Of a DNA stretch of 64,000 nucleotides, positions 1 to 64,000 are shown piece by piece. The stretch is from assembly GCA_964247055.1 (NCBI GenBank), contig OZ176057.1, positions 992,001 to 1,056,000 of the forward strand. Reading direction: 5' to 3'. The first letter of the stretch is position 1. Each line of letters opens with the position of its first letter. Below the pieces are notes generated by a model that searched no databases, had not been told where the DNA came from, and saw only the letters and a list, made by a program, of their open reading frames with translations. The stretch comes from Paragordius varius (lineage: Eukaryota; Animalia; Nematomorpha). The position numbers were made by a program, and so were the translations under genes.

Positions 1-172
1 TAAAAATAATAAAATAAATTATGCAAACATTATGGTTAAATCCAAATTTAAAGATTTTAAGGACCAACTAGAAATGTTTAAGGGCCAACTTGAATTGTTC
101 AGGGCACTTGAAGTGCAAATGGTTTAATTTACATAAAGATTAAATAAAAATATCGGATGCGATTATCTAAGA

Positions 173-2573
173 CAGTGATACTCAAACCGCGGCCCGCGGG
201 CCGCATGCGGCCCTAAGAGTGCTTTAAAATTGCCCTATGGCCATAATGATACTTATTTTTTTTATTGATGAATTTTTAAAATTCACATAATCGGATTTTC
301 GCTTATTTCAATATTAATTTATTTTATTTAGATTTAATTTTGGCAATTTTTATTTTTACCCAATATAAAATGTAAAAAATTTCCCTACATTTAGATGATT
401 TAAATTTGGCCGTTGTTTTGGTTTCTGCATTCTATTTTCTTTTATATTTTAAAATTGTCGCATTCCTTTTTTGTATTTAAGCATTTTCACCCAAACTTAC
501 ATATATATCTTTTCATAGCTATCCTGCATCATTTTTTATAACTCATTCCCATAAAATATTTTTCAAATCAACATCATTAAATTTCGACCTATTTTTTATA
601 GCATAATGCAAATTTTATTCCTTTTTTTGAAAAATGTACCATAATGTTTTAACATAAATTTAAAGGATGACATCTAATGCTGAAAAACGTAAATTATCCG
701 ATGAAAATCGCTCTTTTTAAAAAGAAGAATGGAAATTCTTGTCGTTTTAAATAAAAATGTTACCTGCCTTATATATATTAAGACAACATAATTATAAAAA
801 TACAATATTGAAAGACATCAATCCATCATTAAGAATCAAAAAATATAAGAAGATTAAGAAATTATACCAGAAAGAAAAATCTATTAGCCCATAGCTTTCT
901 TCCAGTAAAAAGCTTTAACATTAGCTCGTATGAAATTTGCTATATTATAGGAAAAAATATGAAACCGTTTACTGATTTCCAACTAATAAAAGAATGTCTA
1001 ATAAAGGTTGCTTATTTAATTTGATAAATTTCATAGTAACATTAGATCATGAGGTAAATTAAAATACTTCAACTTTCTGATTCAACATGTACTCGACACA
1101 TTGAGGATATGTCTAAATTTATTTACAATACATTATTGGCTGTAAAAAACTGCAAATATTTTAGTATTGCTATTGATTCCAGCACTGATATTAGTTCAGC
1201 GCCTCAGCGTACGCTCATGTGAGATTTTGCATCGACAACATAAACAATGAGGAATATTTATAAAATTTTCCAATTAATAATACGACAAAGAGAGTGATTT
1301 TCTCGAAATAATTAGCACTTTTTTCTATAATAATGATATATCTATAAAAAAATTGGTTATAATCTGAACAGATGGCTGTTCCTCTATGATTGGAATAAAC
1401 AAATGATTTATTTCTCTTTTGAAAAACAAATATAATTTGCAAAATATTTTATCCTTTCACTGCTTTAATCATCAGCAAAACCTGGTTTTGCGTGTAAATG
1501 AATACTCAATTCAGTAATTAAAACGATTGTGGATATAGTTAACCACATCCATGGCAGAGAATTCAACCGCCGTAAATTCAAAAACCTTCTGAAAGATATC
1601 CCCAGTGTGTTTGATGATATTCTTTTGTATACCGGTGTCAGATGATTAAGCCTCAGTTAAATATAAGACATGAAATAATATTTCTAAATGATAACAGAAA
1701 GTATGATGAGGATATCAAAAGTGACAAATTGTGGGTTAACTACACATTACTTATAAACTTAGTATCTTAAATACACTTCAGGAGCAAAATAATAACCAAA
1801 TCTAATCAAATATTTGATGAAGTTTATAAATAAAACACTCCTATATTTTCGAACACTTAAAACAATTCCTGAAGATAATATAAAATTTACCGCGGAAATT
1901 AAGTTAATAATAAGCAATCATTTAACATTTTTATCTAATGAGATGAAATTCAGATTTAAAGAATTAAGAAATATTAAAAATTGCTCAAAACTCGTTGAAA
2001 ATCCATGGCATATGGATATATCCAATATTAAACAACTTGAGCATTTCGGTTTTGATCAGGCGCATATCATTGGAGAATTCGTAGATTTTAAATATTCCAA
2101 TTTGGAGGCTATATTCAAGGATAATCGTAGAGAAGAAAGATATGTAGAGTTTTTGCAAGATGTGCCAAATAAATATTAAAATATAAAAAAATATGCTCAA
2201 GTTATCCTAACTGTTTTTCCCTAACTTACACGTTTGAGACGGCATATCAAGAATACATACAGAAATCGCTTAACCGATGATCATATGGACGACGTATTAA
2301 GATTGGATTGTCATGAGGCAAAACCAAATTTGTCAAAAATTATTGGTAATATCAAAAATACTGTTGTTATCAAAATATTTTTTAAACTAAATGGTGCAAA
2401 ACGAGTTTTTAGCTGGATTACATCAGCAAAAATATCATTGTGCTGATATTAAGTATAAATATGTGACATAATTGTCAAATAGCTATGGGATATTTGCCAT
2501 TATAAGGTTCATGGCTCTTGAAAAAAAAATATATTTTATTTGGCCCGTCAAATTTTTTTGGTGAGTACCACTG
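173..2573 (+). mobile_element. Defective hAT DNA transposon (Charlie/Buster/SPIN-like), copy A
   Basis: Ends CAGTGATACTCA... and ...TGAGTACCACTG; perfect 8-bp TSD ATCTAAGA at 165-172 and 2574-2581; subterminal GCGGCCCGCGGGCCGCATGCGGCCC; frameshifted transposase remnants (FSIAIDSSTD, HGREFNRRKFKNLL, RNRLTDDHMDDVLRL). Confidence 0.88.
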
Positions 2574-2599
2574 ATCTAAGATATCACGAATAAAATTGA

Positions 2600-3510
2600 T
2601 GGGATATGAATAATTCAAACATTAGGCCACCCATGTAATTAGGTTTTAATTAAGCGCATTTTGTTAATAACTGTATCGATTTTGCAATTGATTCCAATTT
2701 AAAAGCTATCAATAATTATACAACATTGCAAAGAGGAAAGGAGGAATTTTGGCAAAATTTACCATTATTTAGAGAGTGCTTAATTATCCTTACTTTTCCC
2801 TTTCAGCGTGCAAATTCAAAGCGGCACATTGTAAAAATATGTTAAAAATACATATTAAAATCGGGTAGATGCTCATACCTACTAATTATATCGATTCTCA
2901 AAATTTCTTCATATAGTAATTGTTATTTGAGTATTATAAAAATATTTTCTTATCAAATTATGGCCTAAGACGCGTTTTAGCTATGATATACAGGCAAACC
3001 TCAAAATCCTCACTGTATTCGATTATAAATATTGTATATGTAACTAATTGTCTGCAATATTTACCGGTATTATATAATGCAGAAAACTTGCAAATATTTT
3101 TCGTCCCTTTGAAATTTTTTGGTCAGTATTATTAGGATCTCAATATATCCGCATTTAAATAATCTGCCGTTTAACGAGGAAAGATAAAGTGAAGAATTTA
3201 TATATGGGAGGATATACAAAAATTAAACTGATAAAAAAAACTTACGCCTATGTTACATGGTTAAAACATATTTAAAGAAGCTATATTAATTTTATTGATG
3301 AAAAGATAAAATATTGGATAGTAAGAGGGGAGAAGAGGGCACCCTAAAACACAATGGATAGATGCGGTCAAAAGAGATAAGGCAAAACTAAAATTAAAAC
3401 ACGAAGAGACTCCATGGATAGCGTTATATGGCAGCTCAAAAGAGTTATAAATACAATTAAAATCATTGTCAAAATTTACTTAAAATTTGCTCTACCATGA
3501 ACCCCCACTA
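2600..3510 (+). mobile_element. Highly decayed 3' fragment of a non-LTR retrotransposon
   Basis: Frameshifted C-terminal RTE-like motifs (W..HI.R; KRGRG.PK.QWIDAVKRD-like at about 3320-3385). Boundaries approximate. Confidence 0.4.
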
Positions 3511-6054
3511 AATATATATTATATTATAAGTTGATTATTATTGTTCTTGTAAATATAATTAAGATCCGCAGCGGTCAGTGAGAATTTGTTACATTTTATC
3601 AGAGTTTGATTGATATCAACATGCATAGCCTTGCAGCCAATATAATCATTGCAGTAATATGGTGAACACTCAATATTATCATGTCCAGGACACAGTTGAA
3701 GGGCACATGGATCGCAAATTCTTGTATAAATAGGGCCTTTCCCGCAACTTATGGCGTCCGAAACGTTAAACTACAAAAAATAAATTGAAAATACAGTGTG
3801 AGTAAAAATTGAAATTTCAATATAGAAACAGAATGTAAAAACTAAAAAACAAGTAGGCAGTTATATTACATAAACCTTATAATGTAACTACAGTAAAAAT
3901 TGAAAAACTGACAAAATGAGAAATTATCATACAAATGTTTTGAACAAACAGACAAAATATAGTATTACAGTAATTGAAATTATACGGACAAAATGTGAAA
4001 ATATATAGACATATTTTTATCGAACAAACAACCATATTTTTTGAATGTTGATTTTTTTTATTATAACTCGTTTTAAACTGCAAAGTATGCAAATTCTTGC
4101 ACGGCCTTTCCACATATGGCGTCCGAAACGTTAAACTTCAAAAAATGAAATTAAATTACTGTATGAGTAAAATTAAAATTACATATAGAGATGAAAAAAT
4201 AAAAGACAAGGAGGCAATTATATTTTATAACCTTATAAAATATTTAGAGTAAAAATTGAAATTAAGACAAATATTCTACTAACAGACAAAACTTTTTAAA
4301 TAATTGATTTTTTTAATTATAACTTGCTGTTTTAAATTGCAAAGTAAAACTTGTTGTTTTAAATTGCAAATTAAAACTTGTTGTTTTAAATTGCAAAGTA
4401 TAAGATAGTAATATGAATTGATAACACAATCAATTATGATTTTACGATTAGAATTAAATTTTTTTATATGGTAAATTAAAATTTAAAAAGGTTTGGTTAT
4501 CTTTTGAAAAGAAAATTGTTTTTATAATTTTACATTTCCGTATAATTTTAATTTTTACTGTAAAAATTGAAATTACGGTATGTAAAAATTAATATTGCTA
4601 TACAAAAAAATATTTTCAAAACTGTATGTGTAAATGTGCAAAAAATAAAATTAAAAAAATATTTAAAAAATAATTTAATCCGACGTACCATTTTTAGAGA
4701 GGGTCTTGTCTGGATACCATAGATACTAGATGATGATAATAATTTTTTATTACAGAAATTATTAAATATATAAAATTAAAATTATACAGATTAAGCATCT
4801 AAAGGACAAATTTTTAAAGGTAATCTACTTTTGCACACCTTAATGTTTCTAACAAATATGATTAAAAAATATATATATGAGTGTAGTAAAATTACAGCCC
4901 CTATCATGAAACCCAAAAATGATCTTTTATATTAAAATCAAAATTTTACAGTCAGTTTTTTATACTTTATTATTCAAAATTCATACTGTATTATTTAAAT
5001 TTAATTTACCATAAAATTATAAGGATCCAAGGAATATATAACTTAGACATCATTATCGCAAACTTTAAAATAATTAAAGAAAAAACGAAAAATTAGAAAT
5101 TTAAAGGGTTATTTATATTAACTCAATAAAAGCTGATGTAATTTTTTATCATTATTTTCGCTTTAAGTTTATTGAGATGAGTAATATATTAGCTTCACAT
5201 TATACTTGTAATACATTATGTAACAATGTAATACAATTAGTAAGATTAAACCATGTTACATTTTACAGGTATTTTTGATATTCGTAAAAATTTGTTGTTA
5301 TTTTTAAATTTTTATCACACGATTGTAATTTTATATAAATATCCAGTTGGGATATATTTTATTAGCTTAAATTTTGAAATATAATTTATACTTTAGCTAT
5401 TTTCGTTTAAATATATGTATATTAAAATTAGTTATAATTTTTAAAATGTTTCCTAAGTTGGAAAATAACAAAATTGACTCTTAAATCTCTTAGATTTTTT
5501 TCACATATTTTTCCAATACTTTCCTTATACATCTCTACATTATTAATTAGCCATCAATTTATTTAAAATTCTTTTAATAAGGTAGTTTTTTACTTGGTTT
5601 AAAACAAAACATTTTATAAAGACTATATGATATTTCATCATCTTAAGTAATCTTTATGTCAAAAATATATTTTTAAATCATGTAAAATTTAAAAATATAT
5701 ATGTTCATCCCATTTTTTAGCCGCCAAAATAATGTGGATTTATTAATTATTTAAAATTTTTTGGCAAAATAATTAACCTAAATGGTTTTAATTATCTTAT
5801 GATAACACTTGAATCGCTTTTTACTAGTTTAAATCAATTGTTTGTTCTAGTTTTTGTATTATCTTAATTTTGAAGTCTAGAACATTAATACTCAGACCGC
5901 GGCCTTAAAAATATTTTATGGCCCTAAAAAATTAATTAGTATTTTCTATACTTATTTAGAATGAAAGTCTGATAATTTGTTTTGTGATCCTTGAAACAAG
6001 AAAAAAAGTTTTTGGCCATTTAAATTTTTTTTCATAAGAACCAATGGTATAAAA

Positions 6055-7677
6055 CAGTGGTACTCACCAAAAAAATTTGAGGGGCCAAATAATATATATT
6101 TTTTTTTCGAGGGCCATGAACCTGAATATGGCAAATATTCCATAGCTATTTGAAATATGCACATATTTAACTCTAAATCCGCACAATGAACTAAAAACGC
6201 GTTTTGCACCATTTAGTTTAAAAAATTTAAATATTTTAATAACATTTATTTTGAACTAATAATTTTTGACATATTCGGTTACGCCTCATGACAGGCCAAT
6301 CTTAACATGTCGTCCATTTGATTCGGTTAAGCGATTTATGTATGTATTCTTGACATATTCCATTTTTGAATATGCCGTCTCACTCGTGTAAGTTGAGGGG
6401 AAAACAGTTAGGATAACTTGAGCACATTTTTTATATTTTTATATTTATTTGGCACATCTTGCCAAAACCCACATCTTTCTTCGCTACGATTTCCTTGAAT
6501 GACTATTAGAATAATTTTCAGAATCTATAAATTCTATTATATGCGCCTATCAAAACCGAAATATTAAAGTTGCTTACTATTGGATATATCCACATGCCAT
6601 GACAACGAGTTATAAGGAATTTTTAAATATTTCTTTCTCGAAATTTGAACTCATTTGATATAAATGTTAAATGACTGTCTGTTATGGGTTATTATATTGC
6701 TCCCTTGAAGACTTGTATTTTAGTAATGTCGCAAAGGTAGAGAAGTTGTTTTAAACGGAGGTTAAATTCTCTGCCACGGATGTGGTTAACTCTATCTACG
6801 TTTTAGTTACTGAATTGGGTAATTCATCTTTTACACGCGAAACCAAGTTTTGCTAATGAATAAAGCAGGGAAAGGATAAAATATTTTGCAAATTATTTTG
6901 TTTTTTCAAAGACGAATAAATTCTTTGTTTATTCCAATCATAGGGGGACAGCCATCTGTGCAGATCGAAACCAATTTCATAGATATACCATTATTATCGT
7001 AAAAAGTTCTAATTATTTCAAGAAAATCGATTTCTTTCGTGTATTCTTCATTGGTAAAAATTTTAAATATTCCTCCTTGATTATGTTGTCCTTACATATG
7101 AGGCAAACAACATTTTTATTTAAAACGGCAAAAATCTTTCTTCCCATTCTTTTATAAAGCGGATAATTTACGTTTTTTGCCATTAGATGTCATCCTTTGA
7201 ATTTATGTTTAAATATTATGTAAATTCTTTCAAAAAAATAGGAATGTAATTAAATTATGCTATAAAAAAACAGGTCGAAATTTAATGATCTTGATTTGAA
7301 AAATATTTCATGGGCATAAGTTATTAAAAATGATGCAGGATAGCAATGAAAATATATGGAAGTTTGGGTGAAAGGCTTGCTTAAAAACAAAAAGGAATGG
7401 AATTAAAATTTCAAAATAGAAAAGGAAATAGAATACAGAGAAACAACGTATGCCAAAATTTTGAAATCATTTTAATGTAGGGAAATTTTTCTACATTATT
7501 GGGTAAAAAATAAAACAAAATTAATTTTAAAGAAAATAAATAAATAATAAAATAAGCGAAAATTTGTTTATGTGTACATCAATAAAAAATAATTTAAGTA
7601 TCAATATGGTCATAGGGCAATTTTAAAGCACTCTTAGGGCCGCATGCGGCCCGCGGGCCGCGGTTTGAGTATCACTG
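6055..7677 (-). mobile_element. Defective hAT transposon, copy B (internally deleted, inverted relative to copy A)
   Basis: Same ends as copy A; 8-bp TSD GTATAAAA at 6047-6054 and 7678-7685; colinear reverse-complement similarity to copy A. Confidence 0.88.
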
Positions 7678-7855
7678 GTATAAAACTTACTAAATCTAAA
7701 AGTATAATACCTTTTACATATTTTGTTAGGGATATAAAACTTTGGATTTTTTAATTTAAAATATATTTTCAACAAACAGATAGTTATAACTCTTACATGG
7801 AATTGCGGGTATTTTTATCTATTACTTCTCGAAATTTTAAATAAATTTCTATTAA

Positions 7856-9935
7856 CACTTGGATACAACACACTCCTTTTAGTCCTTCGATTCAAATTGG
7901 TTGGGGTAGTTGGATACCCCGGGCCTGTTTAATATCAAATACTTTAAAAAGTATGGAAGGAATAGAAACCATGGCAAAATTTTACACTTAAATAACATTA
8001 ATAAAGCAAAATATATAAAAAATTTTATTCAATATTTTAAGCTAAAACCGAAAGTTCGTCAACTGACATGTGTCAAATTGTAAAGTTAAAAAATAACACA
8101 AAATAAACCGCTTTTTCTATTTTCTATCAATGTTAGATGAAATTTATATAAAAAATTAGCTTTAGTTTTACACTTAAATTTAAATGAAGACGATATTTTG
8201 CAAAATATTGTACAATAAAAATGGCGACGAAGTAGTTTGAGATGGAACGTTTTTTTCAACACAAAATTTTATCAAGATATTTTGGCATATTTATATATTT
8301 TTATCAGGATAGAAGCATAAATTTAAATTGAGACCGTTTCCTTCAGTAGTTTTTAAAAATATAAATTTAAATTTAGCCTGGGGTATTTAAATACCTCAAT
8401 TTGAATCGAAGTGTTAAAATATTCTTTAAGTTATGATTGTTTTATTTACTTAAATTATTTTATTGCGTATTATTATTTAGAAGGTATTTCAATACAAAGC
8501 TTTTATTGTACAAAACCGGAGTGCAAAAAACATCTAATATAATATAAAAACATCATAAGGATTCTCATTATGTGTTTGGTTTTGGCGCCTTATGAAGCAT
8601 TATATTTTGGTTTTTGTGGTAATTTCTCCAGATAGGGTCTCATGTATTATCTTCATATCTAGATTTACACATGTCGTGTATACAAACTTTTTACCTTTGG
8701 GTTACCTTAACACTCACATACAACACATTCATTTGTCTTACGATACAAATTGGAGTAGCTGGATACCCCAGGCCTGTTTAAAATTAATTACTTTAAAAAA
8801 TATGGAAGGAATCAATAACATGGCAAATTTTTTCACTTATATAACAATAATAAACCAAAAAACTTGATTTAAAAATACTTTATCTTACTTATTTTAGGGA
8901 AAAACCCAAAACGTGACATGTGGCATTGGCTAAATTAAAAATAATACAAAATAAACCACTTTTTTTATTTCTATAAATGCTATATATGTTTTAGATTAAA
9001 AAACTAGCTTTAATTAAACCTTTCATAATATAAATGAATACGATATTTTGCGAGAATTTTGCAAAATTAAAATGGCGTTGAAGTAGTTTGACATGAAACT
9101 TTTTTTCAAAACGAATTTTTATTTAAATATTTTAGCTATTATATATTTATTTGGATAGAAACATCAATTTAAATTGGGACCGTTTTCCTTGTAGTTTTTA
9201 AAAAATATTAAATAAAATTTAGTCTGGGGTATTTAGATACCCCAATTGGAATCGAAGTGTTAAAATAAGTAATATCAAATATTTTTGAATAAATTTTATA
9301 TATTTCGGTTTACTGTTATACAAGTGCAACCTTTTGCTATGATTTCGATTTCCATATATTTAGAAGTAATAAAATACAACAAATTCATTTTAGTGCTTCG
9401 ATTCAAATTGGGGTAATTGGATTAGGCCTGTTTAATCTTTAAAAAATATGGAATGTATCAAAACCATGGCAAAATTTTGCATTTATATAACAATAATAAA
9501 CCGAAATATATAATATTCAAAAATACTGATTTTACTTATTTTAAGCTAAAACCCAGAGGTAAAAATTTAGTCAACGTGACATGTCGGCAATTTAAAAATT
9601 TTAAAATAATACAGTATAAAACACTTTTTATATTTTCATTATTGGTAAATTTAATTTATATTAAAAATTAGCTTTAATTTTACCAAATTAAGTGAAGACG
9701 ATATTTTGCAAAAATTTTGTAAAAAAATGGCATCCAATTCGTTTGACATGGAACTTTTATTTCAAAAAGAAATTTTGTTTCGATATTTTGACTTATTTAT
9801 ATAATTTTATAAGAATAGAAGCACTGGGGTATTAAGATACCACAATTTTCGAAGTGTTAATTTATAAACAGGCTTGGGATATCCAACTACCCCAAATTAA
9901 ATCGAATGATTGAATGTCTCAGATCCAAGTGTTAT
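7856..9935. mobile_element. Cluster of about 560-bp TTAA-flanked MITEs: three head-to-tail copies (about 7856-8418, 8707-9265, 9372-9860) plus an inverted partial copy (about 9868-9935)
   Basis: TTAA|CAC...GTG|TTAA ends; shared GGGGTAGTTGGATACCCC and GGGGTATTTARATACC subterminal blocks. Another inverted copy lies at about 55278-55790. Confidence 0.7.
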
Positions 9936-10031
9936 CTTTTCACATGTTTTTCACATGGCAATTGCTTTGCTTTTTAAAATTTTCGAAATGTTTTAAATTT
10001 TTTTAATCGTTACCTTTTGTTTAACATTTTA

Positions 10032-10580
10032 ATGAGTAATAAATCTGACGATGGAACTAAGCCGCCATTAGACACATCTCAACGAAATTATTTAGCGACA
10101 ACATTGGAGAATGGTTACAGATTTGTGCTTGGAAGTATTGCTGGGGCTACGGGGGCAGCCGCCGTATATCCATTTGATATGGTAAAAACAAGATTACAAA
10201 ATCAAACAAGAAAATTATCTAAGTCAAAATTATCACACACGTCTGATCACATAGTGAAGACAAAACAATCTGGCTCTACCATTACAAAAAATAATATTCA
10301 TACAGGGATTATTGAATATAAAATACCATTTCAACATACTCATAAATTACATACTTCTTTACCACATTCTCAAATTAAGGCCTCTTATCAATATCTCACT
10401 TTCCCTAGGCAATACTGTAGTCCAACGTCAGATTTAGCATGTAAACATTCCAAAACATACTATCTAAATTCTTGGGACTGTTTCAAAAAAATTCTTAAAT
10501 ATGAAGGCATTCGAGGACTTTATAGGGGCTTAGGACCTCAATTGGTCGGAGTCGCACCCGAAAAAGCCATCAAATTAACT
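10032..10580 (+). CDS. Aralar-like carrier exon 1 (MSNKSDD...PEKAIKLT)
   Basis: ATG at 10032, in-frame TAA upstream at 9975, donor GTAAGT at 10581. Confidence 0.88.
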
Positions 10581-13500
10581 GTAAGTTTTTGTAGTAAATA
10601 CTAATATTAGATCAAAGTCCAGTTTAAACTGAGGACATAGTGAAGCGATAATAATTTCGCAAAAACTCGATTAATACATGGGTATAAATTTTATAACTAG
10701 TTCATTATATTTGTTTAAGTACCAAAAAATTAATCGAAAAGCTATCTAATTAGCACAAGTTTATTACAGTTTTAGTCCAGTTACAACTGGAATTTACCTT
10801 TAAAATATTTCAAAATCATTCACCCAAAATTTAAATTCCCCCTCGAACAATTCAAATTTACCCTAAAAATAAATTGAGTTTTCAGGATAATATAACTTAT
10901 CATTAATTTGCAATAGTTTACGATATGGCTTATTATTTTTTCAGCATTATATTAGTTTTAAACAGAATTTCATATTTAAACATAAAATAAAAGTAATTTC
11001 TAATCTTAAAAAACACATAATTTATTTTAAAGTGAATTTGAATTGTTCGAGGGATGATTTTGAATCGTTCAAGGGTGAATTTGAATTCTTTAAGGGTAAA
11101 CTTAAACTGTAAATGGTATATATAAAGACTCTAGTGTTAGAAAATTTTTGAGTGTTTAAATACCAAATTTGGGCTCTTTTATAATAAAGAATATCTGCAA
11201 AAAAAGTTAACTTTATATATTACATACTTTGTTGCGCTAATTGTTTTTTTAGTCCAAAATTTACATTTCCAAACATAAGAAACCGGTCAAAATTGGATTA
11301 TTATAATAAACATTTATTATTTAGGAAAAATAATTTACAGTATGCATTTTAATGGTTGCTTATTTCACAATGGGCAATTCGCAACACAAGAGTGTATGTA
11401 TGAAAAAAAACAACAAAATGTTGATTAACTGTTATTTTCCTTTCTTCTTTTTTCCATACTACACTACTGTGTTGCAAATTGCCCTCAACTATAGTGTGAA
11501 TAATAAGCAACCATTATAATGCATACTGTAATATATTTTGTTGAAGTACTTCAAAATTACAGTATAAGTATATATTCCTAGAAAGTTAATTATTGAATAG
11601 CTTTTACAACAAAGGGTGTATTATTGGCTTATAGTTATTTTTACCACTTTTTACTATTATTAGCCAATAATAATTCTCTTTGCTGCATATGTTATTTGGC
11701 AATAATTAATGCTAACTTTCTAGCAATATAAATTACTCATACTGTAAAATTACAATCGAAAAAAAGTTATGTATAAATACAGTAAACTATTTTTATATTT
11801 TACATCTCAAGGCAATTATTGCCCTACTTAGGGTAAAATCAGTTTAATTTTAAACCACAACTATTGAATCAGAAAGTCACAAAATTTAGATTAATGTATA
11901 TATATCTATAGCCAGTTTAATAATGAAAAAAAAACTTTAAATTTGTATTTGACGAATATATATAGTAATCTATATATATATATATATATATATATATCAA
12001 ATAAAATTAACTTGAAATTTGAAATTGTATCGATTTGAAAACTTGTGTGGTCAGTATAAAATATTTCAAGGCTAATTTATGGATTATTTGTTGTTATAGT
12101 CAAATAAAAGAATATAATTATATAACTCAATAAACAATTTTTATTACAATTGTATCTAATTTATAATTTAAATGATTAAATGATTTGATCAATTTAAGTA
12201 AATTTTAAACAAATATATATCAATCAAACAATCACAATGTGTTTGTTTTTCGTCTTTCTTTTGTCACACTCATCGTGAAATATATATATTTTTCAAGTTT
12301 AAAATGTTGAATATTCGCCAATACTTTACAGTATATATAATAATATAAAACATTTCAAAATTGGTTAGAATATATAGTTAATATTTAACATTTATTGCTC
12401 TTTGGGGTACTCTTATGTTAGGTGGGAATCAAAATTAGCCATGTTTATTTATTCAAACTGTAATGTTTTAGTTAACAGACCTGGGTCTGTTATTTGATAT
12501 TATATATCCTTTTATCCAATTAAACCATTTCAAAATGACCAATCCTAGGTAACATTACACTACTGTACTGGGGAAAGATATTACCCTTCATAAACCGTAA
12601 AAATATAAAATTTAAATTAGGTCCAGTAACCCTTTGAGACTTTATGTGCGGCCCGCAAAAAATCTAAATATCTGTGATTTGTGAAAAATATCTTTCATAA
12701 AATCTTAGAACAATTTTTCCTAAGAATTTTGTTTATTCGATCGATTAGTACAAAGTAAAATAAATTGTTATGTTGTATTTGAATTTTATAGTCTATGACA
12801 GTTATGAATCAATTATATTATCAAAAAAAATTCTGTTAAATGGGTGGGGTCTAAATATTTAGTAAAGAATGGAAAAACAAGAGCTCTATAGTAATTGATA
12901 TACTTTTTTGATGAATATATATTGTTAATACCATAGAGCTCTTGTTTTTTCCACATTCTTTACCAAATATAGCCCTCATTTAACGAAAAAAAAAAATAAA
13001 TAAATTTTTGATAAAAGGATACATGACTGTATTATTGGCTCAAAATAATAGTAAAAAGTGAAAAAATAACTATAAGCCAATAATACTGCCCTTTGACTTG
13101 TCTATGCTATTTGGCAATAATTAATCACTTTCTAGCAATGTATACTTACTCATACTGTAATATCTTTATATATACCATTTATACTTCGAATTCACCCTTG
13201 AACAATTTAAATTCATCCTTGAACAATTCAAATTCATCCTACAATAAATTATGTGTTTTTTAAGATTAGTATAGTTTTAAATAAAGAAATTTTGTATGTA
13301 ATCAACATAATACTGAAAAACAATAATAAACTTTGCCATAAAAATATATTTAATTCGAATGATGAGTTAATTATATTAAACCGAAATTTCATAATACATT
13401 TTTAGGGGGAATTTGAATTGTTCAGGGGGGTGAATTTGAATTATTCAAGGGTGAATTTGAATTGTTTAAGGGTAAATTTGAATTGTTCAAGGGGGTGATT

Positions 13501-14702
13501 TTGAATTGTTCAAGGGTGACAAATTTGAATTGTTTAAGGGTGAATTTGAATTGTTTAATGGTGAATTTGAATTGTTCAAGGGTGAATTTGAATTGTTCAA
13601 GGGTGATAGGGAATTGTTTAATGGTGAATTTGAATTGTGTAAAGGTAAATTTAAATAATGGTGAATTTGAATTGTTTAAAGGTAAATTTAAATTGTTCAA
13701 TGGTGAATTTGAATTGTTCAAGGGTAAATTTGAATTGTTCAAGGGTGAAAAATTTGAATTGTTTAATTTTCAATTTGAATTGTTTAAGGGAGAAATTGAT
13801 TATTCAAGGGTGAATTTGAACTGTTTAAGGGTGCATTTTGAATTATTCAAGGGTGAATTTAAATTGTTTAAGGATGAATTCAAATTGTTCAAGAGTGAAA
13901 AATTTGAATTGTAAATGATATATTACTTTAGGTAAATGATTTTGTGAAAGATGAATTTGGATACGTTTATGGAAAACTTCCGATATGGACTGAAATCGTT
14001 GCGGGCGGATGCGTAAATATTTTTATATATATCTTTTTACTTTTTTTGTTTGACAAATAATTTACAATTTTTTATATTTTTGAACAACACTAATTTATTT
14101 AGTTTAGTTGCGAATTAAATATCTTTTCACCTTTTTTATTTAGCAAATAATTTACAGTTTTTTTTAATTTTGAAAAATAAAGAAGTTTTTATAATATTTT
14201 TTTGAAAAACACTAAAAATTTGTCTAGTTCAATTATATATATAGTAAAATTTTTATATCTTTTTATTTTTTTGTTTATAGCAAATAATTTACAGTTTTTT
14301 TAATATAGACAAAAAACTTTAAAAAATTACCTAGTATTTAGATACGAATATATATGGGAGTAAAATTAGTATTTTGCCCGGGCGCAGTTTGAATTCTTTG
14401 AACCATAAAATACAATATTATTTTAAATATATATATATATATATATATATTACCATTTATAATTAAAATTTATTCTTGGATATTTTTATATCTTGAATAT
14501 TTTAAATATAAATCATTGTTTGAAATGGTAGAGTATGTGTTACAGAGATGTATATTACTAACACAATCAATTAATTTTATATATTGGAATAATATGGGAA
14601 ACATTATTAAGGTTTAAAAAAGTAAGGGCTTGTTTATTAGATAAAAAAATTTGTCTTTATATTTTTACGTTTTGTCATTCCGTAAAATTTCAATTTTTAC
14701 TC

Positions 14703-14740
<38 letters not shown>

Positions 14741-15380
14741 ATCTATATAGGCCGGAGCAAGTCAAGTCATATTTACGAATCCTATGGAAATTGTCAAAAT
14801 ACGATTACAAGTGGCGAATTTAGCGACACTTGTCATGAAAGAACAACATCAATCAAATCAAAATGATTTGAATGTCACTAAAAATGTTTCAGAACAAAAA
14901 TGCAATAATTCAATCAATAAGTCGAATGGTGATAGCTCTAAAATGATTAATAAATACAACCATACAACTACTGATAAAAGTATAAAATTTATATTATATT
15001 GATTCAAAAATTATATAAATTTATCATAAATTTTCGATTACTACAAGTAATCTAGCATTTTTTACGTTTGACAAAGATTACTTGTAAAAATCGAAAATTC
15101 ATAATAAATTTATATAATTTTAGCTGAATTATAATTGCAATATATCAGTTATTTATATCATATTATTGATTCAAAATGTTTTTATTTAAATATACCCATT
15201 TACACGTCAAATTTACCCTTAAACACTTCAAATTATCTTTTTGGATTTAAAGATCTATTTACATTCTTAAATATTCTACCAGTCTACTTAGACATATTAT
15301 TAATTAATTATATAACGAGTTATATAATATATTTAAGTGCTTGTTAATGCATATAAATACACTCTTAGCAGTCAATTTAT

Positions 15381-15424
<44 letters not shown>

Positions 15425-15703
15425 ATATACTATTTACAATAATTCTCCCTCAAATAAATTAAATGTTTTATAAGATTTAAAATTACCTATATTTCAATAT
15501 ATTTTAAAAAAATTTCCTTTAAAATTATAATAATACTAAAAAAATAATAAACATGCCTTTAAAGATATATTTCATATTAATAATGAGTTAAATTGGTTTG
15601 AAAACACATATTATATTTTTAGGGTGAATTCGAATTGTTCGAGGGTGAATTTGAATTGTTCGAGGGTGAATTGAATTGCTTAAGGGTGAATATCAACTGT
15701 AAA

Positions 15704-15755
<52 letters not shown>

Positions 15756-18700
15756 TAAAATTAAGTAAAATAACCCAGTGTAATAAGTGTGACTTTGTCT
15801 CAGGGTTTTTAACTGTTAATAAACGAACTTGGCATTTCATAAAAGTTGTTTTTAATCAAATGTCAATGTAAATGTGACAAATTCTTTTAGTTTTTAAAGT
15901 TTTCATAGTTTATTACTTTTTTCCCAAATTTATTTTTTAAAACCCACCTACAAATAATATGTGTAATTTAATGTGATAGATCCAAATTGTAATGGTTATA
16001 ACTTAAAAATGTTGGACTATTTATTAATTCATTTCAAAATTGGAAAAATTTTACGATAATCATCACTCAATAGTTTATGGGTGCTCTTTTTATAATTACA
16101 GTAATTGACATTATACCGACAAAACCTAATAACACCTTGACAAATGTTTTTTTTCTTTAAAAGACAACCCTTTAAACCTTATTACAGTAAAAATTAAAAA
16201 TTATACGGACAAAACGTAAAAATATAAAGACAAATATTTTTTAAGCTAAAAGACAATCATTTTTACATCTTGATTTATTTTACATATAAATAATGGATTT
16301 AATGGCAAAGTGTGAAATAGATATATATATATTACTAATACAATCTTTCTTGTAACTAAATAACATAAAAATTAAGGTTATAAAAAAGTATGGTTGTCTT
16401 TTAAATAAAATATTTGTCATTATATATTTACTTTTTGTATGTTTTATAATTTACATATTTTTACTGTATATTTTAAATTTATTATGTAAAAATTATTTTT
16501 TTAGAAAACATTCCGAAAACCGCTGTGCCTAAAAAATCTGCCATTTCCATTGTTCGGGAACTGGGTCTTAAAGGACTTTATACAGTATAAATTTATATTT
16601 ATTTTTTTACAAATTTTTTTTAAACATAATCCAAATTGAGTTATTATTAATCATATGTTCCAAAAAAATACATGCAAAGCATGTGTTTTTTATCCCAGGA
16701 TTTTATCCATATAAATCAAATATATGGTGGTTAAAATTTTTTTGATTCGATTTGTATAATAATAAATACATATGTATATATTTGAATTAAAATAGAGCGT
16801 TTTTGCAACAAAAAATCATATTATTATTATTCATATTTGTTTACTTATTACTGTAAAAATTAAAAATTAATATATCATTTACACTTCAAATCCCTTGTAC
16901 GATTGAAATTCACCCTAAAATAAATTATGTGTTTTTAAAGATTAAATATTACTTATATTTTTTGATATTTTAAATATGAGATTTCTTTTGTAAATAAAAT
17001 AATACTGAAAAAATAATAAACTAAGCCATAAAGATATATTCCATATGAATAATAAGTTATATTAGCTCGAAAACACATAATTGTTTTTTTAGGGTGAATT
17101 TGAATTTTCAGGGGTGAATTTGAATTGTAAATGGTATATAGTATAGACAAAATATAAAAACTAAAGGACAAATAATATTTTATAATAGATCATACTTTTT
17201 TAAACTTTCTTGATTTAATTAAATATAACTCAAAAATTAACAATAGAGATTTAAATTGGGATTACGCCTAATTATTAATTGATAAATTTTTGTATTATGA
17301 TTAAGTTTATATGGGAAAATTCAGGGTATAAAAAAGCTGTAGTTGTCCTTTAAAGAAAAATATTTGTCTTTATAATTTAAATTTAAAAAATATAGTTTTT
17401 TTACAAAAAATATTATTATTTGCTTTTTTATTCTACTTTTTTTTAATAATTTAAATATTTTAGGGTTCAAGTGCCTGTTTTTTACGGGATATTCCCTTCA
17501 GTGCCATCTATTTTCCCACATATGCTCATCTCAAATTTTATTTTAATGATAATTATTTCACCTCAACCTATAATAATAATCAAACCGAATCTGATAAAGG
17601 TCATTTATAATACATTTGGAAAAATTTTATAAAACTTTTTTTGATTTTTCTTTTACCATTGTTCAAATTCACCCTAAAAATAAATTATATGTTTTTGAAC
17701 TAATATAACTCATTATAAATATGAAATGTATCTTTATAACATAGTTTATTTATATTTTTTCATTATTATTGTAATTTAAAACAAAATTTTTATTTTTGTG
17801 ATTTTTAATCTTAAAAAATATATATCTTGTTTGAGGGTGATTTTAATTATTTAAGGGTGATTTTAATTGTTTAAGGGTGAATTTGAATCGTAAATTTTTA
17901 TATGGTATATCGTTTCCTTTATGCTAAGTTAACTTATAATACACTTGTAGTTTTTCATTAATTGTTACCAACAAAAAAATAAGAAAAATAATTTTTACTA
18001 ATATATTTCTGTTTTATTGTATAAGTCTCTCAATCTGGAAAATATTTATGAGAAGTCTAGAAATGTATACTTATTAATTTTGTAATTTTATTCTTATACT
18101 TTTTATGTTTTGTTTTTTTTTCTTCCAAAATTTTGATATTAAATTGTAATAATTTTTTTAATAACCAATAAAAACCAACCTATAACCAATAATATAGCTG
18201 TTAACTATGTTAAAATACAAAAGATATACATGATATTAGGTAACAAATTTTTTTTTACCAGTTCAAATAAACATTAAGATAAACCTAACATAATTATTAT
18301 AAAAAATTAAATATTGCTAGACATAGAACTTAAAGATGCGGCATATATGTAGAACCTCTTGGAAATCCAAGATTAAACCTTAACTTAGCTCATTATTGAA
18401 AAGTTTGACAGTTTAATAATTTATAATATTTAAAATTTATAAAGAGAGCCAATTTTTACCAGATATGTTAGTATCTTTGAAATAACCGATATTAAGCGTA
18501 AAAGACAAAAATACGAAGTGCTTTTCCAAAACAAAACTCATATTACTTCGGATGTAGTAAAAACCACATATATATATATATATATATAGGGTATTTTATA
18601 TGAAAAAAATAGTATTTTTCCATATATCATCTATCATATTCTCTAATAATTAATAGAAAGACACACCTAACCAACACTTAACCAACAAAACATTTAATCA

Positions 18701-19875
18701 ATTAATTAAAAGATTCATATATAACTAAAATTATTTCTTCTCTAATAACCAATAAAAAGACACACTTAAACAACATAATATTTAATAAATTAAATAACTA
18801 AAATCATTTTTTTAAAAAAACTTATTTTTATTTTATTTACATATAGATGTCCGAATAAATCCGTGGGCCATGTTATGGGCTGCTACATTAGCAGGGGTCC
18901 CTGCAGCGGCCTTAGTAACCCCGGCAGATGTTATAAAGACTAGACTTCAAGTTGAAAGGTAAGTGCTTAAAAAAATTTATGAATCAGTTTAAGAGTTTTA
19001 TTTATAAAGAAGAAAGGTAAGTTATATTCAAATTTTTAATTGATAAATACCAAAAAAAGGTTAAAATTAAAGTAAAACTGTACAGGGATTACAATTATAC
19101 ACATGAAACGTAAAACAAAAGGTAGATATCTTTTTTTTATTAAAAGATTGCTGTATTTTTAACTTATTTTTTTCAGATAAACTTTATGTTTTGAATTGGG
19201 AAGAAATTGCAAAGAAGTATGTAAATTGGTACCATAATCGATTGTATATTTTACGATTGAAGTTTAAAATATTAAGGATATGTCTTTAATTTATTTTTTG
19301 TCCTTATAATATTAATTTTAACTGTATGGTGATAGGTTAAAGAAGTATAAGTTTAAGAGTTTAACCAAATATTTTTCTGGATTTTTTCAAAAATGTACCT
19401 AACATTAGGAATTTCGAATGGCATTTTACTTTTTTTAAAAGTGCTGTGGTATTTCATACCCCATTACGCTAATGGCATATAAATGAGTTAGGGTGCGCAT
19501 TAGGATAGTTTTTTGAAAAGATTTTATTATTATTAATATTACTATTGTGATCTATTATAAAAAGTCATTTAAATTTTATTTCTTGATTGTTATGGCTTAT
19601 TAATGAGTACTATGAAGTTTGTGGCAATGTTTTTACTCAATGTTAATTTTATATAAAAACCAGGCTAAAAAATATGCAAATTAGAAATCACGATAATCGA
19701 TATCAATTTATTTAATTTTATCCTATATATTATTAAATATCATGAAATGTGTTATAATAAGTAGACAGACTGTATATCATTTTTTTTTCTTATACATTGG
19801 AAATATCGCCAAATAATAATTTGCAAAATATTCTTATTTTTGGTTTTTATGCTCTCTAAAATGATTTATTTTCCC

Positions 19876-19925
<50 letters not shown>

Positions 19926-21170
19926 TTGTGGCAGTTATGTTTTACAGTTAAAAATGTAATTATACAAACAAAGTGTAATGTTTAAAGGCAAATATTTTTC
20001 TGAAAATGATAACCATATTTATTTAAACCTTGATTGTTTTATACCTAAATTCGTTTATTGCATTATAGAAAAGAGAGTGATATATAAGTAGACATTGCTA
20101 GAAAGTTATTAATTATTGTCAAATATTGCACACAACAAAGGACAGTATTATTGGCTTATAGTTATTTTTTTCACTTTTTACTATTATTATAAACCAATAA
20201 TAATTCTCCTTGCTGCATATGCTATTTGGCAATAATTAATAACTTTCTACCAATAATATACACTTACTCATATTGTAATTCATTAAAATGCTTAAATAGT
20301 TTACACGTGAAAGTTTCAGGGTTTAAATTGGTATGGTTGTATTTTTTGTAAAATTCTTTAGTTTTTGCATTTTGCCTGTATAATTATGACTTTTTCATAA
20401 ATTAATTGCTACAAAATTTAAATTAATCAATTATTTACTTTCATTTTATACTGACTGCATATAGAAAAGGGGCTCATCAAGCTCAAATTCCTAGCCATAT
20501 GAGAGATTGTAAGGGTATTTCTGATACTTGTATGGCTATCCTTAAACACGAAGGCTTTCCTGCCCTTTGGAAAGGAACACTGGGTAACTTTTATGAGAAC
20601 TAAATTTTGTTGTCGTTTTAAACGTCGTAAAACTTGGTTAGTTTCTTGTGGTTTTTTTTAAAACCATCAGTTACAGTTATAACTATCTAGCTTGACTGCT
20701 AATGATATATTCGGGGTGTTTCTGAGTTATTTGCGCTTGTTTTTTTAGAGTAAAAGTAAATTTTTTAAATTAGCAAATTAGTTTATAATACAGTGAAAAT
20801 TGAAAGTATACGGAGAAACCAAAACACATTAGGGCATATATCTTTCAAAAGACAACCATAATTTTCCATTGATTTTCCCAATAAATTAAATTTCAATTGT
20901 ATTATAATTTATTGTGTTACCAATTTATACATCTCTATTTTATACTTTGAAAATTAAAACAATAAATTATATTAAAAAAGTATTGTCTTTATTTTTTACC
21001 ATATTTGCCTTTGGTATAATATCAATTTTTATTTCAAAATTGATATTAAAAATTTTAATACATATTATTTATCTTTTTTAGCTCGCGTATGCCGGAGTTC
21101 TCCTCAATTCGGTGTTACCTTGTTAACCTACGAACTTCTTCAAAATATGTTTGATATCAAATTTGTTTGA
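10032..21170 (+). CDS. SLC25A12/SLC25A13-like (aralar): Mitochondrial aspartate/glutamate carrier (aralar/citrin type), carrier domain only; join(10032..10580,13932..14012,14751..14979,16505..16584,17464..17599,18847..18958,20465..20583,21082..21170), 464 aa
   Basis: Three carrier signature motifs ([30 protein letters not shown]). Aralar-type segments [45 protein letters not shown] and [21 protein letters not shown]. All 7 introns are GT-AG with matching phases; total 1395 nt ending TGA at 21168-21170. Confidence 0.93.
11338..11528. mobile_element. Palindromic MITE TA|CAGTATGCATTTTAATGGTTGC...GCATACTG|TA (Tc1/mariner-type ends)
   Basis: Long TIR, TA flanks; copies at about 31260-31432, 36035-36220, 48160-48335, 59452-59864, 60745-60863. 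Confidence 0.8.
13173..13920. mobile_element. Foldback MITE family A (TA|CCATTTAC...GTAAATGG|TA) with one arm expanded into about 24 copies of the 21-bp unit TTGAATTGTTCAAGGGTGAAT
   Basis: Terminal inverted repeats; array about 13400-13915. Other copies at about 10831-11118, 15429-15708, 16872-17137, 17655-17900, 28862-29150, 29250-29500, 30286-30570, 42998-43308, 46910-47345, 47335-47585, 52428-52715, 61630-61866, 62102-62388, 62999-63270. Confidence 0.85.
13932..14012 (+). CDS. Aralar-like carrier exon 2 ([27 protein letters not shown])
   Basis: TTTAG acceptor, GTAAAT donor, 81 nt, phase 0-0. Confidence 0.9.
14751..14979 (+). CDS. Aralar-like carrier exon 3 ([21 protein letters not shown] plus Asn/Ser-rich loop)
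   Basis: TATAG acceptor after (TA)n, GTATAA donor; phase 1 fits exon 4. Confidence 0.85.
16185..16466. mobile_element. MITE TA|CAGTAAAAATTGAAATTATACGGAC...TTTTTACTG|TA
   Basis: TIR with TA flanks; related copies at about 3890-4620, 19079-19324, 20790-21030, 22190-22410, 33100-33412, 48633-48882, 52850-52979. Confidence 0.75.
16505..16584 (+). CDS. Aralar-like carrier exon 4 ([26 protein letters not shown])
   Basis: TTTAG acceptor, GTATAA donor. Confidence 0.88.
17464..17599 (+). CDS. Aralar-like carrier exon 5 ([24 protein letters not shown]...)
   Basis: TTTAG acceptor; GTCATT donor in phase 1 fits exon 6. Confidence 0.85.
18847..18958 (+). CDS. Aralar-like carrier exon 6 ([36 protein letters not shown])
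   Basis: ATAG acceptor, GTAAGT donor. Confidence 0.9.
20465..20583 (+). CDS. Aralar-like carrier exon 7 ([39 protein letters not shown])
   Basis: ATAG acceptor, GTAACT donor. Confidence 0.88.
21082..21170 (+). CDS. Aralar-like carrier exon 8 ([29 protein letters not shown])
   Basis: TTTTAG acceptor, TGA stop. Confidence 0.9.
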
Positions 21171-23299
21171 TTGTGATTGTGTGATTGTAATATATTCTAC
21201 TTAAATGTTCAATACTTACGAATTTCAAATGCAAAACACGAAAAAATAACTTTGAATGCTTCCAACAATTTTCTATTTTAATAATTTTTTGCCTTTAATT
21301 TAATTATAGACAATTTTGTTTAGATACTCTACCCAAAATTTAAAGATGAAAACTATGTTTAACACAAAATTTAGATTTATTTGTTGTTTTAAATACAAGA
21401 GTATCTTTAATTTTTATTTTAAATTTTTTAAGTAAAAAATGTGGTATTCCCAAGTTTTTAGGATGTCTTTTAAATAATTTATCAATAATTATTATAGATT
21501 TATATGTACAAAGTATTTATATTTATTATTTAATTTTATATATCAGTCTTGTCCACAAACTTTTATTGTATAACAGTGTAAATTATTACTAATAAATAAT
21601 TTAATATATTTAACTTTTTTTTTGCTTAAATTCCTAATTTTCAACAGTACGCATAAGATTTTACCGATAAAACCTAAAATTAAATAATTTTTTTTAAAAA
21701 AGATAACCGTATACTTTTTTAACCTTAATATTTCCATCATAAATTATATAACTACAATTTTATATCGTATAAATGAATTTATCATTACCAATTTACTGTT
21801 TTTATTCTGCAACATTATAAACGATGAGTTATAACTGAAAAACAATTAAGCCTAGAAAATTTGGTTGTCTTTTTTTAAAAAATTTAGATTCGTTTTTTAA
21901 AGGGCGTCCATAATATTCTTAATTTTCTGCAGTTAGTCATATAAACAAATTGACATAGCAGTATTAATTCTGAAAAAAAGACAATATGTAACAGTTTAGG
22001 GTTTTCAAAATTGGGGTTTTCACAAGGGCATATATTTGATTCCATTGTTTTGAGGAAAAATATTCATCATTTTAAACCCATAGATTATTTAATTTAGTTC
22101 AGTGGTTCAGAAAATCAACAAAAAATATCATAAATTTATAAAAAATTTTCTATTGCGACCTCATAAATATGAATTGTGTTGTGTTAAGTACTGTAAAAAC
22201 TAAATTATACGAAAATGTAAAAACATTAGGACAAATATTTTTTTCTAAAAGACAACCATACTTTTAGAATCTTGATTTATTTCAATATAACTCATTGTTT
22301 TAAATGGCAAATCTGAAATAGAAATATATATTACTAATTGATTATATATTTTACAATTGTAACTAAATAGCTTATATGAGAACAATTAAGGTTTTAAAAA
22401 GTATGGGTTAAAATCCTACTTACGGATAATAATGTCTTTTTAATTAGGAGGATTCTTAAAACAAAATGGTTTGACATTGACAAGTCCATCCGCACTAACT
22501 ATCCCGTTTTTGCCATATTATAAGTACTAACTAGGAAGGCAAAGGTTAATCACATAAAAGGGACCGATGATTAAGGGTAATGGCCAATATTATTTAGGAA
22601 ACCGATTAAAAACCTTAACAAAAGTTAACAGTAAACTTAAAAACCTTTATTTATGAGGTATACAATATTGTAACATGCCGACCTCGATTCTAGGTACACA
22701 TCCATCGAATTATAATACATAAATAGTACCACATATACTATTTACACCCCACACCCTTGAACAATTCAAATTCACCCCTGAACAAAATATAATTAAATAA
22801 TTAATATAGAAAATATTGATGTTTTAATGAGTGTGATTTCTTTTGAAAAAATATTTGTCTTTATATTTTTGTTTCAAGTTTTACTCTATCTTAGTCATTT
22901 TTTGGCAATAAAGTGTCTAGCATCCAAAAAAAAATTAATTTTGCCATCTTAGATTTTGATTAATTACAATGTAAAATTATGTTAAATGACTAGTTTCGAA
23001 AGAAATATCTGAATCCTGATTATTTCTAACGAAAAACAATTTAACAGAATTTTTGGCACCAGATTACGAGATTCTATGGTTAGCATAAAATTGGTATGAT
23101 AAACTAACAGTTATAAATGTGAATTTTGTAAATTATTTAAATGATGATTATTTCACATCTAGTAAAAGTTACATTGCTTTGATAACGATTTATTTACTTT
23201 TTATCAATGAAAGCAAGTTTAATAAATATTATTTTATTCTTTATACAATATTAATTCGATAAGCAAATTTATATTTATTAAAAGTGAGCTTTGTAGATT

Positions 23300-26200
23300 T
23301 TTTTTCTTATGTGGCTTTATATGGTAACATAAACCAAAGTTTATAAATTTTGTTGTAAAAATTTGTAGTAGTAAATAAGGCCAGATAATATAAACTCAGT
23401 TCGACTGAAACAGTTTGGTTTCTTTTGCAAAAATTTAACTGAACAAGTATATCTTTGTCAAATTATTCAAGCTCTAATAATATTTAAAGTATAGTAATTG
23501 CCCCATATAAAGCTGGAATGAACTAAATTCATTTAATTTATATACACCGAATTTGCGAATGTTTCGATTAAATGGCCCAAATTGTGTCGCACATTTGATT
23601 CTGATATTGGAAATGACTTTATAAAACTAAAAAAATACTAAAAATACATTGTTTAAAGTTTAGCTTTTAATTGATTCAAAATATAATATTTGATTTACTA
23701 GCATAGTCGATACTAATAAAATAGTTTGGGAGTCACGGCTTAATTTTAATCCTATCCTAAACCGTGTTAATAAATTTATCAATAAATATAATTTTGCGAT
23801 AATTCTATTTATTTCTATCGAAATAAATGATATTTAAAAACATTAAACTCTTAAAAACTTCTTGGCTAAAAATTCTCTTCTCATATATCTGATCAATGAT
23901 GATATGTTGTTATGGGCATATTTAGAATAACATCTTGAGGGTTGATATGAGTGTTGCAAAATATAATTCGGAACAATTTCGATATAGTTATATATATAAC
24001 TCAGGGCAATGTGCCTCGACGCTGTAAAAAATACTCTTAGCAGCCTGGTTATGAGATGGAAACAGTGAAAAACTTGACCAATGATGTAAGGATTGTGCTA
24101 GATTTATCTATTAGGTAGTTAAATTAGTAGGGTATGCACTGTATTTCTAATATCAATATCTGATCAGTTAAAAAAGCTCGACTTTAGACCGGTACTTATA
24201 AACCGCCAAATTTTTCCAGTAAAAGGAGCAGAAGTGAGAGGGTGATTCATGATGAAATCGAATTGGATGATTGAAAGTAGCTGGGTGAACTGTATGTATA
24301 TCATTATCTGATCAGTTGAAGAAAGCTCGACTTTAGACTGGTACTCATAAACCGCCAAATTTTCCCAGTAAAAGGAGCAAAAGTGAGAGGGTGACTGATA
24401 ATGAAATTAATTTGTTTAGTCTTAATTAGATGGTTGTAGCATATGCACTGTAATATAAATATCATTACCCGTGTGAAGAATACTCGACTTTATACTGCTA
24501 CTTATAAACCGCCAAATTTTCCCAGTAAAAGGAGCAAAAGTGAGAGGGTGACTGATAATGAAATTAATTTGTTTAGTCTTAATTAGATAGTTGTAGCATT
24601 TGTACTGTAATATAAATATCATTACACGTGTGAAGAATACTCGACTTTATACTGGTACTTAGAAACCGCCAAATTTTCGCAGTATAAGGAGTAGAAGTGA
24701 GAGGGTGACTGATAATGAAATCGCTTTGTTGACTGTTAATTAGATGTTTGTAGCAGGTCTGCACTGTATTTTGAATGTCATATATACCAATTTGACGAAA
24801 ACTCCACTTAAAACCGATACTCAATCCTCCAATGTTACTGCAAAGGTGAGAGATTGATTGATGAATTTGTTTACTGTTTAAAGCTTTTTGTATTCTTTTA
24901 AACACAGATTAATGTATTCATTTACTTTTTATATTTGCCCAATATTCAAAGTGTGGGTAAATTAGTAGATTAGATAAGGTATAATTTAGATAATATTTGT
25001 AATTTTAAAATGTTGAAAGCATTAAAATATATAAATGATTGTTAAAGCTATTGTCTTTAATTATATTAATAATTATATGTACAGGGGTATAAAATATGAT
25101 CACACAACTATTGATTTTGCTGATTTGCTAATATTAACCTCATATTTATATCATTTAGGAGTACAAAAAATATGTTTAAAAGAGTGCTAAACCTAAATTT
25201 TTTTATATAAATTAATTTTAAATATTAAACCCAAATTTTTTTATAAATGAATGTATAAAAGGCATATTATACTATGGCAGCTAAATATAAATGTTTATAA
25301 ATCATAATACACTGCGTCTTAAATAGGGATATAAAAAATTTATGGTGAAATATATATATATTCAGAAAAATATATAAAGGTTATCATCGTGCTTTAAGTT
25401 TGGACATTACGACTGATATAATTATACTTCTAATAATCGGACTTTTCGCGGTTTGTCCCACATGAATATACTTCGCATGAAGATATTCCACATACTAAAG
25501 AACATCTCTACATTATATAATCGCTGAAATGCTTACATGGTAATTTTAAAGTCAAAGCACGTAGACTGTTTATCGCTCGAATTTTTATTCCTATAGATTC
25601 TGCATAAGGTTCAAGATGAAAGCTGAGCATAGCAAAAAGAATGGCTTAATCGGAGTGGGTAGTTTTTTTCAATATAAATTTGCATTTAAATTTTTACTCT
25701 AAGATCTATTTTCGGGAATGGTCGATAGATATAATTTTAATCCATTTTATTTAAACATTATCTGTAACCACATATATCATGTTTATATTTGTATTGCTCC
25801 CAGGCATACCACAGGCAATATCTAATGCACTAATGCAGACTCAAGCCATGGTAGACTCCCCTCTGACAAGACTTCTTGAGAATCGTGAGACAATAAGATC
25901 GAAGCCGCTGATAATTGAGCCCGGACTGATCCTTGACATATTTATAACCGGCTTGCTCTGGTAGATAGAATGGTTTGATTGCTGAGTCGGTAGTTTATTT
26001 TTGATATTTATTCCCATATCTGCTCTAATATTAAATTTTATTTTTATATCACTCGGGTTTATAACACAACGGTTTCTTCGAGATTTTTCTTTCTTTTATT
26101 TGTTCATTAACGGTTTCTTTGTGATTTCTATATAAGTTATATCATTCATGACTATCATTTTTGATTTAATTTAATGTGTTGTATATATACATTCTCTTAA

Positions 26201-26300
26201 CCGTTACTCCTGATAATGCATATAACATAAATTTGAAAATAAATAAATTAGTATTTTTTTCTTTTACGGCCATTTCAACATTATGAATATTTATATTTAA
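23300..26300 (-). mobile_element. Heavily decayed Penelope-like element (RT plus GIY-YIG), tentative
   Basis: In 5'-3' order on the minus strand: RADMG (ADKG-like, about 26020), QRGVYHGLSL (QxGxxMGxxL-like, about 25860), thumb-like YK..IN.QQ.DFIISHP (24.2-24.8 kb), then GVYKLNEFSSFQLYMGQ (GIY-x10-YIG, about 23550-23500). Many stops and frameshifts; motif matching is by eye. Confidence 0.5.
24150..24800. repeat. Tandem repeat, about 4 units, periods 149/157/157 bp
   Basis: CTCGACTTTA anchors at 24177, 24326, 24483 and 24640. Confidence 0.9.
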
Positions 26301-28031
26301 ATTGATTAATAGTAAGCGCATAATTTACTATAGTTAATATTGTGGACAGCTTTCTATGTGTATGTCTCGATAAAATGTACCTTCACACTCAAGCTATGCA
26401 AGACCCGAATCTGACGAGAATACTTGTTAATCATTGTGGGACAACATCCTAGGAGGCAACGTTAGAGCCACTTATATTTGCAGTGGTTACCTATCTCAGG
26501 TATCTCTTTTGGCAAAAATTGAAACTTAGATTAGAGCAAGGTCCACGATCATTTATCCGGGGTTAGCGTCCCATTTGAAGGTACAACTGAAACATGGTCG
26601 CTCGAACGGGTAACGTTGACACTTGTGATGTCTAATATATCAAAAATTGGTTTGCAAGGCCATACTCATTTAGAAGCAAAAGAAGTCCCCTTTTGCACCA
26701 AAGATAAGATCTTAAACAAACTGGACATTTGACCTGACTTAGACCTTTGACATTACTTGAGCATAACGCTGTTTGATTACAATCAATATTACTTTTACAT
26801 AAATACGGCGAAATTAACCTTACTTATATATATATATATGGCTTATTAACTATACTAACTTCCATTAACACACCTAGCATTTATTTATGTATGTGGATAA
26901 ACATAAAATAAACCTCCGTGGTGCCCCCCCGCTTTGAAGCTCAATGCGTTACGGGTAGGTAGAGATTGCCTTGACAGCACTTGATTATAGAAAAAAAGAT
27001 TAAATCAACTGAATAAGTCGTTCTTATCAAAAAAATTAAAGTCCGCAAAAACTTATCTTTTATAAAGGCCGTGCATCAAATAATACCAATGAAAATTTTA
27101 TAGCTAAAAATATTTGCAGATATTTACACTCAAAATAAATACATCAAAAAATTTATATATAATTTATAGTCATAGTAAGACAGTTTTTGGGCCTCTTGCG
27201 GCCGTTGGCCATGGTTTTAATACATCTGGGGTAAATTTTTGATGCATTACAAGCCATAAAAATAAGAATATATCATTTATAAATTTTTATATATCTTAAA
27301 TTAAAATAATAATAATTAGGATCAATGTTTGGGCGTAAAGGCGAAATGCCAAACTGTTTTTATTTTTGTACATTAGACATTTATCGAAAACACGAACCCA
27401 AAAACTTAGAATAACTAGAAATCAAAGCTCTGAACCCAAACCAGAATCACATGTGTATAAACATCGTTTTATAAAAAAGTCATTAAATTATATCAAGAAC
27501 TTGTTCCCAAACATCAAAATAAAGGACGCGGCCCGATTCCACTCTTTTCAAACCGGAAGCCCTGCTAGATAATATTTTTCATTTTAAATTAACGGCTTTT
27601 GTGGATGCTAATTTTAGGCTTTAATCACAATAAGATCTTACAAGTTCATAATATTTTGTGCAATATCCAAGTTAAAAAAATATTTTTAGCTATTTAGATA
27701 TACCGCTGAACATAGAATACAAGGCAAATTTAATTAATATCTATTTAAAAAATCTATTTGTGACATCAATTATTTATCAAATGATGTATACATTTAACCA
27801 TTAATAAATATAAAATTATTTAACCTGTTATATTATAGTAATGTTACAATAATTTTTGAAATTAAAATTTTGGATTTAACAAAGGGTCGGTTGATAAAAA
27901 AATCGCACTTTACACATAAGTCAAGCGTAGCAAGCTAAGCATGTTTACTTAAGCCAGCAAGTGTACACTTGAAGATCGTTAATAAAAAACTCTTAAGTCA
28001 AGTCTTTTGCTTATGAACGTCAGTAAAATCC

Positions 28032-28094
<63 letters not shown>

Positions 28095-28590
28095 GGCTAA
28101 ATTTTAATGTAATTGGTCAAAAATCTATCATTTTCAATAAATAAACCTTAAAATTGAATAGGGGCGAATGCGATGATTTTTTTTAAATAAAATATTATTA
28201 CGAAGAAAAAATTATTTTGATATTTTTCTATAAAAATAAAATTTTATAAAAATTGATACTCATACGAAAATTTGTAAAATATTTTAAACTAAAATTAGAC
28301 AGGGCTTAAACATATGTTGTTCCCACTAGATTTTATATCAATTATAATAAATATTATGACAATAAATGTATGTTAAGCCTATATATAATTTATTTCTGAC
28401 AATAAATAAACTGCTATTTTAAAAATATATTATCCAGGTAAAATTTATGATAAATTTACATTATAAATGAACCATATATATAAAATTTGCCATAAAAATT
28501 CTGTATGATTCCAAAGCACATTCTATAAATGCTAGTATGGTAGTTAGTGGCCGTTAAAAAATCGCTTTTCTAATCCAATTTTCAACGAAT

Positions 28591-28816
28591 TTATCCCGCT
28601 TTATTATTTTCAAAATTAATTTTATTAATATCAAAAGGTAAATTATTATCAGCCTCTGTAGAAGAATTATTTCTTATTCTATTGTTATTGCTATAAACAA
28701 TTTCTGGCGTTAAAACAGGGGCTAAATTAGTTTGCAAAGGTCTTGAAACCAATACATTAGATGTTGATTGTATAGTATTGGTTATATCTCCAACTGGTAT
28801 GGGGGGAGAATAAAAT
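28591..28816 (-). CDS. WIPI2-like probable last exon ([12 protein letters not shown]...NNKAG*)
   Basis: TGTAG acceptor in the correct phase, 75 open codons, disordered C-terminal composition; no recognisable homology. Confidence 0.6.
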
Positions 28817-28820
28817 CTAC

Positions 28821-28865
<45 letters not shown>

Positions 28866-29143
28866 TTTACAATTCAATTCAAATTAACCCTTGAATAATT
28901 TAAATTCCCCCTTGAACAATTCAAATTAATCCTCAAATAAATCTGGTGTTTTTATAAATTAAAAATTACTTATATTTTAATATATTTTCAAAAAATTAAA
29001 TATTGTTAAAAATTAAAATAATAGTGAAAAAATAATAAACTGTGTCATAAAGATATATTTTATATAAATAATGGGTTATATTGGTTCGAAACACATAATT
29101 GTTTTTTAGGGTGAATTAGAATTGTTCAAGGGTGAACTGTAAA

Positions 29144-29178
<35 letters not shown>

Positions 29179-29506
29179 ATGAAAATTAATATAAAGTAAT
29201 ATGAAATAAATACAGATGTCATTTTTAATTTTGTATTAAAAGAGCATAACATTTACAGTTCAAATTAACCCTAAAAATAAATTATGTGTATTCGAAATAA
29301 TATAACTCATTGTTAGTATGAAATATATCTTTATGGCATAATTTATTATTTTTTCAGTATTATTTTAATTTAAAACAAAATTTTTATTTTTTAAAAATAT
29401 ATAATAAAAATATTGGTAATTTTTAATCTTAAAAAACATATATTTTAGTTAGGGGTGAATTTGAATTATTTAAGGGTAATTTTTTCAAGGGTGTGAATTG
29501 TTAAAA

Positions 29507-29552
<46 letters not shown>

Positions 29553-32500
29553 CAAAAATAAGGGTAAAAAAATTTGTTAAAATGTAACTTTTATAAAAAT
29601 AATAAAGTTCTTTTAAGTAATGTAAGCAAAAGCATTTTTAACCACCGAAAAATTGAATTACAAAAACAGGTGACTTGCTTTTCCAATAATGATTCGATTG
29701 TGGGAAAATATATATGGCTAATTATCCGTTATAACATTTATTAAAAAAGTATAAAAAAATAAATTTCATATTGGTTTCAATTAATTACCTTTATTTTATT
29801 AAATAATTATAATTATTGAGGTGTTTATTTAAACCATATAATATTTTACAGATATTTGAAAAAAAAATTAAAAAGATTATAGATATTTAAATATTTTTCG
29901 CTTATTATAGGGAATCAAAATACTCAAACACTAGTAAGGAATATATAATTAATCACTTTTAAACTATAATAACTTAAAATAGAAATGAATTTACAATACT
30001 TAAAGACATAAAGAATACTTTATTCTCTAAAGACATACAACCTTTTTAAACCTTGAGTTTTCCTACATAAATTATTAAATTACAATATAAAGTCCTATAA
30101 TCAATCAACGCTGGGTCGGCTGGGGTATTAAAATGCTGTAACATCAAAGGCCAGTTTCTAATGATCTGTAAAATCTTTAGTTAAAAAAGTGCCTTAGGTT
30201 ACCACACAAAGTAAAAATATTATGAATGTGAATTACTTCGTGGAAATCAAAATTCCCACTACGATAAAGATATGTAAAATAAATATACCATTTACAGTTC
30301 AATTTACCCTTGAGCAATTCAAATTTACCCTTGAATAATTCAAATTCACCCTCATAAAAATAAATTATGTGTTAGATAATATAACTCATTATTACCACAT
30401 GAAATATATCTTTATGGCATAGTTTATTATTTTTTCAGTATTAAGCTTATTTAAAACAAATTTTTATTTTCCAAAAATGTATAAAAATATAGGTAATTTT
30501 TGATACAATAAACAAATATTGTTCAAGGGTTAATTTTAATTATTTAAGGGTAAATTTGAATTGATATAATTTTATTAAGATATAAATTTATATATCCACT
30601 TCATAATTGGAAATTTGAACAATAAGTTAAATTCATACAAAATGTGTTTAAAAAAGTATAGTTTCTTTTGAAAAAAACATTTATCTTTATATTTTATTTT
30701 GTTGGTATAATTTAATTTACCGTAATAATACTAAGGCGTCATTTTAGAAAACCCGAAAAAATGCCTGATAATGTCTATTAGCTAATAAATTTTTATAACC
30801 GCTTCGATTTAAAAAAAATAATTCTGTGAGGAATAGGGCGTCATCAACTGTGTACAAAATAAGATTATTTTACAATGCCAATCGCTAGTAAAATTTTAAT
30901 AAAACTTTATTAAAATTTAAAGAAAAAAAAATGTGTATAAAATCACTTGTAAGATTTTAGGAAAGAACAATCTCCACTTGTTAAAGGATCATATTCAAAA
31001 ACGTATAAAGTCCCCGTGTAAGTTGCAATAACCAGATATCGTTTGTTTGAATTAACATTTGTAGCAGTTTTTACATTATTAGGCATTTGACTATTGTGGT
31101 GGATGGTATTATAATTTTTATTTCCAGTAGGCAAAACACTAAAATTAAATAAGAAAAATATAAACAATTTACATTAATTATAATAATAGACTCAATAGGT
31201 AGGATGTTTAATGTTTGAATGTTAAAATTTTTTAAAACAATTTGTATATACAGATGCATTTTATTAGTTCCTTATTTCCTATAATTGGACAATATGCAGC
31301 ACAGTAGTGTATGGAAAAAAAGAAAGGAAACATATGTTTATTCAACATTTTGTTGTTTTTTCCATACACTACTGTAAATTGCCCAAATATAGTATGTGAA
31401 ATAAGCAACCATTAAAATGTATACTACTGTAAAATACATTTTTGTAAAATTATTTCCTTCATATTGTTTTAAACAAACTTAAAAACATAAAAACATTTAA
31501 TTATCTATACTTTATATATTTATTGTGCTAAAAACCTAAAACTAACGTTATAATATACCATTTGCACTTCAATAGTGTCCTTGAACATTTCAAGTTGGTC
31601 CTTTATCTTTTTTGTTTTGTTTTTAACTTTTATCAATCAAATCGTAAATAATTCCTCTATTTTATTGTTTTAAACCTATTTTCTATTATTTAACATAAAT
31701 AAATCGATATTAACTTTTAATCTTTGAGAGACCGTATATCTTTATTAATTTCTTAAACTAATTTTGGATATTTAGAAGATTTTATCATAAAATGAAAAAA
31801 TATAAAAGTTTTCGGGGTTATTAATTAAAATTTTTCATTAAAAACATTTAAAATTAATATTATTCTATTGAAAAAGATAGTTTGAAACAAAAAACTGGTT
31901 TTTTAAAAAAAATTTAAGTTTTAAATGAATAAATATATAATAAATAAAGAAAATTAGGTTAATAAATAATAAAATAAAAAAATGCAAAAATTATGGGTAA
32001 ATCAAAATTTATAAATTTTAAGGACCAATTTGAAGTGTTCAAGGACACTCTTGAAGTGCAAATTGTATATAACCTTTTTTCAAAATATCTTGATAAATTG
32101 AAACCCTATACAATCAATTAATCAATCGATAAACCTTTAAACTTTGGTAAAATTCATTTATAAAAAAAACTTACTCAATCAGGGCACAAACCGAACGAAT
32201 CGAAATAGATGAAGGATTTATCCCACCATTTCCATTCCCAAGAACATTATTAGCGTTTGTATTATTATTTAAAAAACCCAAATTAGTAATTAGCGGGTTA
32301 GCTGTTAATAAATTTAGATAAGCACTTGGATTCAAAAAACTTGATGAATTTTCGGTATTAAAATTATTCACTGGTATATTCGTAGTTGCAATTGTTGAAT
32401 TATTATTATTACAACAAGTGTTGGGATTAAAAAACAATGTATTATTATTATTCCCATTTGTATCTAATGATATGGAGAAAAAAAAGAAAATTAATTTTTA

Positions 32501-35500
32501 TATAAAAAATATATGTATTACCTCAAATTAACTCTAAAACAAATTTTAAATTCGCCTTCAAATACACTTTTAAACATTTCTAAATTACTCAAAAATAAAA
32601 TATGTGTATTTGGGATAATTTACATTTGGATAAATATTTTTTTATGCCTAAAATTTATCAATTCTTATTACTAATTTGAAACAGTAGCATATAAAAAATA
32701 GAATTTATTTTTAAGGTTTCAAATGTTTAAAGGTAGAATTAAAGTGTCCAAGGGTCAATTTGATGAATAAAATATCATACTATTACCTAAAAATATGTGA
32801 GTTTAAAATTCATAAAAAAATATAAAACTATATATATATATATACTCATTCAAACTTTACAACACAGGTAATACCTGAAACATTTCGTAAACCAAAAATC
32901 CATCAAAAAATAGCTAACATTGATTTCATTAAATGTAAGGCCAAATTATTGAATAAATTTAATTTTTTATTGATATACACTTTTGCGCCGATATAAAATC
33001 GCTTTCCTCTTTAAAACAATTATACAAAAAATGCTAAAACATTGCTAAAAATAAAAAAACGATTATTAAAAAACACTTTAAAACACTAAACTATCCTAAT
33101 GTTTATTCCCATAAACTGCAATTCAAAAAAATTATAATAAATTGAAATTTTTAGGAATAAACGTAAAAATAAAATAATACAAATATTTTTTTAAACAAGA
33201 TCACCATATTTTTTAAACATAAATTTTTCTCAAATAAATTATATAATTACAATTGTAAAATATATAATTGATTGTGTTAGCAATGTATATATCTAATTTC
33301 TAAACAGTGAGTTTTAAGTAAAACAATCAAGGTTAAAAAAGTATGGTTGTGCTTAAAAACATTTGTCTTAATATTTTTAAGTTTTGTCCGTATAATTCCA
33401 ATTTTTACTGTATGTTTGACAGCTTTATATGTCATAAATTGAAATCATAGACCGCTAAATTAAAACTTCTACCTATAAAATAATCCAAAAAAATCCGCTT
33501 GTGTTTTAAAATAATTTTTTCCGTCAAAAGAGCGAAATAAAAATCATTATATGAATTGGATTAATCCGCAGTATTAATTTTGTTCGTAAATCTATAAAGA
33601 TTTCCAATTTTTTGTAAAATTTATATTTCAAACCGGTAAATGTAATAGGTTTATGAAAATTTGAAACAATAGTCCGTAAAAAACATAAATTTATAAAAAT
33701 TTATTATAAAAATCCAAAAAAGTTTATCACTATTTTTGTACTATACATTCATTTCTTTAAAATAGTAAAAATTTTCCTAATATCAAGTGTTATTATACGC
33801 GTATTACATAATATTTGGGTATATTCTAAGACATTACAGGTATTTTGATGTATTAACCCGAAAATAATTAATAAAATTAATAATATCCAATTTTAAACTG
33901 CTAAAATGAAATTAATTTTACATTATTATTATTATAATAATTCAATTACTTGGTTTTTCAGAACTTATAAGAGTTTTAATTATATTTTTTAGCTAAAACA
34001 AAAATTGAAGTTACTTACTATTTTAACCCGCTAAATTTTCTAGTGGTGGCCCAATGACGATATTAATTTAAGGTTATTTCTTTGAATTATTGAAATTAAT
34101 TTCTTAACACTAAGCTGTTTGTTTTATAAAAAAATTCCCAATGTCTTTTTTGCTATTAAAGTCCAAAAAATAAAGTTGTTTACTATTTTAGCCCGCTAAA
34201 TTTATTTCGTTAGCGCTTGACCAATCACGAGATTAGTTTAGCGTTATAGCTTGGTTTATACTTTTATGCAAATAATTTTGCTTAACCCGATTAAAATCCT
34301 ATTAATCTATAATCTTTAAAAAGAACTTGTAAAAAGTTTGTTTCAACTAAAAAAATTCTAAAAATGTCTTTTTTTAAAAAAAAGTTCCAAAAATAAAGTT
34401 GTTTACTATTTTAGCCCGCTAAATTTAATAGTTTTGCGCTGACCCAATCACGAGATTAGTATAGCGTTACAGCTTAGTTTATACTTTTATGCAAATAATT
34501 TTGCTTAACCCGATTAAAATCCTATTAATCTATAATCTTTAAAAAGAACTTGTAAAAAGTTTGTTTCAACTAAAAAAATTCTAAAAATGTCTTTTTTTAA
34601 AAAAAAGTTCCAAAAATAAAGTTGTTTACTATTTTAGCCCGCTAAATTTAATAGTTTTGCGCTGACCCAATCACGAGATTAGTATAGCGTTACAGCTTAG
34701 TTTATACTTTCCTGCAAATAATTTTTAATTCGACTAAAATCCTATTAATCTATAATCTTTAAAAAAAACTTGTAAAAAGTTTGTTTCAACTAAAAAAATT
34801 CTAAAAATGTCTTTTTTTAAAAAAAAGTTCCAAATTAGTTGTTTACTATTTTAGCCCGCTAAATTTAGCGCTTGACCAATCACGAGATTAGTTTAGCGTT
34901 ATAGCTTGGTTTATACTTTTATGCAAATAATTTTGGGTAATTTGACAAAAATCCGATTAACTAAAACTATTTAAAAATCTGCTATACATTTTTTTATAAA
35001 AAAAAATTTCAAAAAAAAGTTACTAATTAGTTTTGCGCTAGGCCAATCACGAGATTGATTTAGTGTTATAGCATGGTTTATATTTTCAGATAATTTTGCT
35101 TAATTCGACTAAAATCCTAATAATCTATAATCTTTCAAAAAACCCTTGTAAAAAGTTTGTTTGTACCTTAAAAACTTTAAAGATATACTTATTTTTATAA
35201 AAAAAAAGTTCCAAAAAAGTTACATATACATTAGTTTTGCGCTAGCCTAATTACAATAATAATTTGTGGTTATTTCCTTGGGCCATTGAAATTAGTTCTC
35301 TTAAACGATAATCTGTTTGTTTCAACTAAAAAAATTTCATCTATAAAAATTACAAACTATTTTAACACGCTAAATTTATTACTTCTTGACTAATGTTGAA
35401 ATTAGTTTGTTTCATGCAAATAATTTTGCTTAATCTAACTAAAATCCTATTAACTAAAATCATTCAAAAATTGAAAAACTTTAATGATATACTTTTTTTA

Positions 35501-38500
35501 AAAAAAGTTCCAAAAAAGTTACTTACTAATTGGTTTTGCACTAGCCCAATCACGAAATCGATTTAGTGTTATAGCATGGTTTATACTTTCAGATAATTTT
35601 GCTTAACCCGACTAAAATCCTATTAATCTATAATCTTTAAAAAGAACTTGTAAAAAGTTTGTTTGTACCACAAAAACTTTAAAAATATACTTTTTTACAA
35701 AATACGCTCCAAAAAAGTTACTTACTAATTAGTTTTGCGCTAGCCCAATCACGAGATTGATTTAGCGTTATGGCATGGTTTATACTTTCTGGCAAATAGT
35801 TTTGTGTAATGTGAGTTAAGGCTTTCCCTAACCCCTCACTCAAGTACTGACTCGATTTGTTGGAGAGCGTTGAGAAAAGGGAAAACCCATTGTTTGTTGC
35901 AACATTGTTGCCATTATTTGTGGATAAGTTTCGGTTAAAATTTGATGTTAATGGGCTGGGAGTTGGCTGTTTGGTACTACAAAGTAAGAAATCATAAAAT
36001 TTAGAATATTTAACATATGAGGCAAAATGATTTACAGTATGTATGCATTTTAATGGTTGCTTATTTCACACTATAGTCGGGCATTTTGCAACACAAGTAA
36101 TCTAGCATGGAAAAAAAATGTTATATAAGCAATCTTTTCCTTTCTTTTTCCATACTATACTACTGTGTTGCAAATTGCCCAACTATAGTGTGAAGTAAGC
36201 AACCATTAAAATGCATACTGTAAAAAACATAAAAATTGCCATATTTTTAAAACCTTAATATTTATCGAATTTTGGACTGCAAAATAAGAAATGAAAAGTT
36301 ATAATTTCACGATTGTAATTATATCGTATAAGTAGTGAAAATCAAGATTCCAAAGAGTATAGCTAAATATATATGTTTATAATTTATTCCACCCCTATTT
36401 TTCATTAGGTTAGGGGCTATTTCTAAAAGTATCTGCTATTAAAACATTAAATCCTTTCAAACAAAACATAATTTAAAAAGAATCATATAATAAATATATA
36501 TAAAGTGGATATCCTTAAACTAAAATTAAATTTGCAGAAAAATATACATTTGTAAAAGTTAATTAGAATGAAATTTAGTTATGAAGGGTAGCATGCACTT
36601 ACGAATTCCTTAAAACAGAAAAATCATTTTAACATGTAAAAAACAAAAAAAATCTTGTTAAAAATAAAATTAGAATAAACTATATTGCATTTATCCTACC
36701 TAGAAAATGTGTTTGATATATTTTTATTAGCATTTATTGCTGTTGAAGAATTTAAAGGTAAAACATCTGGATTTTGTTCATTATTTGAAAGTTTAAAGAT
36801 ATGGACTGTTTCTGTGTTTGAGGTAAGAGCTAAGAATTCAGAAAGTGGACTGAAATGTAAACAATAAACGGTAACACATCTAAAAAGGACAAATATAAAA
36901 TATATAATATATAAAAATAATTTAAATAAATGATGGAAAAATAATGCAAAAACTTAAATATAAAAAAAATAATATGATGTAAATAATGGTATATCAGAAA
37001 ATCCAGAGATTGTTTAAGATATATAAAGTTAACTTCAGATTAATCTTTAAGCTATATATTAGATTAATGTTCCTAAGTGAAATAATTTATTTACAAATAT
37101 AGTTTATTGTATCTTATTTACAGTATTTTCTTTTATAATAACATTCTTCTATTTATTTTTAATTGAAAAAAGAAAAAAAGCTGATAATTTCTTTTCTAAT
37201 TATTAATATATTAGATTTCTGACAAATTATCCATTTTCAATTTATATTAGAGATTTGTATGTAAAGATTATAAAATAAAATATTTTTAATGTTTATCTTA
37301 TATTTGAGATATAAGGGTTGTATAAAATGTTTGGTAGATAAAGTGATGTGCTAAATGATAAATTTCTTTTAATATATGGATTAATGAATTATATGATTGA
37401 ACGTACGCAGGGTTAAGGTATTTTTATTTAGGATATATTTTTGTTTTTGATTCGTAATATAGGTATGGGGTAAGAATTTTATATGATACGATGATAAACT
37501 CATTACCGAATGTATACAAATTTCCTAAAAAAAGGTTATGCATCTCATGAGTAAAAACATACCAAGTTATTCTCCGCGCTTGCCTAACCGATCATAAAAA
37601 GTTAAAAGAGATTTCATTATTCTGAGAATCATAACTTAATTTTCAAGACATTTTACACAACCCTTATAAACATGTTTATATTTTTTGCTACAGATTTCAA
37701 GCACACATGAAAAATTATCCTACAAAACATACAGTTCCAAATATTTATTGCACATCCACATTTATTCCCTAAAAACTATTCCACACATTAGTGCCAAACA
37801 TCAGTGGATATATCATATTGATTCTTTTCTCTCAATACACCATTATGATATACCATTTCCCAGTCTAAATGAACGTTTTCCCAGTCAATCGAAACATTTT
37901 CCCAGTCAATCGAAACGTTTTCCCAGTCAATCGAAACATTTTCTCAGTCAATCGAAACGTTTTCCCAATCAATCGTAACGTTTTCCCAGTCAATCGAAAC
38001 ATTTTCCCAGTCAATAAAAACATTTTCCCAATCAATAAAAACGTTTTCCCAATCAATAAAAACGGTTTTATTTTTGATGGTAAATATTAAAACAAGATAT
38101 AAAAATAACTTTTAACCATTATTAGCGTAATATTAGGATATTATTTTTTTTTATAAAAACACAATTATTGAATGACAATTTACCAAGTATAATCCAGTGC
38201 ACCATTAATGACTTAATCTTTAAAAATTATATTTTTGGAATTTGAGATGTTTTTAAGATAATATTTTTTATTTTATTGAGGATTCTCATTAATAATTGCC
38301 GAACGCTTCAAAACAGTTTTTAAACATGTCAAGATTTACCAAAAAAATACTGTCGGAAAAAATATCTAAATTTAAAAATATTTAATAAAAAATATTTGAC
38401 TAAAATAGGGGTGTCTAACCAAATGGCTTCGCGGGCCGCATTACTTAAAAAGCACGGCGTTCCGCATTCGATATATTTCATAAATAATTTTTCGATTAGA

Positions 38501-41500
38501 CATAAGACTGTAAAATACAAAAATATAACAATTTTTTTAAATTTGTTACCAATTTAATGAACTCATTCAGAGTAATTGCGTAAGAAATATGTATATTACT
38601 AAGATTTTGTGGGCATTTTTTGCATGTGGATTTCTAAATTTTTAGCGGGCCGCACAAGATACTCGGCAAGCCGCGTTGGACACCCGATGAACCAAATGAT
38701 ATATATTATAAAATTAGGGTAAAATTTATGTTTAAGATCCAATATGAAGTGTTAAATGCCCTTTGAAAATGGTTTATTATTTTAATTTTTAATATTTCAT
38801 CCGCAACTAGATTTTTTAAGTTAGCCGCAAATAATGCGAACCATCGACAAAATAAAAAATATTATCTTAAAAACATCTCAAATTCCAAAAATATAATATT
38901 TAAAAATTAAGTCATTAATAGTGCACTGGATTATACTTGGTAAATTGTCATTCAATAATTGTGTTTTTATAAAAAAATAATATCCTAATATTACGCTAAT
39001 AATGGTTAAAAGTTATTATTATTTCTTGTTTTAATATTTACCATCAAAAATAAAACCGTTTTTATTGATTGGGAAAACGTTTTTATTGATTGGGAAAAAG
39101 TTTTTATTGAGTGGGAAAATGTTTCGATTGATTGGGAAAACGTTTCGATTGATTGGGAAAACGTTTCGATTGACTGGGAAAATGTTTCCATTGACTGGGA
39201 AAATGTTTCGATTGACTGGGAAAACTTATTTAGACTGGGAAATGGTATATGTCAGATGCCATTATAGAAAGGAATAACTTTGAAATGTTGTTGAACTTTT
39301 AGAGTCGGTCATCGATCATTAGCGATTTTATGGGAAACGTTTCTCACTCGGTTCTGTCGTAGGCTTTTTGAGATAGTTTTTTTGTATTGACATTTTGGAA
39401 AGTGATTAAATTTCGTCTATCCAACGAATACGTATTCTTTGTCCTCTTTTTCTCTTGCCATTTACTTTTCCAAAGAATGTCCTTGAATAATGTGCCCAGA
39501 GTAACCTAATATATGTTATATTATTTTATCCCGAAGTATTGTTTGTGCGTTAAATTTGTTTACGATGTCGATGTTCTTAATTCTGTCCTTCCATGTTATA
39601 CCAAGTATTTTTCTCCAGCAAAACATTTCGAAAGCGTTTATTCTTTTCTTGTCACCACTTTTAATGGTCCAGCTTTCAGATCCGTATAACATGATAGGAA
39701 ATATTAATGCGTTTATTAGTCGGATTTATGTTTTCTGATTTATATCATGCCATTTTCATATCTTGTAATGTGAGGCTAAGGCGCATTTGGTGATAGATAT
39801 GCGTCTTTTTATTTTTGGGAACTGGAGCTTGAAATGTTGATAATGGTTCCAAGGTATTTGTATTCGTGGACTACTTGAATTGTTTCGTTATTAATCCGAA
39901 GTGAGTCATAGGTATGAGGGGAGTTAATATGTATGTAATATTTTAGTTTTGTTGAGGTTTAATGTTAAATTATATTTTTTGCACACATTTATAAAAGTTC
40001 CGAGATTGTTTTCAAGACTTAGTTGTGAATTTGCTAAGATTATGTGTCGTCCTCCAAATAAATGTTGAACGCACGGGGGATAAAATGCATCCTTAACGCA
40101 TATCTATGTTCATTAGGCTCCATGAGGTTGGGCCATGCGGGGTGTTAAATGATAGATAAGAGTTGGAGTATATGGATTTTTAGTTTGATTAAGTGATCGG
40201 AAATTCCTATTTGCTTAAGGGCTTTCCATAGAATGTCATGTTGAACGGTATTAAAGGCTTTAGAGAAATCCACGAAGCAAAGATATAGTTTATTTTGGAA
40301 TTCACAGTTTTTTTCCATTATCCATCTCCTCTTTTTTCTCTAAAGCCTGCCTGTGTCATTGAGATTTCCGGGTTGGCATATGTTTGTAGACAATTGTAGT
40401 ATTTTTATAAACAATTTCTTTTGAGATTTGTTTGATTAATGCTATTGAGCGGTAATTTTCACATAATTTAGGATCGCCCTTTTTAAATTTTGGAACCACA
40501 AGTAATTTGTTCCAGTCCGCCGACAATGTTGCCTCACTGAAGATTTTTTGGAATAATGAATGAATTAATTTTATGGAAATGTGCCTTTATAGCTCTGTAG
40601 GGATCTCATCAAATCCCTTTGATGAGTGCCTAAGAGTTACAATCAATTTCTTCTTTTAGCATTGGTGGATCGTTAGTTTATTCAAAGTTCATAGCGATTT
40701 TATTTGATTGTTTTCATGAACAAATTTTGCATGTATTCTTCCCAAAGTTTAATTAATTCTTTCTTATCGGTTAGAAGTTTTCGATTAAAGTTATGTCTTT
40801 TTGGATGTTAAAAGCTACTTGTAAGTCATTATAGAACTGTCGCATTCGTTTTCAGTTGAGACACTCGTGAGGGCATAGACTTGATATATTGTTATAGCCT
40901 GGTGTTTCGTGTTAATTCGTAATATAATTCGATAGGAGATAGGTCTATATATATCGATATGTTTGGCGAGATAATTGATATTAAAAAACAACACATTTCG
41001 TTTAAGCTCACCGCCTGTGCTATAAAACGAGTGATTGTCGAATATTTTGTGTGAGTTATGTTGCATATGAATTACTGACATCCGTAACACATGGATGTTT
41101 AAACGTTTAATCTTGCGAATTATTGTATTCAATTTGTTATTTGAACTGCCACATATATTCCATGTCGCCATGTTTATTATTAAATAACGGGAGCTTATTT
41201 CAGGTTCCTTTTATATGGGGATTCGGCATAGTGGTGGTGTATTGGGATTTAAGAATAGCTCAGGCGGTGAGCTCAAACGAAATGGATTCGGTTTTTTAAT
41301 ATCAAATTATCTTGTCAAACATACCGATAGACCTAGCTCAGATCGAATTATATCCTTACGAATTAACACGAAACCCCAGGCTATAACAATATATCAAGTC
41401 TATGTCCCCACGAGTGTCTCACCCAAAGACGAATGCGAAAAGTTCTATAAGGTCTTACAAGGGTGGCTCTCAGAGAAACATCAAAAGACATTCATCATCG

Positions 41501-44500
41501 GTGATTTTAACGCCATCATAGCTAACGATAAAACAGACAAGGTCATTGTTGAAAAAGGACTTGGTAAAGCCAAAAACCCCAGAGGTGAAAGGCTAATTGA
41601 ATCGAAACACATTTTCAAATTCATTTTTCAAACAGCGGCCTAATAGACGCCTTTACACATGGACCTCACCGTGCCGTAAATATAGGAAAACCAAATAGAT
41701 TATATATTGGGGGCATCCAGAGATACAAAAGCTCATTCCAGAACATCCGATGCTATGCGAGCGCTGATTATAATTCGGATTACAACCTTTTGATGACCAA
41801 AATGAAAATAAGGTTACAACATTCACAGCCACAAAAAAACTTTAGCAAAACCAAATTGAACTATAAACTAATACCTTGCAAATTCACTCCAACCATTAAC
41901 GATAAACTTAAATATTTAAACTACGAAGCATTGAACACTGATGACCTTTGGTCATCTATTTACAAAATTAACACTGAAACAGCCAAAGAGACTATACCGC
42001 CTGCCCCAAACAAAAACAGAAAAATCACCATATCACATTAAAGCATTGACTTAAATGTTACGAGAAGAATAGCAAAATCCATTTATGTACAAAAATATTA
42101 ATAATAAACTGCACATAAGATTCGACAAAGAATCTCATTATAATGCAAATTGAAAGATATTCACCCGGGCAAAAAGCAAATATGCAAAGGTCTCATGCCT
42201 CACCCAAATGGAAAACTTCTAACCGATATCCAAGAAATAATTAATCTTTGGGAAGAATATTGGTCAAAACAATCAAATAAAATTGCTATGACAGACGACA
42301 CGGTAATCTTAGGCAACTCACAAACATTAGAAAACAATCCCCAAACTTTTTTTATAAAAGTGTGTAAAAAATACAATCAGGCATTGAATTTCAATAACAA
42401 TAAAAAATTTACATATGACCTCCCCTTATTCCTATGATTCGCCACGGATTAATAACGAAAGAATTCTAACGGAGTACACATACCTTGGAAGCATTATTAA
42501 CAAATTGAGCTCCAGTTCCCAAGAATAGCTATTGGCAAATGCGCTCTAGCCTTACATTAAAAAATATGGAAATCTCTCATGATATAAATCTAAAAACATG
42601 ATTCCGACTAATAAACGTATTAAGATATCCAATCATATTATACAGCTGCCAAAGCTGGACCATTAAAAATGGTGACGAGAAAAGAATAAACGCTTTCGAA
42701 ATGTTTTGCTGGAGAAAAATACTTGGTATAACATGGAAGGACAGAGTTAAGAACACATCGACATAGTAAATAACATTAAACGCACAAACCACACTTTGGG
42801 ATAAAATAATAAAACAAAAATTCGGTTATTTTGGTCACATTATTCGAGGAAATTGTTTGGAAAAGAATATTATGTTAGGAAAAGTAAATGGCAACGTTAA
42901 ATTTCAATGCAAAAACCATCTTAAAAAGCCATGACAGATCCGAGTAAAGGAAGTATTCTTTATAAATCGCTAATTACAAGCTCAAAAATAACCAATATAT
43001 ACCATTTACAATTTAAATTCACCCGGGAACAATTCAAATTCACCCTTGAACAATTTAAATTCAACCTCAAATAAATTATATGTTTTTTAAGATTAAAAAT
43101 TACCTATATTTTAATATATTTTTAAAAAAATAAAATTTTGTTTTAAATTAAAATAATACTAAAAAATAATAAACTATGTCATAAAGATATATTTTTCATT
43201 AATAATAAGTTATATTAGTTCGAAAACATAATTTAATTTTAGGGTAATTTGTATTGTTTAAGAGTGAATTTAAATTGTTCAAGGGTAAATTTGAACTGTA
43301 AATGATATATCATATAAAACAGTTAAAAATTAATAAAAATAATTACCTTTTTACACCACGGCGAAATTCGTATAATCTGGAGCCATCGGTGGTGGAAAAA
43401 ACACGTATAACTGTTCCCTGTAAAAAATTAGATTAAAAAAATTAAATTTAAAAATAATTAATAAATTAATATGGAAATTCGATTAGAATTTAGTATTAAA
43501 TTAATCTTGATATTAATTTACTATTAAAAAATTGTTTTAAAAAATAATAAATTACTTTCTATATAGTTGATAAAATTATAAAAATTAAATATTTAAAAAA
43601 AATAAATTGTTAAAAATGTTATTTTAAAATTAAAATAATTTAAATACTAAAATATTGGCAAAAATAATTTTATGCGTTTTATTTGAAACATTGTAACTTT
43701 GGTTTAGAAAATGAATTATTGAAACTGTGGAAAAATTTGGTTTTTAAAAATAAAATAAATATCAAATTATATGTAATAATCAAAAGTATCTCTTTTAATA
43801 ACAAAAATATATTGATCAATTATATAATAATTTTGGTATGTATAAAACATTTTCATATAAAAAATATTTTATTATTATTTAATTTTTATTTTTTAGACAC
43901 AATGACATTTTGCGATAGTTTTAGACCCCAATGCAATAAACATAGTGTTTTATGAGTTGTTTTGGATTTAACATATTAAACCCTTTATTCTTATATTAAA
44001 TAACAGAAACTAAAAAAATTTACAATTTTTTTAACTTCTGGATCAAATTTACTCAGATAAGTCACGAATAAAACAAACAGGTAATATTAAAATTAATAAA
44101 TATAATATTCAATATTTGCAGGTTTGTTATCTAAAAAGCTTTCAAAATTAATTATTTATATATTTACTCCTATCTACATTTATTTACCTTTTGCATTTCA
44201 GATTTTAAAAAATAAGGAAAAAAATGACGGCAAAAGTGTTTAAGATAACGATTTTTTACCATTTTTAAAACAAATTTTTTGGATGGCTTGAAAGGCTAAA
44301 AAAGCCTTATTTGGTGGAATATTTAAATTTTAAATAACCCTGGGGTATAAAACTACCCCAAAAGGGCATGCATGTTAAGATGAAAACAAAAATTTCTCAT
44401 ATATTTTCGTTGATTTATAATTTTTTGTAAAAATATATTATTTAACCTTTTCAGAAGCGCTGGCTACTAAACCGCCTGTATTATCAAGAGCCAATGCTGA

Positions 44501-44539
44501 AAGTGGATTCTCATGCGCTGCAATTATAGTTATTGGCCG

Positions 44540-44578
<39 letters not shown>

Positions 44579-47500
44579 TTGAACTTTCAAAAAATGGATA
44601 AAAATAACTTATTATGAAAAAATTAAAAATAGCTATAATTTATTATTGAAAAATAAAAAAATAATAATACAGTAATTTTTAACAGATTATAAAGAATACC
44701 TTAAAATTTTACTATTACATCTCAATTAATATTTCTATGCAAACATAAAAATAAATAAATAAATAAGAAAAACACATCATTTTAAAAATAAATTTAAAAT
44801 ATATTTCAAAAATAATTTAAAATTTACCAAATTTATGGCGTCAAAAATTTGAATTTCTCCAAATGTCGATGAACCCGGATATGCGATGTAAGTTGGACCA
44901 TTACATACAGCAGACGATACATTACTATCGTCTGCCTGTGTGTTCGTTGCTATAACGGCAAAATTTATCAAAATCATTTTTGTAAAACTTTGGCAATTAC
45001 AAGTTAAAATTTTATATTATATAATTATATTATTTGTAGAATTATATAATTGGTTGTTAAAGATCTGCAAACAATATTTCTAAATAAAATAGCTATAACA
45101 TAACGGTTGTACAGTTAATATCTTAAAATTTAGATGTAAACAATGAATTAATTCAAGATTCGATTTTCATCTTTAAATTTTATAAAATAAATCCTGGGCT
45201 TAAGATCGAATTCCAATATTATTATAATAATATTAATTATATTTCCTTTAGATAATTTCATTAAATACGAACTGGAAATACAAGAAGTCTAACGTAATTC
45301 ATAGTAAAACAATATAAAATTTAGGTTAAGATGCTAAGAACCAAATTAATTTTAGGAGCTACAAAATATATTTTGTTAAAATTTATTAATGTCTAACTGC
45401 GTAGTTGCTAGACTGGGAGAAAAATTAAAATATTTTTTGAACGCTTACATTATAATTATAATTGCTAAAAATATTTTTGGTTTAAAATATATGATATTAA
45501 CGTATTAGGAAACAAAATATATAATTATTCGGTTGATATCATTTCCTATTAACGTTTTTATGGAAAAAAATTCTTTAATGTTTTAGATAAAAACAAAATT
45601 TAAATAAATCTTGTAACTGAGTATAAAGTAAACCCTGTATGTATAATTGATAAAAAAATGTTAATAATTTATTTTTTAAAAAATTTTAAAACGTAAAAAA
45701 TGTTTATAACCATAACGTATTATTTATGGTTGGGCATCATGTATTTTTAATTTTAGACAAAGTTAAAACTACATTTTTTGAAAATCATATTTAAGGAATG
45801 TTGCAATAATGATTTATTAAGTTTTTAAACTCTTTTATTCGGATCTGATAAGTTTTTAAAACGGTAAAAGTTTAGGTTTGTCAATTTTTATAAAGACAAA
45901 AATACAATAAATTAATCATTTAAGTTGAAATGGTTCTGGTTTGAAAATATTTTTGATGCATAATGTCATAAACGATTAAAATAATCTTTAATTTAAGCTT
46001 GACTGAACTTTGTAGAAATAAAACAGTATCTCTAATAAATTTTTAATCTATAAACTTTTTTACAAAAAAATAGTTTTTCTGATAATTATTCCAAAAATAT
46101 GAAAAAATCGATTTCCATAAAAAATAAGTAACAAATTAAAAAATTTTCTTATATATATAATTCAAAAATTTACAAAGTTTATTAGGAAAACTAACTCTTT
46201 TACAGTCATGCATCCTTTATTTTATCAAAAATTTATTTTTTTTTGGTTATGTATAAATATTTGAGTATAGAAAACAAGAGCTCTATGGTAATTTTTATAC
46301 TATTTAGATGAATATAATATTATTAATACGATAGAGCTCATGTTTTTTCCATTCTTTAACATATATTTATACACAATTAACGAAAAAAAAATAAATTTTT
46401 GATATAATAAAGGATACATGACTCTATATTATGATGAACACCTTAATATTAATTCGTTAATATTTTGCAAATAAACTTAAAATCAACAAGTTATTTATAT
46501 CAATTAATCCCTCATTCAAAGGTTATATTCTTTTGAAATATGACAAAGCATTTGACAATAAACATCATGATTAAAGCAAGAAAAAACGAATATATATATA
46601 TATATGTACCATTTAAACAATATTTACAGCAAAAACTTACCTTTCTGTGGTGTGGTCGTATTTGTGTTTTGTAAAACATTATCAGACATTAAAGCGCCAC
46701 CATCAATGTTTGAAAGGGCATGTTGAGCGATGAAAAAATTTGTGGTTAATGCTAAAATACCCAATGGATTACTGGCAATATCTCGAATAGTGTGGATAAC
46801 TTTCATATCTTTTATACTATGTATGTATATAGTATCCTCCAGGCATACAACTAATCTCTAGACAGAAATAGGGTAGGGTAATTAAAAAATATTTTTAATG
46901 GGTAATATATACCCTTAAACAATTCATATTCACCTTTGAACTATTCAAATTCTTCCTTAAACTATTCATATTCACCTTTGAACTATTCAAATTTTCCCTA
47001 AAACTATTCAAATTCACCCTTAACAATTCAAATAACCCTTGAACAATTCAAATTCACCCTTAAACAATTTGATTTACCCTTGAACAATTCAAATTCAGCC
47101 TAAAAATAAATATCCGTGTTTTATGATATAACTCATTACTAATATGAAATTTTTTACGACATAGTTTATTATTTTTTAACATTATATTAATTTTAAACAT
47201 AAAACATTTTATTATTAAATATAGGTAATTTTTGATCTTAAAAAACATTTTTTTAGGGTGAATATGAATTGTTCGAGGGAAAATTTGCAGTGTTAGAGGG
47301 TTTTATTGTTCAAGGGTGAATTTGAATTGTTCTACCATTTACACCTCAAATTCACCCCGAACAATTCAAATTTATTCTAAAATAAAATACGTGTTTTGAT
47401 ATTAAAAATACCTATATATTTATTTTCAAATGAATTTGTTTAAAATTAAAATATTATTGAAAAATTGAGAGACTATATGCCATAAATAAATAATTCATAT

Positions 47501-50240
47501 AAATTATGAGTTAAATTAGCTGCACGAAAATAGATAATTTATTTTTAGGGTAAATCTGAATTGTTTGAGTTAAAGTGTTCGGGGCGGGGTAATCAAAAAT
47601 TATTTTTTTATTTCATGGTGTAAAAAATCTCCCTTGAAAGATATTAATGGACAGTAAAGATTTAAAAACTATACAAACGTATAAACTAAAAGCAAAATAT
47701 TTGTTTAAAAAGTACAAACTAACTTTTTTTAAACCTAAGTTTTTGAATCAATTACTTACAATGTTAAATGTATAATTGATTGTGTAATCAGTTCACATCT
47801 CAAATGATTGCTTTTTTTATTTAATAGAATAAAATTCAAATGTCTAAAATAAATCCCTATATATTATAAATATAAATTTTATATTATTCGGATATTGTGT
47901 ATTACAAATTATTCATTAGTAATTAAAATATCAAATCCATATTTATATAAATATAAATTTTATATTATTCGGATAATGTGTCTAATAAATTATTTATTAG
48001 TAATTGTTAAAATTGTTTAAAATGCTATTATCATGTTTAAAGGGCAAGCACACAAAAGCAAGCAAATGATAAAATTAATTAAATTTGGCATCCAATTTTT
48101 ATTTGTTAAAAAAAGGTTTGAAAAGTCAATAGTTTATTACCAAATTATAGATGAAGGGTTACTTATTTCACACTATAGTTAGGCAATTTGCAACACACAC
48201 TAGTGTATGGAAATAAACAAAAAAATGTTGAATAAACAATATTTTCCTTTCTTTTTTTCCATCCAATACTCCTGTATTGCATATTGTCCAACTATAGTGT
48301 AAACCATTAAAATAATATACTTCTTTGTAAATGTTAGACTGTAGAAATATCATAATTCAGTAAAAATAGTTTAAAACTCTTAAATAAGTAGCCCAATATC
48401 TATATTTGCATAAAAAATTCCAATGTAAAATGATTGAAATTTATATTGTTTAAAGGTTATAAACTTATTTTCATAATTTCAAATGTGATTAACATTAACT
48501 AACGCATTTTTAAAGATATTAATTTAAATTCTTGTTAAATTTATTAATTTAATTAAATCCAAAATTTTGGATACATGGTAGTATCTTTTTCAATGGATTA
48601 ACTAAAATCAAAAAATATATAATATTGATGTGCAGTAAAAATTGAAATTATACAGTCAAAATGTAAAAATATAAAGATAAAATTATTTTTCAAAAAACAA
48701 CCATATAAAAACATTCAATTACAATCGTTAATATATAATTGATTATGTTACCAAATATCTTTTCTATATTTAGTTTGTGGTTCGATGAGTTTTATTTAAA
48801 AAAGTATGATTATGTCTTTTTACAAAAATATTTGTTTCATTATTTTCAAGTTTTGTCCTTATTATAATTTCAAATTTTACTGTAATAATAATAATATACT
48901 TAAACAAAATTTTTTTTACAAAAAAAATAAATTATATAATAAAATTTTTTACAAAAAAATAAATTATTTACCGCTCGATTAAGACGGATAGATAGGATAG
49001 TGTTGGCATAGTTATAACTGCAAATTTCCGTATTCTTTTTGTAATGATAAACTTTAAGTTTGCGTGGTGCACAGGCTGAAACCAGAACTATTAGGCTACT
49101 TGAAAAAAGCCGCTCAATTATAACCGTGTCTTCCTCTAGAAAAAAAATTTAAAAGTTTGGTAATTAACACTCAACAGTTATTTTCATTTAACAACGTAAT
49201 TTTTTTACCAACACTTTAAGATTATTACATATTTAAATTATACTATAAAAACTTTTTTAACTCAACACTTTTTCATTTATATACGACATACTTTCATTTA
49301 GCAATTTACCCGAACTATATAATTTTTTTAATCAAGCAATTTAATTGATCTAAAAATAATCAGAAAAAAATTTTAAGCATTTAATGTTTAGAAGTATTTT
49401 CGCTTAATTTTTTATAAATTGATGTGTTTTTTAATTCATAAAGTTTTAGGTCTAAAAAAGTATTTTAGAAATCAAACATTTTAGATATTTTAAGAAATAA
49501 GGAAAACGATGAAATAAAATTTAAGATTAGGGAGTTATACATGACTGAAACTTATAACATGTTGAAATGTGATAAATTTTAAAGAGGTTAAAAGTGATCA
49601 GTTTAATAAATATTGTGTAGTTTAAATAAAAAAATGATTTTGATTTGTAAAATATGGAATTTGATTGGAGAAATGTTGTTTTAAATTAAAAGAGTTAAGC
49701 TGTTTCTTTTCAAAAAAGTATTTAAAAGTATATTTTTTCTTATTAATCTTCCTAGTTTTTTATTTCAAAACAGTGTCAAATATTTTATATAAAAATGATG
49801 GGGGAAATTTAATTAAATTATACAAATTCTTTAGCCATTTAGTCCCATATACAAAATTTATGTATATATAAAACATATAATATTTCGAATTTTTTTTGGC
49901 TTAATACTGACAAATTGGTATATAATTTTTTAAGCTAGTTATTGAAGTTAGTGGTGTTTAAATGGTAAAATGTAGGATTTAAGAAATAAATTAAAATGTA
50001 TATATTCATAAATATACATTTATCTAATGTTTTAACAATTAAACCCTAAGTTAAGTAATGGAATGTCAAAGGTTTACTTAATTCGTATATTGGATCAAGT
50101 TGTTTTTCTAAACTGTTTAATGAAAATATTTTCGCTCCATTTTTAGTTCCAATGGCCAATGAACTATAAATTATTTTATCATATTTTACGTTTGCATCTT
50201 GATTAAAACTCACATATCGAATATCCTCCAAATAAGACAT
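28591..50240 (-). CDS. WIPI2/ATG18-like: WD-repeat phosphoinositide-interacting protein (WIPI1/2, Atg18 PROPPIN); complement join(50240..50078,49135..48972,46857..46641,44949..44828,44539..44447,43417..43347,36879..36700,35976..35726,32463..32175,31138..30947,28816..28591), 655 aa
   Basis: Motifs [78 protein letters not shown] (PI3P-binding FRRG), [15 protein letters not shown]...[21 protein letters not shown]. Ten GT-AG introns with consistent phases; 1968 nt. The last exon is the least certain. Confidence 0.92.
30947..31138 (-). CDS. WIPI2-like exon 10 (...[31 protein letters not shown])
   Basis: TTTAG acceptor; GTGATT donor (read-through would stop at TGA 30945-30943). Confidence 0.82.
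31558..32065. mobile_element. Foldback MITE family C (TA|CCATTTGCACTTCAA ends, 21-bp subterminal units); right end of another copy at 1-122
   Basis: Inverted termini; 31960-32065 matches 1-122. Confidence 0.7.
32175..32463 (-). CDS. WIPI2-like exon 9 (Asn-rich loop ...SIRSVCALI)
   Basis: ATTAG acceptor, GTAAGT donor. Confidence 0.82.
34010..35810. repeat. Tandem array of about 8-9 units of about 190-225 bp derived from the 3' end of WIPI exon 8, its donor and the adjacent intron
   Basis: Recurrent CCAATCACGAGATT...TTTATACTTT block; two near-identical 223-bp units (anchors at 34441 and 34664); the terminal unit is the exon itself. Confidence 0.9.
35726..35976 (-). CDS. WIPI2-like exon 8 (...[36 protein letters not shown])
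   Basis: TGTAG acceptor, GTAAGT donor; matches the WIPI YLP...NQ.R.FA region. Confidence 0.85.
36700..36879 (-). CDS. WIPI2-like exon 7 ([30 protein letters not shown]...)
   Basis: TTTAG acceptor, GTAGGA donor. Confidence 0.88.
37853..39245. mobile_element. About 1.4-kb foldback element (family B) with about 450-bp inverted arms carrying 21-bp AAACGTTTTCCCAGTCAATCG arrays; hAT-like MITE nested at about 38406-38688
   Basis: TA|CCATTTCCCAGTC...GACTGGGAAATGG|TA ends; arms 37853-38310 and 38825-39245 are near-perfect reverse complements; the centre has GGGGTGTCTAAC...GTTGGACACCC hAT-like ends. Confidence 0.85.
39300..41171 (-). mobile_element. Defective RTE-like LINE (APE endonuclease plus reverse transcriptase), minus copy in WIPI intron 6
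   Basis: MATWNI (EN start), [47 protein letters not shown], and a C-terminal RWIDEI/AYDR region; frameshifted. Confidence 0.88.
41255..42990 (+). mobile_element. Defective RTE-like LINE, plus copy back-to-back with the minus copy
   Basis: [33 protein letters not shown]-like, [48 protein letters not shown]. Confidence 0.88.
43347..43417 (-). CDS. WIPI2-like exon 6 ([23 protein letters not shown])
   Basis: ACAG acceptor, GTAATT donor, FRRG motif. Confidence 0.93.
44447..44539 (-). CDS. WIPI2-like exon 5 ([31 protein letters not shown])
   Basis: TAAG acceptor after (TA)n, GTTAAA donor. Confidence 0.9.
44828..44949 (-). CDS. WIPI2-like exon 4 (...[22 protein letters not shown])
   Basis: TATAG acceptor (only phase-compatible one), GTAAAT donor. 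Confidence 0.85.
46641..46857 (-). CDS. WIPI2-like exon 3 ([24 protein letters not shown]...)
   Basis: CTAG acceptor, GTAAGT donor. Confidence 0.9.
46910..47345. mobile_element. Family A foldback MITE with left-arm 21-bp array (about 9 units)
   Basis: Repeats of TTGAACAATTCAAATTCACCC and variants at 46910-47100. Confidence 0.75.
48972..49135 (-). CDS. WIPI2-like exon 2 ([16 protein letters not shown]...SIRLNRA)
   Basis: CTAG acceptor, GTAAAT donor. Confidence 0.92.
50078..50240 (-). CDS. WIPI2-like exon 1 ([15 protein letters not shown]...PIYEL)
   Basis: ATG at 50240, GTAAAC donor, phase 1. Confidence 0.85.
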
Positions 50241-52825
50241 TTAAAAAATTTTCTTTGAACCCTATTCAAAGTTTCATATGTTTTTCAAAATGATTTTGTG
50301 ATTAGGTAAGAATCTCAACATATGAGTAAGGACAATAAAATGGTAAAAACCTCTACATGGCTAAATTTATATTTTTAAATATTTTAATACATATAAATTA
50401 AGTTATATAATATCTAATTTTCTTGGATAAAAAGAACATTATTAAAAGGTTTTTATCACTTGGTAGTATGTAGGACATGGATATATAGCCTAATTTTATA
50501 ATATAATTGGGAGGGTTATTAAGCAAATTATTTTTAATGGCAATTAAAATGAGACTGCGAAAATTATAAAAATTTAACCCAATTAAACTTAGAATAAAAA
50601 TACCCTGAGAAATTGGTAGAAATCTAGTTTTCATGGTAATTGACACGGAGATTATAATTATTTTGTTAAAGTCCATTTATGATAGATGGCATCAGTTAAT
50701 GATGCTTTTGGTTATGGGCCTATGAATATTTAAATATTTATACTATTGTTTTTTTAGAAATTAAAAATCGCAAAATTTGCGCATGTTAAGCTTATCCAAA
50801 AATTTGTTTTAAAGTTGACTGCTTCCTTCCAAAATATCATAATATACATTATTTATATTTAACATATTAATTATAGGGAGTTCTATACATGAGAATAGTA
50901 TTAGGCCAGATTGAAAAAAGCTAATATTAACCATTAACGCGCTTGATTTATAAAATTTGTAAAAAAATCCTGATCTCAATATACCGCCTTTACCATTTTG
51001 ACTTCTTATAAAACGCTACTAAGATAGAAAAAATATATATTATGGTTAAAAAATTTAAATGATTAACTAGAAAAGCAATTTAATAATAGCAGTAAAGGTT
51101 AGATAATGATTTTCAGCTGAGTTTTCAATCTTTTGGTCTATTTAAATTTAGTGAGAAATTAAAAATGCAAATTTGTTATCTAATACAGGAGAAAAAGGTT
51201 TGATGATAAATTATCATTTTATTACACGCTTACTAGCACAATGTCCTCGAAACATAAAAAATAATTGGCTTTGGCCCCTACTATGATTTGAGAAAATTAT
51301 TTAGACTTTTTGGCGAATGGTCTATGTCAGAAAATGGATATACTTGCACATAATTTTCAAATAAAAATTTTTTGATAAAAGCTAAATGCTTCACAGCAAA
51401 AAATATCAGCAAACGGTTACATAAAAAGAATATAAATATATTGAAATTGTGATTTTTAGATGTAGGCTTCCAAAAAATTTTCCGCTATTCTATAATGGGC
51501 CAGTTTTCTCAAAATAACAACCCCGAAAGTGCGAGATAAAAATTTAAATATGTGGTAATTTTGATATCCACGAAAATTATATTTTTTAAAAAGGCATAGT
51601 TTTACAGAAAAATTTAGCAAAATTTAATGAAGCATAGATCATACTATTTTACCTAAGAATAATTGAGTCAAATTTGATTTGGACATTTTACGAGCATTTA
51701 TAAATGCCATACCTTATTAAAACAGGAGCCTTTAAATTAATTATTTAATACTTTTGTGTCACTGATGATTTTATAACGCCAGCTAGTGCATATCTATCTT
51801 ATAAAACGTAACCCTACGGATTAAGCTATACTTTTTATATTTTAATAAACAAAATGCTATATTTTTGACCCTATATTAACATAAAAAGCTGGCATACAAA
51901 AGAATATAGGCTCTTTTAAATTTAAAATAAAAAATTTTAATTATTGACTTGAGTATAGATGAGCTTAAAATCCTTTTATTTGCCTGCTCTACCCCGCAAA
52001 ATGCCATTTTTGCAAATTAAAGTCCGTACAAATAAATACTTTAAACAAATTTTTCGTTGAAGTTATTGTAAATAGTAATAATTTCATGTACTTAACGTAT
52101 CACAAAAGTTTTAATTACCCGCTTTATTTAAATGCCCAACGTATGTTAATTTTTTAAAAAACCTTTAAGACAATTGATTTTTAGATAATTTAAAATATTT
52201 TGCTTATAAAAGTAATAATATATGTTAAGCGTCATTTTTCAATTAGTAGCTAGTTATAGCCCTACCCTGAAATAATGCACCATAACGGAAATTTGATTTA
52301 GAGTTAAAACAATATAATCATGGGAGAAAAGGGAGTATTATTGGTTCTAATGGGAAATAATAATTTTCTTAGCGCTATTCAAAAAGCAGTTGGGTTGGGC
52401 TTTGCATTCTGAAAAATGCGCCAATTTGCCATTTACAATTCAAATTCACCCTTGTACAATTTAAATTTACCCTCGAAAAAAATTTAACATTGAACTAATC
52501 AAATTCACAAAAATAAATTATGTGTCTTCGGGCTAATATAACTCATTAATATGAAATATATTTTATGGGATAATTTATTATTTTTTCAGTATTATATTAT
52601 TTTTTTAAAAAACTCATTTTTTATAAATATAAAAAATATAGGTAATTTTAGACTTTAAAAAACATATAATTTAATTTAGGGGGGATTTGTTTAAGGGTGA
52701 ATTTGAAAATGGTATATATGGATAGTTTTTCCAAAACATTATACCATATATAATAAAAATTGGTTTCACCCCGTTTAAATAAAGTTGATTTATATTTAGT
52801 TATTGTAAATAATTGATTGTGTTAG

Positions 52826-52859
<34 letters not shown>

Positions 52860-54002
52860 TGTACACACTTTATCATTTCAGCCAATGGTTTATAATATAA
52901 AAATAAATATTTAAAAATTATGGTTGCCTTTTTGAAAAAATATTTGTCCGTTTTGTCCGTATAATTTCAATTTTTACTGTAAATTTAGTCATTGTAATTT
53001 GATTTAAAACGCTGGTTTGTTCCAACATTCAGGAGAATTCGCAACAATCTTAAAAATAAATTAGAGCACCTTTTTGAGAAAAATCATCGTACTAATCAAA
53101 AATGGTTTCAGCCTAAAGCAAAAAATTTAGGCGAGTGTTTTTGATTGATTGACCACTAGAAAGGGCTCAAGCCATTTATAAAATGAGCCACAAAATAAAA
53201 ATTATGTGACTTTGAGGAAATTTTCGGTCAAGCTATGATACTATATGAAATTACTAATAATTTTAGGTACCCCGAAAATACAAAATTTAGATAGAAATTT
53301 TAATAATTTTTAGCTGTGGGCATGTTTATATAAATTCAGAACGAATACCTATTTAAGATTTAAATTATGATATAAAATTATGTATTTTTGAAAAAATGGC
53401 TTATGGTATTTTGTGGTATTATGGAAACGGTACCCGTTATAAGATTATAAAATTCTCCTAATTTGAGTCTACTGAAGATTATCACCTCCAAAACTAGATT
53501 AGAAATTTGCTAGCCTTTATATGAGAATAATAGAAATCTTCAGGAACTAATTACACGAAAATGGTTTAAACAATTTATTATATTTTGGCGTAGCTTTTTA
53601 CCTGCAGGCGATTTGTAATAAGCCAAATTTAATAATATGTTTTATAGCATAGGCGCATAGCTAATGTAAAATTGTAAAAAAAATCCAACATTTCGGGGCT
53701 TATTTTCTTTGACAGTTAAACACTTTTAATCGTAAAGGATTACAATATAAAGTAGTTTACACAGAGCGTAATCATGTAAATAAATTACTTTTTTTTGTTT
53801 GGATATTTAATTATTATCAATAGTTCGGATGAAATTCTATTTTTACAATTACTACATTTCAAAATGGTAATAGCTCTGGAACTATATAAAAACTAACAGT
53901 TCTTTTTGAAAATAATAAATATCAAAATTTGCCCTTGAATTTAAAAAATTTCCAAAGTTAATTTTTTTACTATACTATGCGTTAATTTTGTTTTGTAAAG
54001 CT

Positions 54003-54060
54003 ACATTCAAAGAAAAAAACGGATGAAAAAAATTTTTCATCGGTTTTTTTCTTTGAATGT
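54003..54060. repeat. 58-nt near-perfect palindrome (about 28-bp stem, one mismatch)
   Basis: ACATTCAAAGAAAAAAACGGATGAAAAA / TTTTTCATCGGTTTTTTTCTTTGAATGT. Confidence 0.85.
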
Positions 54061-54779
54061 GGGTTTAAAAATTTAATGAATAATGGCCTATAACATTCCG
54101 GTAGGGTTATAAAAAATAATCTGATAAAATATATATATTCTGATGGGAAAATGTATCAGGATTATCATGGTGCTTTTGGTTTTATCCTTACGGTCGTAAG
54201 TGCTGCATATGAAAATCATAGAAATTTGCGTCCATTTTTTAAAAAAATTTTTGTTGGTGAAAGCTAAATCCATTCCAAAAAATATTAATATATATTGTAT
54301 ACTACGTATATGAAGTAAAGCAATATTTTTTTAAAACTTAAATTTTTACATGTAGACTGAGTAAGTTACAATATTTTTTTCTCTTCTAAATAGGCTCTCT
54401 TAAAGTAATATCAAAAATGCCCAGATCGTACGATAATTTTTTATATAAGCTAAATCTTGTTATGGATTATTTTTTTTTTAAAAATGCACATCTCTTTTTA
54501 TACCTTCCGATTTTAGATGCAATGTAATAGCTTCAGCAAAATTTATAACAAAACTTTAATATGCAACTTAGAATTAATGGCAATAATGCGTATAAATGTT
54601 TAAAAAATAAATAGTTAATTAAATTATTTACTATTTATTTTTTAAACATCAATACGCATTATTGCCATTAACCCTAACTTGATTTATAAATGCGTGACCT
54701 TATTTTTTTATAATATGCAACATCTTAAATATATCAACACTTCCCTACATTTTTATTTTTTTACGTGATCACTTTGGTT

Positions 54780-55200
54780 CATAGATCAAGCCGATTAAAA
54801 TCTAGAGTCGCAAATACGGATAACTCCGAAAGATAAAAACGGACAGCTGTTATTGAAAGTAAGGGAATTGATATTTTTAACCAAAAAACATACAAGTCAT
54901 TCTTTAAATTTAAGAGAAACCTTTAAAATATGGAATAATCAAAAAAAGAAAAGGTAAATAAATGGGTAGCTTAGTCTAACATAATTAAGTTTAAAATATA
55001 AAATTATCACACACTATTCGTATGTTGACTCTTAGAAACTAAAAATTTTGCAAATCCCGATTGACTCAAACAACTAAAAAATATGAAACGAATTGCTGTT
55101 AAAATGTAGCCTGAAAGCTTTTTTGGTAATATTAACATTGAGCATAATATGGAAATATTTGCCTCTAACATTAATGTTTTTAAAAAAATGTCATAGAGTG
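54780..55200 (+). mobile_element. Decayed LINE fragment
   Basis: KDKNGQLL matches the RTE linker motif (KDxxGxLL) also seen in the 41-43 kb copy; the remainder is degenerate. Confidence 0.35.
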
Positions 55201-55277
55201 TAAAACAGCATCGTTATTGATAATAAGGCATTTAAATTTATTTCGCACAAAAATAAGGTAATGTGTTCTGGGATTTT

Positions 55278-55790
55278 ATACCACTTCCATTCAAATAAGG
55301 GTATATAAATACCTCAGACAAATTTAAGTTATGATTTTTAAAAAATTACTGATAAAAACTATATAAATATGCCAAAATATCTGAATATTTAAAAAAAAAA
55401 TTCCATGTTAAACTACTTCGAAACCTTTTTTTTACAAAATTTTTGCACATCGTCTTCATTTTGTTTTAAGAGTATAACTAAAATTATTTTTTTATACTAA
55501 ATTATAACATAGATAGAAATAAAAAAGCGGTTTATTTTGTATTATTTTTCAATTTCCATTGCAAACATTTCACATTGGCTAAATTTTTACCTTCCTTTAG
55601 CTTAAAATGAGTATTATCAAGTATTTTGAAAATTTTTTTAATATATTTCGGTTTATTAACGTTATATAAGTGCCATTCGCCATGGTTTTAATTCCTTCCA
55701 TTTTTAAAGATTTTAATTTTAGAGGCATGGGGTATCCAACTACCCCAATTAGAATCGAATGACTAAAATTAATGTGTTGTATCCAAGTGC
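55278..55790 (-). mobile_element. TTAA-type MITE, inverted copy of the 7.9-9.9 kb family
   Basis: GGGGTATCCAACTACCCCAATTAGAATCGAA...TGTATCCAAGTG is the reverse complement of the 7856 left end. Confidence 0.7.
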
Positions 55791-56407
55791 TAATAATATC
55801 AATAATGATTTGAATAATCATTCCATATTAGTATTTGATTTGTTCATTTCAACCCCTAAATTTAGAAAATATGTTTTTTGGCAATATAAATTTTTGGTGA
55901 ACTCAAAAAACTAATTTTAATATATTAAAAGCTCCCAATTTATAAAATTAATAAGGTTCGGAGTAATGATTCGATATTTGTTATTAACCCACTTAAATGT
56001 TACATGCCAATTTTTATACCAAAAAAAATGTTGTAAATACATGATTATAACGCTTTTTCGTTAGTTAAATATGTTTTTTTTAATAATTACGATTTTATAA
56101 TAAATATCCATTTAATTTTTTTAATTACCAATCATATCTATATTTATAATCAACATTTTTTAAATAAAATTTTAAATTTTACGGGCCACGCGGTAGATAT
56201 TGATTTTTTTACTTTGCGCAAAATACCAATGTATTGATTTGTTGCACAATGCAAAATCGTGTGTGTTTTTATAATGAAACAGTTGTTGTTTTATTTTTTT
56301 CTCCAGATATTACTGTAGTTTAAAAGGCATTCATCCTATATTTTAAATAACAATATTAATAACGTAACTTTGTTTTATTTTTTATCCCAATTACATAAAT
56401 ATTTTAA

Positions 56408-56878
56408 ATGATGACCACAACTTCAATTCTCGATTCCACAGCGGAAACTAATTCTGGAGAAAACATATCAAATGATACGGATATAAATTCAAAAGTTACA
56501 TGCTCTGAAACTGGCCAGGATATAATTGCTTTAAAAACCAACAAAGTTTCGCCTGTAATTAACAATGTTGCTATTGATGAATTTTATGATGGTAAACTTG
56601 ATTTTAAACAGTCGTCGTCTGCTCCCAATCAAACTCCAAAAAGAACAAGACCAAACGATAATTTACCGGATGATAACGAAAAATTAAATGGCGGAAAAAG
56701 GTTAAAAAAATCAAAGTTGGATTCGCAGGAAGCAAATTGTGATGACGATAAATCAACAAACCAAGGTACAGAAAATATTGATTCAGTGGATAGTGGCAGT
56801 TTTACCAAATTTGACCCGAAAAGCAAGCTTACAACCATTGAAAACAAGGTTGATTTTATCGAAACAGGTGTTAATAAG
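56408..56878 (+). CDS. RBFOX-like first coding exon (low-complexity N-terminus)
   Basis: 157 open codons, GTATGT donor, phase 0 matches the next exon. Confidence 0.75.
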
Positions 56879-59800
56879 GTATGTTAAGTTATGTTCTAAA
56901 AGAGGGGTAGGCCTCTATTATATTTTTGCAGTCCACGGGAATTTTGAAATGCAACATTTCAGGAAATCCGATTGAGATTGATTTTCTATCTGAAAAATCT
57001 TCTATAAATTGTAAAAAATAAATAGCAGTTTTATAGTGTTATGTTCTTATTCAATTAAAAATTTGTTAATGCCCATGTATTTTATGAATGCGGCCCGTGG
57101 AATTTTTTAATTTTAGCGTCCCGCAAAATCATTCGTTTTTGACACCCGTGCTTTAAAAAATCACCAAAAAATGTATCGTTTGTTTATTTTTAAATTGTGA
57201 TATCTTTCGATTAATTTAGGTTTATTTTTCGATTTTAACCATTTTTCCAAAAAATATAAACTAAGTTAAAATAAAATTTGAAATCAAATAAATTAAAAAG
57301 TGCCATATATATATATACTTCCGATTTGTGCTGGACACTTCTGATTCAAAAGCTTCTTATAGTGTAAACTTTATTTAAGGTAATCTAGGAAGTATTTGAC
57401 ATATTTATGGTTTTAATATAATTTTTGTTACCGATTTTCAAAATGACACCAGACCGTTCAGACCTAATCCTAAAAACGACACTTTTTTGTAATTAATATA
57501 TATGTATATATACATGTCCCCTTTAATAAAAATCTTAGGAGACAAACAATGTTGAAATTGGTCAAATCTCTACTACGGACACTACAGTCATTAACGTTAA
57601 TTCTAACAGCACACTAAAAGATTCTGAAAAGTTTGATGTTTTTGGCCCAACTTTTAATTTTGCCTCGCAGACGAAACTTGATAAAACTTTTATTACAAAC
57701 ACAAATAATCAATTATGCGACACGGTGAATGAAAATGTGCGATATTTCGATCAACTCTTGTCTAAAATAGATAGTAGTGTTGTACAACAGGAAAAATATG
57801 TGATTGATAAGCATGACGAAAAACTACCATATGAAGAATCGAATAAGCTTAATTTGGTACCTGAAGAAAGTGTTCTGGACAAAACTGATGTTAATTTAAC
57901 TTCAAATATCAGTTCTAATACTAATAAACGATTACATATCTCAAATATACCGTTCAAATTTCGAGACCATGACTTAAAACAGCTTTTTGGTGTAAGATTT
58001 TCTCATACACATAAACTTTTAAAACAAATTTTGTGTTTTTTTCTTAAAAAAGTTTATCTCTATTTTTACAGGAATATGGACCTATTATTGATGCCGAAAT
58101 AATTTTTAATGAACGCGGATCTAAGGTATATTAATGATTTTTTTTAAACAACCTTAAATTTAAACTTTTTTTATATATGTATTAGAAATTAGATAATCTA
58201 AAAAAATTAATCACTTCAATAATATCTTTTATAACATTCAAAGCAATGTAATAAAAATCCGTGTTTTAAATAATCTTTAATAAAAATAAAACATCCTGTG
58301 TAAAGTAAAAATAACCATATGCATTACATAATTTATTTTTTTCATTTGACAGAAGTGTATGGTAACAAACAACACATGGTTAACATGAACCATTTTTTCC
58401 ATTAATTTTGTTGTTTAATTATAGGCATCTTTTTTTATTTCATACGTCGGCGCGTAATATAATAAACTCAACGCACACTGTCCACATGTGCACACTTTAT
58501 ATATATACTACCCCTATATACAGTAGCGTATGGCATAAAACATTATTAGTCCATAAAAAAAATAAAAAAATGTTTTCAAAAAATAAGGGGATATTATGGA
58601 TATGTATTTGTGAAACTAGGCTTATTGTAAAAAAAACTTTTTTTTTCATTCTTTTATGGACTAATAATGTTTTATGCCATACGCTACTATAATTTCAATA
58701 TGAGATACAGATGGTCGGTTTTTGTAAACTTAAAATTATTTGATTTACAAAGTTCATTTAAACAGTTCCCTTAAAAATAATTTGGTGGTTTTATACATAT
58801 CTTACTGTTTAATTTTTTGGCCTTATGAAAGATTTTCAAGTAATTTTCAAACGACTTATCAATGATAAGTTTACTTATAAATCTATTTTTCCCATTTATC
58901 CTTAAACTTTTTATACAAATGTGATGGATTTTAGTTTTTTTTTCAATTTTATATAGAAAAGGGGGATTATAGAAAGAATAAGATTTTGTCGAATCTGTGT
59001 TTTAACAAAACCATATGTGTATGGGAATTGGTTTATTCTCTTAATATTCTACCCTGGAGATGATTTACATTGAAAAGATTCATCTGTAAGCAATATTAAT
59101 CTCGTTTTGAATTCTGGCGCGTTCATGCATATGTGGATATATGAATAGATTGCACATTATTATTATTGAGTTCAATTTTGTGTATATTACGTAAGAGTTG
59201 TGTTTCGTGTATGTCTGTTTTTTATATATTGTGAGGAAACAGTTTGAATTGCATTTTTACACTAACGAACGAGAAAATTATTAATAATGGTCATTTTGGG
59301 GTATTTTGCAATTGGCTAAAATGGGATTTAAATTAGTACATGTCCGTTGTCATGCATGTATGAAATTTTTCGTGTGTTAGGATTAATAATTATACATTTT
59401 TGAAACTGTTGAATCTAAGGGACAGTCTTTATTCATAAATATGTGTAATTACAGTATGCATTTCAATGGTTACTTTTTTCACATTTATAGTTGGTCATTT
59501 TGCAACACCAGTAGTTTATGTATCTATGAAAAAAACAGCAAAATGTTGGATAAACAATTTTTTCATTTCTTACATTACATTGGGCAACAAATTTTGACTT
59601 TTTTAAACTGCCATTCTTGTAAATTTATAAAGATTAAATTATACAAATTTCTTAGGTGGCGTTATAATTTTTATTTCAGATTTGCTGTTAAAATAATGGT
59701 AAATATCTGAAAATGCAAAAAACTCGAGTGGCAGAAAAATTTGTTGTCCAGTGTTATACTTTGTATGTTTTATTCACAATATTTTTTTCCATACTACACT

Positions 59801-60975
59801 ATTATTGTGTTGCGAATTCCCCCCTACTAAAGCGTGAAATAAGCAACCATTAAAATGCATACTGTACTTTTACATAAAAAAGTTAATACATGGCAAAAAA
59901 CAGGTTACTTACAGTCATGTATCATTTATTTTATTTAAAATTTATTTTCTTTCGTCAAATGGGTAGAAATAGTTAAAGAATGGAAAAAAACAAGAGCTCT
60001 ATAGTATTAACAATATATGTCATATTCATCAAAAAAGTATAAGAATTATACCATAGTGCTCTTGTTTTTTCCATTCTTTACCAACTATTTATACCCATTT
60101 AACGAACAAAAAAATAAATAAATTTTTGATAAAATAAAGGATACATGACTCTATATTCCCCCCCCCCACCCCTTAAGCCATTTAAAGTACTGGAATGATC
60201 TATAATAGTGTTTTCGTTACCGTATGATTTAAGATTGCCACATTTGATAATATTTTTAATAATTAACTCCATCTGCTGTTGTATGGGAAATTTGGCCATG
60301 TATGTTTTTGTTGCAAGCAACATTGTAACATTTTCTCCTGATTATATGGATGGATTGAATGTAAAAACAATATGTTACCGGTTTCACAATTTATTTATGT
60401 AAGGAGAGGATTTGTTAAAGAATAATTGTATGGATTAAAATAAACTGCTAAAAATTTGATGATTTATGTTATTAACTGGTGTTAGACGGTCATATGTGTC
60501 TCTATGTTGCAAGCAACATTGAATGTAAAGATGGATCTTTTGAAAATATGATGGATGTTACCCGATTGAAAATTTATATTTACAGTAGCGTATGGGATCA
60601 AACAATATCATTCCATAAAAGAATAAAAAAATGTTTTTATAATAAATAAAGGGGATAATATGTGTATAAGACATTTAGTATTCTTTTATGGATTAATATG
60701 TTTTATGCCATACGCTACTGTATTTGATCTCTAGATAACTTACAGACAGGAGTGTATGGAAAAAAAAGAAAGGAAATAAATGTTTATTCAACATTTGTGT
60801 TGTTTTTTCCATACACTACTGTGTCGTTTTGAAATAAGCAACCATTAAAATGCATCATACTGTAATCTGAATATGTACATTCTTTACTGTTTTTTGGAAA
60901 ACTTGTGTAAAATTTTCTGCAATCATTTTAATTCTTTCATTAAAAATGTGCCCCAGCTAACCAGCATGATTCCAC

Positions 60976-61069
<94 letters not shown>

Positions 61070-63601
61070 TGTTTGGGAAGTTTAAAATATCGATTAATTT
61101 ATCCATGATTTGCATTATATAATATATGTATGTGGTAATACAGTATACTGTATACTAGCATGCTTATCTCACTCATATCTGCATAACATATGTGAAATAT
61201 TGATTTTTAATTCGAAACTACATATATATATATAATTTGTTGAATCTTGATAAGAATAGCATGTTATGTATAAAAATTATAGATGGCTAGATAATTAATA
61301 ATATTATATTGCATTTGGGTATTTTTAGTATGTTAGAAATTTAAAATATAGCTCAAATTATAATTATTAAATATTTTTAGTAAAGTGAAAATTTTTTGGT
61401 CCAAGGGTATTTTGCTTAAAAAGTTTCATTTTTTAAAATATTCAGCTATTAATAATAAAATTAAACCCATTCGATAATTAAACACCCCATTTAGCCAATT
61501 AAATCTCTCTCTTTACTGTGTTATATCAATATATTATACAAATAATTCCACATTTAGCTCAAAATTAATCTAAACACGAATGTTTCTTTTTTTGTAATTT
61601 AAGATTTTGCATGTTGAACTATATATATTACATTTACAGTTTAAATTCACCCTCGAACAACTCAAATTCACCCTAAAAAAATTATGTGTTCTTTAAGATT
61701 AAAAATTACCTATATTTTTAAGAAAATGAAATTTTGTTCAAAATTAATATAGCACTGAAAAAAGAATAAACTATTCCATGTATATATTAACCAGAAAACG
61801 CATAATTTATTTTTAGGGCAAATTTGAATTGTTCAAGGGTGAATTTGAATTGTAAATGAATGGTATATATATATATATTGATTGCACATATATATTTGCA
61901 TATATAGGGTTTTGGATTTATAACCTTTAAACACGGGTCCGATGCTGACAAAGCTAGAGAAGCCTTACACGGTACCCTGGTTGAGGGGCGAAAAATTGAA
62001 GTATATAATAACTTACACTAAACTGTTTTTTTTCAGTTTTATAGGTTATAGATATTGTTCAATCAAGTGATTTTTATTAGTTCTTATTTTAAAATCTGTA
62101 TATATACCATTTACACTTCAAATTTATTCTTGAACAATTCAAATTCCACCCTAAAAATATTATGTGTTTTGGGATAATATAACTCCTCATTAATATGAAA
62201 TATATATTTACGGAATAGGTTTTCATTTTTTTGGCAAATTAATTTTAACAGAATTTCTTATTTTAAAAATATTATAAAAAAAGTAATTTTTAATCTTAAA
62301 AAAACACATAATTTGTTTTAGGGTGAATTTGAATTGTTTGAGAGTGAATTTGAATTGTTCAAGAGTGAATTTGAATTGTAAATGGTATATATATATATAT
62401 ATATATATACAGTATGAGTAAGTATACATTGCAATAAAGTTATAAATTATTGCCAAATAGTAAATACAATACAACAAAGGGGGCAGTATTAGTTTGTTAA
62501 TAATAGTAAAAAGTGAAAAAAATAACTATAAGCCTATAATACTGCCCTTTGTTGTATTGTATTTACTATTTGGCAATAATTAATAACTTTTTTATATGAA
62601 ACAAGCTTATATATATATAGATATATATATATATATATATATAACTTGAATAATATTTTGATTTTGGTTGAGTATGGAAAAATTGAAGTATAATATATTA
62701 ATCAGCTGATTTGAATAGTGTAATTTTAATATTTTTCTGGTGGTGAGCGGTTTAAAGTACGCTTTTATATTCTATATTCATTAGAAATTTGAAAATTCAA
62801 AAATTTGATTAAAAAAGAAACAAAAAGAAATAAATTATTTTTTTTCTGAAAATTATAAAATAAAAAAAAAATTTTTATGAATTCGTTTCATTAATTTGGT
62901 TTTGATTCCAATTTCATTTCAATTATATCTATCATGTCATTTTAAATCCGAAAAATACATATAATTAATAATGCAAGTTATGCATTTTTACGTTCAATAT
63001 ACCATTTACAGCTCAAATTTATCCTCTTGAACAATTTAAAATCACCCTCAAATAAATTAAGTGTTTTTTAAGATTTAAAAATACCCATATTTAATTATAT
63101 TATTAAAAAATGAAATTTCGTTTGAAATTAGCATTTTATTAAACTAAAATAATAGACTATGCTATGAGGAAATAATTCATATTTATGATGAGTTATATTA
63201 GCTGCCCGAAAACATAATTTATTTTTAGGGTTGAATTTAAATTGTTCAAGGGTGAATTTGAATTGTTTGAGGGTTTATTACTTTGAGTTTGTTGTTTTAA
63301 CACTTTTCACAAAAGGTATAACAAATTCACCTTAAAGAATATTTAAAAAAAAGTTTTTTATATCAAAACACAAAATATGAAAATTAATTTATTTTTATTT
63401 TCGAGAAAAAAATCAATCCACTTTAAAAAAAACTTGTCAAGTTCCGTCTTTTTATTTTTAAATCATTTTCTGTTATTCTACAGGTGAATAATGCAACAGC
63501 TAAAGTACAACAAACTAATACACCTAAATTAAACAAGGTAGGACCCTTGCAACAATTTTCTGTGTTAAATTCCAGGGATATTTCTACGCTTAATTCGAAT
63601 C
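56408..63601 (+). CDS. RBFOX (fox-1/A2BP1)-like: RNA-binding Fox-1 homolog, 3' incomplete; join(56408..56878,57539..57991,58072..58125,61908..62000,63484..63601,...)
   Basis: [25 protein letters not shown]|[18 protein letters not shown]|[31 protein letters not shown]|VNNATAKV is nearly identical to the RBFOX RRM, with the 54-nt and 93-nt exons typical of the family. Long low-complexity N-terminus. Confidence 0.93.
57539..57991 (+). CDS. RBFOX-like exon containing RNP2 ([10 protein letters not shown])
   Basis: CTTAG acceptor, GTAAGA donor. Confidence 0.88.
58072..58125 (+). CDS. RBFOX-like 54-nt RRM exon ([18 protein letters not shown])
   Basis: TACAG acceptor, GTATAT donor. Confidence 0.93.
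58521..58688. mobile_element. MITE CAGTAGCGTATGGCATAAAAC...GCCATACGCTACT
   Basis: TIR; second copy at about 60583-60720 in the same intron. Confidence 0.7.
59912..60150. mobile_element. MITE CAGTCATGTATC...GATACATGACT with internal AAACAAGAGCTC(T) inverted blocks
   Basis: Copies at about 46202-46425 and a partial copy at 12830-13029. Confidence 0.75.
60964..61613 (+). promoter_or_regulatory. Cluster of RBFOX-binding (U)GCAUG motifs upstream of the 93-nt RBFOX exon
   Basis: GCATG at 60964, 61158 and 61259; TGCATG at 61608; a further TGCATG at 59353. Confidence 0.5.
60979..61067. repeat. (TA)n microsatellite, about 44 units (longest in the window)
   Basis: Direct reading; other tracts at about 11967, 14430, 14705, 15383, 15706, 19880, 28037, 28823, 29145, 29510, 44542, 52828. 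Confidence 0.95.
61908..62000 (+). CDS. RBFOX-like 93-nt RRM exon with RNP1 (GFGFITF...GRKIE)
   Basis: TATAG acceptor, GTATAT donor, 31 codons. Confidence 0.93.
63484..63601 (+). CDS. RBFOX-like exon [10 protein letters not shown]...
   Basis: TACAG acceptor; GTAAGT donor at 63602 (alternative GTAGGA at 63538). Confidence 0.8.
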
Positions 63602-64000
63602 GTAAGTAGATTTTTTCTTATACATTATTTTATAGTAATTCGAATTGTAAGTTTATTTCGTTTACAATACTTTATAACAGTGGTGTTTAACAAAAATGGT
63701 TTTACGGGCTGAATTAAAAGGCCAACATTCCCAAAACACATATTTTATGGGAATTGAAAAAATATTTTATTAGATTTTAAATTTCAAACATAACAGTGTA
63801 AAAATTACAACATTTTTTCAAACATTTTCTGCTTGTTTTCTTGTTAATGACAAGATTTATTCAGAAAAAACTTGTTTACGAAAATATCAATTTTACTTTG
63901 ATTTTGTACTGGATGCCTGTCTGTTGAACACCATTTATTCAATTCAAGTTAAAAACAAAAAGACAAATAGTTTATTAGATTTCAAATATAAAAGTTTAAA

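What the first reader, a model, noticed from the sequence alone, without database searches (positions are those of the whole stretch)
10032..21170. Aralar/citrin-type aspartate-glutamate carrier apparently stripped of its whole Ca2+-sensing apparatus
Seen: the carrier domain is clearly aralar-type rather than GC1/SLC25A22-type, and keeps the substrate contact points (EKAIK, LRD, RSS, TYE). The ORF starts about 30 aa before helix 1; there is an in-frame TAA at 9975 and no AG between it and the ATG. The preceding 10 kb is transposon debris with no recognisable EF-hand exon, and the protein stops at FDIKFV*. Established: animal AGCs carry about 300 aa of N-terminal EF-hands and a C-terminal amphipathic helix after the carrier domain that packs against the EF-hand domain. 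Inference: loss of both partner modules suggests a real calcium-independent malate-aspartate shuttle carrier rather than an annotation gap.
Basis: partly seen in the sequence, partly recalled or inferred. Interest (0 to 1): 0.7.

Follow-up and report, generated by a model that had tools for sequence, protein, structure and literature searches.

The report
Aspartate-glutamate carrier without calcium-binding domain
This worm genome's only aspartate-glutamate mitochondrial carrier gene encodes just the transport domain, without the calcium-binding head and tail helix that other animals have, and a second horsehair worm has the same short form, so the loss is very probably real.

Summary
Window 10032-21170 (+) carries an eight-exon, all GT-AG gene for a 434-464 aa mitochondrial carrier. 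A tree puts it inside the aspartate/glutamate carrier (AGC) clade and outside the glutamate carriers. Every residue that citrin needs for substrate binding and for its salt-bridge networks is kept.

The protein starts about 28 residues before helix 1. An in-frame TAA lies at 9975, with no AG between it and the ATG. The protein ends 8 residues after the YELLQ motif.

The nearest public relative is the Gordionus (horsehair worm) gene, 70% identical over 287 kept alignment columns. Two annotation pipelines give it a similarly placed start, also with a stop just upstream, and RefSeq isoform X2 ends at the same point. It has no EF-hands.

A profile of 16 animal AGC N-domains detects even the Pfam-invisible N-domain of Intoshia exon by exon. 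It finds only calmodulin-type and penta-EF-hand genes in this 110 Mb genome, and nothing in the 50 kb upstream. The genome has no second AGC locus and the window has no C-terminal helix motif.

"Calcium-independent" remains inference, and published work on citrin already questions calcium gating by this domain. Verdict: real domain loss and a new variant of a known family, annotated automatically in Gordionus but undescribed. Interest is moderate.

The parts
9975..9977 (+). In-frame TAA upstream of the start codon; no AG between it and the ATG
   Evidence: Sequence read directly. The Gordionus locus has the same arrangement, with a TAA 3 codons before its ATG.
10032..10580 (+). Exon 1: start codon, about 28-residue N-terminal tail, helix 1, an 85-residue matrix-loop insertion, the h12 helix, and helix 2 with contact point I (EK of APEKAIKLT); donor ACT|gtaagt
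   Evidence: (Mito_carr E 3.5e-24)
10206..10460 (+). Lineage-specific insertion in matrix loop 1, 85 codons with no stop. Gordionus has a 46-residue insertion at the same place.
   Evidence: Stays open in only 0.2% of shuffles. Alignment. The equivalent Gordionus loop is low-confidence and probably disordered in the model.
13932..14012 (+). Exon 2: end of helix 2 (VNDFVKD) to the start of helix 3 (AGGC)
14751..14928 (+). Exon 3: helix 3 with [10 protein letters not shown], then a second insertion. Alternative in-frame donor at 14979.
16505..16584 (+). Exon 4: h34 matrix helix ([16 protein letters not shown])
17464..17599 (+). Exon 5: helix 4 with contact point II (FLRD) and YAHLK
18847..18958 (+). 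Exon 6: helix 5 with [10 protein letters not shown]
20465..20583 (+). Exon 7: h56 matrix helix (EGFPALWKG). Alternative in-frame acceptors at 20495 and 20504.
21082..21170 (+). Exon 8: helix 6 with contact point III (R of CRSSPQFG), TYELLQ, then 8 residues and TGA. No C-terminal amphipathic helix.
   Evidence: The C-terminal-domain profile finds nothing in the window.
7901..9895 (.). Three copies of a dispersed repeat unit of about 850 bp, with inverted ends, abutting the gene. The last copy ends 137 bp before the ATG.
170..7680 (.). Two inverted copies of a dispersed repeat, each about 2.4 kb and 80-95% complementary, around a 3.5 kb centre

Best explanation
This is the single AGC (SLC25A12/13-type) ortholog of the genome. 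By its nearest relative, and by earlier unchecked scan notes, the genome is a horsehair worm's. The gene has lost the roughly 300-residue N-terminal eight-EF-hand domain and the C-terminal amphipathic helix, leaving only the six-helix carrier domain plus lineage-specific loop insertions. Shown here: the gene structure, the AGC placement, the intact contact points and salt-bridge motifs, the absence of N- and C-domain coding sequence, and the matching architecture in Gordionus. Inferred: it still exchanges aspartate for glutamate plus a proton, because the human citrin carrier domain alone transports. Also inferred: it works as a monomer like ordinary SLC25 carriers, it enters mitochondria without the N-domain, and it cannot bind calcium itself. 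The truncation most likely predates the split of this species from Gordionus.
For: Gene model: complete ORF over 8 GT-AG exons. Start: stop upstream with no acceptor between. Gordionus: RefSeq X1-X3 and the authors' models all start about 22 residues before helix 1, and X2 ends FDIKY against FDIKFV here. That genome has stranded RNA-seq, which the authors' annotation used. Tree: window and Gordionus are sisters (99/96) inside the AGC clade (95/97), with glutamate carriers outside. Residues equivalent to citrin E404, K405, R492, D493, R588, D350, E450, K453, C489, T546, E601, K508 and Y500 are all kept (against PMC11539162). N-domain searches of the whole genome gave nothing with the Intoshia N-domain. 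They gave only weak EF-hand hits with a 321-aa EF-hand N-domain. A 16-sequence profile hit only a calmodulin-like gene, calmodulin and a penta-EF-hand gene. The 50 kb upstream scored at most 3.3 bits, while the same profile scored 28.1 and 11.3 bits on Intoshia exons. There is no other AGC-type locus and no C-terminal helix motif in 64 kb. The Gordionus ortholog folds as a confident six-helix carrier with low-confidence insertions. The citrin carrier domain alone retains transport (PMC11539162).
Against: There is no RNA evidence for this species. AG dinucleotides inside exon 1 (10035-36 behind a T-rich tract, 10058-59, 10070-71) could in principle accept an upstream exon. Exon-by-exon profile searches can miss a very diverged, finely split domain. 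The assembly's completeness is not stated. In the Gordionus record, a Pfam-less 160-aa gene model on the same strand ends 41 nt before the ATG, so transcription through that region is possible. Transport activity, oligomeric state and calcium response are untested.
Confidence: 0.75

Rival explanations
1. Annotation gap: EF-hand exons exist, either further than 50 kb upstream or too diverged to detect, and are spliced into an internal acceptor of exon 1.
For: Introns in this lineage can be very long, up to 19 kb in the Gordionus ortholog. AGs with T-rich tracts occur just after the ATG. No transcripts were available.
Against: Genome-wide profile and protein searches find no AGC N-domain, while the control on Intoshia works. 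Two pipelines give the short start in Gordionus; the authors' BRAKER run used RNA-seq. Earlier unchecked scan notes place other genes 10-38 kb upstream. Loss of the C-terminal partner helix fits loss of the N-domain.
Confidence: 0.07
2. A different, non-EF-hand N-terminal extension or targeting peptide is spliced in from an upstream exon. The protein would then be longer than modelled but still lack calcium sites, as yeast Agc1p does.
For: Possible acceptor at 10036|10037. A Pfam-less same-strand gene model ends 41 nt before the Gordionus ATG. The citrin N-domain is needed for localisation (PMC11539162), so a replacement is conceivable.
Against: The candidate acceptor position is not shared between the two species. 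The Gordionus upstream ORF looks like non-coding sequence. Ordinary SLC25 carriers need no extension.
Confidence: 0.08
3. A neofunctionalised carrier: it descends from AGC but now moves another substrate or works as a uniporter, with the large loop insertions marking a new role.
For: Long shared branch of the worm pair (0.61) and insertions of 85 and 37 residues in matrix loops. Yeast Agc1p also does uniport (PMC6769469).
Against: All three contact points and both salt-bridge networks are identical to AGC. It is the only AGC-type gene, so the ancestral role has no other bearer.
Confidence: 0.07
4. A decaying gene or pseudogene whose 5' part was cut off by repeat insertion.
For: Dispersed repeats reach to 137 bp before the ATG.
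Against: The frame is intact across 8 exons. The protein is 70% identical to Gordionus over the kept alignment columns, with invariant functional motifs, and the start and stop are similarly placed in both genera.
Confidence: 0.03

Closest known systems
Animal AGC1/aralar (SLC25A12) and AGC2/citrin (SLC25A13)
   Same: The carrier domain is orthologous. It lies inside the AGC clade, the Gordionus ortholog is 50-57% identical to canonical carrier domains, and contact points I-III and the network motifs are identical.
   Different: It lacks the N-terminal eight-EF-hand domain, which provides dimerisation and calcium binding, and the C-terminal amphipathic helix. It carries lineage-specific loop insertions.
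Engineered citrin carrier domain alone (deletions 1-319 and 616-675; Tavoulari et al. 2024, PMC11539162)
   Same: Almost the same boundaries as the natural worm protein. The construct retains transport activity.
   Different: That is a laboratory construct, whereas this is a natural gene conserved in two genera. The paper reports that citrin N-domain mutations impair mitochondrial localisation, which the worm protein must manage without.
Gordionus sp. m RMFG-2023 SLC25A13-like, XP_065313156/159/160 (P0267, P0152, P0151)
   Same: Ortholog: similarly placed start, same stop position in isoform X2, the same insertion sites, and the shared PFDM motif in helix 1.
   Different: Fewer, longer introns, a 70-residue insertion between helices 4 and 5, and shorter matrix-loop insertions. 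It carries only an automatic name and no paper discusses it.
Yeast Agc1p
   Same: An AGC without calcium-binding motifs (PMC6769469).
   Different: Agc1p keeps a long N-terminal extension; the worm protein has none.
Glutamate carriers GC1/GC2 (SLC25A22/18)
   Same: Carrier domain only, and the closest sister family.
   Different: The tree puts the worm protein outside the GC clade. It keeps the contact-point arginine that the review says GCs lack.
Intoshia linei AGC model (P0001, LWCA01000196.1)
   Same: Another fast-evolving, AT-rich parasite with a remodelled AGC locus, including a second carrier unit without an N-domain.
   Different: Its first unit keeps an N-domain. Pfam sees no EF-hand in it, but the AGC N-domain profile does detect it.

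Membership tests
AGC (SLC25A12/13-type aspartate/glutamate carrier) | Three Mito_carr repeats forming a six-helix carrier domain | tested here: met
   Pfam hit on exon 1. Exon-wise Mito_carr hits at C8:1002107-1010983. Full alignment. The Gordionus ortholog folds as a six-helix bundle with pTM 0.71.
AGC (SLC25A12/13-type aspartate/glutamate carrier) | Phylogenetic placement with AGCs rather than GC1/2 or other carriers | tested here: met
   AGC clade 95/97 includes the window and Gordionus pair; the GC clade and others lie outside.
AGC (SLC25A12/13-type aspartate/glutamate carrier) | Contact points EK (H2), RD (H4) and R (H6), plus the matrix and cytoplasmic network motifs | tested here: met
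   [42 protein letters not shown] and YELLQ, mapped to the citrin residues listed in PMC11539162.
AGC (SLC25A12/13-type aspartate/glutamate carrier) | N-terminal domain of eight EF-hands (calcium site in EF-hand 2, dimer interface in EF-hands 4-8) | tested here: not met
   Start 28 residues before H1 with a stop upstream. No N-domain in the 50 kb upstream or genome-wide. The control works.
AGC (SLC25A12/13-type aspartate/glutamate carrier) | C-terminal amphipathic helix that binds the N-domain | tested here: not met
   Stop 8 residues after YELLQ, as in Gordionus X2. No motif in the window or in the Gordionus locus.
AGC (SLC25A12/13-type aspartate/glutamate carrier) | Electrogenic aspartate/glutamate-plus-proton exchange; homodimer | not testable with these tools
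   Needs reconstitution and SEC-MALLS.
Glutamate carrier GC1/GC2 (SLC25A22/18) | Clusters with GC sequences | tested here: not met
   The GC clade (85/76), including Phallusia GC1, excludes the worm pair.
Calcium-regulated ATP-Mg/Pi carrier (SCaMC/APC) | Calmodulin-like four-EF-hand domain fused to an ADP/ATP-carrier-like domain | tested here: not met
   An APC-type query (P0147; EF-hand plus Mito_carr by Pfam) matches exon 1 at only 39% identity and 26 bits.

The most novel reading that the evidence does not exclude
Horsehair worms may have dismantled direct calcium sensing by mitochondrial metabolite carriers altogether. The sole AGC is a bare carrier domain. No EF-hand hit lies within 170 kb of any carrier locus, no SCaMC-type carrier was found, and MCU was not detected. 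If so, this is a natural animal AGC that is imported and works, presumably as a monomer, without the N-domain that human citrin needs for localisation. That would be a natural test of what the domain is for.
Probability: 0.2. Interest if true: 0.7.

Novelty: new variant of a known kind. Interest (0 to 1): 0.45.

Why it matters
The three-domain, dimeric, calcium-binding architecture is treated as the hallmark of animal AGCs. The role of the N-domain is now disputed: calcium gate, or import and dimerisation module (PMC11539162). An animal lineage whose only AGC lacks both accessory domains, with boundaries almost identical to the engineered 'carrier domain alone', gives a ready-made protein for three tests. 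Is the carrier domain sufficient in vivo? How is it targeted? Can the malate-aspartate shuttle run without direct calcium input? It is also a clear case of domain loss, rather than gene loss, in a phylum known for heavy gene loss. In practice, the short gene models in horsehair-worm annotations should not be 'repaired' as truncated.

Tried and rejected
RNA evidence:
- The look-up of sequencing runs listed five holders of exon 1, none on record as RNA.
No reads were laid.
- Those places lie in intron 1.

Public proteins:
- No protein of this species is in the collections.
- Origins of other short AGC-like proteins (P0072, P0061) were uninformative.

Candidate N-domain hits elsewhere in the genome, all rejected:
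- C2:7520244-7520702 is a 152-aa intronless calmodulin-like gene.
- C1:9690231-9692557 is calmodulin.
- C4:6801443-6801718 is a penta-EF-hand (sorcin/ALG-2-like) gene.

Other checks that led nowhere:
- Pfam found nothing in six upstream ORFs.
- I looked for homology between the worm N-terminal tail and the vertebrate linker 'IAPLEEG'. The multiple alignment was unstable, so no claim is made.
- The MCU search was empty but had no positive control, so it shows nothing firm.

Handling of the spliced model:
- The spliced protein model was joined only inside run_python, from window coordinates, for local alignment and the tree.
- Database searches were done exon by exon or with the Gordionus protein by id. 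The search with the joined model was left out.
Full report
**What is there.** The window is G000:C8:992001-1056000 of a 110.5 Mb, roughly 25% GC animal genome. On the + strand between 10032 and 21170 lie eight coding pieces that match aspartate/glutamate carriers (AGC) in order. Enumerating GT/AG pairs that keep the frame gives one consistent model:
- 10032-10580
- 13932-14012
- 14751-14928 (alternative donor 14979)
- 16505-16584
- 17464-17599
- 18847-18958
- 20465-20583 (alternative acceptors 20495 and 20504)
- 21082-21170

This gives 447 aa, or 434-464 with the alternatives. Exons are 37% GC against 22% for the introns.

The ATG is at 10032, a TAA is in frame at 9975, and there is no AG in between. 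The frame ends FDIKFV-stop at 21170. The upstream 10 kb consists of dispersed repeats with hundreds to thousands of copies in the genome. Pfam recognises no transposase in it.

**What family it is.** Exon 1 hits Mito_carr at E 3.5e-24. A maximum-likelihood tree was built from 39 carrier domains, with 301 columns kept of 654 and the model LG+C20+F+G4. The window protein and its Gordionus relative are sisters (99/96) inside the AGC clade (95/97). The glutamate-carrier clade, which includes a named GC1, and the other carriers fall outside.

Tavoulari et al. 2024 (PMC11539162) show or propose which citrin residues are essential. These are contact points E404/K405, R492/D493 and R588, and network or neighbouring positions D350, E450, K453, C489, T546, K508, E601 and Y500. 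All of them are conserved here. The protein therefore reads as a working AGC carrier domain.

**The missing domains.** The protein begins about 28 residues before helix 1 and ends 8 residues after YELLQ. Canonical animal AGCs continue with about 60 more residues that hold the amphipathic helix.

I searched the whole genome for the N-domain in three ways:
- The Intoshia N-domain gave no hit.
- A 321-residue EF-hand N-domain gave only weak generic EF-hand hits.
- A profile of 16 animal AGC N-domains (A1) gave a best hit of 42 bits.

The profile hits are a 152-aa intronless calmodulin-like gene, calmodulin itself, and a penta-EF-hand gene.

A maximum-sensitivity hmmsearch covered six-frame fragments of the window's first 22 kb plus the 40 kb upstream of the window, so 50 kb upstream of the ATG. 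Nothing scored above 3.3 bits.

As a control, the same profile found the N-domain exons of Intoshia linei at 28.1 and 11.3 bits. Pfam itself sees no EF-hand in that N-domain.

A profile of C-terminal domains found nothing in the 64 kb window. A search with an AGC carrier domain found no second AGC-type locus; the next best carrier exon is 35% identical.

**Independent support from a relative.** The best informative public match is from Gordionus sp. m RMFG-2023, a horsehair worm. RefSeq isoforms X1-X3 (449, 437 and 360 aa) and the authors' own models (411 and 147 aa) all begin about 22 residues before helix 1. None has an EF-hand. X2 ends FDIKY, one residue from the stop position here.

In the Gordionus DNA, a TAA lies three codons before the ATG with no AG between. 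Neither profile finds N- or C-domain sequence in the locus, which spans 10 kb upstream, the 39 kb gene and 10 kb downstream. The genome paper reports 127 million stranded RNA-seq reads, which its BRAKER annotation used.

The two worm proteins are 70% identical over 287 of the tree's 301 kept alignment columns. They share derived traits: PFDM in helix 1 and insertions at the same loop positions. The truncated architecture therefore probably predates their split and has been maintained under selection.

An AlphaFold model of the Gordionus protein shows a confident six-helix carrier (pTM 0.71; most transmembrane blocks above pLDDT 88). The insertions have low confidence.

**How it most likely works.** This part is inferred. 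The protein should act as a stand-alone SLC25 carrier that exchanges matrix aspartate for cytosolic glutamate plus a proton. It would be the AGC step of the malate-aspartate shuttle. The human citrin carrier domain alone (deletions 1-319 and 616-675) transports in proteoliposomes. Full-length and carrier-domain-only AGC1 and AGC2 behave alike in earlier work (PMC6769469).

Without EF-hands 4-8 there is no known dimer interface, so a monomer is expected. Without EF-hand 2 there is no calcium site. What the worm has functionally lost depends on an open question. PMC11539162 reports that calcium bound to the N-domain does not regulate citrin transport, and that N-domain mutations instead impair mitochondrial localisation. 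On that view the worm protein is a natural case of import without the domain.

**Caveats.**
- There is no transcript evidence for this species. Those places, in intron 1, were sent to no search tool afterwards and were masked in later scripts.
- AGs inside exon 1 (for example 10035-36, behind a T-rich tract) could accept an upstream exon.
- In the Gordionus record, a Pfam-less 160-aa model on the same strand ends 41 nt before the ATG. Its last ORF looks non-coding.
- Assembly completeness is not given.
- The identification as a horsehair worm rests on the nearest ortholog and on earlier unchecked scan notes. Published horsehair-worm genomes are 200-300 Mb, larger than this assembly.
- The spliced model was joined only inside scripts for alignment and the tree. 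The database search with the joined protein was left out; searches were run by exon reference or with the Gordionus protein id.

**Novelty and verdict.** No paper in the library mentions aralar together with Nematomorpha. The Gordionus entries carry only automatic names. Calcium-motif-free AGCs are known in yeast, but Agc1p keeps a long N-terminal extension. Carrier-only relatives exist as the glutamate carriers GC1 and GC2. An animal whose only AGC is a bare carrier domain is therefore a new variant of a known family, and not a new kind of system. Interest is moderate.

Noticed in passing
G000 genome-wide: No EF-hand_7 hit lies within about 170 kb of any Mito_carr locus. An EF-hand-bearing SCaMC/APC-type query finds no ortholog. 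The Pfam MCU family gave no hit, but that search had no positive control. Direct calcium sensing by mitochondrial carriers may be reduced generally in this genome.
   Followed up: partly
L005 (Intoshia linei LWCA01000196.1) 10001-25189: The 979-aa public model joins an aralar-like N-domain (invisible to Pfam, detected by the AGC N-domain profile) to two tandem AGC carrier domains. The second has no N-domain. This is probably two tandem genes fused by the predictor.
   Followed up: partly
window 13422-13914: A low-complexity minisatellite in intron 1 gives long open frames on both strands (repeats of NNSNSPL or FELFKGE type). This explains the 165-codon open stretch seen among the introns.
   Followed up: no
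window 7901-9895 and 170-7680: A high-copy dispersed repeat of about 520-850 bp with inverted ends sits in three copies directly upstream of the gene. Further upstream, two inverted 2.4 kb copies of another dispersed repeat flank a 3.5 kb centre.
   Followed up: partly
Nothing was laid, and the places were left out of all later searches.
   Followed up: no
window 40815-41643: Two ORFs in opposite orientation share a similar stretch (GGELKRN ... [12 protein letters not shown]). The layout resembles endonuclease remnants of a non-LTR retrotransposon, judged by eye only.
   Followed up: no
window 56408-58102: ORFs of a downstream + strand gene. One holds an RNA-recognition-motif start ([14 protein letters not shown]), which looks like an RBFOX-type protein, judged by eye only.
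   Followed up: no
L009 (Gordionus OX940783.2) 1-9959 and 47692-47814: A Pfam-less 160-aa same-strand gene model ends 41 nt before the AGC start and may be 5' UTR. RefSeq isoforms X1 and X3 replace helix 6 with an alternative last exon and are unlikely to be functional carriers.
   Followed up: partly
G000:C2:7520244-7520702 (-): An intronless 152-aa calmodulin-like gene with four EF-hands. It was the best genome hit of the AGC N-domain profile.
   Followed up: yes
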